DNA from: Anaeromyxobacter sp. | GTDB taxonomy: Bacteria > Myxococcota > Myxococcia > Myxococcales > Anaeromyxobacteraceae | Assembly (NCBI GenBank): GCA_049840735.1 | Contig: JASGJN010000022.1 | Span: 288,001-352,000 of the forward strand | Direction of reading: 5' to 3' | DNA length: 64,000 nucleotides | In this document: positions 1-64,000 of the stretch, in pieces | How positions within the stretch are numbered: position 1 is the first letter of the stretch | Layout: each line of letters begins with the position of its first letter | Made by a program: the position numbers and the translations under genes | The notes under the pieces: model-generated | The model's database searches: none | Seen by the model: only the letters and a program-made list of their open reading frames with translations | What the model was told of the DNA's origin: nothing

Positions 1-894
1 CAGGTCCGGCGCGCCGGGCGCACCGCCCGCTTCCTGCGCGTCGCCGAGCGCGGCCGGTTCATCCGCGCGCGCGCCTCCGACCTGCCGGCCGGCGCGGTGG
101 CGCTGCCGGCCGGCGCGGAGGTGGACCCGGGCGCGATCGGGCTGGCCGCCGGGCTGGGGCTGCAGGAGCTGATCGTCCACCGCCGGCCGCGGGTGGCCAT
201 CCTGCCCACCGGCGACGAGCTGGCGCCGCCGGGCGCGGCGCTGGTCCCGGGCCAGCAGCACGAGTCCAACGGCGTGGCGCTGGCCGCGGCGGTGCGCGAG
301 GCCGGGGGCGAGCCGCTGCTGCTGCCCGCCGCCGCCGACGACGCCGCGGCGCTGGCGGCGGCGCTGGAGGCGGCCCGCGGGGCCGACGCCCTGGTCACCA
401 GCGGCGGGGTCTCGGTGGGCGTGCGCGACCTGGTGCGCCCGGCGCTGGTCCAGGCCGGCGCCACGGTGGACTTCTGGCGCGTGGCCATGCGGCCGGGAAA
501 GCCGTTCCTGTTCGGCCGCTGGGGGCGCACCGCGGTGTTCGGCCTGCCAGGCAACCCGGCCAGCGCGCTGGTGACCTTCGAGCTGTTCGTGCGCCCGGCG
601 CTGCGCGCGCTGGCGGGCCTCCCCGGCCACGGCCGCGTCGAGGCGGAGGCGTCGCTGGCGGCCGCGCAGGAGAAGCCGGCCGCGCTCGAGTCCTGGCTCC
701 GCGTGAGGCTGCGCGCCGGCCGCGGCGGGTGGGTGGCGGAGCCGCTGCGCACCCAGGCCTCCGGCCACCACTCCTCGGCGGCCGGGCACGACGCCCTGGC
801 GGTGCTGCCGGCGGGGCGGGCGCGGCTGGCCCGCGGGGCGCGGGTGAAGGTCCGGCTGGTGCGGGCGCCGGCGCCGGAGCGGCGCACGCGGTGA
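1..894 (+). CDS. moeA: Molybdopterin molybdotransferase MoeA (5' truncated by window edge)
   Basis: Motifs RPRVAILPTGDEL, ESNG, TSGGVSVG, VAMRPGKP, GLPGNPAS; first gene of a Moco cluster. Confidence 0.93.
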   Translation, partial: QVRRAGRTARFLRVAERGRFIRARASDLPAGAVALPAGAEVDPGAIGLAAGLGLQELIVHRRPRVAILPTGDELAPPGAALVPGQQHESNGVALAAAVREAGGEPLLLPAAADDAAALAAALEAARGADALVTSGGVSVGVRDLVRPALVQAGATVDFWRVAMRPGKPFLFGRWGRTAVFGLPGNPASALVTFELFVRPALRALAGLPGHGRVEAEASLAAAQEKPAALESWLRVRLRAGRGGWVAEPLRTQASGHHSSAAGHDALAVLPAGRARLARGARVKVRLVRAPAPERRTR

Positions 895-959
895 CGCAGG
901 CCCGCCCGGCGTCGTGCGCCGGGGCGGGCGGGCCGGTATCGTTCGGGGCGGAGGAGCGG

Positions 960-1466
960 ATGGGACACGAGGAGCACCGGCGCGAGGCGCCGCGGCAGGT
1001 GAGGGTGTTCGTGATCACCGCCTCCGACACCCGCACCGAGGCGGAGGACGAGAGCGGGCGCTGGCTGCGCGAGGCGGCGGCCGCCGCCGGCCACGCGGTG
1101 GTCGGCTACCGGCTGGTGAAGGACGAGCCGGACCAGCTGCGGGCCGCCCTGGCCGAGGCCGCGGCGGCTGGCGCGGACGCGGTGGTGGTGGACGGCGGCA
1201 CCGGCGTCTCGCGGCGCGATCGCACCTACGAGGCGGTGGCCGGGCTGCTGGAGAAGCGGCTGGACGGGTTCGGCGAGCTGTTCCGGATGCTCTCCTGGGC
1301 CGAGATCGGCAGCGCGGCCATGCTCTCGCGCGCGGTGGCGGGCGTGTGGGACGGGCGGGCGGTGTTCTCGGTGCCGGGCTCGGCGGCGGCGGTGCGGCTG
1401 GCCTGGGAGAAGCTGATCGGCCCGGAGCTGGGCCACGTGGTGCGCGAGCTGCGCAAGCAGCCCTGA
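960..1466 (+). CDS. moaB: MoaB/MogA family molybdenum cofactor biosynthesis protein
   Basis: VITASDTRTEAEDESG, GGTGVSRRDRTYEA, GFGELFRMLS, SAAMLSRA, PGS; GGAGG RBS before ATG 960. Confidence 0.9.
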   Translation: MGHEEHRREAPRQVRVFVITASDTRTEAEDESGRWLREAAAAAGHAVVGYRLVKDEPDQLRAALAEAAAAGADAVVVDGGTGVSRRDRTYEAVAGLLEKRLDGFGELFRMLSWAEIGSAAMLSRAVAGVWDGRAVFSVPGSAAAVRLAWEKLIGPELGHVVRELRKQP

Positions 1467-1510
1467 GGCGGCCGCCGCGCGCGCGGCGGGGCCGGACGGC
1501 GAGGAGCGGC

Positions 1511-2014
1511 ATGGCGGAGGATGCGAAGGGCGGCGGCGCGGCGGCGGCGCGCTTCCACATGATCGACGTGGGGGAGAAGGCGCCCACGCGCCGGCGGGCG
1601 CTGGCGCGCGGCCGGATCCAGCTGGGCCGCGCCGCCTTCGACGCGCTGGTCCGGCGCGAGAACCCCAAGGGCGACGTGCTGGCCCAGGCCGAGGTGGCGG
1701 GCATGATGGCCGCCAAGCGGACCGCGGAGCTGCTGCCGCTCTGCCACCCGCTGCCGCTGGACCGGGTGGCGCTCCGGTTCGAGCTGGTCCCGGAGACCTG
1801 CTCGGTCGTGGCCAGCTGCGAGGCCTCGGCCACGGCCCGCACCGGCGTGGAGATGGAGGCGCTCACCGGCGTGAGCGGCGCGCTGCTGGCCATCTACGAC
1901 CTGTGCAAGGCGGTGGACCCGGTGCTGGCCATCTCCGACGTGCACCTGGCGGTGAAGGAGGGCGGCAAGAGCGGGCGCTGGACCCACCCCGCGCCGCCCG
2001 GGGGCGCGCCGTGA
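1511..2014 (+). CDS. moaC: Cyclic pyranopterin monophosphate synthase MoaC
   Basis: HMIDVGEK, KGDVL, AAKRTAELLPLCHPL, TGVEMEAL, IYDLCKAVD, KEGGKSG. Confidence 0.95.
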   Translation: MAEDAKGGGAAAARFHMIDVGEKAPTRRRALARGRIQLGRAAFDALVRRENPKGDVLAQAEVAGMMAAKRTAELLPLCHPLPLDRVALRFELVPETCSVVASCEASATARTGVEMEALTGVSGALLAIYDLCKAVDPVLAISDVHLAVKEGGKSGRWTHPAPPGGAP

Positions 2015-2292
2015 GCGGCGGGACGGTGCAGGTGACGGTCCGGCTCTTCGGCGCGCTGCGCCGGCTGGCGCCGGGGGCCGAGGTGGTGGTGGAGGTGGCG
2101 CCGGGCACGCCGGTGTCGGCGCTGCGCGGCAAGCTATTTCAGGCGCTGGCCTCGCCCGGCGCGCCCGCCGAGGCGCTGCTGGAGTCCTCGGCCTTCGCCG
2201 ACGACGCGCAGGTGCTGGCCGAGGACCAGCCGGTGGGCGAGGGGGCGGCGCGGGTCACGCTGGCGCTCCTGCCGCCGGTCTGCGGAGGGTGA
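2011..2292 (+). CDS. moaD: MoaD/ThiS sulfur carrier
   Basis: VRLFGALR start, C-terminal LLPPVCGG; GTGA overlap with moaC stop. Confidence 0.88.
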   Translation: MSGGTVQVTVRLFGALRRLAPGAEVVVEVAPGTPVSALRGKLFQALASPGAPAEALLESSAFADDAQVLAEDQPVGEGAARVTLALLPPVCGG

Positions 2293-2296
2293 GGCG

Positions 2297-2737
2297 ATGC
2301 CGACGCTGCTGAAGGTGGTGCAGGAGCCGATCCGGCCGGCGGAGGTGGAGGCCGCGCTGGAGGGGCCGGGGTTCGGCGCGCAGGCGGTCTTCCGCGGCGT
2401 GGTGCGGGACCACAACGACGGCCGGCGGGTGCGGGCGGTCAGCTACGACGTGCACGCGCCGCTGGCGGAGGCCACCTTCCGCGAGATCGCGGGGGAGGCG
2501 CTGGCCCGCTGGGGCCCGGCGCTGGCGCTGGTGGTGATCCACCGCGTGGGGCGGCTGGAGGTGGGCGAGGCCAGCGTGGTGGTGGGCGCCGCCTCGCCCC
2601 ACCGCGACGAGGCCTTCCAGGCCGCGCGCCACCTGATCGAGCAGCTCAAGCTGCGCGCGCCCATCTGGAAGCAGGAGCACTACGTGGACGGCGACAGCGA
2701 GTGGCTGCAAGGGCACTGCCTGCGCCACGCGCGGTAA
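2297..2737 (+). CDS. moaE: Molybdopterin synthase catalytic subunit MoaE
   Basis: FRGVVRDHNDG, HRVGRLEVGEAS, SPHRDEAF, LKLRAPIWKQE. Confidence 0.95.
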   Translation: MPTLLKVVQEPIRPAEVEAALEGPGFGAQAVFRGVVRDHNDGRRVRAVSYDVHAPLAEATFREIAGEALARWGPALALVVIHRVGRLEVGEASVVVGAASPHRDEAFQAARHLIEQLKLRAPIWKQEHYVDGDSEWLQGHCLRHAR

Positions 2738-2807
2738 GCGGCGACCGCGCCGCCGGTGGGCCTCGGCCAGCGCGGGGCCGCCTCGGAGGTCCAGCGCCGG
2801 ACCCTGT

Positions 2808-2857
2808 CCGTTCGGGCTGAGCGTAGCGAGCCCGACGGGCTCGCGAAGTCGAAGCCC
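2808..2857 (-). repeat. Structured palindromic (REP-like) repeat, copy 1
   Basis: Reverse complement GGGCTTCGACTTCGCGAGCCCGTCGGGCTCGCTACGCTCAGCCCGAACGG; near-identical to 44040-44089; lies between convergent genes. Confidence 0.85.
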
Positions 2858-2862
2858 AGCCC

Positions 2863-3258
2863 TCAGCGGGCGAGGTGCCTGGCCAGCTGCTGATCGGTCG
2901 AGCCGATGTGCGTCTGCAGCCACTCGACCAGCCAGCTCTTGGCCTTGATGACGACGGCGGCGGTCGCGCCGGACTCGTCGTGCAGCTTCTTGAGCGCCAG
3001 GTAGTCCCGCACGAACCTGTCGTGCGCGGCCTTGTGGACGGCCAGGCCCGGGTAGGCGCTCGCCTGCATGAGCGCCTCCTCCATGGCGAAGTGCTCGGCC
3101 ACGTAGGTGCCCAGGAAGTCGAAGAGCCGGGTGATCTCGTCCCGGTTCCCCGAGGCCATCGCGACCAGCAGCGCGTCGAGGCGCTTGAAGAGCTCCTGGT
3201 GCTGCGCGTCGATCCCGGGGTGACCGACCGCCAGCGCAGGCGTCCACTTGATCGCCAT
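2863..3258 (-). CDS. Bacteriohemerythrin
   Basis: KWTPALAVGHPGIDAQH, HFAMEE, HKAAH, HIGSTD di-iron ligand pattern; AGGAGG RBS. Confidence 0.93.
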   Translation of the reverse strand: MAIKWTPALAVGHPGIDAQHQELFKRLDALLVAMASGNRDEITRLFDFLGTYVAEHFAMEEALMQASAYPGLAVHKAAHDRFVRDYLALKKLHDESGATAAVVIKAKSWLVEWLQTHIGSTDQQLARHLAR

Positions 3259-3371
3259 GCAGCACCTCCTGCCGGCCAACTTGCCCCGGAGGTCCGCACC
3301 GGGTCAACGGGGCGCGGGCAGCCGTGCGCCGGGGACGACGTCCACCAAAGCGGATGAATGTCCGCAACTGC

Positions 3372-3385
3372 TTGACGACGATCAA
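3372..3385. promoter_or_regulatory. FNR/Crp-family binding site candidate
   Basis: TTGAC-GACG-ATCAA, one mismatch to TTGAT-N4-ATCAA, in a divergent intergenic region. Confidence 0.55.
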
Positions 3386-3470
3386 CCGCCGCGACGATGC
3401 AGCGGCGGTGGACGACAGGATTTCATCAGAGGCACAGCGCGAATCCTCGCCAGCCCGGCCCTTGCGACAC

Positions 3471-3492
3471 TCCATCCGTTTGAACGGATGGA
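3471..3492. promoter_or_regulatory. Perfect inverted repeat, probable operator
   Basis: TCCATCCGTT-TG-AACGGATGGA, about 80 bp upstream of ATG 3571. Confidence 0.5.
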
Positions 3493-3570
3493 CATCCGTG
3501 ATTGGTTGTCCTGCACACGGAGCGGGGACGAGTCGCCATCCCGGCGGCCCACCGCGAGGAGGAGCAGGAG

Positions 3571-4792
3571 ATGCAGCCGAGCAGCAGCAGGAGCTGGAGC
3601 AGGACCGCCGCCGTCGCGCTGGCCACCGCGGGGCTGGCCGCGTGCGCGAAGGAAGCGTCGAGCGGGCCGGACCTGGCCTACGTGGTGGACACCGGCGGCA
3701 CCGCCGGGGTCCCTGCGGTCACGCTGATCGACCGCGGCACGCACGCGGTCGTGAAGACCGTCACCTTCCCCGAGCACGCCGGCCACGGCGTGGGCCACTT
3801 CGCCAACGTCACCGCCGACGGCAAGGAGCTCTGGCTGGCCACGCCCGGGTTCGTGAACGTCTACGACACCGCGGCCTTCCGGAAGTACGACGCGGTCACC
3901 CCGGAGAACCAGGCGCAGTTCGTGAAGCACAGCTTCGAGGTGGGCGACGGCGTGCAGAGCGTCCTCTCGCCGGACGGGCGCTACCTCTTCACCGGGCGGA
4001 CGGCGGCGCCCCGGGGCATCAACGTCTTCGACGTGAGGCGCCACGCCTTCATCGGGAACATCCCCAACGCCGGCACGGCGCCGCACGCCGGGGCGGTCTC
4101 CCCCGACGGCGCCCGCTACTACACCACTACCGCCGCCGGGCACACGGTGGTGGCGTACGATTCTGTCTGGCCTCCCGGCCGCGGCGCCCGGCGACGCCCA
4201 GAAGGTCTTCGAGCTGGACCTGGGCTACGGCAACCTGCACGCGCTGCGGCTGCACCCCAGCGGCAAGTACCTGTTCGTCGGCAACGCCACCTGGCAGATC
4301 CCGGACGGCGCCACGCCCACCTCCGGCGTGAACGTCATCGACCTCACCACCGACCCCCCGAGCATCCTCAAGACCATCCCCGGGCGCCCGCACAACTTCG
4401 CCCTCTCGCCCGACGGGCGCTGGCTGGCCTCGACCGAGCTCAAGGCCAACGTGGCCGCCGACGACTGCGACGCCACCTCCGGTGACCTGGGCAACCGGCT
4501 GCAGCTCATCGACATCGCGACCCTCTCCGAGCCGCAGCCCGACCCGGCGCGGATCGTGGACGTCCACCACTTCGAGACGCCCGGGCTGGGCGGGAGCCAC
4601 GCCGGGTGGGACGACGAGAGCGGGCTGCTCTACTACACGGTGATCGACAACGTCACCACCGCGGGCTGGCTCTACGTGCTCGACACCTCCGGGCTGGAGG
4701 CCGACGCGCCGTCGGTGGCGCCGGTGGGCGACCCCATCTCCATCGGCTGGGCGCCGCACGGCGTGCTCTTCCCCGGCAAGAACGGCGACTAG
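3571..4792 (+). CDS. YncE/YVTN-like beta-propeller lipoprotein (one apparent sequencing frameshift at 4159-4163)
   Basis: Lipobox GLAAC; repeated SPDGRYL/TADGKEL/HPSGKYL blades; GATTC to GATC joins ORFs 3502 and 4328 (AYDLSGLPAAAPGDAQKVFELDLG). Confidence 0.8.
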
Positions 4793-4853
4793 CGCGGACC
4801 GGATCGCGGCCCGTCACCCGGCGGGCCGCGATCCCCTCTCCAACGGAGCTCCC

Positions 4854-5516
4854 ATGTCCCTCCGCCTCCTGGCCGTCCCGGCGGCCCTGGCGCTCGCGGC
4901 CTGCGGTTCATCGCGCGGTGACGAAGCCGTCCGCTGCACCGGCTGCCACGCCACCGCGGCGCTCACCACCGGCGCCCATGCCGCCCACCTGCAGGAAGGC
5001 CCGCTCCGCGGTCCGCTCGCCTGCTCCGAGTGCCACCCGGTTCCCACCGACGCGGCCCACGCCGCGCAGCCGGTGGGCGTCCAGTTCGCCACCGCGCCCG
5101 GGGATTCGGCCGCCGCCGGCGGCGCCCAGCCGCGCTGGGATCCCGCCACGCGCACCTGCGCCGGCACCTACTGCCACGGCGCGACGCTGGGCAGCGCCGC
5201 GGCGCCGGCCTGGGAGACGGCGGCCGGGCCGCCGGCCTGCGGCGACTGCCACGGGGTTCCGCCCGGACCCGGCGGGCACCTGCAGGTGGCGCCGCCCTTC
5301 TGCGCCGGCTGCCATCCGGCGTCGGTGGTGGCGGGGCAGCTGGCGGTGCGCGCAGGTGGTCTTCACCTGGATGGCGAGGTGCAGGCACAACCCTTCGCCC
5401 ACACCCCCTTCAACCACGCGCTGGCCGCGCAGCAGGACCTGGCCAGCTGCACGCCGTGCCATGGGGCGGCGCTCGACCAGCACTGCAACACCTGCCACGA
5501 GGTGTCGCCGCCGTGA
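4854..5516 (+). CDS. Multiheme c-type cytochrome lipoprotein with CxxxxCH/CxxCH paired domain
   Basis: Lipobox LAAC; heme motifs CTGCH, CSECH, CAGTYCH, CGDCH, CAGCH, CTPCH, CNTCH. Confidence 0.88.
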   Translation: MSLRLLAVPAALALAACGSSRGDEAVRCTGCHATAALTTGAHAAHLQEGPLRGPLACSECHPVPTDAAHAAQPVGVQFATAPGDSAAAGGAQPRWDPATRTCAGTYCHGATLGSAAAPAWETAAGPPACGDCHGVPPGPGGHLQVAPPFCAGCHPASVVAGQLAVRAGGLHLDGEVQAQPFAHTPFNHALAAQQDLASCTPCHGAALDQHCNTCHEVSPP

Positions 5517-5561
5517 GCGCCCGCGTCCGTGCCGCGGCGAGGCCGCGGGCGTGGCTCCGGA

Positions 5562-5969
5562 TCAGGGCCGGTCCTGCCTCGGCGTCAGGAACCCGCAGCG
5601 GGGGCCGGGAGCCCTGCTGAGCGCGTGGTCGAGCGTGGCGAGCTTTCCGCCGAGCGCCTCGGCGAGTGCGATGTACCAGCCGTCGTAGGTGGTGACATTG
5701 TCGCGGAGCTCCCAGACGCGGGCGGCAAAAGGCTCGTACGGGAACAGCTCGACCGGGAGCGCGAGCAGGTCGGCGTGGGCCAGGGCCGCGACATCCGCAG
5801 ACACCTCGCCCCTGGCCACGGCCCGCCGGAGGATGTTCGCGGCCTCGACCGGCATGAGATGTGGCGCGGAGAGCGGCGCTCCGGCGAGCACCTGCTCGGC
5901 CCATCGACCGTCCGGGCCGTCGTCGACGAGCAGCGCCACGACCACGGATGCGTCCAGCACGAGCGTCAT
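5562..5969 (-). CDS. vapC: VapC family PIN-domain toxin
   Basis: LVLDASVVV, APHLMPVEAANILRR, NVTTYDGWYIALAE, LATLD. Confidence 0.92.
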   Translation of the reverse strand: MTLVLDASVVVALLVDDGPDGRWAEQVLAGAPLSAPHLMPVEAANILRRAVARGEVSADVAALAHADLLALPVELFPYEPFAARVWELRDNVTTYDGWYIALAEALGGKLATLDHALSRAPGPRCGFLTPRQDRP

Positions 5970-6202
5970 CGGCGGTCCGCGTCGCGGTGGCCCAGGATGG
6001 TGGCACCCGGGAGGCGTCCACCGGTGCGCTCCTTGCGCTCGCGGATGCGCGCGAGGACCGTCTCCTGATCCGGACGGCTCGCCAGCTCGATCAGCTTGGC
6101 GCGGAGGTACTCCTGGAGAGAGCGGCCCGACGAGGCCGCTCGCGCCGCAAGCTCATCGCGCGTGCGGTCCGGAACGTCCCTGATCGTCACCGAGGTGGCC
6201 AT
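5966..6202 (-). CDS. FitA-like ribbon-helix-helix antitoxin
   Basis: SVTIRDVPDRTRDELAARAASSGRSLQEYLR; ATGA overlap with the toxin gene. Confidence 0.88.
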   Translation of the reverse strand: MATSVTIRDVPDRTRDELAARAASSGRSLQEYLRAKLIELASRPDQETVLARIRERKERTGGRLPGATILGHRDADRR

Positions 6203-6218
6203 GCAGCAATGTTGCTGC
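6203..6218. promoter_or_regulatory. Toxin-antitoxin autoregulatory operator candidate
   Basis: GCAGCAA-TG-TTGCTGC palindrome abutting the antitoxin ATG. Confidence 0.55.
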
Positions 6219-6308
6219 GAGTGCCTGCAAAGTGCAAGCAGGGCACCCCGGCGGAACGGGCGTGGCCGCGGAGGCCTGCTCGAGACCACGCCGGCGTTCG
6301 GATGCCGC

Positions 6309-7148
6309 TCAGGCGTCCGGAGGCGGCGCGCCCCGACCCGGAGGCGGACCGCGGTGGTCGCCGTCCGGCGGCGGCCCGGGCGGCTCGTCGCCGGGGCCGG
6401 CCGGCATCAGCGGCGGGGCGGGCACCTTCCCGGCCAGGATGTCGTCGCGCCGGTCCTTGAGCGCGGCGCGGTAGTCGCCGGCCGCCTCGCGCGCGGCCTC
6501 GCGCTGCTCGGGCCGGAGCACCGCCTCCTCGGCCCTCAGGAACGCGCGCGTGTCGGCGGCGTCGAGCGCGTCGAGGATCCGGGTGGCCTCCTCGGCAGTG
6601 AGCTCGCCCCGGGCGCCGCCGCCGGGCGGTCCGCCCTGGCCGCCGAGCGGTCCGCCGCCGCCCATGTCGCCCATCCCGCCGCCGGGAGGGCCGCCCATGC
6701 CCCCCATGCCGCCGCCCATCCCGCCAGGCGGGCCCATGCCGCCGGGGCCGCCGCCGCCCGGTCCGCCGCCGCCCATGCCACCGCCCCCCGGGCCGCCGCT
6801 GCTCTCGGCGATGCCCGCGGCGCTGCCGCCCGCGCCCTGGCCGCCGCCGTGCCCACGCGGCGGCCGCCCGCCGCCGGCGCGGCCCAGCAGGGCGTGCTGC
6901 TCGTGGACCAGCGCGGCGTCGCGCTCCAGCAGCGCCTGCACCTGGGCGTCGTCCAGCCCCAGCGCGTCGCGCTTCGAGACCACGGCCGCCAGCGACGAGT
7001 GGGGCAGGTCGGGCATCGCCCAGGGTGCCAGCCGCCCGGGTTCGACCACGCGTGAACTGGTGGCGCAGGCGCCGAGCAGCGGCAGGGCGAGCGCGGCGGC
7101 GAGCCGGAGCGGGCGCGCGTCGCGGGGCGAGGAGGGCAAGGTGGGCAT
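6309..7148 (-). CDS. Lipoprotein with Spy/CpxP-like motifs and a Gly/Met/Pro-rich insert
   Basis: Lipobox LLGAC; LGLDDAQVQAL and VLRPEQRE resemble the LTxxQ motifs; long GGPGGM low-complexity tract. Confidence 0.6.
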   Translation of the reverse strand: MPTLPSSPRDARPLRLAAALALPLLGACATSSRVVEPGRLAPWAMPDLPHSSLAAVVSKRDALGLDDAQVQALLERDAALVHEQHALLGRAGGGRPPRGHGGGQGAGGSAAGIAESSGGPGGGGMGGGGPGGGGPGGMGPPGGMGGGMGGMGGPPGGGMGDMGGGGPLGGQGGPPGGGARGELTAEEATRILDALDAADTRAFLRAEEAVLRPEQREAAREAAGDYRAALKDRRDDILAGKVPAPPLMPAGPGDEPPGPPPDGDHRGPPPGRGAPPPDA

Positions 7149-7335
7149 GGCGGACCGCGCGCGGGACCGGATCCCGCCGTGAGGAGGGAAAGCGCAGGCG
7201 CCCGGGGAACGCGCACCGCGGGGGGAAGCAAGGGGGAAGCGGCGCTGCATCTCCCGGGGCCTGCGAGAGACACCTTGCGCCCGGCGTGCGCCGCGCGTGT
7301 CTTCGCTCCGTGACGGATTGTTCGCGCCGCCCGGC

Positions 7336-7351
7336 TGGCCCGCGGGTTGCT
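7336..7351 (+). promoter_or_regulatory. Sigma-54 (-24/-12) promoter candidate
   Basis: TGGC-CCGCGGG-TTGCT with correct spacing, about 38 bp before ATG 7389. Confidence 0.6.
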
Positions 7352-7388
7352 CTGGGAGTGCAGCGGGGAAGCAGAAAGGCGCGTCGTC

Positions 7389-7847
7389 ATGATGATCAGC
7401 AGCCTCACCACCACCAGCAGCACCTCGGCCGTCACGGCCACGTCGGCGCAGGGCACCTCGGACGTCAGCACGTTGACGGATCCCGGTGCCCCGCCGGAGC
7501 TGTCCGGCCTCTCGGACGTGATGAGCCAGCTCCAGGAGCTGCAGCAGTCGGATCCGGACAAGTTCAAGGAGGCGATGAAGAAGATCGCCGAGAAGCTGAA
7601 GGCCGCCGCTGGCGACGCCGGCGACGGGTTCCTCTCCGAGCTGGCCGGAAAGTTCGAGAAGGCCGCCGAGACCGGGGACCTCGACTCGGTGAAGCCCAAG
7701 GGACCGCCGCCGGGCGGCCCGCGGCGCAAGCCGGAGGAGGCCTACCAGGCCAACGCGAAGCAGGGGATGTCGCCGGACGACATCGCCCAGCTGATGCAGC
7801 AGGCGCTCTCCGAGGTGAACGGCGGCAGCAGCTCGTCCGCCGCTTGA
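7389..7847 (+). CDS. Hypothetical helical protein with Ser/Thr-rich N-terminus
   Basis: Good codon bias; MISSLTTTSSTS...MSQLQELQQSDPDKFKEAMKKIAEKLK. Confidence 0.75.
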   Translation: MMISSLTTTSSTSAVTATSAQGTSDVSTLTDPGAPPELSGLSDVMSQLQELQQSDPDKFKEAMKKIAEKLKAAAGDAGDGFLSELAGKFEKAAETGDLDSVKPKGPPPGGPRRKPEEAYQANAKQGMSPDDIAQLMQQALSEVNGGSSSSAA

Positions 7848-7913
7848 GCCACCCGCGGCCGGCCCCGCCCGCGCGGCGGGGCCGCAGGCGGTCGCCTCGA
7901 GGGGCCCCGAAGG

Positions 7914-7971
7914 CCGTTCGTGCTGAGCGTAGCGCGCCGGCCATCAGGCCGGCGCGCGGAGTCGAAGCACG
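7914..7971 (-). repeat. Structured palindromic (REP-like) repeat, copy 2
   Basis: Reverse complement CGTGCTTCGACTCCGCGCGCCGGCCTGATGGCCGGCGCGCTACGCTCAGCACGAACGG; between convergent genes. Confidence 0.85.
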
Positions 7972-7975
7972 CCGC

Positions 7976-8766
7976 TCAGCCGGGCGTGCCCCACGCCTCA
8001 CGCACCGCCTCCACCCCGTGCGCCCGCTCCAGCCGCCGCACCGTGAAGTGCGCGCGGGCGGTCTCCTGGTAGTGGGTCATGAAGAGCGTGTTGAGCGCCG
8101 CCCCGCCGGCGGCGCCCAGCACCGGGATGAGCTGCGCCGCGGCCTTGTCGGTGACGGCCACGCCCAGCCGCTGCGCCACGCGCGCCACCAGCGTGACCAG
8201 GGCGGGCGCCCCGTGCTGCGCGGCGGCCTCGGCCACGCCGCGCTGCGCCACGAACTCCGCCGCCTGCCCCACGGCGCGGGCCAGGGCGGCGCGGACCGCG
8301 AAGTAGGCCGAGTCGGCCGCGTCGTCGCCGGCGGAGGGCGTGCCGTAGGCGAAGACCGTCAGGCACTCCAGCCGGGCGGCCACCTGCGAGGTCCTCCCCC
8401 TGCGCCCGGGCGTGATCGGCGATGGAGCGGAGCATGACCGTGAGGGAGAAGGGCAGCTCGACCAGCAGCCCGGGCAGCCCGGCTGCGCCCGGCCACGCCG
8501 CTCGCCACCACCAGGCCGCGGTGGAGCCAGTCGCGCGGGGCGCGCGGCGCGCCGCCGTCGAGCGTGCGCAGCGCCAGGTCGAGCGCGCCGGACAGCGCCT
8601 TCCGGGTGGCCTGGTCGATCTTCCCCCGGGCCGCCTCGGGCAGCCGCTTCACCAGGCCGTCGATGGGCCGGCCGGCCAGGTCGGCCAGACGGATGGCCAG
8701 GCCGGGCTCGTCCAGCGCGCGGCGCGCGGCGGCAAGCTCGGCCTGCTCGTGGGGAGCGAGGGGCAC
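7976..8766 (-). CDS. EcsC family protein (two apparent frameshifts near 8490 and 8388)
   Basis: Pieces across three frames: PGLAIRLADLAGRPI, MLRSIADHARAQGEDL, ARLECLTVFA, KAAAQLIPVLGAAGGAALN..F..HYQ..AR.HFTVRRLER. Confidence 0.8.
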
Positions 8767-9128
8767 GCCGGGATCATGGTCCCGGCGCGTCCGGCGCGCC
8801 AGCGCTCCACGGGCTCCAGCGGGCCGGCGGGCGCGCGGCGCCGGGCCTGGGCAAGGTCAAGCCGGGACGCCGTGAAGGGTAGGGGATCCGCGCACCTCCT
8901 TCGCCGCCCGGTCGGGCTGCGCTGGTCGCGTCCGGCGACACGCGTGCGGCGGCCTGACACGCACCCGTCGTGCCCTCACCGACCGTCGCAAAAGACGTTG
9001 TGGCTCGCGGGCTGCTCGGCCTAGCGTACGGCCCCATTCACCAACAGTGGTCCGCGGCCGAACCGGGGAGAGCGTCCGGCCGCGGATCGTCGTGCACGCT
9101 CCGCACCCCCATTCACCAGAGGTGATCC

Positions 9129-12100
9129 ATGACGTGGTCACGGCTCTCGCTCGGCGCCTGCGCGCTGGCGCTGGTCTTCCTCGCTGGCTGCAAGAAGGAC
9201 GGCGGCACCTCCGACCTGAAGTACCCGGTCCTCGCATCGCAGGCGCTCCGCCTCGACGCCATGGGCGTCGCCGTGACGCCCGCCGCCAGCCGGCCCTTCA
9301 TCTACACCAACAAGGTGGACGCCTACCTGTACGGCGAGGCGGCCGGCCCGCACTCCACCAGCTGGGAGGGGTTCAACGTCCGCGGCTTCCGCTTCGTGGA
9401 TGACTGGCACTGGAACGCGCTGGGCTCGACCAGCTTCGCCGGCGCCACCGTCTACCCCGACCACGCCGTCCGCGCCTACGAGGGCGGCCTGTCCGAGCGG
9501 ATCACCCTGCTCGACGGCCGCGCTGCGGTGGTGATCGAGCCGTCCGGGCTGGACGGCGCGCTGGTCTTCCGCCCGCTCATGGCGGACAGCACCACCGCCA
9601 GCAGCTACGTCATCCAGGCCGCCGGCGGCGCGCTGGCCGTCTCCCGCGCCAACCACCAGGCCCCGGCCAACGCCAACGACTACCCTGTCTGGATCGTCTT
9701 CAAGGCCGCCGGGGCCATCGCGGTGAGCGCGCCCGAGGTGGTCACGGCGGGCGGCATGAAGCCCCGCGTGATGGCGCCGGGCCGGCTCGAGCTGCCGGCC
9801 GCCACGCCGGTGGTGATGGCGGTCGGCAACACCGTGGACGAGGCCACCGCGCTGGCCGACGACGTGCTGGCGCACCGCGCCGAGCACCTGGCCGCCCGCA
9901 CGGCCCGCCTGCAGGCGCTGCTCGAATCGCACCTACGTCCGGACCGCCGACGCCGAGTTCGACCAGGGGCTGGCCTGGATCCGGCTCTCGATGGACGCGC
10001 TGGTGATGGACCAGCAGGGCAAGGGGATCTTCGCCGGCATCCCCTGGTTCAACAACTACTGGGGGCGCGACACCTTCATCACGCTGGGCGGCTCGCACCT
10101 GGCCACCGGTGAGTGGGAGGAGGCCAAGGAGATCCTCACCTCCTTCTCCGCCCACCAGGACACCGACGAGAGCCACACCGCCACCTACGGCCGCATCCCC
10201 AACTTCGTCAGCCTGACCGACGTGGCCTACAACACGGCCGACGGCACGCCCTGGTTCGTGATCCAGGCCTACCAGTACCTGCTCCGCTCCGGCGACACGG
10301 CCTACGTCTCCACCATCTGGCCGGTGGTGAAGCTCGCCACCGACGCCTCGCTGACGCGCTGCGACGCCGACGGCCTCCTCACGCACGGCGACCAGGAGAC
10401 CTGGATGGACGCCACCGGGCCCGACGGCCCGTACACGCCGCGCGGCGACCGCGCGGTGGAGATCGAGGGGCTCTGGTACCAGCAGCTGGTGGCCGCGGCC
10501 GGCGTGGCCACGCTGGCCCACGACGCCGCCAAGGCCACCGAGTACCTGGCCGCGGCGGAGGCGGTGGCCACCGCCGTCACCACGAAGTACGTGGACGCCG
10601 AGCACGGCGTGCTCTTCGACCACCTGAACGCGGACGGGTCGGCCGACCTGCAGCTGCGCCCGAACCAGTTCATCGCGCTGCGGGCGCTGCAGGGGGTGCT
10701 GGATCCGGCGCTGGTGCAGCAGGCCACCCGCACCGCCGCCGAGGGGCTGGCCTACGAGTACGGCGTGGCCTCGCTCACGCAGACCGACCAGGCCTTCCAC
10801 CCCTGGCACGTCTACCCGGGCTACTACCCGAAGGACGAGGCGTACCACAACGGCACCGTGTGGGGCTGGCTCTCCGGTCCCATGGTCTCGCTCATGACGG
10901 CGCAGGGCGCCGGCGACAAGGCCTTCGAGCAGCTGCAGTACATGGACCGGGTGGCGCTGGTGCGCAACGCGGTGGGGACGCTGCCGGAGCTGCTGGACGC
11001 GCTGCCGCGCGAGGTGCCGGGCACCGACCCGGTCGAGCTGGCCGCCGAGCCCAGGCCGAGCGGCACCGCCTCGCAGGCCTGGTCGCTGGGTGAGTACCTC
11101 CGCAACGTCCATGAGGACTTCGTGGGCGTGTCCTACGTCGCGGCCGACCACGTGGTGCTGACGCCGCGGCTGCCTACCGGCTGGGGCCACACCGTGGCGC
11201 GCTTCCGGGTGGGGAAGGGGTACGTCACGGCGACGATCACCCAGGCGGCCGACTCGGTCAGCGTCGCGCTGGTGGGGGAGGGGACGCTGGCGAAGAGCAC
11301 CATGGTCACCGTGAACGCGCTCGGCCAGACGGCCGAGGCCACGTTCACCACGGGTGCTGAGCAGCTGGTGGAGCTGAGCGCGCCGGCGACCCTGGGCGCC
11401 GGCGGCTGGACCGGCTTCGACTGGCAGCAGCCGGTGCTCGACCCCAACCTGCCGGCCATCTCCGGCCTGCCCTACGCCGTGCTCGACCGGAGCATCATCA
11501 AGGCGCCCATCGACCTGGACACCGCCACCACGCGGCTGACCGTGACCGACGCCCAGGGCGACGACATCGGCCCGGCGGGCGAGTCCTACAGCTACCCCAC
11601 CGCCATCCAGTTCGAGCCGCACATCCTCGATCTGGCCGACTTCACGCTGCGCGAGGACGCCGGGGCGTTCTACTTCGACGTCGGCATGGTGGCGCTCACC
11701 CAGCCCGGCTGGAACCCGCAGGACGGCTTCCAGCTGACCTACGTGGCGGTGGCGCTGGACACCGACGTGGTGACCGGCACGGGCCAGACCACGCTCGGTC
11801 ACAACGCGCTCTACACGCTCAGCTACCAGCGCGGGGCCGAGTACGTGATCTACGTCGGCGCCGGCTTCGAGGTGCAGGACGCCACCGGCGAGGTCATCGC
11901 GCAGTACACGCCGTTCGAGACCGACGTCATCGACCCGCTGGGCTCGACCGACACCGACCACATCACCTTCCGCATCCCGAAGAGCGTCATCCCGGCGCTG
12001 CCGGTCGGGACGCGCGCGACGCTGCTGGTCGGGTCGCAGGACGACCACGGCAACGGCAGCATGGGGGACTTCCGCGACGTGAACGTGGGCGCGGCAGGCC

Positions 12101-12174
12101 AGTGGTCCGGCGGCGGCAAGAGCGCCGCCACCCGGCCGAACGTGTACGACACGGCCTCCGCGCTGCTGGAGTAA
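9129..12174 (+). CDS. Amylo-alpha-1,6-glucosidase (glycogen-debranching type) lipoprotein with C-terminal glucodextranase/DOMON-like domain; apparent frameshift at 9924-9928
   Basis: Lipobox LAGC; AGIPWFNNYWGRDTFI, NTADGTPWF, TWMDA, PRGDRAVEI, LRPNQ, YHNGTVW, SQAWS; C-terminal DAQGDDIGP...YSYPT...GFQLTYV. GAATC to GATC joins the two ORFs. Confidence 0.85.
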
Positions 12175-12269
12175 CGGCTCGTGGCGCCCCGCTCGCCCTT
12201 CGAGGCGAGCGGGGCCGCTCCACCGCAGGTTCGCAGGAGTTCGCCCGGGAGGGAGAGCCGTTCACGCCC

Positions 12270-12327
12270 CCGTTCGTCCTTCGACTCCGCGGCCCGGTTC
12301 CCGGGCCGCTACGCTCAGGACGAACGG
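12270..12327 (+). repeat. Structured palindromic (REP-like) repeat, copy 3
   Basis: CCGTTCGTCCTTCGACTCCGCGGCCCGGTTCCCGGGCCGCTACGCTCAGGACGAACGG; between convergent genes. Confidence 0.85.
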
Positions 12328-12355
12328 ACTCCCTGCATCCGGGGCGAGCGGGGCC

Positions 12356-13402
12356 TCACCCCGCCACCACCGGCACCCCGGCCCCCGGAGGCGCCAGCTC
12401 CACCAGCAGGCGCGCCGCGGTCTCCAGCAGCGGGAGCGCCAGCGCGGCGCCCGTCCCTTCGCCCATCCGGAGATCGAGCTCCAGCAGCGGGCGCAGCCCC
12501 AGCGCCTCCAGCACCAGCCCGTGCCCGGCCTCGGCCGACCGGTGGGAGGCGACGAGGACGCGCCCCGCGCGCGGCGCCAGCCGCGAGGCCAGCAGCCCGG
12601 CCACGCTGGAGCCGAAGCCGTCCAGCACCACCGGGATCCGCCGTGCGGCGGCCCCCAGCACCAGCCCCGCCAGCCCGGCCAGCTCGAACCCGCCCAGCGC
12701 GGCCACCGCACCCAGCGGGTCGTCGCGACGGAGCGCGTGCGCCGCCAGCGCGTGCCGGACCAGCTCCAGCTTGCGCCGGTGGGCGGCCGCGTCGGCCCCG
12801 GCGTCGCGCCCGGTGACCTCGGCGGGCGCCGCGCCGGTCAGCGCCGCCGCCAGCGCTGCGGCGGCGGTGGATGAGCCCGCCCCCAGCTCGCCCAGCGCCA
12901 GCGCCTCCACGCCCTCCTCCTGCAGCTCGGCCGCCAGCGCGATGCCGGCCGCGAGCGCGCACTCCGCCTCCTCGCGCGTCATGGCGGGCCCGCGGGTGAA
13001 GTCGCGGGTGCCTGGCCCAACCCGCCGCTGGCGCACGCCGGGGAGCCGCAGCGGCGGCCCCACCACGCCCATGTCCACCACCACCAGCGCCGCCCCGGCC
13101 TGCTCCGCCAGCACGTTGATGGCCGCGCCGCCGCGCACCAGCTCGGCCAGCCGCTGCCGCGTCGCGGGCAGGGCAGCGGCGCCCTCCGCGGCCACGCCGT
13201 GATCGCCGGCCATCAGCACCACCGCCCGCGCCGCCGCGCGCGGATCCGGCCGCCCCTGGATGGCGGCCAGCGTGCAAGCCAGCGGCTCCAGGCGGCCCAG
13301 GCTCCCCGGGCTGGTGCGGGCCTCCAGGTGGCGCAGCGCCGCGGTGGCCGCCGCCAGGTCGAGGTCGGGGAGGCTGGCGAGGGTCTGCTGGAGCAGGGTC
13401 AT
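12356..13402 (-). CDS. cobT: CobT-like phosphoribosyltransferase paralogue with divergent active-site motifs
   Basis: [45 protein letters not shown]-terminus MTLLQQTLASLP closely matches the operon cobT. Confidence 0.85.
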   Translation of the reverse strand: MTLLQQTLASLPDLDLAAATAALRHLEARTSPGSLGRLEPLACTLAAIQGRPDPRAAARAVVLMAGDHGVAAEGAAALPATRQRLAELVRGGAAINVLAEQAGAALVVVDMGVVGPPLRLPGVRQRRVGPGTRDFTRGPAMTREEAECALAAGIALAAELQEEGVEALALGELGAGSSTAAAALAAALTGAAPAEVTGRDAGADAAAHRRKLELVRHALAAHALRRDDPLGAVAALGGFELAGLAGLVLGAAARRIPVVLDGFGSSVAGLLASRLAPRAGRVLVASHRSAEAGHGLVLEALGLRPLLELDLRMGEGTGAALALPLLETAARLLVELAPPGAGVPVVAG

Positions 13403-13642
13403 GGGCTCGTTCCTGGGCAGGAGGCAGCCGGGGCTGTGACGCAGGGTGAATGGCATCGGGTCGGGACTCCGGGGGCGGGGCGTGGCGCGCGTGTGTTCAG
13501 GCGCCGCCAGCCGCGCGCGAGTGAGGGCGCAGGCCGGCTGGCGCCGGAGCGCGCGGGCAGGATGAGGGGAGGGTGCTGTGATCCCGGCGAGCGAAATCCG
13601 CGCTCGCGGGACGGCCACGGAGTGGCATGGCGTCCTTGCCAG

Positions 13643-13812
13643 CCCGGGTAGGTCTCCTGGCTCGTGGGTTCGGGGGACTTTCCCCCTTGGCCGCCTCCGC
13701 CTTCCCCGGCGCTCTCGCCGAGTGGCTCTCGAAGGCGGCTCCCCACTCACAGTGGCGGGACCGCGCCGGACTCGCACCGGCTTCCCTGTTACGCCCTTCA
13801 CGGGCACCCGGG
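13643..13812 (-). promoter_or_regulatory. Cobalamin riboswitch, copy A
   Basis: AACAGGGAAGCCGGTG...CCCGCCACTGT...AGCCACT...GGGAAGG...GAGCCAGGAGACCT (B12 box); upstream of the cobT paralogue. Confidence 0.95.
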
Positions 13813-13827
13813 GTGTATGTGGGCGCG

Positions 13828-13857
13828 GTGGTAGCCGCTGCGCGGCCGTGGTGTCAA
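13828..13857 (-). promoter_or_regulatory. Sigma-70 promoter candidate for riboswitch A
   Basis: TTGACA-N18-TACCAC; same layout as 31064-31093. Confidence 0.6.
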
Positions 13858-13913
13858 GCGAGCGCGCGCAAGTGGGCGGGAACGGGGCGGTCCCGCTCAC
13901 GCACGCGGCGCCC

Positions 13914-14549
13914 CTACGCCACCCGCCTCGCCCCCTTGCGCAGCTTCTCCATCCCGCGGCCGCAGGCGTTGTTCACCTGGCGCGGCTGCAGGCGCAAGAG
14001 CTTCGCCACCTCGGCGTGCGGGCGCTCCTCGAGCTTCACCAGCGTGATGGCCTGCCGCTCCAGCGGGGTGAGGCGGGCCACGCGCGCGGTCACCTCGGCG
14101 CTGGCGGCGGCGTCGGCGCCGCGCGCGGCGAGCACCTCGGCCGGCTGCGGCGGCGCGGGGAAGGCGCCGGGGTCCTCGGCCAGGCGGTCCAGCGCGCCGT
14201 GGGCGGTGGATTGGTTGCGGATGAGGTTGTAGGCCCGGCCGTGCGCGATGTGGCCGACGTAGGCGCCCAGGGTCCCGCGCGCGGGGTCGAAGTCCTGCAC
14301 GCCGCGGCGCCAGAACACCAGCAGCGTCTCCGACACCACCTCCTCGCGATCGGCCTCGGAGGTCAGCAGGCGCCCGGCCACGGCGGTGGCGATGCGGCGG
14401 GCGCGCACCATCAGCTCGCGGGCAGAGGCGTCGTGCCGGCCGCTGCCGGCCGCGGCGGCGCGGCGGGCCTCGGCGACCAGCTTCGCGTCGAGGGCGTCGC
14501 GGAAGACGGCGCCGGAGAGGGCGCTCGGGCTGGAGGGAATGGTGCGCAC
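13914..14549 (-). CDS. ECF-type RNA polymerase sigma factor
   Basis: Region 2 (ADREEVVSETLLVFWR..FDPARGTLGAYV..IAHGRAYNLIR) and region 4 (LTPLERQAITL..LEERPHAEVAKLL). Confidence 0.85.
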   Translation of the reverse strand: MRTIPSSPSALSGAVFRDALDAKLVAEARRAAAAGSGRHDASARELMVRARRIATAVAGRLLTSEADREEVVSETLLVFWRRGVQDFDPARGTLGAYVGHIAHGRAYNLIRNQSTAHGALDRLAEDPGAFPAPPQPAEVLAARGADAAASAEVTARVARLTPLERQAITLVKLEERPHAEVAKLLRLQPRQVNNACGRGMEKLRKGARRVA

Positions 14550-14749
14550 AGGTGACTTCCTTCCGAGGTGCCGGGGACTTCACCCCCTGCACCGCCACGG
14601 CGGGCCGGAGCGGCCGCGCAGCGGGGCGCAGGCGCAGCCGATTCGTGGTACAAGCCGCGGGAACCACTGGCGAAAAGAAAACGCAGCGGGACGCGGGACG
14701 TCCTTCACGCGGAGTGCGGAACGGGCGAGCGGATGGCGAGGAGCGAGGC

Positions 14750-15697
14750 ATGAGCGCGGGCCCCCGCGACCAATCCCCGGCGCCGCCGAGGGCGGTGCAG
14801 CTCCACGCGCTGGTGGGCCAGATCTACGACGAGCTGCGCGCCTTCTCGCGCGACCGCAGCGGCTGGGCGCCGGCCACGCTGGCCAACACCGCCGGCGCCA
14901 ACAGCGCCATCGCCAGCGTGCTGGCCCACGCGGCCCGCCGCAAGGGCGCGCCGCCGCGCTGGAAGAGCCAGGAGCACCTGCTGGCCTACTGCCTGCTCAC
15001 GCTCAAGTACCTGTGGGCCACCGAGTGGCGCCGCCGGGCGCGCCGGCGCGACCTGGTGGCGCGCGCGGTCCACCGGCTGGAGCGGCTGGGCGAGGACGCG
15101 GTGGCGGGCCACCCGGCCGACGAGGCGCAGGCGCTGGAGCAGCTCATCCAGCAGGTGCGCGACGAGCCGGCCATCGCCAGCCGGCACCGCATCGCCCGGG
15201 TGGCCGAGTACCGCCTGATCCTGGGCGCCACCATCCGCGACACCGCCCGCGTGCTGCGCGTCGGCGAGACGCAGGTGAAGGAGGACCTGGCCTTCTTCCG
15301 CGCCTGGGTCCGCATCGGCGCGGGCGAGGACCTGGTCTGGTACGAGCGCGCCCTGCAGGCGCTGGAGGCCGACCCCGCGGTGTCGGAGGGTGCGCTCATC
15401 GCCGAGGTGGCGCGCCGCGAGGCGCGCGGCGAGGGGCCGGCCCTGATCGCGGCCGCGCTGCGGCTGGGCGTCCTGGACGTGCAGGCCTACGCGGTCTTCG
15501 CGCGCGCCTGGGTGGCGCAGCGGGCCCGCCTGCCCGAGCCGGAGCCGGAGGAGGCCCCGGAGGCGCCGCCGGCCGCCGAGGAGGAGCTGGACGCGCGCGA
15601 GGCGCTGGACGCGCTGGACGCCGCCGACCCCGAGTCCCTGATCGCCGCCGCGCGGCGGCTGCGCCGGCGGTCGCCGGGCAGACGGGAGGAGCCGTGA
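14750..15697 (+). CDS. ECF-type sigma factor of the kinase-associated type, with C-terminal extension
   Basis: LVGQIYDELRAF..ATLANTA, RWKSQEHLLAY, ARVAEYRLILGATIRDTARVLRVGETQVKEDLAFFRAWV; translationally coupled to a kinase. Confidence 0.7.
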   Translation: MSAGPRDQSPAPPRAVQLHALVGQIYDELRAFSRDRSGWAPATLANTAGANSAIASVLAHAARRKGAPPRWKSQEHLLAYCLLTLKYLWATEWRRRARRRDLVARAVHRLERLGEDAVAGHPADEAQALEQLIQQVRDEPAIASRHRIARVAEYRLILGATIRDTARVLRVGETQVKEDLAFFRAWVRIGAGEDLVWYERALQALEADPAVSEGALIAEVARREARGEGPALIAAALRLGVLDVQAYAVFARAWVAQRARLPEPEPEEAPEAPPAAEEELDAREALDALDAADPESLIAAARRLRRRSPGRREEP

Positions 15698-17445
15698 CCC
15701 GGAAGTTCATCGACGTGCTCTGGCGCGAGGTGCGCCAGTTCCCGGCGGAGGCGCGCCGCGCCGAGCTGGAGCAGCGCACGCAGGATCCCGAGGAGATCGC
15801 GCAGGTGCTGGCCCTGCTGGCCAGCGAGGAGGAGGAGGCCGCGGCGCCGCAGCACCAGCTGGGCCCGTTCCTGCTCATCAACAAGCTGGGCGAGGGGCGC
15901 CACGGCGTGGTCTACCAGGCCGTCCGCGCCGGCGAGCCGGGCGAGGTGGCGGTGAAGGTGCTCCGCTCCCGCAGCCCCTCGGCGCTGGACGCCGTGCTCC
16001 GCGAGGCGGGGCGCGCCAAGCAGATCCGCTCCGACGCGGTGGTCACGGTCTACGGCGCCGGCCGCATGCCGGACGGGACCACCTTCATCGAGATGGGGCT
16101 CTGCTCCGAGCCGGATCCGGACCGCCCGGGCGCGCACCGGATCGGCACCACGCTGCTGGCGGCGCGCGAGCGGATCACGCCGGAGCGGGCAGTGGAGCTG
16201 GTGGAGAAGCTGGCCCTGGGCGTCCACGAGGCGCACCACTTCGACATCGTCCACGGCGACATCAAGCCGGCCAACGTGCTGGTCACGCCCAGCCTGGGCC
16301 GCGTGATGCTGGCCGACTTCGGCGTGGCCTCCAGCCTGGCCGGCGCCACCGTGGCGCGCGACCTGACCGGCCGTCCGCCGCGGCTGGGCACGCTGGCCTA
16401 CATGGCGCCGGAGCAGTTCGTGGGGCGCGAGCCGCCCACCAAGGCGTCCGACGTCCACTGCCTGGGCGCCACGCTCTTCGAGCTGCTGGCGGGGGCGCCG
16501 CCCTACGCCGGCCGCCGGCTCGACCAGGAGGGCGACGTCCCGCGGGCCGCGCTGCCGCGCACCATCGACCGGCGCCTGCGCGAGATCGTGGCGCGCGCGC
16601 TCGACCTCGACCCGGCCCGGCGCCCGCCCTCGGCGCTGGCGCTGGCGGAGGAGCTGCGCGCCTACCGGACGCTGCGCCCCACCGCGGCGGAGCAGCGGAT
16701 GCCGCTGCGCCGGCTGGTGCTGGGGTACCGGCGCAACCGCGTCACCGTGAACCTGCTGCTGGGCGCGGCGGTGGCGGCGCTGCTGGTGGGCAGCGGCCCC
16801 TGGCTGGCGCTGGTGGCCGAGCGCGAGGCGCTGCGGGTGGAGATCCGCGCCGAGCAGAACCAGCTGGAGAAGCTGCAGCTCTCCAACGCCGGCCTGGAGG
16901 CCTCCAAGTCGGTGCTGGAGGAGCAGGTCCGGGCGCAGCAGGCGGTGGCCACGCAGCGCGACGGGCTGAAGGGGCAGCTCGAGGCGGTGGAGCGGCGCAG
17001 GACGGAGCTGCAGGGACAGCTCAAGCAGCGCGAGAACGAGCTGGAGGCGGCGAAGCAGGCCGCCGCGCGGGCCGAGGGGGCGCTCACCGAGGCGCGCGCC
17101 GTCCACGAGTCGGACCGGGTCCGGCTGCGGGCCGCGGCGGTCGACGAGCGCGCCCGGACCGAAGAGGCGGTGGGGAAGCTGCGCAGCGCCGAGGCGCTGC
17201 TCAAGCAGGAGCGCGAGTCGGGCGACGCCCGCGAGCGCGAGGAGCGCCGGCGGGCCGACGACGCGCTGGGCAGGCAGCGGATCGCCGAGGCCCAGCTGGC
17301 CGACCGCGAGCGGCGCGTGAAGGAGCTGGAGGCGCTGCTGGCGGAGCTGAAGGACAGGCCGGCGAAGGGCGTGGGCCGCGCGGTCCCCGAGCCGGCCCGG
17401 CCGCCGCCCGAACCGGCCGGCGCCGGCGGCGGTGCAGCGCGCTAA
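15694..17445 (+). CDS. Hanks-type Ser/Thr protein kinase with TM segment and long C-terminal coiled coil
   Basis: LGEGRHGVVY, VAVK, HGDIKPAN, DFG, GTLAYMAPEQ, SDVHCLG; hydrophobic LLLGAAVAALLVG; heptad-rich tail. Confidence 0.92.
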   Translation: MTRKFIDVLWREVRQFPAEARRAELEQRTQDPEEIAQVLALLASEEEEAAAPQHQLGPFLLINKLGEGRHGVVYQAVRAGEPGEVAVKVLRSRSPSALDAVLREAGRAKQIRSDAVVTVYGAGRMPDGTTFIEMGLCSEPDPDRPGAHRIGTTLLAARERITPERAVELVEKLALGVHEAHHFDIVHGDIKPANVLVTPSLGRVMLADFGVASSLAGATVARDLTGRPPRLGTLAYMAPEQFVGREPPTKASDVHCLGATLFELLAGAPPYAGRRLDQEGDVPRAALPRTIDRRLREIVARALDLDPARRPPSALALAEELRAYRTLRPTAAEQRMPLRRLVLGYRRNRVTVNLLLGAAVAALLVGSGPWLALVAEREALRVEIRAEQNQLEKLQLSNAGLEASKSVLEEQVRAQQAVATQRDGLKGQLEAVERRRTELQGQLKQRENELEAAKQAAARAEGALTEARAVHESDRVRLRAAAVDERARTEEAVGKLRSAEALLKQERESGDAREREERRRADDALGRQRIAEAQLADRERRVKELEALLAELKDRPAKGVGRAVPEPARPPPEPAGAGGGAAR

Positions 17446-17561
17446 GTGGCTGGCGTTGCAGCCTTTCCTAGGGCCTGAGGCCTGGGGCCCGAGGCCTTCA
17501 CGAGAGATCGCCCGCGCAGCCGGGAAGAGAGGAGGCACCCCCTCCTCCCCGGAGCGTCCGC

Positions 17562-18173
17562 GTGTCGAGCCTGACCCCCAGCAACCGCGTCGAGTGCCTG
17601 GAGCCCAGCTGCGGCGCCGTGGGCCGGCCGCTGGCCCGCCACGGCGCGGGCGGCTACCTGGCCGCGGTGGTGACCGGGAGCGGCAGCCTGGTGGCCGGCG
17701 CCGGCGCGCTGGGCGCCGCCAGCGGCGACGCGCAGTCGGCCCTGCTGCTGGTGGCCTGCGCGGCCGGCGCCGCGGCGGTGCGTGCGCTGGCGGCCCCCGC
17801 CGTCGCCTGCGCGGTGTGCGGGTCGGAGCGCCTCCGCGCGCTGGAGCCCTGGTCGCCGCGGGCCAGCAGCGCCGAGCCGGCGCCGGGCCGCGCGCGCTGG
17901 CGCTGCGGCTCGCACGGCGAGGTGACCCGCCGCGCCGGCCGGCTGCCGCGGCTGCGCCTGGCGTTGCCGGTGATCCTCGCCGCCATGGCCCTGGCCAGCA
18001 CCGCCGCGCCCGGCTTCGCCGTCGTGGCCGGGGCTGCGCTGCTGGCGCTGGCCGAGGACGCGGCGCGCGACCGTCGCTTCAGCTGCGGCTGCGCCCACGC
18101 CGCGCCGGCCTGGGTGGCCGCGCCGACCGACGAGGCGCCCGCGCACGCGCACGCGCACGGCGCGCGGGCGTGA
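17562..18173 (+). CDS. Hypothetical membrane protein with Cys/His pairs flanking hydrophobic hairpins
   Basis: CLEPSC..TM..CAVC and CGSH..TM..CGC; GGAG upstream of the GTG start. Confidence 0.55.
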   Translation: MSSLTPSNRVECLEPSCGAVGRPLARHGAGGYLAAVVTGSGSLVAGAGALGAASGDAQSALLLVACAAGAAAVRALAAPAVACAVCGSERLRALEPWSPRASSAEPAPGRARWRCGSHGEVTRRAGRLPRLRLALPVILAAMALASTAAPGFAVVAGAALLALAEDAARDRRFSCGCAHAAPAWVAAPTDEAPAHAHAHGARA

Positions 18174-18287
18174 GCGGATCCCCCGCCCTGCCGGCGTGCG
18201 CAGCGCGCCCGCTCGGCGGCCCGGAACGCGAAAGGGGCCACGCAGCGCGCGTGGCCCCCTCGATGAGCAGCGGCGCGTGCGGAGCCG

Positions 18288-18566
18288 CTACGCGGCGCGG
18301 TCCAGCCGCTCGGGCGCCTGCGAGGTGCGCAGCGCGTGCTGCTGACCGTCCGGCGTGGTGAAGGTGTAGCCGACGACCTGGTCGCCGCGGGTCTTGCCCA
18401 TCAGGGCGAAGACGCGCTCCATCTCGCGGGCGAGCGGTCCGGGCACGCCCAGCTCGGCGAGGGTCTTCGCCTCCGTGGTGGTCGCCTGGGCAGCGTGGTT
18501 CAGCGCGCGGGACGTCATGACGATCTTGGTCTCCGTTCCGTCAGCCGCCCGCTTCATGCGAGCCAT
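18288..18566 (-). CDS. Small hypothetical protein (92 aa)
   Basis: Typical codon bias; downstream hairpin near 18234-18258; AT-rich upstream region. Confidence 0.6.
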   Translation of the reverse strand: MARMKRAADGTETKIVMTSRALNHAAQATTTEAKTLAELGVPGPLAREMERVFALMGKTRGDQVVGYTFTTPDGQQHALRTSQAPERLDRAA

Positions 18567-18788
18567 GCTGACGGGAGGGAGAATGCGCCTCCGCCGTCCA
18601 TCTATCCAATCGATTGATTTCGAACGTATGATAACGCACGGTTATCGGCGCCCGGATGCCGCAAGCGCCTGATCACAGGCCGATCGCTGGCGCAGCCGCG
18701 CAGGGCGCTGCGGCCAGCGGGCGCGCACCGGAGCCGCCAGGCGCCTGACGGGCCGCCCCACGCCCGGGGGACCAGCCCAGGAACGCGA

Positions 18789-18819
18789 AGAGCCGCCACC
18801 CGGCGCGGGCGGCGGCTCT
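18789..18819 (-). terminator. Hairpin, probable terminator
   Basis: AGAGCCGCC...GGCGGCTCT just downstream of the 18846 stop. Confidence 0.5.
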
Positions 18820-18845
18820 CCTGGACGGCAGCGCTGGTCGGCGAG

Positions 18846-19268
18846 CTACGGCGCTTTGATGGAGTAGACCAGCGTCTGGTCGTTGAAGGTGAAGGTGTAC
18901 TTGCCCGACTTGCCACCCGTGGTGAACGGGATGTTGGCGGCGTCCGCCTTCAGCTTGTCGCCGGCCAGGCCCCAGTTCTGCTGCGGGTTCCAGTTCCCGG
19001 TGTCGAACTTGAACTGGTAGGGCGTGCTGGCGTCGAGGTCGATCTGGCACTCCCAGGTGTCCTTGGCGACGAGCTTCATGGGCGTGATGCCCCAGTCGTT
19101 CATCGTGCCGCGGACGTTCATGCGCTTGAACTGGGAGGTGGCGTCGGCGGCGGGCGCGGCGGCCGGAGCGGGCGCGGCGGCGGTGGCGGGCTTGGCCGTC
19201 GCGGTGGCGCAGGCGGTGGTGAGGGAGGCGGCGACCAGCAGGGCGCCGAGCTTGGGCATCGCGTTCAT
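18846..19268 (-). CDS. Lipoprotein consisting of one starch-binding-type beta-sandwich module (pullulanase X25/SusE-F-like)
   Basis: Lipobox LTTAC, Ala/Pro linker, VRGTMNDWG..PM, W, YQFKF..GNW..NWG, NI, YTFTFN. Confidence 0.72.
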   Translation of the reverse strand: MNAMPKLGALLVAASLTTACATATAKPATAAAPAPAAAPAADATSQFKRMNVRGTMNDWGITPMKLVAKDTWECQIDLDASTPYQFKFDTGNWNPQQNWGLAGDKLKADAANIPFTTGGKSGKYTFTFNDQTLVYSIKAP

Positions 19269-19444
19269 GAGGGTGGCCTCGGTCGAAGAGAGGGGTTGCA
19301 CAGCGCGGGCTGGGCGGCGGCACGGTAGTCGATCCGGCGACGAACGCAACGCGCTCGAGGCGGGCGCGACGGATCTCCGCACCTGCTGCCGCAGCGCGAC
19401 AGGCGGGGCCCCCGCGACCCGCGATCCTCCGGCCCGGGTTGGCC

Positions 19445-19975
19445 TCAGGCGTCCCGGCGCCGGATCAGCGTCCGCGCGAACCCGCGCGCCTCGTCCACCA
19501 CCCAGTGCCCCTCGAACCCGCGCTTCGCGAGCAGCCCCAGCAGCGGGGCCGGCACCAGCGGCGTAAGCAGCTCGTAGACCTCGCCGGGCGGAAGCGCGTC
19601 CAGCTCCTCCAGCACCGAGGGGAGCGGATGCACCCCGCGCTCCACGTCGAACCGGGCGTCGTGGCGCGCGTGCGGGATCCGCGTGGCCCAGGCCGGCGGC
19701 GCCGCGGCGGTGATCCGCTCCGGCGCGGCGACCGGCGATCCTGGCGCGCGGAGCTCGGACGCCAGGGCCTCGAGCAGCACGGAGAGCGGCACCCGGGCGG
19801 CCAGGGCCACCTGCTGCAGCGTGGCGGCCTTCCCGAAGGTCGCGCGCAGGAGCGGGTTCTCGAGCGCGCCGAAGAACGGCGAGAGGCCGACCAGCACGCG
19901 CTCGAGCTGCGGCCACGCCTCCAGCACCGCCGCCAGCTTGGTGGCCGGCCCGACCTCGTCCCAGGAGATGGTCAC
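19445..19975 (-). CDS. DUF1858/DUF2249-like domain protein
   Basis: TKLAAVLEAWPQLERVL..F..LENPLLRATFGKAATLQQVA and DAR...HPLPSVLEELDALPPGEVYELLTPLVPAPL. Confidence 0.7.
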   Translation of the reverse strand: MTISWDEVGPATKLAAVLEAWPQLERVLVGLSPFFGALENPLLRATFGKAATLQQVALAARVPLSVLLEALASELRAPGSPVAAPERITAAAPPAWATRIPHARHDARFDVERGVHPLPSVLEELDALPPGEVYELLTPLVPAPLLGLLAKRGFEGHWVVDEARGFARTLIRRRDA

Positions 19976-20345
19976 CCCCCGACTGATAATTGTGGCCGGC
20001 GCGCGCCGCCACCGCTGGGCGGAGCCGAGGGGCGGGCGTAGGCCCGGACTCCGCGTAGCGCACCATCCCGGTTCGCCCGGCCGCGTGCGGCGCGACGCGC
20101 CAAGGGCCGGGATCGGCCGAGCGCGCGACCCCTGACCGGGGGAAGGTCGGCGCATGACGCGTGGTGACGCACGGTGAAGGCGCTTCAGTTCCTTCACTGG
20201 GTGTGCCTATCGTCCCCGCCGCAACGGGGAAGCATGGTTCGGCCAGCGCCGCCGGGACCTCCAGGGCAGCAGCGCTGGCCGATGCTGTGAACGAGAGGCG
20301 GTGGTGCCGGGAAACGGGGCCCGGGACCGCCGCGCCGGGGAAACG

Positions 20346-23204
20346 ATGAAGACCAGCATGAGGAGTGGAGCGCTCGCAGCGTGCTGCGGGCTATTGGCGG
20401 TGCTTTGCCTGGCGTGCGGGACGGAGCCGGGGGCTGACCCGCAGGGCGCGAACGACGTGCAGTCCGGCGAGCCGGATCAGGCCATCGACGGCCTGCTCCC
20501 GGCGGACGGCGCCGGGTTCGGCTCGGCGCTGTCCTCGCGCACCGATCCGCGCGAGGAGAGCATCTACTTCGTCATGACGACGCGCTTCTTCGACGGGGAC
20601 ACGTCGAACAACGCGCGGACGTCGGGCGACGACCAGGCCGGCAACCCGGCCAGCGATCCGTCCTGGCGCGGCGACTTCAAGGGGCTGATCCAGAAGCTCG
20701 ACTACATCAAGGCGCTCGGGTTCACGGCCATCTGGATCACGCCGGTGGTCCAGAACAAGAGCGGCTACGACTTCCACGGCTACCACGCCTACGACTTCAA
20801 CGTGGTGGACCCGCGCCTGCTCTCCAGCGGCGTGACCTTCCAGACGCTCATCAACGAGGTCCACGCGCGCAACATGAAGCTCTACCTGGACATCGTCCTC
20901 AACCACTCCTCGAGCTGGGGCGCCAAGGGGCTGCAGGAGTCGTCGGTGGCGGACTTCAACACCCGCACCGCAGGGCTCTTCGCCACCTCGTCGTTCCACG
21001 ACGACTGGCTCAAGAACTGGGAGGACTACACCTGCCAGATCGGCTCCATCGCCGGGGACTGCCTGGACCTCAACACCGAGGACACCACCGTCCAGAACCA
21101 CCTCATCAGCGCCTACGGCAAGTTCATCGACATGGGCGTGGACGGCTTCCGGATCGACACCGTGAAGCACGTCAGCCGCGTCATGTTCAACCGCCGCTTC
21201 GTCCCGGCCTTCCGCGCCCGCGCCGGCAGCAACTTCTTCATGTTCGGCGAGGTGGCCACCCGCGTTCACGAGGTGTGGAACAAGGGGGTCGCGCCGCTCT
21301 CGACGCCCTTCTACACCTGGGCGGAGCGGACCACCTACAGCGCCAGCGACGCCACGGCGGCGCAGCAGGGCTATGACTACGAGGTGGGCCAGGGCACCGG
21401 CTCGCAGCCCACCTCGAGCAACCACTACCTGAGCGGCAACGCCTACCACGCGCCGGATCACACCAAGTGGTCGGACATGTCCGTGATCGACTTCCCGCTC
21501 CACTGGAACTTCCAGAACGCGGGCAGCGCCTGGGGCATGCGCGGCGCCGACCAGTACTACAACGACGCCACCTACAACGTGACCTACGTCGACTCGCACG
21601 ACTACGGGCCGGACATGGACACGCGCTACAACGGCGGCGCCACCGCCTGGGCGGAGAACTGGGACCTGATGTTCACCTGGCGCGGGATCCCGGTCGTCTA
21701 CTACGGCAGCGAGGTGGAGTTCCAGGCGGGCATGCCCTGTGACAAGGGGCCCACCGCGCCGCTCTCCACCACCGGCCGCGCCTACTTCGGCGACCGCGTC
21801 GCCGGCAGCGTGACGGTCAGCGACTTCGGCGCGTGGTCCAACGCCTCCGGCGCCATGGCCACCACGCTCTCCACGCCGCTGGCCAAGCACCTGACCCGGC
21901 TCAACCAGCTGCGGCGGGCCATCCCGGCGCTGCAGAAGGGCCAGTACTCGACCGACGGCGTGAGCGGCAACATCGCCTTCAAGAAGCGCTACACCAGCGG
22001 CACCGTGGACAGCATGGCCCTGGTGACCATCTCCGGGAACGCCACGTTCAGCGGCATCCCCAACGGCACCTACGTGGACGCCATCACCGGCGCGGTGGCC
22101 ACCGTCACCGGCGGCACGCTGGCCACCAGCGGCGTCTCCGGGCAGGGCAACATGCGCATCTACGTGCTGAACGGGCCGGGCAAGATCGGCGCCGACACCC
22201 AGTGGCTGGTGGGCACGGCCGGGCCCACGCCGCCGGACGCCCCCACCAGCGTCAGCGCCACCGCGGCCTCCTCCAGCCAGATCAACCTGTCCTGGGCTGC
22301 CTCCGCCGGCGCGACCTCGTACACCGTGTACCGGTCCAGCAGCAGCGCCGGCACCTTCACCAGCCTCGGGTCCACCACCGGCACGAGCTACAGCAACACC
22401 GGGCTCGCCGCCAGCTCGACCTGGTTCTACTACGTGGTGGCCACCAACTCGGCCGGCAGCTCCGGCCCGTCGCCCGAGGTCTCGGCCACCACGCTCCCCA
22501 GCGGCGGCGGCGGGGGCACGGTCACCACCACCATCCGGATCCACTACGACACCGGGTTCGGCAACTCCATGTACGTGCGCGGCAGCGTGGCCCCGCTCTC
22601 CTGGACCGTCGGGCTCGGCGCCACCTGGACCACCGGCAACGTCTGGGTCTGGACCACCACCGCCATCCCGTCCGGCACCGCCTTCGAGTACAAGGCGCTC
22701 ATCAACGACGGGTCCTGGTCGGACGGCGCCAACTACGCCGGCACCGGCGGGCAGACGCTGGACATCACGCCCACCTTCAGCGGCAACTTCTACGACACCA
22801 TGGACACCATCAGCACCAACTGGACGCCGTCCGGCGGGACCACCACCGGCAAGTGGGTGCAGGGCACGCTCAACGGCAGCGGCGTGGCCCAGTGCGTGAA
22901 CTGCTCGACGGAGGCGGTGCTGACGCTGAAGCCCGCGCTCAACAAGACCGGCACCACGGTGACGCTGGCCTTCAAGTACTCGACGACCGCGCTGACCTCG
23001 ACCGAGTACCTCAAGGTGGACGTCCTCAAGGGCACCACCTGGACCACGGTGGGCACGTACACCGGGACCATCGGCGCCACCAACAAGTCGATCAACATCA
23101 CCGCGTATGGCAGCACGGCGCTCAAGGTCCGCTTCCGCGCCAAGATGAGCGGCAGCTCGAAGAAGGTCACCGTGGACAACGTCACGGTGAGCGTGAGGAA
23201 GTGA
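20346..23204 (+). CDS. Exported GH13 alpha-amylase family enzyme with FN3 and CBM20-like domains
   Basis: IYFVMTTRFFDGD, GDFKGLIQKLDYIKALGFTAIWITP, DIVLNH, DGFRIDTVKH, FGE, DSHD; FN3 (PTSVSATA..SSQINLSW); CBM20-like (DTGFGNSMYVRGS..LSW..FEYK); lipobox-like CLAC. Confidence 0.93.
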   Translation: MKTSMRSGALAACCGLLAVLCLACGTEPGADPQGANDVQSGEPDQAIDGLLPADGAGFGSALSSRTDPREESIYFVMTTRFFDGDTSNNARTSGDDQAGNPASDPSWRGDFKGLIQKLDYIKALGFTAIWITPVVQNKSGYDFHGYHAYDFNVVDPRLLSSGVTFQTLINEVHARNMKLYLDIVLNHSSSWGAKGLQESSVADFNTRTAGLFATSSFHDDWLKNWEDYTCQIGSIAGDCLDLNTEDTTVQNHLISAYGKFIDMGVDGFRIDTVKHVSRVMFNRRFVPAFRARAGSNFFMFGEVATRVHEVWNKGVAPLSTPFYTWAERTTYSASDATAAQQGYDYEVGQGTGSQPTSSNHYLSGNAYHAPDHTKWSDMSVIDFPLHWNFQNAGSAWGMRGADQYYNDATYNVTYVDSHDYGPDMDTRYNGGATAWAENWDLMFTWRGIPVVYYGSEVEFQAGMPCDKGPTAPLSTTGRAYFGDRVAGSVTVSDFGAWSNASGAMATTLSTPLAKHLTRLNQLRRAIPALQKGQYSTDGVSGNIAFKKRYTSGTVDSMALVTISGNATFSGIPNGTYVDAITGAVATVTGGTLATSGVSGQGNMRIYVLNGPGKIGADTQWLVGTAGPTPPDAPTSVSATAASSSQINLSWAASAGATSYTVYRSSSSAGTFTSLGSTTGTSYSNTGLAASSTWFYYVVATNSAGSSGPSPEVSATTLPSGGGGGTVTTTIRIHYDTGFGNSMYVRGSVAPLSWTVGLGATWTTGNVWVWTTTAIPSGTAFEYKALINDGSWSDGANYAGTGGQTLDITPTFSGNFYDTMDTISTNWTPSGGTTTGKWVQGTLNGSGVAQCVNCSTEAVLTLKPALNKTGTTVTLAFKYSTTALTSTEYLKVDVLKGTTWTTVGTYTGTIGATNKSINITAYGSTALKVRFRAKMSGSSKKVTVDNVTVSVRK

Positions 23205-23212
23205 GGTAGGCG

Positions 23213-23243
23213 GGCGGGGGCGGGCAACCGGCCCGCTCCCGCC
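23213..23243 (+). terminator. GC-rich hairpin after the amylase gene
   Basis: GGCGGGGGCGGGC-AACCG-GCCCGCTCCCGCC. Confidence 0.4.
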
Positions 23244-23298
23244 GCCGCTCTGGCTCATTTCACCCCCCACGGCCCGTGGCAGGCTACACTCGCCCGCC

Positions 23299-24216
23299 GT
23301 GCGCCCCTCCTCCCTCGCGGTCTCCCGCTTCCCGTTCGTCTGGCTGGTCCTGCTCGCCGGGTGCGACGGGTGTGAACGCCTGACCCAGCGGCTCTCGCAG
23401 GCCGCGGACCCGACCGCCACCCGGACGCCCATCGAGCTGACCCTCTCGCCGGCGCCCGAGCCGGGGACCACCGTCGCGCCGGCCGTGCTGGACGCGGCGG
23501 CGGCGGCGCTGCGGCGGCGCCTCGATCGGTCGGGGGTGCGCGGCACGGTGGAGGTCCTGGGCGGCAAGCTGCGGGTGGTGGTGGCGCCCGGCTTCCCGGA
23601 GCGCTACCGCTCGAACCTCCACGGGACGCTGACCTTGCCGCTGCGGATCGGCTTCCAGGAGGTGGCGGAGGAGGCGCTGAAGCAGGCCGCGCCCTTCGTC
23701 GCCGCCCCGGCCCAGCTGAGGAGCGATGAGCTGGGCTCCTGGGTTTCGGCGCCGGATGAGGCTGGGGCGGAGGCGGCTGCGCGTGCGCTCCGCCCGCACC
23801 TGCCGCGGGGGATCTCGGCCCAGCTGCAGGCCCCCAGTGGCCCGGGCGGGCCATGGTCCGTCCTGGCGCTTCACCCGCCGGAGCTCGGCGGTGAGACCGT
23901 GCAGGACGCGCGGGTGGTTTATGACGAGCGGCCGGTGCTCGCCCTGCAGCTCGACCGCGAAGGCGCGGCCAGGCTGGACGCCCTGTCGCGGCGGCTGATC
24001 GACAGACGCCTGGCCATCACGCTCGATGGACGGGTGCTGCTCGCGCCCTTGGTGACCGGTCCCATCCCCGAGGGGCGGGTGCAGATTCCGCTCGGCGGTC
24101 GGGACGGTGCCGAGGCCGGGCTCGAGCGGGCGGAGGAGCTGGCGCTGGTGCTCAAGCTGGGGGCGCCGCTCCCAGTGGCGCTGGCGATCGACGGTGAGCA
24201 GGACCTGGAGCGCTGA
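23299..24216 (+). CDS. SecD P1/head-domain-like protein without the TM bundle
   Basis: AAAALRRRLD..G, VQDARVVYD..P.LALQLDREGAARL..LS....RRLAITLDGRVLLAP.V..PIPEGRVQI, AEELALVLKLGAPLP. Confidence 0.7.
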   Translation: MRPSSLAVSRFPFVWLVLLAGCDGCERLTQRLSQAADPTATRTPIELTLSPAPEPGTTVAPAVLDAAAAALRRRLDRSGVRGTVEVLGGKLRVVVAPGFPERYRSNLHGTLTLPLRIGFQEVAEEALKQAAPFVAAPAQLRSDELGSWVSAPDEAGAEAAARALRPHLPRGISAQLQAPSGPGGPWSVLALHPPELGGETVQDARVVYDERPVLALQLDREGAARLDALSRRLIDRRLAITLDGRVLLAPLVTGPIPEGRVQIPLGGRDGAEAGLERAEELALVLKLGAPLPVALAIDGEQDLER

Positions 24217-24339
24217 GGCGCACAACCAAATCTGGGTGGACGCCGCAACGCGGGTTGGGTGTAGGTGCCTCCGCGGCGGCGCAAGCCGTTGAATTGTCGG
24301 CCATCGCGCGCTGGCTCGGCCTTCGCAGTGACGGTGGCC

Positions 24340-24726
24340 ATGCCCAGCATGCCCGTCCTGCCCTCCGCCCCTCCGCCGGCCCCCCCGCGCAGCTCGAAGA
24401 GCGAGCTCACGCCGGCCCGCGCGGTCGTCCTCGACCGCGAGGTGGCCTACGCGCCCGGCTCCATCGTGAGCCGCACCATCGCCAAGGCGCGCGGCGGCTC
24501 GCTCACCCTCTTCGCCTTCGACGCGGGGCAGGAGCTCTCCGAGCACACCGCGCCCTTCGACGCGTTCGTGCAGGTGCTCGACGGCGCCGTCGAGCTCACC
24601 ATCGGCGGCGAGCGGGTGCTGGCCCGGGCCGGCGAGACGGTCCGCATGCCGGCCGGGATCCCGCACGCGGTCCGCGCCGTCGAGCCGTTCAAGATGCTCC
24701 TCTCGATGGTGCGGGAGGAGCGGTGA
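24340..24726 (+). CDS. Cupin domain protein
   Basis: TLFAFDAGQELSEHTAPFDAFVQVLDG, MPAGIPHAV; start position uncertain. Confidence 0.85.
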   Translation: MPSMPVLPSAPPPAPPRSSKSELTPARAVVLDREVAYAPGSIVSRTIAKARGGSLTLFAFDAGQELSEHTAPFDAFVQVLDGAVELTIGGERVLARAGETVRMPAGIPHAVRAVEPFKMLLSMVREER

Positions 24727-24812
24727 GCGAGTCGTGAGCGGCCGTCGAAGGAGGCATGGCCGCCCCGAAGGGATTGCAGCCCCGCGGCCGGGCCCGCTCT
24801 AGAAAGGGCTCC

Positions 24813-25460
24813 ATGCCCCGACTCCGCGTCCGCTGCTTCTCCCTCTCCCTCGACGGCTATGGCGCCGGTCCCGACCAGGACCTGGAGAACCCGCTGGGCG
24901 TGCGCGGTCCGGAGCTGATGGAGGCGTTCTTCGCCACGCGCTGGTTCCACGAGATGCAGGGGAAGGAGGGCGGCGAGACCGGGGTGGACAATGACTTCGG
25001 CGAGGCCTCCTTCGACGGGATCGGGGCCTGGATCCTCGGCCGCAACATGTTCGGACCGGTGCGCGGCCCCTGGCCGGACGACAGCTGGAAGGGCTGGTGG
25101 GGCGACGAGCCGCCGTACCACGTGCCCACCTTCGTGCTCACCCACCACGCGCGCCCGCCGCTGGAGATGAAGGGGGGTACGGTCTTCCACTTCGTCACCG
25201 GTGGGATCCACGCCGCCCTGGAGCAGGCCAGGGCGGCCGCGGGCGACAAGGACGTGCGCCTGGGCGGCGGCGTCTCCACGGTCCGCCAGTACCTGCGCGC
25301 CCGGCTGGTGGACGACCTGCACCTGGTGCTGCGCCCGGTGCTGCTCGGCGCCGGCGAGCACCTCTGGCGCGACCTCGACCTGCGCGCGCTGGGCTACACG
25401 TGCACCAAGACCGTCCAGGGCGAGCGCGCCCTGCACGTGTTCCTGAAGAGGGAAGGGTAG
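24813..25460 (+). CDS. Dihydrofolate reductase/RibD C-terminal family protein
   Basis: SLSLDGYGAGP, ILGRNMFGP, WWGDEPPYHVPTFVLTH, VRLGGG. Confidence 0.9.
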   Translation: MPRLRVRCFSLSLDGYGAGPDQDLENPLGVRGPELMEAFFATRWFHEMQGKEGGETGVDNDFGEASFDGIGAWILGRNMFGPVRGPWPDDSWKGWWGDEPPYHVPTFVLTHHARPPLEMKGGTVFHFVTGGIHAALEQARAAAGDKDVRLGGGVSTVRQYLRARLVDDLHLVLRPVLLGAGEHLWRDLDLRALGYTCTKTVQGERALHVFLKREG

Positions 25461-25480
25461 GCGGGGGCGCGCCCCGATGG

Positions 25481-26485
25481 TCAGGCGGTGAGCGCCCGGT
25501 ACCCCGCCACCAGCGCCGCTCCGGCCGCGAGGGCGCCGAGCAGCGGGCCGCGGTGCGTGCGCAGCCACAGCTCGCCGCTGCGGGCCTTCGCGCTCGCGTC
25601 GAAGCCGCCGTGCGCGCCGCGATCGCCGGGCAGCGGTTGATCCACGTCGTCGCGGCGGCCAGGGCGGACCTGCCGCGAGGTCTGCTGGGCCCGGTAGCCC
25701 ATCCGCCCCAGGTAGCGGTCGAGCAGCCCCGGGATGAACCGCTGGCCCAGGATCGCCTTGACCGTGCTCCAGCCCACCCAGAGCTCGCGGGTGGGGTGGT
25801 CCGCCGACCACAGCACGGCGCGAGCGATCACCTCCGGCTGGTAGATGGGCGGCACCGGCTGCGGGTCCCTGGGCAGCCGTGAGCGGACCACCTCGAACTG
25901 CGGCGTGTTCACGGCCGGCAGCTGCACGAGGGTGACCTTGACCTGGCTGCGGTCGTGGTGGAGCTCGCAGCGGAGCGAGTCGGTGAAGCCGCGCATGGCG
26001 GCCTTGCTGGCGCAGTAGGCGCTCTGCAGCGGGATGGACCGGTACACCAGCGCCGAGCCGATCTGGATGACGTGGCCGCGGTCGCGGGGGAGCATGTGCC
26101 TCAGCGCCGCCAGCGTCCCGTGGACGTAGCCGAGGTAGTCCACCTCGGTCACCCGCCGGTACTCCTCCGCCTGCATCTCCTTGACCGGCGAGAAGACGCT
26201 CACCATGGCGTCGTTCACCCAGACGTCGAGCCGGCCCCAGCGGCGGACCACCTCGTCCGCCGCCGCCTGGACCGCCGCCGCGTCGGCCACATCGAGCGGG
26301 AGCACCAGCGCCTCGCCGCCGGCGACCTCGATCTCCCGGGCGGCTACCTCGAGCGCCTCGCGCGTGCGGGCGATCAGCGCAACCTTCGCGCGCTGCTGGC
26401 CGAAGGCGCGCGCCACCGCCCTGCCCACGCCGGCCGAGGCCCCGGTCACCACCACCACCCGCTCCCGCCGCCGTGAGTCCCTCAT
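25481..26485 (-). CDS. SDR family oxidoreductase
   Basis: TGASAGVG, YCASK catalytic motif, PAVNTP; AGGAGG RBS. Confidence 0.92.
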   Translation of the reverse strand: MRDSRRRERVVVVTGASAGVGRAVARAFGQQRAKVALIARTREALEVAAREIEVAGGEALVLPLDVADAAAVQAAADEVVRRWGRLDVWVNDAMVSVFSPVKEMQAEEYRRVTEVDYLGYVHGTLAALRHMLPRDRGHVIQIGSALVYRSIPLQSAYCASKAAMRGFTDSLRCELHHDRSQVKVTLVQLPAVNTPQFEVVRSRLPRDPQPVPPIYQPEVIARAVLWSADHPTRELWVGWSTVKAILGQRFIPGLLDRYLGRMGYRAQQTSRQVRPGRRDDVDQPLPGDRGAHGGFDASAKARSGELWLRTHRGPLLGALAAGAALVAGYRALTA

Positions 26486-26687
26486 GGCCACCTCCTGGTC
26501 CTCCGGTCCAAGGGTGGTGACGGCAGGGTCCGAGCGTGGACCTCGAAGCGGGCGCTGGCCCGGCGGGGTGAGGACCGGGCGACCGATCGGGCGTCGCGGG
26601 AGGAAGGCCGGCGCTCGACGCTCGGTCCGGGGCGGTGCGCCGTAGCCCCCGTGACTGTACAAGAGGACCTGCGACTGGCGGGGGCCG

Positions 26688-28694
26688 ATGAATTCGCCTG
26701 ATGGACTGCAGGAAATCCTGGCCGCGCTCCAGTCGGAGCGCGAGCGGGCGGACGCGGCCCTGGCGCGAGAGCGCGAGCTCCAGGATCGCCTCGACCGCGT
26801 GACCTCGAGCGTGCCGGGCGTCATCTGCGCGTTCAAGCTCAGCCCCGACGGACGCGCCTCGATGCCGTTCGTCTCCCCCGCCGGTGAGGAGCTGTACGGG
26901 GTCCCGCCCGCAGCCCTGGTAGAGGACTTCGCGCCGGTGCAGGAGAAGATCCACCCGGACGACGTCGGGCAGGTGCTGGCGGGGATCACCGACGCCTGGC
27001 GCAGCCACTCGCGCTGGCACGCCACCTTTCGCTACCGCCACCCGGTGAAGGGGCTGCGGTGGCTGGAGGGCTGGTCGATCCCCTCCGCCGAGCCGGACGG
27101 CAGCGTCGTCTGGTTCGGGTATGTCACCGACGTCACCGACCGCGCGCGCGCCGACAGCGAGGCGCTGAAGGCCGCCCAGGTGATGCGCGAGTGGCTGGAG
27201 GGCATCCCCGCCGTCGCGTGGCGGACGGATCCGCAGGGGAACATCGTCGAGCGCAACCGCCGCTGGCTCGAGTACACCGGCCAGCTCCAGGCCACCGGCC
27301 CGCTGGAGTGGCTGCACCTGGTCCACCCGGACGACCGCGAGCGGGTGAAGGAGGCCATCCAGGCGGCGGTGGCCGCCGGCGGGCCGTTCGAGGCCGAGTT
27401 CAGGCTGCGCCGCGCCGACGGGGCGTACCGCTGGATCCTCGGACGGGCCTCCGCCGTGCCGGACGCCTCGGGCGCGCTGGTGTGGCTGGGGATCGGCACC
27501 GACCTCCAGGACCGGAAGCAGATGGAGCAGGTCCTGCGCCAGGCGGATCAGCGCAAGAACGAGTTCCTGGCCCTGCTCGGCCACGAGCTCCGCAACCCGC
27601 TCGCGCCCATCGCCAGCTCGCTGTTCATCCTGCAGCACACGGATCCCGCGGGCGCGCAGGGCCGCCGGGCGCTGGAGATCATCTCGCACCAGGTGGAGCA
27701 CCTCACGCGGCTGGTGGACGACCTGCTCGACGTGAGCCGCATCGAGCGGGGGCGGATCGAGCTGCGCCGGACGCGCCTCAACCTGAACGAGGTGGTGCGC
27801 CGCTCCGCGGAGGATCGGCGCCAGGGGCTGGAGGAGCAGGGCATCTCGCTGGTGGTGGACACGCCGGCGCGGCCGACCTGGGTGGACGGCGACGTCACGC
27901 GCCTGGCGCAGATCGTCGGGAACCTGCTGCACAACGCGGCCAAGTTCACGGAAGGTGGAGGGCGGGTCACGATCAGCGTGCGCGAGGGGCCGGACGGCGC
28001 CGAGCTGAGCGTCCGCGACACCGGGGCGGGCATCGACCCGGGCCTGCTGGAGCAGGTGTTCGAGCCCTTCACGCAGGGCGCCCAGGGGCTGGCGCGGACG
28101 ACCGGCGGGCTGGGGCTGGGGCTGGCCCTGGTCAAGGGGCTCGCCGAGCAGCACGGCGGCTCCGCCATCGCGCTGAGCGAGGGGCCGGGCCGCGGCGTCG
28201 AGGTGCTGGTGCGCCTCCCGCCGGCCCCCCCGTCCTCGACCGCGCCACGCCCGCCGGCGATGGCCCAGCCGCCGCCGCCGGTCCCGCCCCGCCGCCTGCA
28301 CGTGCTGGTGGTGGAGGACACCCCCGAGACCGCGCAGTCGCTGGCGCAGGTGCTGGAGATCCTCGGCTACGAGGCCGAGATCGCCCCGGACGGCCCCGCC
28401 GCGCTGCAGAAGGCGCGGGCGCACGCGCCGGACGTGGTGCTGTGCGACATCGGGCTGCCCGGCATGAGCGGCTACGAGGTGGCCCGCGCGCTGCGCGGCG
28501 GCGAGGCGCCGGGGGCGACGCTGGTGGCCATCAGCGGCTACGCGCTCCCGGAGGATCGCCGGGCCGCGGCCGAGGCCGGGTTCGACCAGCACCTGGCCAA
28601 GCCGGCGCGGCTGGAGGAGCTGGAGCGGCTGCTCGCGACGGTGGCCACCGCGCCGCCGGGGGTCCGGCCCCTGGCCGCGTCGCCGGGGCGGTGA
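26688..28694 (+). CDS. Hybrid PAS-PAS histidine kinase/response regulator
   Basis: Two HPDD PAS domains, HELRNPL H-box, NLLHNAAKFT, DTGAGI, GLGLGL, REC DIGLPGMSG. Confidence 0.93.
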   Translation: MNSPDGLQEILAALQSERERADAALARERELQDRLDRVTSSVPGVICAFKLSPDGRASMPFVSPAGEELYGVPPAALVEDFAPVQEKIHPDDVGQVLAGITDAWRSHSRWHATFRYRHPVKGLRWLEGWSIPSAEPDGSVVWFGYVTDVTDRARADSEALKAAQVMREWLEGIPAVAWRTDPQGNIVERNRRWLEYTGQLQATGPLEWLHLVHPDDRERVKEAIQAAVAAGGPFEAEFRLRRADGAYRWILGRASAVPDASGALVWLGIGTDLQDRKQMEQVLRQADQRKNEFLALLGHELRNPLAPIASSLFILQHTDPAGAQGRRALEIISHQVEHLTRLVDDLLDVSRIERGRIELRRTRLNLNEVVRRSAEDRRQGLEEQGISLVVDTPARPTWVDGDVTRLAQIVGNLLHNAAKFTEGGGRVTISVREGPDGAELSVRDTGAGIDPGLLEQVFEPFTQGAQGLARTTGGLGLGLALVKGLAEQHGGSAIALSEGPGRGVEVLVRLPPAPPSSTAPRPPAMAQPPPPVPPRRLHVLVVEDTPETAQSLAQVLEILGYEAEIAPDGPAALQKARAHAPDVVLCDIGLPGMSGYEVARALRGGEAPGATLVAISGYALPEDRRAAAEAGFDQHLAKPARLEELERLLATVATAPPGVRPLAASPGR

Positions 28695-28742
28695 GGCGCT
28701 CCCGGGTCAGGCCGCGTGCGCGGCGTGCTCACCCCGCCAGCG

Positions 28743-29936
28743 TCACGAGGCTCCGCCCAGCAGCCGCCGGACCACCTCGAGCAGGCACGCCAGCCGTCGC
28801 CCCGCGCGCCCCGCCACGGCGGGCGCCGGCAGCTCGGCGCGGCCCAGCATCCGCAGCGCCTGCTCCACGCCGCCGGGGCGGCGCCCCAGGCGACGGGTGC
28901 ACTCGACCCGCAGGTCGGCGAAGTCGCGCAGCGCAGCGCCCTCCAGCTCCAGCAGGTGGACGGCGTACGGACCCCAGCCGCAGAGCAGCTCGCCGGGTCG
29001 CAGGAAGTGCTCGAACCTGGCCAGCGCCTCGGCCACCGGCTCGCCGGCGCGCAGCCGGTCCTCGGAGAGCTCCAGCATGACGGGGGTCTTCGGGTCCAGG
29101 GGCCGGCACGGCGCCACCACCGCCTCGAACCGCTCGCCGGTGTGGAGCCGCTCGGCCACCAGCTGGACCAGCTCCGGCTCCACCTCGGACAGCGGCGCGC
29201 CGCCCGCCCAGCCGTGGGCCTCCGCCACCACCGCGACCACCTCCGCCGGGCGCGCGCGGAGCGCCTCCAGCGTGAGGTCCAGGCGAGGCCGCCGGGGGCC
29301 CTGGTGCGACATCCGCCGCGGCGGTCCGGTCCGGCGCTGCTGCTCCTCCAGCTGGAGATCCACCATCCGGTCGAAGACCTCCAGGATGGGCAGGAAGCGC
29401 TCCGGTCGGCCCTCGAGCGCGCCGAGCAGGTGGACCACGGCCTCGATGGTGGAGACGCACTCGGCCGACGGCTCGGCGCGGATCCGGTAGTTCGATGGCC
29501 GGGCCGGCGCGAGGCCGATGCGCGGCAGCGCCTGCAGGAACGGGTTGAGCCGGATGAGCTTGCGCGCCTGCTGCCAGGTGCCGTCCACCACGATCACCGT
29601 GCTCGGCGCGCGCCCCTGCAGCGCCGCGGGATCCAGCGCGCCCTCGCCCGGGAAGAGCAGGGCCGTGCCCTGCGCGGCGGCCAGCTCTCGAACGCGCGGG
29701 TGGAGCTCGAACGAGACCCCCACGTGCAGCTCGGAGTTGGGCAGCGAGAGGTGCGCCATGCGGGCCGTGCCGATCGCGGTCCTCCGCTCGCGGACGTGCT
29801 GGAGGATGCAGGCGCGCGTGGCGCTCTCGACCGGCCTGAGGTGCCGGCACCAGCAGGTGCGCACCGGCCGCCGGCAGCGGCGGCAGGACTCGCGGTGCAG
29901 GGGGTCGGCGAGGGCCGGGGAGGTGGAGGTGCCCAT
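28743..29936 (-). CDS. DTW-domain tRNA-uridine aminocarboxypropyltransferase (TapT-like) with C-terminal degenerate exonuclease-like domain
   Basis: CxxC...CxC, ILQH..E, GTAR, LLFP, VDGTWQQARKL, YRIR, STIEA; about 170 aa extra C-terminal domain. Confidence 0.82.
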   Translation of the reverse strand: MGTSTSPALADPLHRESCRRCRRPVRTCWCRHLRPVESATRACILQHVRERRTAIGTARMAHLSLPNSELHVGVSFELHPRVRELAAAQGTALLFPGEGALDPAALQGRAPSTVIVVDGTWQQARKLIRLNPFLQALPRIGLAPARPSNYRIRAEPSAECVSTIEAVVHLLGALEGRPERFLPILEVFDRMVDLQLEEQQRRTGPPRRMSHQGPRRPRLDLTLEALRARPAEVVAVVAEAHGWAGGAPLSEVEPELVQLVAERLHTGERFEAVVAPCRPLDPKTPVMLELSEDRLRAGEPVAEALARFEHFLRPGELLCGWGPYAVHLLELEGAALRDFADLRVECTRRLGRRPGGVEQALRMLGRAELPAPAVAGRAGRRLACLLEVVRRLLGGAS

Positions 29937-30067
29937 GGTCGCGGCCAGCCGCGGATGCTACCACGCGCGGCGCGCGGACGTCGGGGCGCCGCGCCGCAGG
30001 TCCCCTGGGCGGGACGCTGGCATGCTACGCAGCGTCGAAGGGAACCACCAGCCAAGGAGCCCCTGCC

Positions 30068-30975
30068 TTGAAGCCCATCCTGATCGCAGGCGGAGATCAA
30101 CCTGGAGACCACGTTGCGGGTGGACGGGTTCCCGCTGGCCTACCAGCCCGTCCACTACCCCTTCCACCAGATGGCGTCGTCGGTGGCCGGCGTGGGCGTG
30201 AACCAGGGGCAGGCCTACCGGGCGCTGGGGCGGTCCGTCCGGCTGCTCGGGCTGACCGGCCGCGACCTGCGCGGCCGGACCATCCTGGCGGGCCTGGACG
30301 AGTACGGGCTGGACCGGCGCTTCATCCGGCAGGACCTGGCCAGCGCGCCCCAGTCGCTGATCCTCTTCGAATCCGACGGGCCGCCGGATGATCTTCAACG
30401 ACCTGAAGGACGTCCAGGACGCCCGCTATCCCGAGGCGGAGGCGCTCCAGGCGATGGACGGGGTCGAGGCGGCGGTGCTGTGCAACATGAACTTCGTGCG
30501 CCCGCTGCTGGGGGAGGCCCGGGCGCGGCGCATCCCCGTCGTCACCGACGTGCACACGATCGACGATCCGGAGGATCCGTACAACCGGGAGTTCCTGGCC
30601 GGCGCCGACACCGTGTTCGTCTCGAACGAGCACTTCGCCGGCCGGGAGAAGGAGTTCGCCGGGGAGCTGATCAGGCGCTACGGCTTCGGCCTCCTGATCA
30701 TCGGGATGGGCGCCGAGGGCGCCCTCCTGTACCGCCGCGACGCGGACCGCTGGCACCACAGCCCCGCGCCGCGCCTGCGCGAGGTGGTGAACACCATCGG
30801 CGCCGGCGACGCGCTCTCGGCCAGCTTCGTCGACGGCTGGCTGCGCGGGCTGGGGCCGGAGGCGGCGCTCGACCGCGCCTGCGTCTTCGCCGCCTGGAAG
30901 GTGGGCGCGCGCGGGGCCGCGGAGGGGTTCCTCACGGCGGCGGAGCTGGAGCAGACGCTGGCGCGGCGGAGGTGA
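30068..30975 (+). CDS. PfkB family carbohydrate kinase (apparent frameshifts near 30095 and 30369)
   Basis: INLETTL.VDGFPL.Y.P, GVG.NQ, VTDVH, VVNTIGAGDA. Confidence 0.85.
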
Positions 30976-31063
30976 GCGCGGGGCCGCGCGGCCAGGTCAT
31001 CGCCCATCTCGCTGGGAGACAGCGACTTCCGGCGATGGGACTCGGAGTGGGGCATCGCGCTGC

Positions 31064-31093
31064 TTGACACCTCGCCCGGTCCGCCGCTACACG
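31064..31093 (+). promoter_or_regulatory. Sigma-70 promoter candidate for the cob operon
   Basis: TTGACA-N18-TACACG, about 15 bp before the riboswitch. Confidence 0.6.
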
Positions 31094-31107
31094 CAGGGAA
31101 GAAATAA

Positions 31108-31279
31108 CCCGGGTGCCCGCATACGGGCGTAACAGGGAAGCCGGTGAGAATCCGGCGCGGTCCCGCCACTGTGAGTGGGGAGCCGCCTTCGAGAAGCCAC
31201 TCGGCGAGAGCGCCGGGGAAGGCGAAGGCGGCGCGAGGGGAAGCTCCCCCGAACCCACGAGCCAGGAGACCTACCCGGG
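31108..31279 (+). promoter_or_regulatory. Cobalamin riboswitch, copy B
   Basis: GGTGCCC..AACAGGGAAGCCGGTGAGAATCCGGCGCGGTCCCGCCACTGT..GAGCCAGGAGACCTACC; heads the B12 operon. Confidence 0.96.
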
Positions 31280-31363
31280 CCAGGCGAGGACGCCATGCCA
31301 CGTGGTGGCCGTCCCGCGAGCGCGGAGATCGCTCGCCGGGACCCTTATCCGGAGTCTTGCGTC

Positions 31364-32173
31364 GTGCCCCCTGCGCGGGAGCGCACCGCTGTCCTGATCC
31401 TGGGACACGGCAGCCGGGTCGCGCGCGCGAACCAACAGTTCGAAGCGCTGGTCGCGGCCTACCGGCGCCGCAGGCCCGACCTGGACATCGCGCACGCCTA
31501 CGTCGAGCTGGCGGCGCCGCTGCTCGCCGAGGCGCTGGCCGCGCTGGCCCGGCGGGCTGATCGCGTGCTGGTCCTGCCGCTGTTCCTCCTGGCGGCCGGC
31601 CACGTGAAGGACGACGTCCCGGAGGCGCTCGCCGCCGCCCGCGCCGCGTTCCCGCAGGTGGGCTTCGGGGCGGCCCGCGCCATCGGCGCCGTGAACGGGC
31701 TGGCCGAGCTGGCGCTGCAGCGGCTGGCGGCGCAGGTGCCGCTCAATGGGCCGGAGGCGGCGCGCACGGCGTTGCTCGGGGTGGGGCGCGGGTCGTCCGA
31801 CTTCGACGCGAACGGCGAGCTGTGCAAGCTGGTGCGCGTGCTGGGCGAGCGCGGCGGGTTCGCGCGCGCCGAGCCCAGCTTCATCGCCGTCACGCGCCCG
31901 CTGGTGCCGCCGGCGCTCGAGGACCTGGCCCGGCTCCACGCCGGCCCCATCCTCGTGTGGCCCTTCTTCCTGTTCGAGGGGCTGCTGATGCAGCAGCTGG
32001 CGCGCGAGGTGGACGCCTTCCGGGCGGCGCACCCGGAGCGTCAGGTGCGCCTGGCCGGACACCTGGGCCTCGACGAGCGGCTCCTGGCCTTGCTCGACGA
32101 GCGGCTGGCGTGGGTCACCGACGGCACGGGCGCCTCGCCCTGCGGCGCCTGCCCCAGGACGGCGGCGGCCTGA
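31364..32173 (+). CDS. cbiX: Sirohydrochlorin cobaltochelatase (two-domain CbiX)
   Basis: LILGHGSR, AYVELAAP, PLFLLAAGHVKDDVP, VGRGSSD..AN, PFFLFEG, C-terminal CGAC. Confidence 0.9.
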   Translation: MPPARERTAVLILGHGSRVARANQQFEALVAAYRRRRPDLDIAHAYVELAAPLLAEALAALARRADRVLVLPLFLLAAGHVKDDVPEALAAARAAFPQVGFGAARAIGAVNGLAELALQRLAAQVPLNGPEAARTALLGVGRGSSDFDANGELCKLVRVLGERGGFARAEPSFIAVTRPLVPPALEDLARLHAGPILVWPFFLFEGLLMQQLAREVDAFRAAHPERQVRLAGHLGLDERLLALLDERLAWVTDGTGASPCGACPRTAAA

Positions 32174-32235
32174 CCGGCGCGGCGGACAGCTGCGTCCGCC
32201 GCCCGCGTTCCATTCGAGCCAAGGCGAGGAGCCCC

Positions 32236-33033
32236 GTGAAGAAGATCTGCCTCGTCGGGATCGGCACCGGCCATCCCGATCACCTGACCATCCAGGCCGT
32301 CCGCGCGCTGGCGCAGGCGAAGGCCTTCTACATCCTGGAGAAGGAGACCGAGCGCAACCAGGACCTGGTGAAGGCCCGGCTCGAGCTGCTGGAGCGCCAC
32401 GCGCCCGGGAAGGATCACCGGGTGCGGCTGGTGCGGATCCCGGCGCGGAGGCGGGGCGGCCGGGCGCTGGCCGACTACCAGGAGCGGGTCTCCGCCTGGA
32501 GGCGGCGGAAGGCCGAGCTGCTCGCGGCCGCGATCCGGGAGGACCTCGGCGAGGGCGAGACCGGGGCCATCCTGGCCTGGGGCGATCCGGCCCTGTACGA
32601 CGGCCACATCGAGATCCTGGAGGAGATCCGGCGCGAGGGGTGGGTGGACTTCGAGCTGGAGGTCATCCCCGGCATCACCAGCATGCAGGTGCTGGCCGCG
32701 CGCCACCGGATCCCGCTGAACCTGGCCGGCGAGAGCGTGCTGGTCACCACCGGCCGGCGCCTGCGCGAACTCGATCCGGCTGGGGTCGAGACCGCGGTGG
32801 TGCTCCTCGACAACGCCCAGTCCTACCGCCGCCTGGGCGAGGCGGAGCTCGACATCTACTGGGGCGCCTACCTCGGGACGGAGGACGAGATCCTCGTCTC
32901 CGGCGAGGCGAGGGCGGTGGTCGACCAGATCGTGCAGGCGCGGCAGGAGGCCCGCAAGCGCAAGGGCTGGGTGATGGAGACGTACCTGCTGCGGGCCCGA
33001 AACGCCCCGCGCAGCCAGGAGGACGCGCCGTGA
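32236..33033 (+). CDS. cobF: Precorrin-6A synthase (deacetylating) CobF
   Basis: GIGTGHPDHLTIQAVRAL, WGDPALYD, IPGITS..LAARHRIPLN, TTGRRL, IYWGAYLGTEDEIL, GWVMETYLLR. Confidence 0.92.
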   Translation: MKKICLVGIGTGHPDHLTIQAVRALAQAKAFYILEKETERNQDLVKARLELLERHAPGKDHRVRLVRIPARRRGGRALADYQERVSAWRRRKAELLAAAIREDLGEGETGAILAWGDPALYDGHIEILEEIRREGWVDFELEVIPGITSMQVLAARHRIPLNLAGESVLVTTGRRLRELDPAGVETAVVLLDNAQSYRRLGEAELDIYWGAYLGTEDEILVSGEARAVVDQIVQARQEARKRKGWVMETYLLRARNAPRSQEDAP

Positions 33034-33651
33034 GCGGGCGCTTGGTGGCGGCGGGGAGGCGGATTCGAGGAGGAGAGCTTCGCGATCATCGATCGCGAGG
33101 CGGGCCGCCACGCGTTCGGCCAGCGCGAGTGGGCGGTGGTGCGCCGGGTGGTCCACGCCACCGCCGACTTCGAGTTCGTGCGGACGCTGGAGCTCCACCC
33201 GGCGGCGGTGGCGGCAGGGGTCGCGGCCCTGGCGGCGGGCGCGTCGGTGGTGGCGGACGTGCGCATGATCGCCGCCGGCCTGCCCCGGCTCGAGGTCCGC
33301 TGCTTCATCGGCGACGCCGACGTGGTCGAGGCGGCGCGGGCCGCCGGCACCACCCGAGCCGCCCAGGCCATGCGCAAGGCGGCGCGCCTGGGGCTGCTCC
33401 AGGGCGCGGTGATCGCGGTGGGAAACGCGCCCACCGCGCTGTCCGAGCTCCAGCGCCTGTGCCTGGAGCAGGGGGTCCGGCCGGCGCTGGTGGTGGCCGT
33501 GCCGGTCGGCTTCGTGGGCGCGGCCGAGTCGAAGGAGGCCGCGCGGGCGCTGCCGGTGCCCTGGGTCGTCTCCCGGGGGCGAAAGGGCGGCACGCCGGTC
33601 GCCGTGGCCATCCTGAACGCGCTGGCCCTCCTGGGCGAGGAGGCGTCATGA
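33030..33651 (+). CDS. cobH: Precorrin-8X methylmutase CobH/CbiC (apparent frameshift at 33062)
   Basis: IEEESFAIID, RRVVHATADF, GNAPTAL, PVGFVGAAESK, GRKGG. Confidence 0.92.
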
Positions 33652-34892
33652 GCCGGCTGGTCGCGCTGATCGGCGTCGGCGCCGACGGCCGCGCAGGGCT
33701 GACCGCACGGGCCGAGGCGGCCCTCGCGGCGGCCGAGGTGCTGGCCGGCGGCGAGCGCCACCTCGCGCTCTTCCCCGACTTCCGGGGCGAGCGGCTGGTG
33801 ATGGGCAAGGACCTGGCCGCGGCGGTGGAGCGGCTCGCGGCGCTGGCCGCGGAGCGCGCCGTGTGCGTGCTCGCCTCGGGCGACCCGCTCTTCTTCGGCG
33901 TGGGCGCGCGCATCCTGGCGCGCCTGGGGGCGGACCGGGTCGAGGTCCTGCCCCAGCCCAGCTCGATGCAGTGGGCCTTCGCCAGGGCCGGGATGTCCTG
34001 GGAGGACGCGGCGCTGCTCTCGGTGCACGGGCGGGCGCTCTCCGGCGTGGCCGCGCGGCTGCGGCGCGCCCGAAAGGCCGCCGTCCTCACCGGGGGTCCG
34101 GAGGGCCCCGCGGCGCTGGCGCACCACCTGGTCGTACACGGCGAGCGCGGGCTGGCGGCCTGGCTGTGCGAGGACCTGGGCGGCCCGGCCGAGCGCGTGC
34201 GCCGCTTCGCGGATCTCGAGGCGCTGGCCGCCGCCGGTGAGGCCGCGCCGCTCAACCTGGTGCTGCTCGCGCGGCAGGACCCGGCCTGGCGGCCGCCGCC
34301 GGCGCTCCTCCACCTGCCCGAGGAGGCGCTGGAGATGCGCCGCCCGCGCGCCGGCCTGGTGACGAAGCGCGAGGTGCGGGCGCTGGTCCTGGCTGCGCTC
34401 CGGCTCCGGCCCGACGCGGTGGTGTGGGACGTGGGCGCGGGCTCGGGTTCGGTGGCCCTCGAGGCGGCGGCCCTGGCGCCGGAGGGGCGGGTCTACGCGG
34501 TGGAGCGCAACGCCGAGTCGGCCGCCCACTGCCGCGCCAACGCGCGCGCCCACGGGATGGACCAGCTCACGGTGGTCGAGGGCGCGGCCCCGGAGGCGCT
34601 CGCGCGGCTGGAGGCGCCGGACGCGGTCTTCGTCGGCGGGAGCGGCGGCGCGCTGGAGGCCATCGTGGCGGCGGCGCTGGCGCGGCTCCGCCCCGGCGGG
34701 CGGCTGGTGGTGGCGGCGGTGACGCTCGAGACCCTGGAGGGCGCGCGCCGTGCGCTGGCGGCGGGCGGCGCGGTCCCGGAGCTCATCCTGGTGTCCGCAG
34801 CGCGCGGCGTCCCGGTGGGCGAGCGGTTGCGGCTCGACCCGCTGACGCCGGTCTTCCTGCTCGCGGCCACGCGCCCGGGGGACCGCCCGTGA
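33648..34892 (+). CDS. cbiE: Precorrin-6Y C5,15-methyltransferase (decarboxylating), CbiE-CbiT fusion
   Basis: GGERHL, ASGDPLFFG, LSVHGR, VTKREVR, WDVGAGSGSV, DAVFVGGSGG. Confidence 0.93.
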   Translation: MSRLVALIGVGADGRAGLTARAEAALAAAEVLAGGERHLALFPDFRGERLVMGKDLAAAVERLAALAAERAVCVLASGDPLFFGVGARILARLGADRVEVLPQPSSMQWAFARAGMSWEDAALLSVHGRALSGVAARLRRARKAAVLTGGPEGPAALAHHLVVHGERGLAAWLCEDLGGPAERVRRFADLEALAAAGEAAPLNLVLLARQDPAWRPPPALLHLPEEALEMRRPRAGLVTKREVRALVLAALRLRPDAVVWDVGAGSGSVALEAAALAPEGRVYAVERNAESAAHCRANARAHGMDQLTVVEGAAPEALARLEAPDAVFVGGSGGALEAIVAAALARLRPGGRLVVAAVTLETLEGARRALAAGGAVPELILVSAARGVPVGERLRLDPLTPVFLLAATRPGDRP

Positions 34893-35611
34893 GCGCCACC
34901 CTCCTCGGCGTCGGGGTCGGCCCCGGCGCGCCGGACCTCCTCACGCTCCGCGCGGTGGCGGCGCTGCGCGGCGCGCCGGTCCTGGCCGCGCCGCGGACCT
35001 CGGACGAGGCCGAGCCGCTGGCCTGGCGGATCGCGCGGGAGGCGGCGGGCGAGGTGCCCGGCCAGGAGCGGCTGCTCCTCACCTTCCCCATGACCCGCGC
35101 CCCGTCCGTGCGCGCGGCGGCCCGGGAGGCGGCGGTGGCCGCGGTGGCGGCGCGCCTGGCCGCGGGCCGCTCGGTGGCCTTCGTGACCGAGGGTGATCCG
35201 CTGCTCTACAGCACCTTCCTCGATCTGCTCGAGGCGGCGCCGCGGGCCGGCGCGCGCGTCGAGGTGGTGCCCGGGATCTCGTCGGTGACCGCCGTGGCGG
35301 CCGCCGCCTGCGTTCCGCTGGCCGACGGCGAGGACGCGGTGGCGGTGCTGCCGGCGGCCCGCGCGCTGCGCGACCTGCCCGGCCTGGTGCGCGCGTTCGA
35401 GACCCTGCTGCTGCTCAAGGCCGGGCGGCACCTGCCGGCGCTCGCCGCCGGGCTGGGGGAGCTGGGGCTGGCGGGGCAGGCCTGGGCGGTCACCAACGCC
35501 AGCCGTCCCGACCAGCAGGTGACGCCGCTCACCCGGCTGGAGGCGACCGCCCCGCAGGCCGGCTACTTCACGACCGTCCTGGTGCGGACGGCGCCGGAGC
35601 TGCGTCCATGA
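34889..35611 (+). CDS. cobI: Precorrin-2 C20-methyltransferase CobI/CbiL
   Basis: GVGVGPGAPDLLTLRA, FPMT, EGDPLLYSTF, VPGISS. Confidence 0.9.
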   Translation: MSATLLGVGVGPGAPDLLTLRAVAALRGAPVLAAPRTSDEAEPLAWRIAREAAGEVPGQERLLLTFPMTRAPSVRAAAREAAVAAVAARLAAGRSVAFVTEGDPLLYSTFLDLLEAAPRAGARVEVVPGISSVTAVAAAACVPLADGEDAVAVLPAARALRDLPGLVRAFETLLLLKAGRHLPALAAGLGELGLAGQAWAVTNASRPDQQVTPLTRLEATAPQAGYFTTVLVRTAPELRP

Positions 35612-36700
35612 GGCGCCGGCTCGCCATCCACGCCGCCACGGCCGGCGGCGCGCGCCTCGGTCGGCGGATTGCCGCGGGCCTCGGCGGCGAGCTGTTCGCG
35701 GCCGAGCGCTTCGCCGCGGAGGTGGGGGGCGCGCCCGTTCGCCCTGCCGATGCGCGACGCGGTGGCAGGGGCCTTTCGCGCCCACGACGCCCACGTCTTC
35801 GTGCTGGCGGTCGGGGCCACGGTGCGGCTGGTGGCCCCGCTCCTGACCCGCAAGCAGGCCGATCCGGCGGTGGTGTGCGTGGACGAGGCCGGCCGGTTCG
35901 CGGTGGCGCTGCTCGGGGGTCACCGCGGCGGGGCCAATGCGCTGGCCGGCGAGGTGGCGGCGGCCATCGGCGCCACCCCCGTGGTCACAACCGCCTCCGA
36001 CGTGCTGGGAACGCTGGCGGTGGATTTGCTGGGGCGCGAGCTGGGCTTCGTGCTGGAGGATCCGGGCGGAGTGGCCACGCGCGCCGCGGCGGCGGTGGTG
36101 AACGGCGAGCCGGTCGCGCTGGTACAGGAGGCCGGCTCGCGCGCCTGGTGGCCCGCCGGCGAGCCGCTGCCGCCGAACCTCACCCCGCTCTCCTCGGCCG
36201 ACGCGCTCGACCCCGACCGGTTCGCCGCTGCGCTGATCATCAGCGACCGGCTCCTGGCCGGCCCGCTGCGCGTCCGCGCGCTGCTCTACCGGCCGCCGAC
36301 CCTGGCGGCCGGGGTGGGCTGCGACCGCGGCGCGCCGGCCGCTGCCATCCTGGGGGCGCTCGAGGCCGTGCTGGCCGGGCGCGGACTGGCCCGGGCCTCC
36401 GTCGCGTGGCTGGCCTCCGTGGACGTGAAGCGGGACGAGGCGGGCCTCATCGAGGCCGCCGCGGCGCTGGCGCGGCCGCTGCGCCTCTACCCGGCCGGCG
36501 AGCTCGACGCCGTCCCCGGCCTCGAGCGCCCATCGGAGGTGGTGCGCCGCTGCGTGGGGACGCGCGGCGTGTGCGAGCCGGCCGCGCTGCTCAGCGCCGG
36601 CGCCGACCGCCTCCTCGTCCCCAAGCAGCTCCACCGCGATCCCGACTCCGGCAAGGCCGTGACCATCGCGATCGCCCGCATCCCGCAGGAGCAGGCATGA
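35608..36700 (+). CDS. cbiG: Cobalt-precorrin-5A hydrolase CbiG (apparent frameshift near the G-run at ~35725)
   Basis: AVGATVRLVAP, K..DPAVVCVDE, LLGGHRGGAN, PVVTTASD, GVGCDRG, GVCEPAAL. Confidence 0.9.
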
Positions 36701-37488
36701 GCCGGGGTTCCTTGAAGGTGGTCGGCCTGGGGCCGGGCGCCCACGATCAGCTGACGCCGGCCGCCAGGGCCGCGCTGGAGGAGGCCGAGGTGGTCCTCGG
36801 CTACCGTCCCTACCTCGAGCTGGCCGGACCGCTGCTGGCCGGCAAGGCGCGGGTGGACGGGCGCATGCGCGGCGAGACCGATCGGGCGCGGGACGCCATC
36901 GACCGCGCGCGCCAGGGGCGACGCGTGGCGCTGGTCTCCTCCGGCGACGCCGGCGTGTACGGGATGGCGGGCCTGGTGCTCGAAATCCTGCGCGACCAGG
37001 GCTGGCGGCGCGGCGACGGCTTCGACCTGGCCGTCCTCCCCGGCGTCACCGCGCTCGGCTCGTGCGCGGCGCTGGCCGGCGCGCCGCTGGGCCACGACTT
37101 CTGCGCCATCTCGCTCTCCGACCTGCTCACGCCCTGGGAGGTGATCGCGCGGCGCCTGGAGGCGGCCGCGGCGGCGGACTTCGTGGTGGGCCTGTACAAC
37201 CCCGCCAGCACCCGGCGGCGCCGTCCGCTGGCCGAGGCCCACGCCATCCTCTCGCGCCACCGTCCGGCCACCACGCCTGTGGCGGTGGTGACCGACGCCT
37301 ACCGCGAAGGCCAGCGGGTGGTGCTGAGCGACCTGGGGCGGCTCCTCTCCGAGGAGATCGGCATGACCACCACCGTGGTGGTGGGAGCGACCAGCACCTT
37401 CGCCTTCGAGGGCTACCTGGTCACGCCGCGCGGCTACGGCGACAAGTACGGCGGCGAGCGCGGGCTGGCCGGGGAGGCGCGGCCATGA
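36697..37488 (+). CDS. cobJ: Precorrin-3B C17-methyltransferase CobJ/CbiH
   Basis: VVGLGPG, VSSGDAGVYGMA, GAPLGHDFCAISLSDLLTPW, LYNP, TPRGY. Confidence 0.95.
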   Translation: MSRGSLKVVGLGPGAHDQLTPAARAALEEAEVVLGYRPYLELAGPLLAGKARVDGRMRGETDRARDAIDRARQGRRVALVSSGDAGVYGMAGLVLEILRDQGWRRGDGFDLAVLPGVTALGSCAALAGAPLGHDFCAISLSDLLTPWEVIARRLEAAAAADFVVGLYNPASTRRRRPLAEAHAILSRHRPATTPVAVVTDAYREGQRVVLSDLGRLLSEEIGMTTTVVVGATSTFAFEGYLVTPRGYGDKYGGERGLAGEARP

Positions 37489-38249
37489 AGGTCTGGTTCG
37501 TGGGGGCAGGCCCGGGGGCGCCGGACCTCATCACCGTGCGTGGCGCCGAGCTGGTGGCCCGGTGCCCGGTGGTGCTGTACGCCGGCTCGCTGGTCCCGCG
37601 GGCCGTGGTGGCCCGCGCCCGGCCGGACGCCCTGGTCCTCGACAGCGCGGGCATGACGCTGGACCAGATCGTGGAGGTCTTCGTCGAGGCCCGCCGCCGC
37701 GATCAGGACGTGGCCCGCGTGCACACCGGCGACCCCTCGCTCTTCGGCGCCATCGGCGAGCAGCTGCGCCGGCTCGACGCGCTGGGCATCGAGCACGAGG
37801 TGGTCCCGGGCGTCTCCTCGTTCACCGCCGCGGCCGCCGCGCTGCAGTGCGAGCTCACGCTGCCGGGCGTCTCGCAGGCGGTGATCGTGGCCCGGGCGGC
37901 GGGGCGGACGCCCGTCCCGGCCGGCCAGGAGCTGGCGGCGCTGGCGCAGCACCGGGCCACGCTGGCGCTGTTCCTGTCGGCAGGGCTGCTGGAGGAGGCG
38001 GTGGCGGCGCTGGCGCCGGCCTACGGCGCCGGCTGCCCGGCCGCCATCGTCCACCGCGCCAGCTGGCCCGACCAGCGCGTGCTGCGAGGCCGGCTGGAGG
38101 AGCTCCCGGCGCTGGCGCGCGCGCACGGGATCGGCGCCACCGCGATGGTGCTGGTGGGCCAGGCGCTGGGGGCCGGCGAGTTCCCCGACTCGCGGCTGTA
38201 CGCGGCGGAGTTCGCCCACGGGTTCCGCACGCCGGAGGTCGAGCCATGA
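37485..38249 (+). CDS. cobM: Precorrin-4 C11-methyltransferase CobM/CbiF
   Basis: FVGAGPGAPDLITVRG, YAGSLV, RVHTGDPSLFGA..EQ, ASWPDQ, SRLY..F.HGFR. Confidence 0.95.
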   Translation: MKVWFVGAGPGAPDLITVRGAELVARCPVVLYAGSLVPRAVVARARPDALVLDSAGMTLDQIVEVFVEARRRDQDVARVHTGDPSLFGAIGEQLRRLDALGIEHEVVPGVSSFTAAAAALQCELTLPGVSQAVIVARAAGRTPVPAGQELAALAQHRATLALFLSAGLLEEAVAALAPAYGAGCPAAIVHRASWPDQRVLRGRLEELPALARAHGIGATAMVLVGQALGAGEFPDSRLYAAEFAHGFRTPEVEP

Positions 38250-39564
38250 CGCCGCTGCGCATCGCCGTCACCGGCTCGGCCGGCACCGGCAAGACCACGC
38301 TGGCGCGGATGCTGGCGGAGCGGCTGGGGCTGCCGCTGGTGGCCGAGGAGACCCGCGCCTGGCTGGAGGGCGGCGGCCCGTGCCTGTCTTCGCTGCCGCC
38401 GGCCCGGGCGCGCGAGGTCCTCTCCGAGCTGTGGCGGCGCCGGCAGGCCGCGGAGCGGGCCCACCCTCGCGGCTTCGTGGCCGACAACTGCAGCCTCGAC
38501 TTCGCCGCCTACGCCCTGCACCACGGCTGCGCCGCCGAGGGGGACGCGGGCTCCGCCGCGCTGCTGGCGGAGGCCTCGGCGCACCTCGCGAGCTACGACG
38601 CCGTCCTGGTCCTGCCGTGGGGAGCCATCCCCTACGCGCTCGACGGCGTGCGCTCGCCCGAGCCGGCGCTGGAGCTCAGGTACCAGCTGGTGCTGGAGGG
38701 GCTGCTCCGGCGCGACGGCAATCCCGAGCGCGTACACGCGGCGGCGGCCGGGCCGGCCTCGCCCGCGGCGCGGCTGGCCTGGGCGCTGGAGGTGGCCGGC
38801 CGCGCGCGCCCCGGGAGCGGCTGGGTGGCGCTGGTGGGCGCGGGTCCAGGCGATCCCGGCCTCCTCACCGTCCGCGCCCGCGCGCTGCTCGCCTGCTGCG
38901 ACGTCGTCGCCTACGACGAGCTGGTCCCCCCGGCGCTGCTGGCGCTGGTGCGCCCCGGCGCCGAGCGCCTGGCCGTGGGCCGCCGCTGCCACGGCCGGCG
39001 GGCGCCCATGCGGCTCCATCCGGACGTGCTGGAGCGGGCCCTGGCCGGGAAGCGCGTGGTGCGCCTCAAGGCCGGCGATCCCTTCGTGTTCGGCCGCGGC
39101 GGCGAGGAGGCGGAGGACCTGGCGCGGGCCGGCGTGGCCTTCGAGGTGGTGCCGGGGATCTCCGCCGCGCTGGGGGCCGCGGCCGCGGCCTGGATCCCGC
39201 TCACCCACCGGGAGCTGAGCTCGGACGTCACCTTCGCCACCGGCCATGACCTGACCCACGCCGCCCTGCCGGCCCGGAGCGCCTGGGCGGCGCTGGCGCC
39301 GGGCGGGACCCTGGTCCTCTACATGGCCTCGCGCTCGCTGGCGCGGAACCTCTCCCGGCTGGTGGCGCATGGGCGATCGCCGACCACGCCTGCAGCCTGG
39401 ATCGCCGCGGCCACCCGGCCTGAGCAGCAGGTGGTGGTGGGCACGGTGGGCGACCTCGCCTCCCGGGTCGGCGAGCAGGGGGACGCCCCGGCCCTGGTGA
39501 TCGTCGGGGAGGTGGTGCGGGTGCGTGAGCGGCTGCAGGCCCTGGTGCAGGCCGGGAGGGCCGC

Positions 39565-39568
<4 letters not shown>
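38246..39568 (+). CDS. cobA: Fusion of a NadR-like P-loop (AAA_28-type) domain and uroporphyrinogen-III C-methyltransferase
   Basis: N-terminal [25 protein letters not shown]....DGVR; C-terminal [43 protein letters not shown]. Confidence 0.88.
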
Positions 39569-40103
<535 letters not shown>

Positions 40104-40104
<1 letters not shown>

Positions 40105-41463
40105 TGCGCGCCGCAATCCCTGCGCTGGTGCTGGGCGCGGCCTCGAGCGGGAGCGGCAAGACCACCCTGGCGGTGGCGCTCTGCGCCGCGCTGCGGGCGC
40201 GCGGGCTGCGCGTCGCCCCCTTCAAGTGCGGGCCGGACTACCTCGACCCCGGCCATCACGCCCGCGCAGCCGGCGCGGCCAGCCACAACCTCGACGGCTG
40301 GATGATGGGCGAGGAGGCGGTAAGGGCCACCTTCGCCCGCGCCGCGGCCGGCGCCGACGTGGCGGTGGTCGAGGGCGTGATGGGGCTCTTCGACGGCGCC
40401 GGTCCGGCCACCGACGCAGGGTCCACCGCCGAGATCGCCCGCTGGCTGGGGGCCCCGGTGGTCGCGGTCCTGGACGCGTCGGGCATGGCGCGGACCGCGG
40501 CGGCGGTGGCGCAAGGCCTGGCCGGCTTCGATCCGCGGGATCCGGGTGGGCGCGCTGGTCTGCAACCGCGTGGGGAGCCGCGGCCACCTCGAGCTCTTGC
40601 GCGAGGCGGTGACCGGACCGCCGGTGATGGGCGGCCTCCCGGCCCGCGACGAGCTGGCCTTCCCGGAGCGTCACCTGGGGCTGGTCACCGCCGCCGAGGC
40701 GCTGCCGGACGAGCGGATCCGCGCCTGGGGCGCGCTGGCCGAGGAGTGGCTGGACCTGGACGCGCTCCTGGCGCTGGCCAGCACGGCCGCGCCGGTCGAG
40801 GCCCCCGGGGCGCCTGCCTCCGTCATGGGGCGCCGGTGCCGGATCGGCGTGGCCCAGGACGAGGCCTTCCACTTCTACTACGCCGACAACCTGGCCCGGC
40901 TGGAGGCGCTCGGCGCGGAGCTGGTGCCGTTCTCGCCGGTGCGCGACGCCTGGCTCCCCGAGGTGGACGGGCTGCTCCTGGGCGGCGGCTATCCGGAGGA
41001 GCACGCTGGCGCGCTGGAAGCGAACAGGTCCATGCGCGAGGCGATCCGCGGCTTCGCGGCGGCGGGGCGGCCCATCTACGCCGAGTGCGGCGGCCTCATG
41101 TACCTGGCCACCGCGCTCCGCGGCCGCGACGGGCGCGAGCACCAGATGGTGGGGCTGGTGCCCGGCGTGGCGGTGGTGCGCGACCGGCTCCAGGCGCTGG
41201 GCTACGCCGAGGTGACCACGCGGGCCCCCTCGCTGCTCGGCCCGGCCGGCCTGGTCTTCCGCGGCCACCAGTTCCGCTACTCCGAGCTGGAGGTCGATCC
41301 CGCCGTCGAACGCGTCTACCAGCTCGCGCGACGGCGGGGTGCGCCGCTGCTGGAGGGGTACCGGGTGGGCTCGGTGCTCGCCTCGTACGTGCACGCCCAC
41401 TGGGCCTCCTGCCCCGAGGTGGCCCGGGCGCTGGTCGAGGCCTGCGCGAGGAGATCGCCGTGA
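40104..41463 (+). CDS. cbiA: Cobyrinate a,c-diamide synthase CbiA/CobB (apparent frameshift at ~40538)
   Basis: [54 protein letters not shown]. Confidence 0.93.
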
Positions 41464-42017
41464 ACGAGGTGATCCTGGTGGGCGGCGGCGTGCGGTCGGG
41501 CAAGAGCGCCTTCGCGCTCGGGCTGGCGCGGCGCCTGGGCGCCCGGCGCGCCTTCGTGGCCACCGCCCAGGCGTTCGACCGCGAGATGGAGGAGCGGATC
41601 GCCGCCCACCGCGCCGAGCGCGCCTGCGGGTTCACCACCATCGAGGAGCCGCTGGACCTGCCACGCGCGTTCGCCGCCGCCGCCGAGGGGGGCGCCGAGG
41701 TGGTGGTGGTGGACTGCCTCACGCTCTGGCTCTCCAACCTGGTGCTGCGCGGCGACTCGGCCGCGCAGGCCGCCGCAGAGGTGGAGCGCCTGGCGCAGGA
41801 GCTGGCCCGGCGCCGCCTCCACGCCGTCGTCGTCACCAACGAAGTCGGCATGGGAGTGGTGCCCGAGCACGCCCTGGGCCGCCTCTTCCGCGACGTCGCC
41901 GGCCGGGCGCACCAGCGCCTGGCCCGCGACGCCGATCGCATCTACCTCGCCGCGCTGGGGTGCGTCCTGCGCCTCCGCCCCAACCCCGTCACACTCGCCA
42001 ACCCTGAGGAACCATGA
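41460..42017 (+). CDS. cobU: Adenosylcobinamide kinase/adenosylcobinamide-phosphate guanylyltransferase
   Basis: [41 protein letters not shown]. Confidence 0.95.
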
Positions 42018-43073
42018 CCCTGCTCGATCAGACCCTCGCCGCCCTCCCCGAGCCCGATGCGTCCGCCGCCGCCGAGGCCCAGCGGCGCCTCGATCTCAAG
42101 ACCAAGCCGCGCGGCAGCCTCGGGCGCCTGGAGGCGCTGGCGTGCCGCCTGGCCGCCGTGCAGGGCACGCCCGCGCCGCACGCCGAGCGGAAGGCGGTGG
42201 TGGTGATGGCCGCCGACCACGGGGTGGCCGAGGAGGGCGTCTCCGCCTTTCCGCAGGAGGTCACCGCCCAGATGGTGGCCAACTTCGCCCGCGGCGGCGC
42301 CGGCATCAACGTGCTGGCCCGGCAGGCCGGCGCGCGCGTGGTGGTGGTGGACATCGGCGTGAAGGCGCCCATCGCGGGTCTGCCTGGCGTGCTCGACCGC
42401 CGCGTCGCGCCCGGCACGCGGAACCTGGCGCGCGGCCCGGCCATGACGCGGGCGGAGGCGGTGCGCGCGCTGGAGGCCGGGATCGAGGTGGCGGTCGGGC
42501 TCGCCGGGGAGGGGGTGGACGTGATCGCCATCGGTGAGATGGGGATCGCCAACACCACCGCCGCGAGCGCGCTGACCTCGGCCTTCACCGGCGCGGCCGC
42601 GGACGAGGTCACCGGCCGCGGGACCGGGATCGACGCGGCGGCCCACGCGCGCAAGGTGGCGGTGGTGAGCCGGGCGCTGGCGGCGAACCCGGTCGAATCC
42701 GGCCGATCCGCTGGGCACGCTGGCGGCGCTGGGCGGGCTGGAGATCGCCGGCATGGCGGGCGTGGTGCTCGGGGCGGCCGCCCGCCGCGTGCCGGTGGTG
42801 GTGGACGGCTTCATCGCCAGCGCGGCGGCGCTGGCGGCGGTGCGGCTGGCCCCCCGCGCCGCCCATGCGCTCATCGGCGCCCACCGCTCGGTGGAGGCCG
42901 GCCACCGCGCCGTGCTCCAGGCGCTCGACCTGCGGCCGCTGCTCGACCTGGACCTGCGGCTGGGCGAGGGAACGGGCGCGGCCCTGGCGCTCCACCTGGT
43001 GGAGGCGGCGGTCCGGATCCTGGTCGAGATGGCCACCTTCGAGGCCGCCGGCGTGAGCGACGCGGAGCGCTAG
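42014..43073 (+). CDS. cobT: Nicotinate-nucleotide--dimethylbenzimidazole phosphoribosyltransferase (apparent frameshift at 42695)
   Basis: [55 protein letters not shown]. Confidence 0.95.
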
Positions 43074-43078
43074 CCGCC

Positions 43079-44017
43079 ATGCTCGCCGCCTCGCTCCACG
43101 CCGGCGCGGTCCTGGCCGCCGCCCTCCTGATCGACGCGCTGGCCGGGGAGTTCCCGGCCCGCCTCCACCCGGTCGTGTGGATGGGGCGGGTGATCACGCT
43201 GCTGGAGCGGCGGGCGCCGCGCAAGGGGCGGGCGCTGCCGTTCCTGTACGGCCTGGGCATGGCCCTCGCCGTCCCGGCGCTCTTCGCCGGCGGCGCCGCG
43301 CTCGCGATCCGGGCCGCGCGGGGCCAGCCGCTCCTGGCGGTGCTGGTCGAGGCCCTGCTCCTCAAGTCCGCCTTCGCGGTGCGCGCGCTGGGCGAGGCCG
43401 CGGCGGAGGTGGCGAGCGCGCTGCAGGCGGGCGAGCTCGACCGGGCCCGCGGCGCGCTGCGCGCCCTCTGCAGCCGCGACCCCGCCACCCTGGAGGCCGG
43501 GCAGGTGGCGGCGGCGGCGGTCGAGTCGGTGGCCGAGAACGCCTCGGACAGCGCGGTCGCGCCGCTGCTCTGGTGGGCGCTCCTGGGCGTCCCGGGCGCG
43601 ATCGCCTACCGGGCCCTCAACACGCTCGACGCGCGGATCGGATATCACGGTAGGTACGAGTGGCTGGGGAAGGCCTCCGCCCGGCTGGATGACCTGGCCA
43701 ACCTGGTGCCGGCCCGGGTCACCGCGGCGCTGCTCCTGGGCGCTGGCGCCGTCCGGGGCGGGTGCGTGCGGCGCGGCCTGGCCATCCTGCGCCGCGACGG
43801 GGCCAGGACCGAGAGCCCCAACGCCGGCCGTCCCATGGCGGCCATGGCCGGGCTGCTCGGGGTCGAGCTGGCGAAGGAGGGACACTACCGGCTGGGCGAT
43901 CCGGGCGCGCCGGTGGACGCGGGCACCATCGGCGCGGCCTGGCGACTCTCCGCGACCGCGGCCCTGGGGGCGGCCATCGCGGCCTTCCTGGTGGCGGGGG
44001 CGCTCCATGGCGCGTGA
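43079..44017 (+). CDS. cbiB: Adenosylcobinamide-phosphate synthase CbiB
   Basis: [50 protein letters not shown]. Confidence 0.94.
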
Positions 44018-45285
44018 CGGTGGCGGCCATTCAGGACCTGGGCTTCGACTTCGCGAGCCCTGCGGGCTCGCTACGCCCAGCCCGAACGGTGCTGGAGAGA
44101 CCGCTCGCCCTGAGCCCTTCGACTTCGCGTCCGCTCCGCGAACGCTACGCTCAGGGCAGGCGGAGTCGGAGGGCGCCGCTGGAACGGCTGGCCTCGTCAG
44201 CGCGTGGGCTCGATGCGCTGGTCCGGCGGTGCCGTTGTCCGCCCGGGTCCACGGCGGGCGCAAGGTGGCGGAGCTCGCGGCGCTCGGGCTGGACCCTTCC
44301 GCCGTGCTCGACCTGAGCGTCAACGTGAACCCCTACGGCCCGGCGCCGGCCGTGGTGGCGGCGGTGCGCGCGGCGCCGCTGGAGGCCTACCCGGACCCTT
44401 CCGCCAGCGCGGTGCGCGCCGCGCTGGGCGCGCGCTGGGGGCGGGCGCCGGAGGAGGTCCTGTTCGGGAATGGCGCGGCCGAGCTCCTGTGGGACCTGGC
44501 GCGTCACCTGGCCAGGACCGGCGCGCGGACCCTGCTGGTGGAGCCGGCCTTCTCCGAGCTCCGGGTGGCGCTGGCGGCCGCGGGCGGCGACGCGTGCGAG
44601 TGGCGCGCTTCACCCGAGCGCGGGCTCGCCCTCGAGCTCGACGCCATCGGCGAGGCGCTGGTCCGGAGCGGTGCGCGGGCCGCCTACCTGGCCGCGCCGA
44701 CCAGCCCGGGCGGCGCGGCGGTGCGCTCGGAGCACGTGGCGGCCCTGGCCCGCGCCCACCCCGAGGTGTTGCTGGTGCTGGACGAGTCCTTCCTGGCCCT
44801 CTCCGACGGGCACGCCGACCTCGAGCGCCCGCTGCCCGCCAACCTGGTCCGGCTCCGCTCGCTCACCAAGGAGCACGCCATCCCCGGGCTCCGGGTGGGC
44901 TACCTGCTGGCCGCGCCGGAGCTGGTGGCGGCGCTGGAGGCGGCGCGGCCGACCTGGTCCACCAGCGCCCCCGCGCAGGCGGCCGCGCTCGCCGCCCTCG
45001 GCGAGGAGGCGTTCGTGGCCGATAGCCGCGAGCGGCTGCGCCTCGAATCGCGAGGCCACGCGCGAGGGGCTGGAGCGGCTGGGGCTGGCGCCGCTCCCCT
45101 CGACGGCGCCCTACCTGATCTTCCCCGTCCCCCGCGCGGCCGCGCTGCGCGCCCGCCTGCTCTCCCGCGGCGTGCTGGTGCGCGACTGCGCGTCCTTCGG
45201 GCTTCCCGGCTATCTTCGCGTGGCGGCGCGCCCCGGGTCCGAGCGCGCCCGCCTGCTCGCCGCCCTCTCCCAGGAGCTCGCATGA
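44007..45285 (+). CDS. cobD: L-threonine-O-3-phosphate decarboxylase (class I/II PLP enzyme); start 44007 or GTG 44229; apparent frameshift at 45045
   Basis: [57 protein letters not shown]. Confidence 0.88.
44040..44175. repeat. Cluster of structured REP-like repeats: one full copy (44040-44089) plus a nested double copy (44101-44175)
   Basis: GGGCTTCGACTTCGCGAGCCCTGCGGGCTCGCTACGCCCAGCCCGAACGG, then CCGCTCGCCCTGAGC[CCTTCGACTTCGCG..CGCTACGCTCAGGG]..CGGAGTCGGAGGGCG. Confidence 0.82.
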
Positions 45286-46821
45286 CCGCCGCCGTCCTGA
45301 TGGTGCAAGGCACCGCCTCCTCCGTGGGCAAGAGCCTGGTGGTCACCGGTCTTTGCCGGCTGTTCCGCCGCGCCGGCCTCCGCGTGGCGCCGTTCAAGGC
45401 GCAGAACATGGCCCTCAACTCGGCCGTGGCGGCGGACGGGGGCGAGATCGGGCGCGCGCAGGCGGTGCAGGCGGAGGCCGCCGGGATCGACCCCACGGTG
45501 GACATGAACCCGGTGCTGCTCAAGCCCGAGGGCGAGGCTCGCGCGCAGCTGGTGGTGAACGGCCGGCCCGCCGGTAGCTACAGCGCGGGCGAGTACCACG
45601 GCCGCAAGGTGGAGCTGCGCGCCGCCGTCCGCGCCGCGCTGGGTCGGCTGCGGGAGCGGGTCGACCTGGTGATCATCGAGGGCGCAGGCAGCCCGGCCGA
45701 GGTGAACCTCAAGGACCGGGACATCGTGAACATGGACGTGGCGAAGGCGGCCGGCGCCCGGGTGCTGCTGGTCGGGGACATCGACCGGGGCGGCGTGTTC
45801 GCCGCGTTCGTGGGGACGCTGGAGCTGCTCGAGCCGGAGGAGCGCGCCCTGGTGGCCGGCTTCGTCGTGAACAAGTTCCGCGGCGACGTGCGCCTGCTCG
45901 AGCCCGGGCTGGACTTCCTCGCGGCGCGCACCGGGGTGCCGGTCGCCGGGGTGCTCCCGTTCCTGCGCGGGCTCCGCATCGCCGAGGAGGACTCGGTCTC
46001 GCTCGACCAGCGGCGACGCACCCGGCGCGCCGCGCCCGGGGAGCTGGAGAATCGCGGTGGTGCGCCTTCCGCGCATCTCCAACCACGACGAGCTGGACCC
46101 GCTCGAGCACGAGCCGGGCGTGGTGCTGCGCTTCGTGGAGCGGCCGGAGGAGCTCGCCGGCGCCGACCTGGTGATCCTGCCGGGCTCCAAGGCCACCGCG
46201 GCCGACCTGGCCTGGCTGCGGGCCAGCGGCCTGGCCGACGCGGTGATGTCGCGGGCCGGGCGGGGTGACCTGGTGCTCGGGATCTGCGGCGGCTTCCAGA
46301 TGCTGGGGCGCGCGCTGCTCGATCCCGACGGCGTGGAGGGGCAGGAGCCGGAGGTGCCCGGGCTCGGGCTCCTGCCGGTGGTCACCACCTTCCGCCGCGA
46401 GAAGACCACCGCGCGCGTGCTCGGCGCGCTCGAGCCCTCGGCGCTCTTCGCGGCCGGGGCGGCCCGAGGCTACGAGATCCACATGGGCGAGGTGCAGCGG
46501 CTGGAGGGGGCACCGCCGGCCCTCCGGCTCACCGCGCGCAACGGCGAGCCCTGCGACATCGAGGACGGGGCGGTGTCGCCCGGCGGCGCCGTGGTGGGGA
46601 CGCTGGTCCACGGGCTGCTCGAGGACGACGCGGTCCGCGCCGGCCTGCTGGCGCGCCTGCGGGCCCGCCGCGGCCTCCCCGCGCCGGCGTCCCCGCCCGT
46701 CGCCACCCGCGAGGAGGAGTACGACCGGCTGGCGGATGCGCTGGCGGCGCACCTCGACTGGACGCTGCTCTGCTCGGCGGCGGGGCTGCCCGCGCTCCCC
46801 AGGCCGGGGGCGCGGACGTGA
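45282..46821 (+). CDS. cobQ: Cobyric acid synthase CobQ/CbiP (apparent frameshift at 46049)
   Basis: [63 protein letters not shown]. Confidence 0.95.
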
Positions 46822-47546
46822 GGCGGCTCGCCGTCGCGGCGTCGTTCCTCACCGCCCTGCCGCTGCGCGTGGACGCGGACGCGTGCGACGTGGGCCGGTC
46901 CACCGCCTGCTTCCCGCTGGTGGGCGCCGCGCTGGGGGCGGCGCTGGCCGGGTTGGCGGCCCTGCTCGCCCGCGCGCTGCCGTCGCCGCTGGTGGCGGTG
47001 CTGCTGGTGGCGGCCTCGGCGATGGCCACCGGCGCGCTGCACCTCGACGGCATGGCCGACACCGCCGACGGCCTGGGCGGCGGACGCGACGCCGAGCACG
47101 CCCTGCGCATCATGAAGGACCACGCGGTGGGCGCCTACGGCGCGACGGCGCTGGTGCTGGCGCTGCTGGTGAAGGCGACCGCGCTCCAGGCGCTGATCGC
47201 GGAAGGGCGCGCCATGACCTGGCTGCCGGTGGCCGGCGCGCTGTCCCGCTGGATCGTGGTCCCGCTGGCGCGGCTCCCCAGCGCGCGGCCGTCCGGGCTC
47301 GGCGGCTCGATCGCGGCGCACGTGGGAAGGGCCGAGCTCGCCGCTGCGTCGGCGCTGGCCGCGGGCTTGGCGCTGGGGCTGGGCGGAGCGAGGGGCGCGG
47401 TGGTCGCTGCGGCGGTGGCGGCGCTCGGCGCAGCCTGCGGCGCGCTCTTCCGGCGGCGCCTGGGCGGCGTGACCGGCGACACGCTGGGCGCCTCGGCGGA
47501 GCTCTCCGAGGCGCTGGCGCTGGTGCTGGCGGTGGGGCTCCGGTGA
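46818..47546 (+). CDS. cobS: Adenosylcobinamide-GDP ribazoletransferase
   Basis: FLT.LP, FPLVG, TGALHLDGMADTADG, LRIMKD..VGAYG, GGVTGDTLGA..E. Confidence 0.95.
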   Translation: MRRLAVAASFLTALPLRVDADACDVGRSTACFPLVGAALGAALAGLAALLARALPSPLVAVLLVAASAMATGALHLDGMADTADGLGGGRDAEHALRIMKDHAVGAYGATALVLALLVKATALQALIAEGRAMTWLPVAGALSRWIVVPLARLPSARPSGLGGSIAAHVGRAELAAASALAAGLALGLGGARGAVVAAAVAALGAACGALFRRRLGGVTGDTLGASAELSEALALVLAVGLR

Positions 47547-48169
47547 TCGGCGCGCCGCCGGAGGGCGCCGCGCGGCTGGTGCTGCTGCGCCACTGCCAGG
47601 CGGAGGTGCCCCCCGGCGTGCTGTGCGGCCGGCTCGACCCGCCGCTCTCGATTGCAGGCGGCGCGCACGCCGCGAGGCTCGCCGCCGCGCTGGCCGGCCT
47701 GCGGGGCGCGACCGTCCACGCCAGCCCCGCCCGCCGCGCGCAGGAGACGGCGGCCCCCATCGCGCGCGCCCTGGGCATCGAGGTCGAGGTCCAGCCCGCG
47801 CTGCGCGAGGTCGACTTCGGATCGCTGGAGGGGCTCACCTGGCAGCAGGCCGCGGCTGCGCATCCGGAGGTCTGCCGGACGTGGCTCGCGCGCCCCGAGG
47901 AGGTCCGCTTCCCTGGGGGCGAGGGATACGGGGAGGTGCAGGACCGCGCGACGGCCGCCGTCGAGGCCATCGCGCGCGGGCGTGAAGGTGCGACGGCGGT
48001 CGTGGTCGCGCACGCCGGGGTGAATCGGGCCGTGCTGGCCTGGGCGTTGGGTGCGCCGCCCGCGACCGCCTTCCGGCTGGAACAGCGGCACGGGGCGATC
48101 AACGTGCTGGAGCGGTTCGGCGACGGGACCTGGGTCCTGCGGCTGGCGAACGGCGCCGAGCTGGCGTGA
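47543..48169 (+). CDS. cobC: Histidine phosphatase, probable alpha-ribazole phosphatase
   Basis: LLRH, SPARRA.ETA, LREVDFG..EG, FPGGE, VAHAGV; last gene of the cob operon. Confidence 0.82.
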   Translation: MIGAPPEGAARLVLLRHCQAEVPPGVLCGRLDPPLSIAGGAHAARLAAALAGLRGATVHASPARRAQETAAPIARALGIEVEVQPALREVDFGSLEGLTWQQAAAAHPEVCRTWLARPEEVRFPGGEGYGEVQDRATAAVEAIARGREGATAVVVAHAGVNRAVLAWALGAPPATAFRLEQRHGAINVLERFGDGTWVLRLANGAELA

Positions 48170-48246
48170 CGGACGCGATCATCCACGGCGACTCGACCCG
48201 ACGCCAAGCGCGGCCCCTGAGGCCGAGGAAGGGAGCGGCCCGTCCC

Positions 48247-48645
48247 TCAGGGCCGGTCGGCGCGGCGCGCGAACGCGACCACGTTCCCGCCCGGATCGGT
48301 GCAGTAGCCGACCTCGTCTCCCCAGTCGCGCGGGGTCACGGGCGAACGCAGCGTGCCGCCGTACTCCACGGCGCGGGAGAGCGCAGCAACCGGGTCCGCC
48401 ACCGTGACGTAGAGCTCGGTGGGCCGGATGCCGCCCGCCGGCGACGCCGGGGCCCCGCCCACGTTCCGGGCGTAGGCGTCACGCTGGTAGAGCCCGAGCC
48501 GTGCGCCGCCCTCTCCGGCGAGCTCGACGTAGACGGGGACGTCCACCTCGCGCCGCCAGCCGCACGCCGCCTCGTAGAACCGGGCGGTGAGCTCCAGCTC
48601 CTCCACCGCCAGGATCACCAGCCCGAGCCGTCCGGAGGGGATCAT
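48247..48645 (-). CDS. VOC/glyoxalase family protein
   Basis: ILAVEELELTARFY, ELYVTV.D, RDWGDEVGY..DPGGN. Confidence 0.88.
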   Translation of the reverse strand: MIPSGRLGLVILAVEELELTARFYEAACGWRREVDVPVYVELAGEGGARLGLYQRDAYARNVGGAPASPAGGIRPTELYVTVADPVAALSRAVEYGGTLRSPVTPRDWGDEVGYCTDPGGNVVAFARRADRP

Positions 48646-48805
48646 GAGCGAGCCCCCGCCACCGCGGCGACCGCCGAGAGCACGATGGGGAGCCACGGGA
48701 GCGAGAGCGATGACATGGGGGCCTCACGAGGGGGAGCGCGGAGCCGATTCTAGAGCGCCCTCCGGAAGCGGCGCCACACGGCGACGGACGGGATAGATTG
48801 CCCGG

Positions 48806-49787
48806 GTGTCCCGGACCATCTCCCCCAGCGTCGAGTACCTGGCCCGCATCCACCGCGTGCAGGACCACATCGAGCGCCACCTGACCGGGGAGCTCCGGCT
48901 GGAGGACCTGGCCCGCGTGGCCTGCTTCTCGCCGTTCCACTTCTCGCGCATCTACGCCGCGGTCACGGGAGAGACGCTGCGGGAGTTCATCCTCCGGCTG
49001 CGGGTCGAGCGCGCGGCCGCGCAGCTGCGGACCCGGCCGGAGCAGAGCGTGACCGGGATCGCGCTCGACTGCGGGTTCGGCGGCTCGGCCGCCTTCGCGC
49101 GCGCCTTCCGCGCCGCCTTCGGGGTCACCGCCTCGGACTGGCGCAAGCAGGGCAAAGCGCTGCGCAAGCCGGGTGAAGCGGATCGCAGCCCGGGGCAAGT
49201 CTCCCCTGGCGCCGCGGCCTACGTTGCCGGCGTCGGCGAGGCGCCGGATGGTCCGGAGGTCGCCGGCGACGGAGGTGTCTCCATGAAGGCGGTGAAGACG
49301 AAGGCGGCGGACGAGGTGAAGGTGGTGGAGCGGCCCGCGACGACCATCGCGTACGTCCGGCACGTGGGGCCGTACGCCGGCGACGCGGCGCTCTTCCAGC
49401 GGCTCTTCGGCCGGGTGTACCAGTGGGCCGGTCCACGCGGACTGGTGGGGCCGGACGCGCCGGTGGCGATCTACCACGACAATCCCGGCGTGACGGCCCC
49501 CGAGAAGCTGCGCCTCAGCGTCGGGATCCCGGTGCCGGCCGGCACGGCGCCGGAGCGCGACGTGGGCATGATGGAGCTCCCCGCCGGCCGGTACGTCGCG
49601 GCCCGGTACGAGCTCGAATCCCGTCGAGTACAGCGCCGCGTGGGCGTGGCTGTGTGGCACCTGGCTGCCGTCCAGCGGGTACCAGCCCGACGACGGTCCC
49701 GCGTTCGAGCGCTACCTCAACGACCCCGCGCAGGACCCGCAGGGCAAGCACGTGGTGGAGCTGTGCTTCCCGGTGAAGCCGCTCTGA
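48806..49787 (+). CDS. AraC family regulator with C-terminal GyrI-like domain (apparent frameshift at 49616)
   Basis: LARVACFSPFHFSRI, IALDCGF..SAAFARAF, RHVGPY, YHDNP, ERYLNDP. Confidence 0.9.
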
Positions 49788-49891
49788 CGCGAGGACCGCC
49801 GGCCGCGTCCGCTCCGGCGGGCGCGGCGGCGCTGGCGTCGTCCGCCTCGAGCCCCTGGTCGTGCTGAAGGGGTGACGAGGAGGCCCGTCGT

Positions 49892-50356
49892 TCAAGCCTC
49901 GGCGCGCGTGGCGTGCTCCGCCAGCGCGCGATCAGCCACGCTCACGTGCCTGACGAGCCAGTCGAAGAGCAGCTCGCGCAGCGCGACGACCGTGCCGTGC
50001 TCGAGCGGCCGGGCAGCGAGGCCGGCGGCCAGCGTCCGGAGCCGCTGCTCCAGGGCGAGGTGTTCCCCCGCATGTCCGGTAGCGTCGGGATACCCGAGCG
50101 TCTCCATCAGGCGCTCCTCGGTCGCGAAGTGGTCGTGGCAGGCGCTGCATAGGGCCTGCGCGATCGTCCCGATCTTCTCGAGCTCCTGGCCGGAGATCAG
50201 GGCGTCGAAGAGCGTGTCGGCGCAGTCGTAGATCTGGGCATGCTGCCCGTCCATGACCGAACAGCCCACCTCGAGCGGGCGCTTGCTGCAAGGTGGCGCC
50301 GGGGGTCGCTCATCGCAGGGGTTCGTTGACGGTGTCACCGCAGGTTGACGCGTCAT
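49892..50356 (-). CDS. Hemerythrin-like protein (start uncertain; alternative 50254)
   Basis: VG..MDGQH, HFATEERLM..GYP...H..EH, WLVRHV..AD. Confidence 0.82.
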   Translation of the reverse strand: MTRQPAVTPSTNPCDERPPAPPCSKRPLEVGCSVMDGQHAQIYDCADTLFDALISGQELEKIGTIAQALCSACHDHFATEERLMETLGYPDATGHAGEHLALEQRLRTLAAGLAARPLEHGTVVALRELLFDWLVRHVSVADRALAEHATRAEA

Positions 50357-50371
50357 GAGGGGTGACAAGGA

Positions 50372-50387
50372 AGCACGCGCTGTGCCA
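50372..50387 (-). promoter_or_regulatory. Sigma-54 promoter candidate
   Basis: TGGCAC-AGCGC-GTGCT, one mismatch to TGGCAC-N5-TTGCW, pointing at the hemerythrin gene. Confidence 0.45.
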
Positions 50388-50628
50388 GCCGGTACGCTCG
50401 CCACCCGTCGCGGATTCGGCGGTCCGGGCCGGTCCAGCCGGCGGTCGGAGGTCGGACAATGGGCGCAGCCGCGGGTGGATGGCTCGATGCCGGAGTGACG
50501 AGCGCACCAGGGCGGCTGACCCGTGTCCGCGGGGCCCCGCACGCAGGGCTGAGGGAGCGACCAGGGCCGCTTGCCCCTCGGCCGCGTGGCTTTCCCGGAT
50601 GCGGCGAGAGAGTACGATTTCGAAGTCA

Positions 50629-51624
50629 ATGACGGCGGACTCCGCAGACCGCTCGCAGCGCGCGCCCCTGCCCGGGGCCGGCGCGGCGTCGGGCGTCGCG
50701 CAGCCGGTGGACGGCATGGACATCCTGGTCGCGGACGACAGCGCGACCATCCGGGCGCTGCTCCGCGCCGCGCTGGGGCGGTGGGGGTTCCGGATCCACG
50801 AGGTGAGCGACGGCGAGCAGGCGTGGCGCGCGCTCCAGGAAGACGACGCGCCGAGCCTCGCGCTCATCGACTGGGAGATGCCGGCGCTGACCGGGCTGAA
50901 CCTGGTCCGCAGGATCAGGGCGAACGAGGCGCTCGGCGGGAAGCGCTACACCTACATCATCCTGCTGACCGCACGTCGCAGCGCGGCGGACGTGGTCGAG
51001 GGCATGGACGCCGGGGCGGACGACTACGTCTCCAAGCCCTTCAATCCCCACGAGCTCCGGGTCAGGCTTCGCGCCGGCCGCCGCGTGGTCGAGCTCCAGG
51101 CCGAGCTGTACCGGATGCAGGAGGTGCTGAGCCGGCAGACGCGGACGGACCCGCTCACCGGCTGCCTGAACAGGCGCGGCATCACGGAGCAGCTCGCCAA
51201 GGAGACGGCCAAGGTGCGGCGCCAGCCGGGCCGGTTCGCCCTGGGCATGATCGACATCGACCACTTCAAGCGCGTCAACGATCAGCATGGCCACGCCGCG
51301 GGGGACGCGGTCCTCCGGGAGCTCGTCGCGCGGGTGTCGAGGACGATCCGATCGTCCGACACCGTCGGCCGCATGGGCGGGGAGGAGTTCCTGGTCATCT
51401 GGCCCGGGCTGGACGCTGAAGACGCCCAGCGGGCCGCGGAGCGGCTCCGGGAGGCCATCGCGGCCGCGCCCTTCCAGATCGGGGAGGTGGAGCTGCCGGT
51501 CACCATCAGCATCGGGTTCGGCACCACCGACGGGGTGGAGGAGCCCGAGGCCCTCGTGAACCGGGCCGATCAGTCCCTGTACGCGGCGAAGTCGGCGGGG
51601 CGGAACCGCGTCGTGGGGGGATGA
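50629..51624 (+). CDS. Response regulator diguanylate cyclase (REC-GGDEF)
   Basis: ILVADD, DWEMP, GADDY.SKPF, DPLTG..NRR, DIDHFK..ND..GH..GD, GGEEF. Confidence 0.93.
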   Translation: MTADSADRSQRAPLPGAGAASGVAQPVDGMDILVADDSATIRALLRAALGRWGFRIHEVSDGEQAWRALQEDDAPSLALIDWEMPALTGLNLVRRIRANEALGGKRYTYIILLTARRSAADVVEGMDAGADDYVSKPFNPHELRVRLRAGRRVVELQAELYRMQEVLSRQTRTDPLTGCLNRRGITEQLAKETAKVRRQPGRFALGMIDIDHFKRVNDQHGHAAGDAVLRELVARVSRTIRSSDTVGRMGGEEFLVIWPGLDAEDAQRAAERLREAIAAAPFQIGEVELPVTISIGFGTTDGVEEPEALVNRADQSLYAAKSAGRNRVVGG

Positions 51625-51672
51625 GCGGCCCCGGCAGCGGCCGTGAGGGAGCGCGGGAGGCGCTCCAGGCGG

Positions 51673-53443
51673 TCACGGGCCGGGGTGTCGCGGCGGCGCT
51701 GCGGTGATCCGATCGCGCCCCTGATGCTTGGACGCGTAGAGCGCCTCGTCGGCCGCGTGGAAGAGCGTCTCCTCGTCGGTGCCGTCCGCCGGGAAGGTGG
51801 CGACGCCGGCGGAGATGGTGACGGTACCGAGCGTCCGGCCGTCGCAGGGGACGTTGAGCGAGGCGACCGCAGCGCGCAGCGCCTCCGCGCGCCGCACGGC
51901 ATCGCCCGAGGCGCAGTCGGGCATCAGGACCAGGAACTCCTCACCGCCGTAGCGGCAGACCACGTCGGCCGTCCGGAAGGTGCTCCGGAGCAGGCCCGCC
52001 ACCTCCTTCAGGACGGCGTCGCCGGCGGCGTGGCCATGGGTGTCATTGAACTTCTTGAAGTGGTCCACGTCGAGCATGACCACAGAGAGCGGGCTGCCGG
52101 TGCGTCGGACCCGCGCGAGCTCTCGGGCGGCGGTGTCCTCCAGGTAGCGCCGGTTGAACAGTCCCGTGAGCGGGTCGCGGGTGGCCTGGTTCCGCATGGC
52201 CTCGCGCAGCCGCATGTTGGCGAGCGTCAAGGCCAGGATCTCCCCCAGCTCGGCGGCGACGCGGGGCACGTCACCCTGGTCCACCAGCACCAGCTGGAGC
52301 AGCCCGACGGTGTCGCCCTGGGCCATCAGCGGGATGCAGGCCGTCGTCCCGTGGCTCGCGGCGCCATGCTGGCACGGCACCCTGCCGTCGCCGCCCGCCA
52401 CGTGCGCTCGCCCGAGGCGGAACGACCAGCAGGCGTCCGGAGGGAAGGGCTCGTTCGCGACGCCGTCCCCCCAGCCCGCGACCGGGCTGAGCAGGTTGCG
52501 CGAGGCGTTGAGCAGGAAGAGGCGTCCGGCCGATCCCGGCAGGCACCCCGGCGCGAGCGCAGGCACGATGCGGCCCACGTCCTCGAACGAGTGCGCGGCG
52601 TGGAGCATCTCCCGCAGATCGTTCAGCTGGCGCGCTTCCCGGTCGCGGCCGTCGAGCTTGGCGGCCATGGCGTTGAACGTGCGCGCCAGCTCACCGATCT
52701 CGTCGTCGCCGGAGGCCTCGAATCCGGTGGCCGAGATCGCCCCCCGCGATGGCCCGCGCGGAGGACGCGACCGAGGCCAGCCGCCGCCCCACCCGCCGGG
52801 CAAAGACGACCGCGCCGCCGGCCCCCAGCAGCGCGACGAACGCCGACCCGAACATGCCCAGGAGGTCGAGCTGGCGGGTGGTCGCGCTGCTCTCGCGCTG
52901 GCGCTCCGTGAGCAGCACCTGCTCGGCGCTCACCAACTCGTCGGCCGTGGCGCGCAGCGCGTCGATCCGCGCCTTGCCCCCGCGGATGATCTCCCGCTCG
53001 CCGGCGCCCAGCTCGCCCGCTGGCGGCTGGCGGATGAGCGGTTCGGCGCTCCCTGTCCTCCAGGCCCGGTACAGCTCACCGAGCCGCGCCGCCCGCGCCA
53101 GCTGCGCCGGGTTGTCCTCCAGCAGGTCCGTCAGCCGGGCCAGGTCCGACGCGAACGCGCCGTTCCCTTCGGCGAACTGGTCCAGGAAGGCGCGGTCGTG
53201 GGAGAGCAGGTAGCCACGGAAGCCGCTCTGGGCCTCGATGGCGTCGCGCGCCACCGCCTGCGCCAGGCCGATCACCTCGTGCGTGTGGGCGACCCAGCGC
53301 GCGCCCTGCTCGGCCCGCTGTACGGCGAGGTGCAGCCCGATGACGCTCGCCGCGCCGAGCAGGCCGACGAGGAGGCTCGCCAGGGCGGCCTCGCTGCGCA
53401 GCGTCAGGTTCTGGATGGGCGGGCGGAGACGATACAGGCGCAT
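51673..53443 (-). CDS. Membrane diguanylate cyclase, CHASE3-HAMP-GAF-GGDEF (apparent frameshift at 52720)
   Basis: WVAHTHEV..AQSGFRGYLL (CHASE3), DDEIGELARTFN.M (HAMP), CW..R.G..H...C.H (GAF-like), RYGGEEF. Confidence 0.9.
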
Positions 53444-53650
53444 GGATTTGACGCTCGCGAGCGGGATCGCCAGCTTCTGCACGCGGCGTGCCCGGTCAAC
53501 ATCGGGGCGGCCGTCGCGGAAGGTGCGGCGCGGTCGGATTCGCTCCCCTGGGTAGGGCTCCGGAGCACGTCGTTCGCCGTCCATGATCCTGCTAGCGTCG
53601 CCACGTCCAGTCGATGGCTCGCCCGCCGTGGCGCGGGCAGGAGGGGAAGC

Positions 53651-54553
53651 ATGAAGCGCGTTCTGATGGTCTCGACGCTGGGGGCCCTGGTCGCCTGTGG
53701 TGGCGGCGACGGTGGCGTGAAGTTCAAGGACCCGGACTCCGTCACCTTCACCTACGGTACGCCGCAGGCTCCGACCCTGACGGAGCAGGACGAGGCCGCG
53801 GCGGCGGGCCAGTACGCCGGCGCCGCCGTGACGCTCCAGGACGAGCAGGACGACGCGGTGGCGACGGAGGAGTCGATGGACCTCGCCAACCTGCCCAACG
53901 AGCTGGCGGACTTGTTCCCAGGTCCGGCCGTCGTGGGTCTGCGCTCCATGCAGGACCGCCCCGAGCTCGCGCGCGCCGCCGCGGTGCTGAGCAGCAAGGT
54001 CGAATCCATGCCGGTCTGGGACAACCCCGACTGCTGGCAGGTGACCGCCACGGCGTCCGAGGCCGGCGTCACCGGCGCCATCTCCTTCGATGGCTGCACC
54101 ATCACCGAGGTGGACGGTACCGCGACCATGACCATGGTCCTGGATGGTTCGTTCAACCGGATCCCTGGTCGCCGGTTCTGGGATGCCTCCGTGCACGTGA
54201 ACATGTCCGAGCCCACCGAGAACGGGACCGCGAGGTTCTCGGTCTCCGAGCACCTGTCGGGTGACGTCTCCATCACCGAGACGACCATCCAGGGCTTCGC
54301 CCGGTCGGACGTCGCGGCGCAGGTGAGCGTCCCTGGCGCCTCGGACAGCCTCGCGGTCACCTACAACGCGGATCTGGACCTCGTGTACGAGGTTCCGTTC
54401 TGCGTGGTGGACGGCTCGCTGATCGCGAAGCGGATCTGGACGACGCGGCCGACCTCCGGCGACTTCACGGCCGAGGAGCTGGCCGACGCGGCCGTCCGGT
54501 TCGACTGGCTGGGCTGCGGGAACGTGCAGGTCTCCTGGGGCACGCTGCCGTAG
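53651..54553 (+). CDS. Hypothetical beta-rich lipoprotein
   Basis: MKR..LVAC lipobox, GAGGGG RBS, normal codon bias, four further Cys residues. Confidence 0.78.
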   Translation: MKRVLMVSTLGALVACGGGDGGVKFKDPDSVTFTYGTPQAPTLTEQDEAAAAGQYAGAAVTLQDEQDDAVATEESMDLANLPNELADLFPGPAVVGLRSMQDRPELARAAAVLSSKVESMPVWDNPDCWQVTATASEAGVTGAISFDGCTITEVDGTATMTMVLDGSFNRIPGRRFWDASVHVNMSEPTENGTARFSVSEHLSGDVSITETTIQGFARSDVAAQVSVPGASDSLAVTYNADLDLVYEVPFCVVDGSLIAKRIWTTRPTSGDFTAEELADAAVRFDWLGCGNVQVSWGTLP

Positions 54554-54575
54554 CTGACGGGATCCAGTCAAGGAA

Positions 54576-54606
54576 CGACCCGGCTCCGCACCGCGGGGCC
54601 GGGTCG
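54576..54606. terminator. Hairpin between convergent genes, probable terminator
   Basis: CGACCCGGCTCCGC-ACC-GCGGGGCCGGGTCG. Confidence 0.55.
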
Positions 54607-54640
54607 CGCAGTCCTGGGCGGAGAGTGGCGAAGCGGAGTC

Positions 54641-55711
54641 CTAGCGCCGCGCCACCGTCTTCCCGTTGGCGCCGAGGTCTGCGAAGGCCTCCTGCAGGCG
54701 TTCGACCACGCCCTGCTCGGCCTTGCGCAGCACCTGCCGCGGGTCGTACTGCTTCTTGTAGGGCTGGTCGGTCTCGGGATCGATCTGGTACTGGAACGCC
54801 CGCGGGTTCGCGGTCACGTAGTCGCCGATGGGCTTGGCGAACGCGAACTGCGTGTCGGTGTCGATGTTCATCTTGAAGACGCCGTAGCTCACGGCCTCGC
54901 GGATCTGGGCCTTCTCCGAGCCCGAGCCGCCGTGGAACACGAGGTTGAGCGGGTTCGGACCGGACTTCGTCTTCTCGCGGACCAGCGTCTGGCTGTTCTT
55001 CAGGATCTCCGGCCGCAGCTTGACGTTGCCCGGCTTGTAGACGCCGTGCACGTTCCCGAACGACGCCGCCACCGAGAAGTGACCGATGGGCGAGAGCTTC
55101 TGGTAGGCGAGGTACACGTCCTCGGGCTGGGTGTAGAGCTTGGCGTTGTGCTCGCTGCTGTCCACGTCCGAGCCGACGCCGTCCTCCTCGCCGCCCGTCA
55201 CGCCCAGCTCGATCTCGATGCTCATGTCCATCTTGGCCATGCGCGTGAGCAGCCGCGCGCACTCGCCGAGGTTGAAGTCGATGGTCTCCTCGGAGAGGTC
55301 GAGCATGTGCGAGCTGAAGAGCGGCTTCCCGGTCTGCGCGAACCAGCGCTCCCCGTGCTCCAGCAGCGCCTCCACCCAGGGGATGAGCTTCTTGTTGGCG
55401 TGGTCGGTGTGGACGGCCGCGCAGATCCCGTACTCGGCGGCCAGGAGGTGGATGTGCTGGGCCGCAGCGACCGCGCCCAGCACCTTGGCCTTGGCGCCGT
55501 CGGGGATGCCCTTGCCCGCGTAGAACTCGGCGCCGCCGTTCGAGAGCTGGATGATGACGTCGCTCTTCGCCTTGGCCGCCGCCTCCAGCACCGCGTTGAG
55601 GGTGTTGGTGCCCGTCACGTTCACGGCGGGTAGCGCGAAGCCGCCAGCCTTCGCGTTGGCGACGAGCGCCTGGTAGTCCTTGCCTGTCACCACGCCTGGC
55701 TTGAGATTCAT
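54641..55711 (-). CDS. fbaA: Class II fructose-bisphosphate aldolase
   Basis: FALPAVN, HTDH, FSSHMLDLS, ELGVTGGEEDG, FGNVHGVY, VFHGGSGS, KMNIDTD, KKQYDPR. Confidence 0.97.
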   Translation of the reverse strand: MNLKPGVVTGKDYQALVANAKAGGFALPAVNVTGTNTLNAVLEAAAKAKSDVIIQLSNGGAEFYAGKGIPDGAKAKVLGAVAAAQHIHLLAAEYGICAAVHTDHANKKLIPWVEALLEHGERWFAQTGKPLFSSHMLDLSEETIDFNLGECARLLTRMAKMDMSIEIELGVTGGEEDGVGSDVDSSEHNAKLYTQPEDVYLAYQKLSPIGHFSVAASFGNVHGVYKPGNVKLRPEILKNSQTLVREKTKSGPNPLNLVFHGGSGSEKAQIREAVSYGVFKMNIDTDTQFAFAKPIGDYVTANPRAFQYQIDPETDQPYKKQYDPRQVLRKAEQGVVERLQEAFADLGANGKTVARR

Positions 55712-56230
55712 GTGATTTCTCCGTCGTGCACCCACTGGGGCGCGCTGATCGCGGCCGGGCGCCGGGTTGGAAGTCCGTTCAGGAGCAAACCGCTCCTCTG
55801 CCCCAGCAGGGTCGGGGACGCACGCCGGGCCGGTCCGTCGGCATCGGTTTATCGGGGAGGTCCGCTCCGCGCCATACTTGCGGCTCGTCGAGTGGCCGAG
55901 GGTGTTGCTCGTGTGGGGGGTGTGCGGCGGGCGAGCGCAGGCGCGCGGGGGCGCGCACTGTCAGTGCCTGGGCAGGCTGCGAGCGGGGGTGGCGGCGGCG
56001 GGGTCGTACTCCCGGTGCACCTCGTCGCGGTCGAACGGGATCGCGGTCCCGCCGGAGTCCGCCACCGAGACGTTCGCGGCGCTGCGCCTCTACGTGAACA
56101 GCTGGCGCTGGCAAGGCGTCCCCTGCTCCGCGACGCGCTCGCCGGTGACTCGTTCCGCTTCGCACCAGGCCCGCCCGAGGGGCCCTGTCGTGTTCACGGA
56201 GGACGTCGAATCCTCTTGCTAACTGAGCGT

Positions 56231-58981
56231 ATGACCCCCGAGACTGCTCCCAGCCGTTCGACTCCCCTGGCCCTGGCAGGTTCGCCGAAGCCTGTGGCGC
56301 AGGCTCCGGGCCCCGCCCACGAGCAGCTCGAGGCGTACCAGTACCTGCGCGCCCGGGCGCGCGCCGCCCCCGGGCCGCTCTCGCCCGAGCAACTCGCGGG
56401 GCACGCGCTCCGTGTGACCGCAGGCGCCGGCTTTCCGGTCCAGGAAGCTGCGCTCGAGGCGTTGCTGCGCCGAGCGCGTTCCGCTGGGGAGGTCAGGGTT
56501 TTGGGCCCACCGCCCCGGGGCCGCCAGCTCGGGCTGTACCGGGTCCGCGGAGCCGCCTCCTCGCCGGAGTACACCGTGCTGCTCCGCTCGGTCGCCGATG
56601 CGCGGGGCTCCTGCGACTGCGCCGACTTCGCCCGGAGCTCGCTCGGACTGTGCAAGCACCTCCTCGCCGTGCTTGCGTGCGCAGCTCGCCCCGGGGCCCG
56701 GCGAAACGAAGGCGAGGGCACGCTCGACGACGCGCTGCCTCATCTGGAGTGGGATCCGATCCGCGGGCTCACGGGCCCGGGTGACTGGCTGGAGCGGGTC
56801 TCGTGCCGAGGCCCCGATTCGCGCCGCAAGTCCGATGGTGCGGCAGGCCGGTGGTTCAAGGGCGGGCGGTTGCGGGACGCCTTCGCCGCGGACCCGGTGA
56901 CCCGGCTGGATCTGGTCCGGGATCTGTCGCGCGTGGTGAAGGCTGGGGAGCGGGCCAGTCCCTCCGATCCCGCACTGCGCCCCCTCCTGGCCGCCGAGGA
57001 GGAGCGGCTCACCCGCCTCCTCGACGTCCGCGGGCGATGGCCGCAGGCCCGCGCCGCCCTGCGCTCGCTCAAGGTGTCGCTCTACCCGTATCAGCTCGAG
57101 GGCGTGCAGCGGTTCCTCTCGACCGGCCGGCTCCTGCTGGCCGACGACATGGGCCTCGGCAAGACAGCGCAGGCGATCGCGTCGTGCCACGCCCTCTTCG
57201 CCCTTCGGCGCATCCGCCGGGGGCTGGTGATCGTGCCAGCCGCGCTCAAGCCGCAGTGGCAGCGGGAGTGGCAGGCCTTCACCGACGCGCCGCTCACGGT
57301 GGTGGAGGGGGGCCCAGGCGCTCGTGCCGAGCTCTACGGATCCTGCGAGCGCGGCTTCCTGCTGTTGAACTACGAGCAGGTGCTGCGGGATCTGCCCATG
57401 CTCGAGGCCCTCGCGCCGGAGCTCGTGGTCCTGGACGAGGCGCAGCGCATCAAGAACTGGGCGGCCAAGACCTCGGCCTCGGTGAAGCGGCTCCAGCCGG
57501 CCTACCGCCTGGTGCTCACCGGCACGCCCATGGAGAACCGGCTGGACGAGCTGGCGTCGCTCGTCGAGTGGGTCGATGACCTGGCGCTGGAGCCGAAGTG
57601 GCGCCTGGCTCCCTTCCACGCCGTGCGCGCCGACGGCGTGCGGGAGGTGACCGGCGCGCGCAATCTGGGGACCCTGCGCGAGCGGCTGGCCCCCTGCATG
57701 CTTCGCCGGGTGCGCCGGGAGGTGCTGGCGCAGCTGCCGCCGCGGACCGACACGCACCGCCCCATCCGCTTCACCGACGCGCAGGACGCCGAGCACGAGA
57801 GCTTGAACCGGCCCATCGCGGCGCTGGCCGGCATCGCCGGCAAGCGGCCGCTGACGCAGCCCGAGTTCCTCCGGCTCATGACCCTCCTCAACACGCAGCG
57901 GGTGATCTGCAACGGGCTGGGCCAGCTGCGGTTCGAGCAGGAGTGGCCCGCGCTCGCCGCAGCGCCCCGGCCCACCGAGGCATTGCTGGAGGGTCTTGCC
58001 AGCCCGAAGCTGGTGGAGCTGCGGGAGCTCATCGCCTCCATCGCGATCTCCCAGGAGCGGAAGGTGGTGGTCTTCAGCCAGTGGCGCCGGATGCTGCGCC
58101 TCGCCAGCTGGGCGGTCTCGGACCTGCTCGCGGACGCCGGCCTGCGCGGGGTGTTCTTCTCGGGCGAGGAGGGGCAGCGGCGCCGGGCCCAGAACCTGGT
58201 CGAGTTCCACGACGACCCCGGCGTGCGGATCCTGTTCGCGACCGACGCCGGCGGGGTCGGACTCAACCTGCAGCGTGCAGCGAGCTGCTGCATCAACCTC
58301 GAGGTGCCCTGGAACCCGGCGGTGCTGGAGCAGCGGGTCGGCCGGATCTTCCGGCTGGGCCAGGCGCGGCCGGTGGAGGTCTACCACCTCGTCTCGGAGG
58401 CGGGCATCGAGTCGCGGATCGCCGGGCTTGTGGGTGACAAGCGCGCCCTCTTCGACGGCCTCTTCGACGGAAAGAGCGAGGAGGTGGCCTTCGAGCGCTC
58501 CGGCTCGTTCCTCCAGCGGATCGAGAAGGCGTTGCCGCCCCGCTCCGCGTCCCCGCTGGCAGGGGCCGCCGCAGCGCCCGAGGTCGAGCCCGAGGAGCCC
58601 GAGCAGTCGGAGGAGCTCGCGGACTCGCTTCCCGGCGTCCAGCCGGCGCCGGGGCCGGCGAGCGCCCCGGTCCAGCTGGGAGGGCAGGCGCTCATCTCGC
58701 CGCGCCAGCTCGGCGACCTCCTGGGCCAGGTGAAGCTGCGCCCCGCCGCCGAGGGCAAGGTCACGCTCGAGGCGCCTGCCGAGGTGGCCGCGTCCCTCGC
58801 CGCGATCCTCCAGGACCTCGCGCGGATGCTGGTGGGTGGTCAGGGTGAGGCGGCGGAGAGCGCGCCGGCGCGAGGTGCGCCTCCAGCGGCAGCCAGCCGC
58901 GCCACCCCCTCGTCCACTCGCGCCGCCTCGATGAGCCCGAAGCCGATCGCCAGCCCGGTCACGCGCCGTCGCACGGCGTAG
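56231..58981 (+). CDS. SWIM zinc-finger SNF2-family helicase/ATPase
   Basis: CDC.DF....CKH (SWIM), LYPYQ, LADDMGLGKT, DEAQRIKN, LTGTPMEN, VFSQW, GGVGLNLQ, PWNPAVLEQRVGR. Confidence 0.92.
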   Translation: MTPETAPSRSTPLALAGSPKPVAQAPGPAHEQLEAYQYLRARARAAPGPLSPEQLAGHALRVTAGAGFPVQEAALEALLRRARSAGEVRVLGPPPRGRQLGLYRVRGAASSPEYTVLLRSVADARGSCDCADFARSSLGLCKHLLAVLACAARPGARRNEGEGTLDDALPHLEWDPIRGLTGPGDWLERVSCRGPDSRRKSDGAAGRWFKGGRLRDAFAADPVTRLDLVRDLSRVVKAGERASPSDPALRPLLAAEEERLTRLLDVRGRWPQARAALRSLKVSLYPYQLEGVQRFLSTGRLLLADDMGLGKTAQAIASCHALFALRRIRRGLVIVPAALKPQWQREWQAFTDAPLTVVEGGPGARAELYGSCERGFLLLNYEQVLRDLPMLEALAPELVVLDEAQRIKNWAAKTSASVKRLQPAYRLVLTGTPMENRLDELASLVEWVDDLALEPKWRLAPFHAVRADGVREVTGARNLGTLRERLAPCMLRRVRREVLAQLPPRTDTHRPIRFTDAQDAEHESLNRPIAALAGIAGKRPLTQPEFLRLMTLLNTQRVICNGLGQLRFEQEWPALAAAPRPTEALLEGLASPKLVELRELIASIAISQERKVVVFSQWRRMLRLASWAVSDLLADAGLRGVFFSGEEGQRRRAQNLVEFHDDPGVRILFATDAGGVGLNLQRAASCCINLEVPWNPAVLEQRVGRIFRLGQARPVEVYHLVSEAGIESRIAGLVGDKRALFDGLFDGKSEEVAFERSGSFLQRIEKALPPRSASPLAGAAAAPEVEPEEPEQSEELADSLPGVQPAPGPASAPVQLGGQALISPRQLGDLLGQVKLRPAAEGKVTLEAPAEVAASLAAILQDLARMLVGGQGEAAESAPARGAPPAAASRATPSSTRAASMSPKPIASPVTRRRTA

Positions 58982-60285
58982 CCCTGCAACCCCTCCACCG
59001 CCACGCCGGCCTGCCGGGCCCTCGCGATCCAGGCGGGGACGTCCAACCGTTCGTCGCGGCAGCGCGCGGCGAGGTGCAGCCCGGCGGCGCCCGGGAAGAG
59101 CTCCAGCACCTCCCCCAGCTCGCGCTCCAGCGCGGTCACCAGCCGGTCCCGGCGGTCCCGGTAAATCCGGTGCAGCTTGCGCAGATGCCGGGAGAAGAGC
59201 CCCTCCTCGATGAGCGTGGCCAGGGCGCGCTGCGGCTCGGGGGGGCCGTGGGAGTCGGAGAGCCGTCGCGCGGCGCGCAGCGCTCCCATGAGCGACGCGG
59301 GCGCGACGACGTAACCCAGCCGCAGCGTAGGGAGGAGCAGCTTCGAGAAGGTGCCGACGTACAGGACGCGCCCGTGCCGGTCGAGCCCTTGGAGCGCCTC
59401 TAGCGGCCGGCCGTCGTGACGGAACTCCGCGTCGTAGTCGTCCTCCAGGATCGCGGCCCCGCGCCGGCGGCTCCATTCCAGGAGGGCCTGCCGTCGCGCC
59501 AGCGACATCGGCACGCCCAGCGGGAACTGATGCGAGGGCGTGACCACCACCAGCTGCGCGTCCGCAGGCAGGGCGGCGACCACCAGCCCCTCGCCGTCCA
59601 CCGGGACCGGGACCACCCGGGCCCCCTGCGCCTCGAGGACCTGGCGTGCGGGCGGGTAGCCGGGGTCCTCGACCGCGACGCAGGTCCCGGGCTCCACCAG
59701 GATCCTCGCCACGAGGTCGAAGGCGTGCTGGGCGCCCGCGCAGAGCAGCACGTCCTCCGCGCCGGCGTGGACGCCGCGCGAGGCGGCGAGGTGCCGGGCG
59801 ATGGCCGCGCGCAGACGCTCCTCCCCCTCGGGCGGCGCGTAGCCGGGAGCGGGACGCCGCCCGCGGAGCTCCCGGGCCAGCGCGCGGCGCCAGGTGTCCC
59901 ACGGGAAGAGCCGCGGGTCGGGCGCGCCCACCCGGAAGTCGAACGGCGCCGGAGCGATCGGCGCGGGTGGGTCGGCGAGCGCGGCCCACCGCGGGAGCGG
60001 GCGCAGGCGGCGGCCCGAGGGCGCGCGGCTGGGCGCCGCCCGGACGCCGTCCGCCACGAAGGTCCCGGCGCCCACGCGGCCACCCAGGAAGCCCTCCGCC
60101 CCGAGCCGCCCGTAGGCGCCGAGGACGGTGTTGCGGGAGACGCGGAGCGCGCGGGCCAGCGCGCGGCTCGCGGGGAGCCGCGCGCCCGCCGGCAGCCGGC
60201 CATCCAGGATGCGCTGCCGGAGCTGCTGGTAGAGATCGGAGCCGAGGCGCCCGCCCCGCCCCAGCGTGATCTGGAGGCTCACCAC
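58840..60285 (-). CDS. MocR/GabR family PLP-dependent GntR regulator
   Basis: LPASRALARALRVSRNTV..AY..L..EG, EDPGY, TPSHQFPLG, EDDYD.EF, GTFSK. Confidence 0.94.
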   Translation of the reverse strand: MVSLQITLGRGGRLGSDLYQQLRQRILDGRLPAGARLPASRALARALRVSRNTVLGAYGRLGAEGFLGGRVGAGTFVADGVRAAPSRAPSGRRLRPLPRWAALADPPAPIAPAPFDFRVGAPDPRLFPWDTWRRALARELRGRRPAPGYAPPEGEERLRAAIARHLAASRGVHAGAEDVLLCAGAQHAFDLVARILVEPGTCVAVEDPGYPPARQVLEAQGARVVPVPVDGEGLVVAALPADAQLVVVTPSHQFPLGVPMSLARRQALLEWSRRRGAAILEDDYDAEFRHDGRPLEALQGLDRHGRVLYVGTFSKLLLPTLRLGYVVAPASLMGALRAARRLSDSHGPPEPQRALATLIEEGLFSRHLRKLHRIYRDRRDRLVTALERELGEVLELFPGAAGLHLAARCRDERLDVPAWIARARQAGVAVEGLQGYAVRRRVTGLAIGFGLIEAARVDEGVARLAAAGGAPRAGALSAASP

Positions 60286-60304
60286 GGCAGGTTAAATGGC
60301 ACCA

Positions 60305-60339
60305 TGGACTTTGTGAAGAGTGGACCTGGGAAGGGGCCA
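60305..60339. promoter_or_regulatory. MocR-type operator candidate
   Basis: TGGAC direct repeats at 60305 and 60321 plus an inverted GGCCA at 60335 in the divergent gap. Confidence 0.5.
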
Positions 60340-60361
60340 CCGCCCGACCTATCCCTGAGCC

Positions 60362-60763
60362 ATGATCGACTCCGACACGCTCCCCTGGCTCCCCTGCACC
60401 CCCGGCTTCAGCCTGAAGCTCCTCCGCGGCGGCGCCGACGACGATCCGCGCGTCCTGCTCCTGCGGCTGGAACCTGGCACCCTCGTCCCGCGCCACCGCC
60501 ACACGGGCGACGTCCACGCGTTCAACCTGCGCGGCTCGCGCGTCCTCCTCGAGACCGGCGAGGTGGTCGGGCCCGGGGGCTACGTCTACGAGCCCGTCGG
60601 CAACGTGGACAGCTGGCGAGCCATCGGCGACGAGCCCGTCCACGTGCTCGCCATCGTCCGCGGCGCCATGGAGACGCTGGGGGAGAATGGGCAAGTCACC
60701 GACCGGACCACCACCGGCTCGCTCACGCAGGCGTTCCAGCGGTTCCTGGAGGCCCGGCGATGA
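60362..60763 (+). CDS. Cupin, 2,4'-dihydroxyacetophenone dioxygenase/ChrR-like family
   Basis: LPWLP, LRLEPG..VPRHRHTGDVHAFNL.G, GGYVYEP.G. Confidence 0.8.
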   Translation: MIDSDTLPWLPCTPGFSLKLLRGGADDDPRVLLLRLEPGTLVPRHRHTGDVHAFNLRGSRVLLETGEVVGPGGYVYEPVGNVDSWRAIGDEPVHVLAIVRGAMETLGENGQVTDRTTTGSLTQAFQRFLEARR

Positions 60764-61230
60764 GGGGCGACCGCCTGGCACCGGCGCTGCTCCGCCTCGC
60801 GCTGTCCGCGGCCTTCCTGTCCGCAGTCGCCTCCCGGCTCGGCGGCTGGGGCGGCCACGCCGGTCAGCCGGCGGTGGCCTTCGCCGGTTTCGTCGCGGCG
60901 GTGGGCGAGCTCAACCCGTGGCTGCCCAGCAGGCTCTGGCCGGCGCTGGCCGTGCTGGTCACCGCGCTCGAGGCCGGGCTCGGCGTGGCGCTCCTGCTCG
61001 GCGTCGCGCCCCGGCGGACGGCGCTCGGGGCCGCCGGACTCCTGACCGTGTTCGCGGTGGCCATGACCGCCTTCACCGGCCCGAAGTCGGCGCTGGACGC
61101 ATCCGTCTTCTCCGCGGCGGCCGGAGCCTTCCTCCTCGCCAGGGTGGAGGGCGAGCGGAGCACCGCCGCCCGGGACGCGAGGGAGGGCGCACAGGGCGGC
61201 GCGGGGGATCGGTGCGCGGGCGCGTCGTAG
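60760..61230 (+). CDS. DoxX-like membrane protein
   Basis: LRLALSAAFLSAVASRLG.WG, ELNPW, E..LG..LLLG, FA.AM, KSALDASVFSAAAGA; ATGA overlap. Confidence 0.82.
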   Translation: MRGDRLAPALLRLALSAAFLSAVASRLGGWGGHAGQPAVAFAGFVAAVGELNPWLPSRLWPALAVLVTALEAGLGVALLLGVAPRRTALGAAGLLTVFAVAMTAFTGPKSALDASVFSAAAGAFLLARVEGERSTAARDAREGAQGGAGDRCAGAS

Positions 61231-61549
61231 CGACGCGTGACTGCCTCGCGGGGTCAGGAACCGCCGCTGCCTCCAGCAGCCTGGCGCGCGCCTGCGCCTG
61301 GATTTCGATGACAGCCTGAGTCCCGCTCGGCTGGAACAAGGAGCGGGCGCCAGCAGGAACTCGGCGCGGCCTCTCGCTGCCCGCCGCAGCGTGCAGGGCG
61401 CTCTCGCCGACCCCGGTTCACCCACGGTACGTTGACGGTTAGTCACTTCGCTGTGCCGCGCGCCACCGGATGAGCGTTTGCTCCCCCATTTGATGACCTA
61501 GCACCCGTCGCCCTCGGACGCTGACGCAGCGGCCGAGAAGGAGCGACGG

Positions 61550-62741
61550 ATGAGCAAGCGAACGAAGGACAAGGTCGGGTCCGGGAACGGACGCGGTGGG
61601 GTGCGGCGGAGCGGCTCGGCGGGGAACCCGAGGATCCACCCGTTGGCGTTCAGGCTGCGGGCGGTGGGGCAGGTGGTGGACAAGCAGGTGCCCATCACGC
61701 AGGTGGGCCCGATTGTACGGGCTGTCGTCTGACGACGCTGCGGACCTGGGTGGAGCGGTTCAAGGCGGACGGGGTGGCCGGGCTGGAGCCAAAGCCGAAC
61801 CTGGGCCGGCCGACGAAGGCGGCCAATCCGGCGGACCCCAAGCGCGTGGCGGTCACGGAGTTGCGCGGTGAGCACCCGGAGTTCGGGACGCGGCGCATCT
61901 CGCAGACTGCTGGGCCGGTTCCAGGCGCTGGGCGTGTCGGAGCACGAGGTCCGGCGGATCCTCCACGAGGAAGGGCTCATCGAGGAGAAGGAACCGGCCG
62001 GGCCGCGCGATCACCCGGGAGCGGCGGTTCGAGCGGGCGCAGCCTGAACGAGCTGTTTGGGCAGTCGGACATCTTCACGTTCCTGCTGCGGCGGCACGAG
62101 CGGCTGTACATGGCCGCCTTCATGGACGACCACTCGCGGTTCCTGGTGTCGCACGCGATCGCGCACCACCAGCGGTCGGGGCTGGTGATGGAGGCACTCG
62201 ACCGCGGGATCGCGGCGTACGGCGCGCCGCGGGAGAATCCTGACGGACCCAGGGGCGGTCAGTACACGGCCTGGCGCGGGACGACCGAGTTCGAGGCGGA
62301 GCTGCGCCGGCAGGGGATCCGGCACGTGAAGAGCCGGCCGCAGCACCCGCAGACGCTGGGCAAGATCGAGCGGTTCTGGAAGACGCTGTGGGACGAGCTG
62401 TTGTCCCGGACGGTCTTCTCGGACTTCGCCGGACTGCGCGCGGCGGATCGGGCTCTTCGTCGACGGCTACAACTTCCAGCGGCCGCACCAGGCGCTGGTG
62501 GGGCTGGTGCCGGCGGATCGCTTCTTCCAGGCGGCGCCGCAGGTGCGTGCCGCGGTGGAGCGGAGCGTGCAGGCGAACGCGCTGCGGCTGGCGAAGGGAG
62601 AAGCCGCCGCTCAAGCCCTTCTACCTGGTGGGCCGGTTGGGGGACCGGGACCTCTCGATCGCGGCCAGCGCCGAGGGGCTGCGGGTGAAGGTGGGCGGCG
62701 AAGGAGCAGACCATTCCGCTGAACGAGGAGCGCGTCCATGA
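61550..62741 (+). CDS. IS481-like DDE transposase/integrase (several frameshifts; error or decay)
   Basis: HTH, HPEFGTRRI, RRFER, QSDIFTF, DDHSRF, ILTDQG, HPQTLGKIERFWKT, YNFQRPHQAL, PADRF. Confidence 0.85.
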
Positions 62742-63254
62742 GCGAGACGAAGACGAGGCAATCGAGGCGGCACCGGCCGCGGCCCGTGCCCAGGTGGCTG
62801 TAAGACGCGGCAGGAGCTGGACGAGATGGCGCGGCGGCGGTGCCTGCTGGTGCTGTCGGTGCTGTCCGGGGAGCGGCCGGTGACGGAGGCGATCGAGGAG
62901 GCGAAGCTGTCGCGGGGCCGGTACTACCAGCTGGAGGAGTTGGCGCTGCAGGCGATGCTGGACGCGCTGTCGCCGACGCCGGCGACGAAGCCAGGGCGGC
63001 CGCCGAGCCAGGACCGGAAGATCGTGGAGCTGGAGGCGAAGGTGACGCGGCTGGAGCAGGAGAAGCGGCGGGCCGAGCGCGCTCCTGCACATGACGCGGA
63101 AGGTGCTGGGGAAGGGGCGCGTGACGCTGCCCGGGGTGGGCCGGCCCAGCTCGACGAAGGATGGGCGCGAAGCCTTCGAAGCGGCTCGGTGACGAGGAAG
63201 GGGGAGGCCGGCCCGGCTTCGATCCCGAAGACGGGTGGCGCGGTCGCGCCCTGA
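62738..63254 (+). CDS. Transposon accessory HTH/coiled-coil protein (frameshifted)
   Basis: ARRRCLLVLSVLSGERPVTEAIEEAKLSRGRYYQLE..GRP..KIVELEAKVTRLEQEKRR. Confidence 0.65.
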
Positions 63255-63318
63255 GGTGGGATTCGGAAACTCGCGGGAGAGATCGCGGCGTGTGACGCTG
63301 GGTCCGAGGAGCGCGCCC

Positions 63319-64000
63319 ATGCCGAAGAAGACCTACGAGCCGATGCCGGAGGTGCCGCCGGAGCTGCAGGAGCGCCTGGCCGACGATGCTGGCGGTGATG
63401 GCCGGGGAAGTGTCGGTGAGCGAGGGGGCCCGGAAGCTGGGCCTGTCGCGAAACCACTTCCAGACCCTGCTGCACCGCGGCCTCAAGGGGATGCTGGAGG
63501 GGGTGACGCCGCTGGCCCCGGGTCGGCAGGCGAGGCCGGAGCGGGAGGCGGAGCTGGAGCGCCAGCTGGAGGCGCTCCGGCGGCAGAACCGGCAGCTCCA
63601 GGCGCGGGCGGAGATGATCGACCGGATCTTCGGAGCGATGAGCCAGGTGGTGCATACCCGGGTGCGGACCCCGCGGCCCAGGAAGAGCCGCCCGGGCGGT
63701 GGCGGTGAGGTCGATGAACCCGACGGTGCGGAGGTGCTGATGCGGCTCGAGGCCGAGCGGACGCTGCGGGAGGCCGGGATTGCCGGCGGCGCTGTCGGTG
63801 CGCGCTGGTCGGCGCTAGCCCGGCCACCGTGGCGCGCTGGCGCAAGCAGCTGGCGGCGGGCGAGCCGCCCGCGCAGCTCGTCGCCCCGCTCGGCCCCGAA
63901 CTCAAGGACGAGGTGGTCGCCGTGGTCCGCGGCCTGCGCGGATTGATCGGCGCCGAGGCCATCCGCCACGCGGTGCCGGGCGTGTCCCGGCGCCAGGCGG
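63319..64000 (+). CDS. Second HTH/coiled-coil transposon protein, possibly the N-terminus of a second transposase (frameshifted, truncated)
   Basis: GAGGAG RBS; AGEVSVSEGARKLGLSRNHFQTL, GRQARPEREAELERQLEALRRQNRQL, SPATVARWRK, GLIGAEAIRHAVPGVSRRQA. Confidence 0.6.

Follow-up and report, generated by a model that had tools for sequence, protein, structure and literature searches.

The cob operon of an Anaeromyxobacter sp. genome contains a single gene whose product would unite a NadR-type P-loop kinase with CobA, the uroporphyrinogen-III C-methyltransferase (SUMT) of the B12 pathway. The kinase domain is confirmed to be genuinely joined to SUMT/CobA in one gene, and comparison with its homologues indicates that it is likely a B12-dedicated accessory kinase of an undescribed B12-linked family. 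As to its acceptor, a riboside such as alpha-ribazole is our tentative choice. The kinase domain is ignored in the public names of these proteins ('uroporphyrinogen-III C-methyltransferase' or 'histidine phosphatase family protein'), and no paper describing the family in B12 metabolism was found in the literature searched, which covers few subscription journals.

A kinase-like domain joined to CobA in one gene

The gene lies on the forward strand of the window (the whole 64,000-nucleotide stretch of DNA analysed), within an 18-gene, riboswitch-controlled operon (Table 1) of the order cbiX, cobF, cbiC, cbiET, cbiL, cbiG, cbiH, cbiF, [kinase~cobA], cobO, cbiA, cobU, cobT, cbiB, cobD, cobQ, cobS, cobC. 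It forms one open reading frame encoding 440 residues, from an ATG at 38246 to a TGA ending at 39568, and is translationally coupled to both cbiF and cobO; in some relatives, cobO is even part of the same polypeptide (kinase-CobA-CobO proteins P0006, P0032 and P0088). The original prediction that a P-loop domain runs in-frame into an intact SUMT/CobA is borne out by profile matches to both halves. Pfam AAA_28 (PF13521) matched residues 5–159 (E 3.6e-16; 60.3 bits against a cut-off of 27; profile positions 1–151 of 164) and TP_methylase matched residues 194–405 (E 3.2e-48), while the NCBIfam profiles TIGR01469 (cobA_cysG_Cterm; 243.3 bits, cut-off 185) and NF004790 (253.8 bits, cut-off 198) both covered residues 192–432. 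All motifs listed at the outset are present in the translation (GSAGTGKT at residues 10–17, E34..R37, F77-V-A-D80..D85..Y89, Y117-D118 and D133-G-V-R136). The supposed linker region (38700–38830) indeed has zero stop codons in the three plus-strand frames, but it is no extended spacer: the kinase fold of the full-length model reaches to a helix at residues 173–187 and the first CobA strand begins at residue 193, leaving a connector of about 5 residues. With a pTM of 0.55, this model does not confidently predict a fixed packing of the two domains.

Similar to CysG and the CobA-HemD multidomain SUMTs, the protein ends in an ordinary SUMT domain, and CobA-HemD itself also occurs downstream of the kinase (19 domain rows, see below). 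However, its N-terminal partner is a kinase-like P-loop domain and not the Rossmann domain of CysG-N (CysG combines dehydrogenase/ferrochelatase and SUMT), and the CysG profile NF007922 reached 270.1 bits against a cut-off of 400, aligning at profile positions 212–450 only. An assembly or annotation artefact, in which an indel error joined two genes, is effectively refuted: although at least five single-base frameshifts occur in the assembly within the operon or next to it, these coincide with GANTC/GATC motifs, and no GANTC site exists in the fused gene, the protein (P0001) is collinear over its whole length with a 442-residue RefSeq 'MULTISPECIES Anaeromyxobacter' orthologue (74% identity, 3 gap positions), all 10 related Myxococcota loci have the fusion at this place in the operon, the same uninterrupted frame occurs in 16 of 401 Myxococcota genomes, and the 56 fused homologues come from many different sources.

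Table 1. Coordinates of the fused gene's domains and motifs and of selected operon features in the window
Feature	Residues	Position	Strand	Basis or remark
Cobalamin riboswitch, operon head		31105..31282	+	Rfam RF00174, 97.2 bits
cob operon, 18 genes		31364..48169	+	cbiX–cobU by NCBIfam scan; cobT–cobC by three-frame translations and tblastn to relatives' operons
cbiF		37485..38249	+	TIGR01465, 320.7 bits; stop overlaps start codon of fused gene (ATGA)
Fused gene, AAA_28 kinase-like domain and SUMT/CobA	1–440	38246..39568	+	Single open reading frame
Kinase-like N-terminal domain	1–188	38246..38809	+	Pfam AAA_28 at 5–159; fold ends at helix 173–187
Walker A / P-loop GSAGTGKT	10–17	38273..38296	+	Read in translation
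Acceptor-side and LID motifs	E34-E35-x-R37, D80-N81, D85, Y89, Y117, Y130, D133-G-x-R136	38345..38656	+	Invariant alignment columns and clade-specific positions
Inter-domain connector	~189–192	38810..38821	+	Secondary structure of full-length model
SUMT/CobA (uroporphyrinogen-III C-methyltransferase) domain	192–440	38819..39565	+	TIGR01469, NF004790
cobO/btuR-type corrinoid adenosyltransferase		39565..40104	+	NCBIfam scan; GTG start overlaps TGA of fused gene
cobU, gene separate from the fused one		41460..42017		NCBIfam scan

Fold and family of the N-terminal domain

Structure prediction supports a NadR/AAA_28-type kinase-like fold for the N-terminal domain, in line with the layout first read from its motifs. 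The five best structural matches of its AF2 model (pLDDT 93.3) were all ribosylnicotinamide kinase (RNK) domains of NadR (PDB 6GYF, Z 19.2; 6GYE, 18.9; 8X7F, 18.8; 6GZO, 18.4; 1LW7, 17.1), with an rmsd of 2.6–3.0 Å over 162–182 residues; the first non-NadR match was a dNK (Z 16.6), the remaining listed matches had a Z of at most 16.6, and all 50 structural matches listed were nucleoside or nucleotide kinases. The likeness to NadR RNK includes the Pfam family and the succession of Walker A, E..R, D..D and DGxR motifs. Yet identity to the window's domain is only 15–20%, the fused protein has no NMNAT or HTH domain, its partners are B12 enzymes rather than NAD enzymes, and it scored 17.7 bits with the NadR profile (TIGR01526/NF005988; cut-off 341.15), through the P-loop only (residues 5–41). 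Sequence searches with the N-terminal domain were less specific, with P-loop matches at most in NCBIfam (best 23.7 bits), P-loop-level hits only in the PDB and generic AAA_28 clusters, many labelled viral, without a functional lead in the ESM Atlas. CobU/CobP (PF02283) was absent from the Pfam matches listed for P0001 and P0002 (the best 25 of 29 families for P0002). In family alignments A1 and A2 (30 and 24 homologues), the catalytic-type residues show little or no variation, including G10, G15 and K16 (with K16 in at least 90% of the A1 sequences and in every A2 sequence), and the conserved core is rich in aromatic residues (W63, F77, F86, Y89, Y117, Y130 and Y146). The domain is predicted to be catalytically active.

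A set of 214 domain rows and a FastTree phylogeny place the window's protein in a family that, to judge from gene fusions and neighbourhoods, is tied to cobamide metabolism well beyond this gene. B12 enzymes are fused to the domain in 101 rows (CobC-like, 45; CobA, 28; CobA-HemD, 19; HemD, 6; CobA-CobO, 3), and every fused form falls into one clade of 143 rows (SH-like support 99), which comprises a CobA/HemD/CobO-fused branch and a sister branch fused to CobC-like phosphatases. The window's protein belongs to the former, where CobA and/or HemD, which act at the entry to the pathway, are the fusion partners in 56 of 62 rows. The two branches differ at clade-specific positions 35, 66, 81, 89, 90 and 130, and the predicted pocket of the CobA/HemD-fused clade (E35, R66, N81, Y89, A90, Y130, R145) is derived relative to that of the sister clade (G35, Q66, R81, F89, W90, L130), so the genomic contexts of the latter may not transfer to the former. 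The link between homologues and cob genes on which the original prediction depended holds, through the repeated fusions to CobA, HemD, CobO and CobC-like proteins, the riboswitch operons and a distribution that within Myxococcota is confined to CbiB-positive genomes. A genome-contig search with alignment A1, in which the pattern was the P-loop itself, gave at least five confirmed loci among the matches listed, and a metagenome scan with P0069 gave four. Weaker AAA_28 homologues had no B12-radical-SAM neighbours in 34 of 35 loci, most of which span only about 3.5 kb; the lone adjacent locus (L030) is the same place in genome G252 as L048. A 231-residue open reading frame in locus L089 was discarded as being in the wrong frame, the real gene there encoding an AP_endonuc_2 protein.

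The sister clade offers a different genomic setting. CobS, CobT, CobU and CbiB were all absent from the six Planctomycete genomes with a CobC-like~kinase protein (6/6; MAGs, for which completeness is not given), whereas MetH and a PduO-type adenosyltransferase occurred in all five that were searched. The CobC-like~kinase gene often follows btuFCD importer genes; in four of the six loci, translational coupling links it to btuF, btuC or btuD, and a cobalamin riboswitch precedes one of these operons. Since the sister clade resides in genomes lacking CbiB, CobS, CobT and CobU, the B12-linked clade cannot originally have served as an L-threonine kinase or to supply CobS with alpha-ribazole phosphate. 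The CobC-like partner scores best as an alpha-ribazole/AdoCbl-phosphate phosphatase (TIGR03162, 128.8–152.7 bits); these scores fall short of the cut-off of 162.9, but so does that of the CobC of the window's own operon (132.5 bits). This partner points towards the ribazole nucleotide moiety.

Distribution and candidate acceptors

Among Myxococcota, all 16 kinase-bearing genomes are CbiB-positive, but the domain occurs in only 16 of 32 CbiB-positive genomes and is thus dispensable in half of them. Four sibling operons of the same synteny (in genomes G323, G369, G027 and G397) carry a stand-alone cobA, with the kinase domain found nowhere in the genome, and a six-frame hmmsearch (E ≤10) revealed no hidden kinase copy at eight loci of kinase-less sibling operons, while the positive control (L049) was found. 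The distribution is accessory and resembles that of known salvage genes; it bears no pattern relative to the presence of BluB. As originally noted, the window's operon holds no recognisable pduX or alpha-ribazole kinase, and this extends to the 94%-complete genome, where no PduX/BluE-type kinase is recognisable either: the best-scoring assignments of its three GHMP kinases are galactokinase, heptose-7-phosphate kinase and IspE, and the best genome-wide match to the ThiM/CblS-type family (PF02110) reached 22.7 bits, below the cut-off of 27.

In our favoured reading, the kinase part would catalyse the ATP-dependent phosphorylation of a nucleoside of the cobamide pathway, most likely alpha-ribazole, the lower-ligand riboside, at its 5'-OH. 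This would be an accessory step of the salvage type, and its product, alpha-ribazole-5'-phosphate, would pass to CobS; fusion to CobA or HemD would then reflect joint expression or a fixed stoichiometry and no common chemistry. The sequence and structure comparisons lead us to infer a riboside, and not an amino acid, as the acceptor, and we put forward alpha-ribazole only tentatively. Several lines of evidence point in this direction: the NadR RNK fold and the nucleoside and nucleotide kinases among the structural matches, the conserved catalytic-type residues, the confinement of the B12-enzyme fusions to one clade, the alpha-ribazole-phosphatase-like partner in the sister clade and the riboswitch on one of its operons, the accessory distribution, the aromatic-rich core and the genome's lack of an above-threshold ThiM/CblS-type kinase. 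Against it, CobT is encoded twice within the window, so alpha-ribazole phosphate is obtainable without a kinase, and this product has no known use in the Planctomycetes because CobS, CobT, CobU and CbiB are missing there. A role in nucleotide loop assembly also leaves the fusions to CobA and/or HemD unexplained, and both the derived pocket of the window's clade and the failure of BluB to track the kinase speak against it. A functional parallel is the alpha-ribazole kinase CblS of Listeria and other Firmicutes, which works alongside the transporter CblT and shares with this reading both the conversion of alpha-ribazole and ATP to alpha-ribazole-5'-phosphate and an accessory, salvage-type distribution. 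The folds would be unrelated, however, if CblS is, as we presume, like ThiM/hydroxyethylthiazole kinase (PF02110), a family without a Pfam match in the window's protein. CblS is reported from 3.2% of species, mostly Firmicutes (PMC6461909).

An L-threonine kinase of non-GHMP type, making the L-threonine-O-3-phosphate used by CobD in the step performed elsewhere by PduX or BluE, is unlikely but has several arguments on its side. The genome encodes CobD and CbiB without a PduX/BluE-like GHMP kinase, the CobA/HemD-fused clade is restricted to CbiB-positive genomes among Myxococcota, and its pocket has gained the charged or polar residues E35, R66, N81 and R145 while losing W90, which would suit a small charged acceptor. 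There is also a missing-gene problem, pduX being reportedly absent from most verified cobamide producers (PMC6461909). The pathway position would be that of PduX, BluE and DabA, and the PduX gene likewise sits among cob genes. These known L-threonine kinases, however, are GHMP-family enzymes, defined by GHMP motifs I–III and motif IV (PMC10906522; PMC6249242 for the family assignment). The window's domain instead has a P-loop, NMP-kinase-like fold, with no GHMP family among its Pfam matches at E ≤1 and exclusively nucleoside or nucleotide kinases among its listed structural matches. Moreover, the four kinase-less siblings keep the same operon without an additional GHMP kinase: kinase-less genomes have 0–2 GHMP matches against 1–4 in kinase-bearing ones, so the distribution is not complementary, and, as outlined above, the sister clade argues against this activity as the ancestral one. 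Of the original proposal of a non-orthologous pathway kinase, the kinase-like fold and the B12 linkage thus stand, while the argument that the domain fills a pduX gap is not supported in that form.

It is quite improbable that the domain supplies no pathway intermediate and is instead a nucleotide- or cobamide-binding module regulating or assisting the SUMT/HemD entry enzymes. It might, for instance, sense the completed nucleotide loop as a feedback signal or use ATP to control flux where the pathway branches at uroporphyrinogen III. Such a module would account for the fusion of its clade specifically to CobA and/or HemD and not to arbitrary neighbours, for the short connector, and for the dispensability of the domain in sibling operons, as expected for a regulator. 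Nevertheless, the residues that characterise active kinases, namely the Lys of Walker A and the Asp, Glu and Arg on the acceptor side, do not vary, the pTM of 0.55 gives no confident fixed domain packing, and we know of no tetrapyrrole step that needs ATP.

The acceptor could instead be the free ribose 5'-OH of the complete cobamide, converting cobalamin to cobalamin-5'-phosphate in a reversal of the CobC reaction and setting up a kinase/phosphatase cycle on imported or new cofactor, which we regard as very doubtful. This activity fits both clades, including the fusion of the sister clade to a CobC-like phosphatase, its btu coupling and its Planctomycete hosts, which lack the nucleotide loop genes but have MetH and the adenosyltransferase; in the window's clade, the change of W90 to A would enlarge the pocket. 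It would seem futile, however, to fuse a kinase to a phosphatase that acts on the same metabolite, and we know of no such kinase activity and of no role for cobalamin-5'-phosphate outside biosynthesis. By analogy, 6-phosphofructo-2-kinase/fructose-2,6-bisphosphatase combines a P-loop kinase and a His_Phos_1 phosphatase in a single chain, as the sister-clade proteins do, but with reversed domain order and another kinase family, and the analogy does not imply a shared metabolite.

Highly improbable, finally, is a pyridine-riboside kinase like NadR RNK, producing NaMN or NMN from nicotinate or nicotinamide riboside, with NaMN feeding CobT. NadR RNK is the closest solved structure and CobT uses NaMN, but a separate NadR-type NMNAT+RNK gene is present in this genome (G000:C22, ~616 kb), making such a role less necessary. 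The B12-clade profile gives the RNK domain of that gene only 10 bits, so the clade is remote from true RNK. NaMN is also a normal intermediate of NAD metabolism, and the B12-riboswitch/btuFCD operons in CobT-less genomes would go unexplained.

Implications for cobamide metabolism

Most cobamide producers still have biosynthetic steps to which no gene is assigned. The source of L-threonine phosphate is a gap wherever PduX/BluE is missing, and outside Firmicutes, alpha-ribazole salvage is understood only for CblS/CblT. A kinase-like domain of about 190 residues, repeatedly fused to B12 enzymes, represents a concrete and clonable candidate for such gaps, and its sister clade, in B12-riboswitch/btuFCD operons of hosts unable to assemble the nucleotide loop, hints at a post-import processing of B12 that is absent from current models. 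Either outcome would alter the genome-based prediction of cobamide producers and salvagers. More speculatively, and with rather low expectation on our part, both branches may share a kinase that uses ATP to phosphorylate the 5'-OH of ribazole, in either free alpha-ribazole or the complete cobamide, with CobC-type phosphatases working against it, in an undescribed step of cobamide handling. If so, cobamide producers would use the kinase fused to the entry enzymes of the pathway, bacteria that only import B12 would have it fused to CobC and coupled to BtuFCD, and vitamin B12 trafficking would include a phosphorylation cycle so far undescribed.

Gene structure and operon context

The kinase~cobA gene is a genuine fusion. 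Its product, P0001, and a 442-aa RefSeq protein (MULTISPECIES Anaeromyxobacter) can be aligned over their entire length, with 74% of residues identical and 3 gap positions. The kinase profile, built from the alignment of kinase-domain homologues (A1), finds strong matches (E ≤7e-50) in 16/401 sampled Myxococcota genomes, all in uninterrupted frame, and the order cbiF, kinase~cobA, cobO, cbiA recurs in all ten loci examined among them. The original prediction of a single-gene fusion inside a B12 operon is thereby borne out. The operon runs cbiX, cobF, cbiC, cbiET, cbiL, cbiG, cbiH, cbiF, kinase~cobA, cobO, cbiA, cobU, cobT, cbiB, cobD, cobQ, cobS, cobC; the cbiF stop overlaps the start codon of the fused gene in an ATGA, and the TGA of the latter overlaps the GTG start of cobO.

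Features of the window and of P0001, the fused protein
Feature	Position	Strand	Details
Second CobT homologue	12356-13456	-	intact, outside main operon; PF02277, 349 bits
Second cobalamin riboswitch	13630-13826	-	ahead of second CobT homologue; 93 bits
Cobalamin riboswitch	31105-31282		head of cob operon; 97 bits
cob operon	31364-48169		18 genes including kinase~cobA
cobF	32110-33033		TIGR02434, 297.8 bits
kinase~cobA fusion	38246-39568	+	one ORF, 440 aa
AAA_28 domain	residues 5-159		Pfam, E 3.6e-16, 60.3 bits, cut-off 27
TP_methylase domain	residues 194-405		Pfam

The C-terminal part scores above both curated NCBIfam cut-offs for uroporphyrinogen-III C-methyltransferase (TIGR01469, 243.3 bits versus 185; NF004790, 253.8 versus 198), and the same scan of the N-terminal part matched only the P-loop and no further family. 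In the full-length AlphaFold model (pLDDT 83.3, pTM 0.55), the kinase fold runs through helix 173-187 and CobA strand 1 starts at residue 193, so the predicted connector would be about five residues. The region 38700-38830 does have no stop in any plus-strand frame (the G+C of the window is 75%), as had been noted of the linker, but the connector itself is not long.

Single-base frameshifts change the reading frame once each in cbiA, cobT, cobD and cobQ, and a fifth lies in a PfkB gene that immediately precedes the riboswitch. The switches were placed by tblastn with orthologues from G138, a genome of the same genus (cbiA 40538/40540, cobD 45046/47, cobQ 46036-46049), and, for cobT, near 42690 from a three-frame translation. 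GANTC, with a frequency here of only 1.2 per kb, stands at four switches (42695, 45045, 46049, 30369), and that in cbiA falls at a GATC (40539) which one extra base would make GANTC. For all five, systematic sequencing indels at a methylated motif look likelier than gene decay. No GANTC site occurs within the fused gene.

The window operon has CobF where related loci (L049, L090, L009) have CbiD, and is missing the CbiZ gene found between cbiA and cobU in relatives; no match to CbiJ/CobK was found anywhere in the 94%-complete source genome. In Myxococcaceae-type operons, cbiX and cbiD are separated by a DUF3209 gene and a gene for a FAD_binding_6 oxidoreductase (L009 1978-3100, +).

Fold and family of the kinase domain

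Profile and structure searches agree with the predicted NadR/AAA_28-like layout, every listed motif of which is found in the translation: AAA_28 scores above its cut-off, and NadR ribosylnicotinamide kinase (RNK) domains are the top structural matches. Modelled alone with 30 homologues as input (pLDDT 93.3), the domain is closest in Foldseek to NadR 8x7f (TM 0.76, rmsd 2.7 Å); VIA-align ranks five NadR RNK chains highest (Z 17.1-19.2), ahead of deoxynucleoside, thymidylate and deoxycytidine kinases (Z ≤16.6). Despite this common fold, its sequence is far from that of true NadR: the source genome encodes a separate NMNAT+RNK protein, whose RNK domain scores only 10 bits with the kinase-family profile. 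That NadR-type gene lacks the HTH, lies outside the window (G000:C22, ~615.9-617.0 kb) and reaches 155 bits with TIGR01526, under the cut-off of 341.

A library-wide phmmer search returned 600 representatives at E ≤0.001 (101 of them at E ≤1e-10), and a word-indexed search over proteins of 242-770 aa returned 83. Pooled with locus-derived sequences, these gave 235 profile matches; the 214 covering at least 140 profile positions were kept and 21 dropped. By phmmer against four reference segments, 45 rows are CobC-like~kinase, 28 kinase~CobA, 19 kinase~CobA~HemD, 6 kinase~HemD and 3 kinase~CobA~CobO, and 113 are stand-alone or unassigned, a class that includes some fragments of fusions (for example, P0098). 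In a midpoint-rooted FastTree phylogeny (SH-like support), one 143-row clade contains all fused forms (support 99); within it the CobA/HemD/CobO-fused forms make up a 62-row clade (support 100), and the CobC-like fusions fall within a 56-row clade (support 96). Little or no variation occurs at Walker A, E34, R37, D80, D85, P124, D133-G134-x-R136 and R176, and the catalytic core is kept in both fused clades. Beside it the window's clade carries E35, R66, N81, Y89, A90 and Y130; its CobC-like sister carries G35, Q66, R81, F89, W90 and L130, a set shared with the stand-alone sisters and apparently ancestral.

Distribution in Myxococcota and Planctomycetota

Among the same 401 Myxococcota genomes, 32 have CbiB, including 16/16 with the kinase; the other 16 gave no kinase-profile match at E ≤1e-10. 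Four genomes without the kinase, G323 and G369 from the same genus and G027 and G397 from the same family, retain the operon; their cobA is a separate gene 39-138 nt downstream of cbiF, and no hidden kinase copy was found in them. GHMP_kinases_N matches, taken as family counts, number 0-2 in kinase-less versus 1-4 in kinase-bearing genomes, which argues that no PduX-like gene replaces the domain. BluB distribution shows no correspondence with it. On these grounds the kinase domain is B12-specific but accessory. In the G323 operon an AP_endonuc_2 (xylose-isomerase-like TIM barrel) gene lies between cobQ and cobU (L089 17339-18100, +); it may encode a CbiR-type cobamide-remodelling enzyme.

In Planctomycetota, 6/301 sampled genomes have strong matches, five being CobC-like~kinase fusions and the sixth encoding the two parts as separate, overlapping genes. 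Their phosphatase part is best matched by alpha-ribazole phosphatase TIGR03162 at 128.8-152.7 bits, under the cut-off of 162.9, as is the window operon's own CobC (132.5 bits). BtuF-, BtuC- or BtuD-type importer genes lie directly upstream on the same strand in four of the six loci: Peripla_BP_2 in L011, ABC_tran in L081 (Pfam), and FecCD (Pfam) in L083, with an ATPase read by eye, and in L079, with BtuF-like and ABC-ATPase ORFs read by eye. L079 (9697-13963, -) reads cobalamin riboswitch, btuF, btuC, btuD, CobC-like~AAA_28 fusion. CobT, CbiB, CobS and CobU gave no matches in all six genomes, which are MAGs of completeness not given, and MetH and a PduO-type adenosyltransferase occur in 5/5 searched; these Planctomycetes therefore appear to use B12 and to obtain it by import.

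Another CobC-like~kinase subclade (L099 4780-11050; L102 3851-13725; L101) is flanked by a Rieske-domain protein of 540-620 aa, overlapping the fusion start in L102, and a secreted HEAT-repeat protein of ~900 aa; among these loci MetH lies downstream in L102 only. Two unrelated genomes have a stand-alone AAA_28 gene directly ahead of genes for B12-binding radical-SAM proteins (L010 9857-13689, +; L048 9646-11751, +). The L010 member adjoins two such genes, in a genome with CobT, CobS and CobU and no match to CbiB.

Candidate substrates

We infer the substrate and rank the readings by probability. Placed first, tentatively, is a lower-ligand riboside kinase of the alpha-ribazole type, to which the fold relatives, the CobC-like partners of the sister clade and the salvage-like distribution point. 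An L-threonine kinase is possible but rather doubtful. The pathway gap originally noted is there: no pduX or alpha-ribazole kinase is recognisable, the only three GHMP kinases of the source genome being best assigned as galactokinase, heptose-7-phosphate kinase and IspE, with no ThiM-type kinase over cut-off. Strict co-occurrence with CbiB and the derived, putatively charged pocket of the window's clade also favour it. The anticipated link of homologues to cob genes holds, but PduX replacement gains nothing from the distribution; it survives these tests because, according to PMC6461909, pduX is missing from most verified cobamide producers anyway.

A regulatory or assisting module for SUMT/HemD, suggested by fusion almost exclusively to CobA/HemD, seems unlikely, and a kinase that phosphorylates complete cobamides at the 5'-OH more so, although it would suit both clades, pure importers included. 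A pyridine-riboside kinase, for which the nearest solved structure (NadR RNK) speaks, is the least probable.

A literature search covering few subscription journals found no description of the kinase-domain family in B12 metabolism. In the window a NadR-RNK-type kinase domain, apparently active, is joined to SUMT in a conserved fusion, and this domain belongs to an uncharacterised clade tied to cobamide genes.
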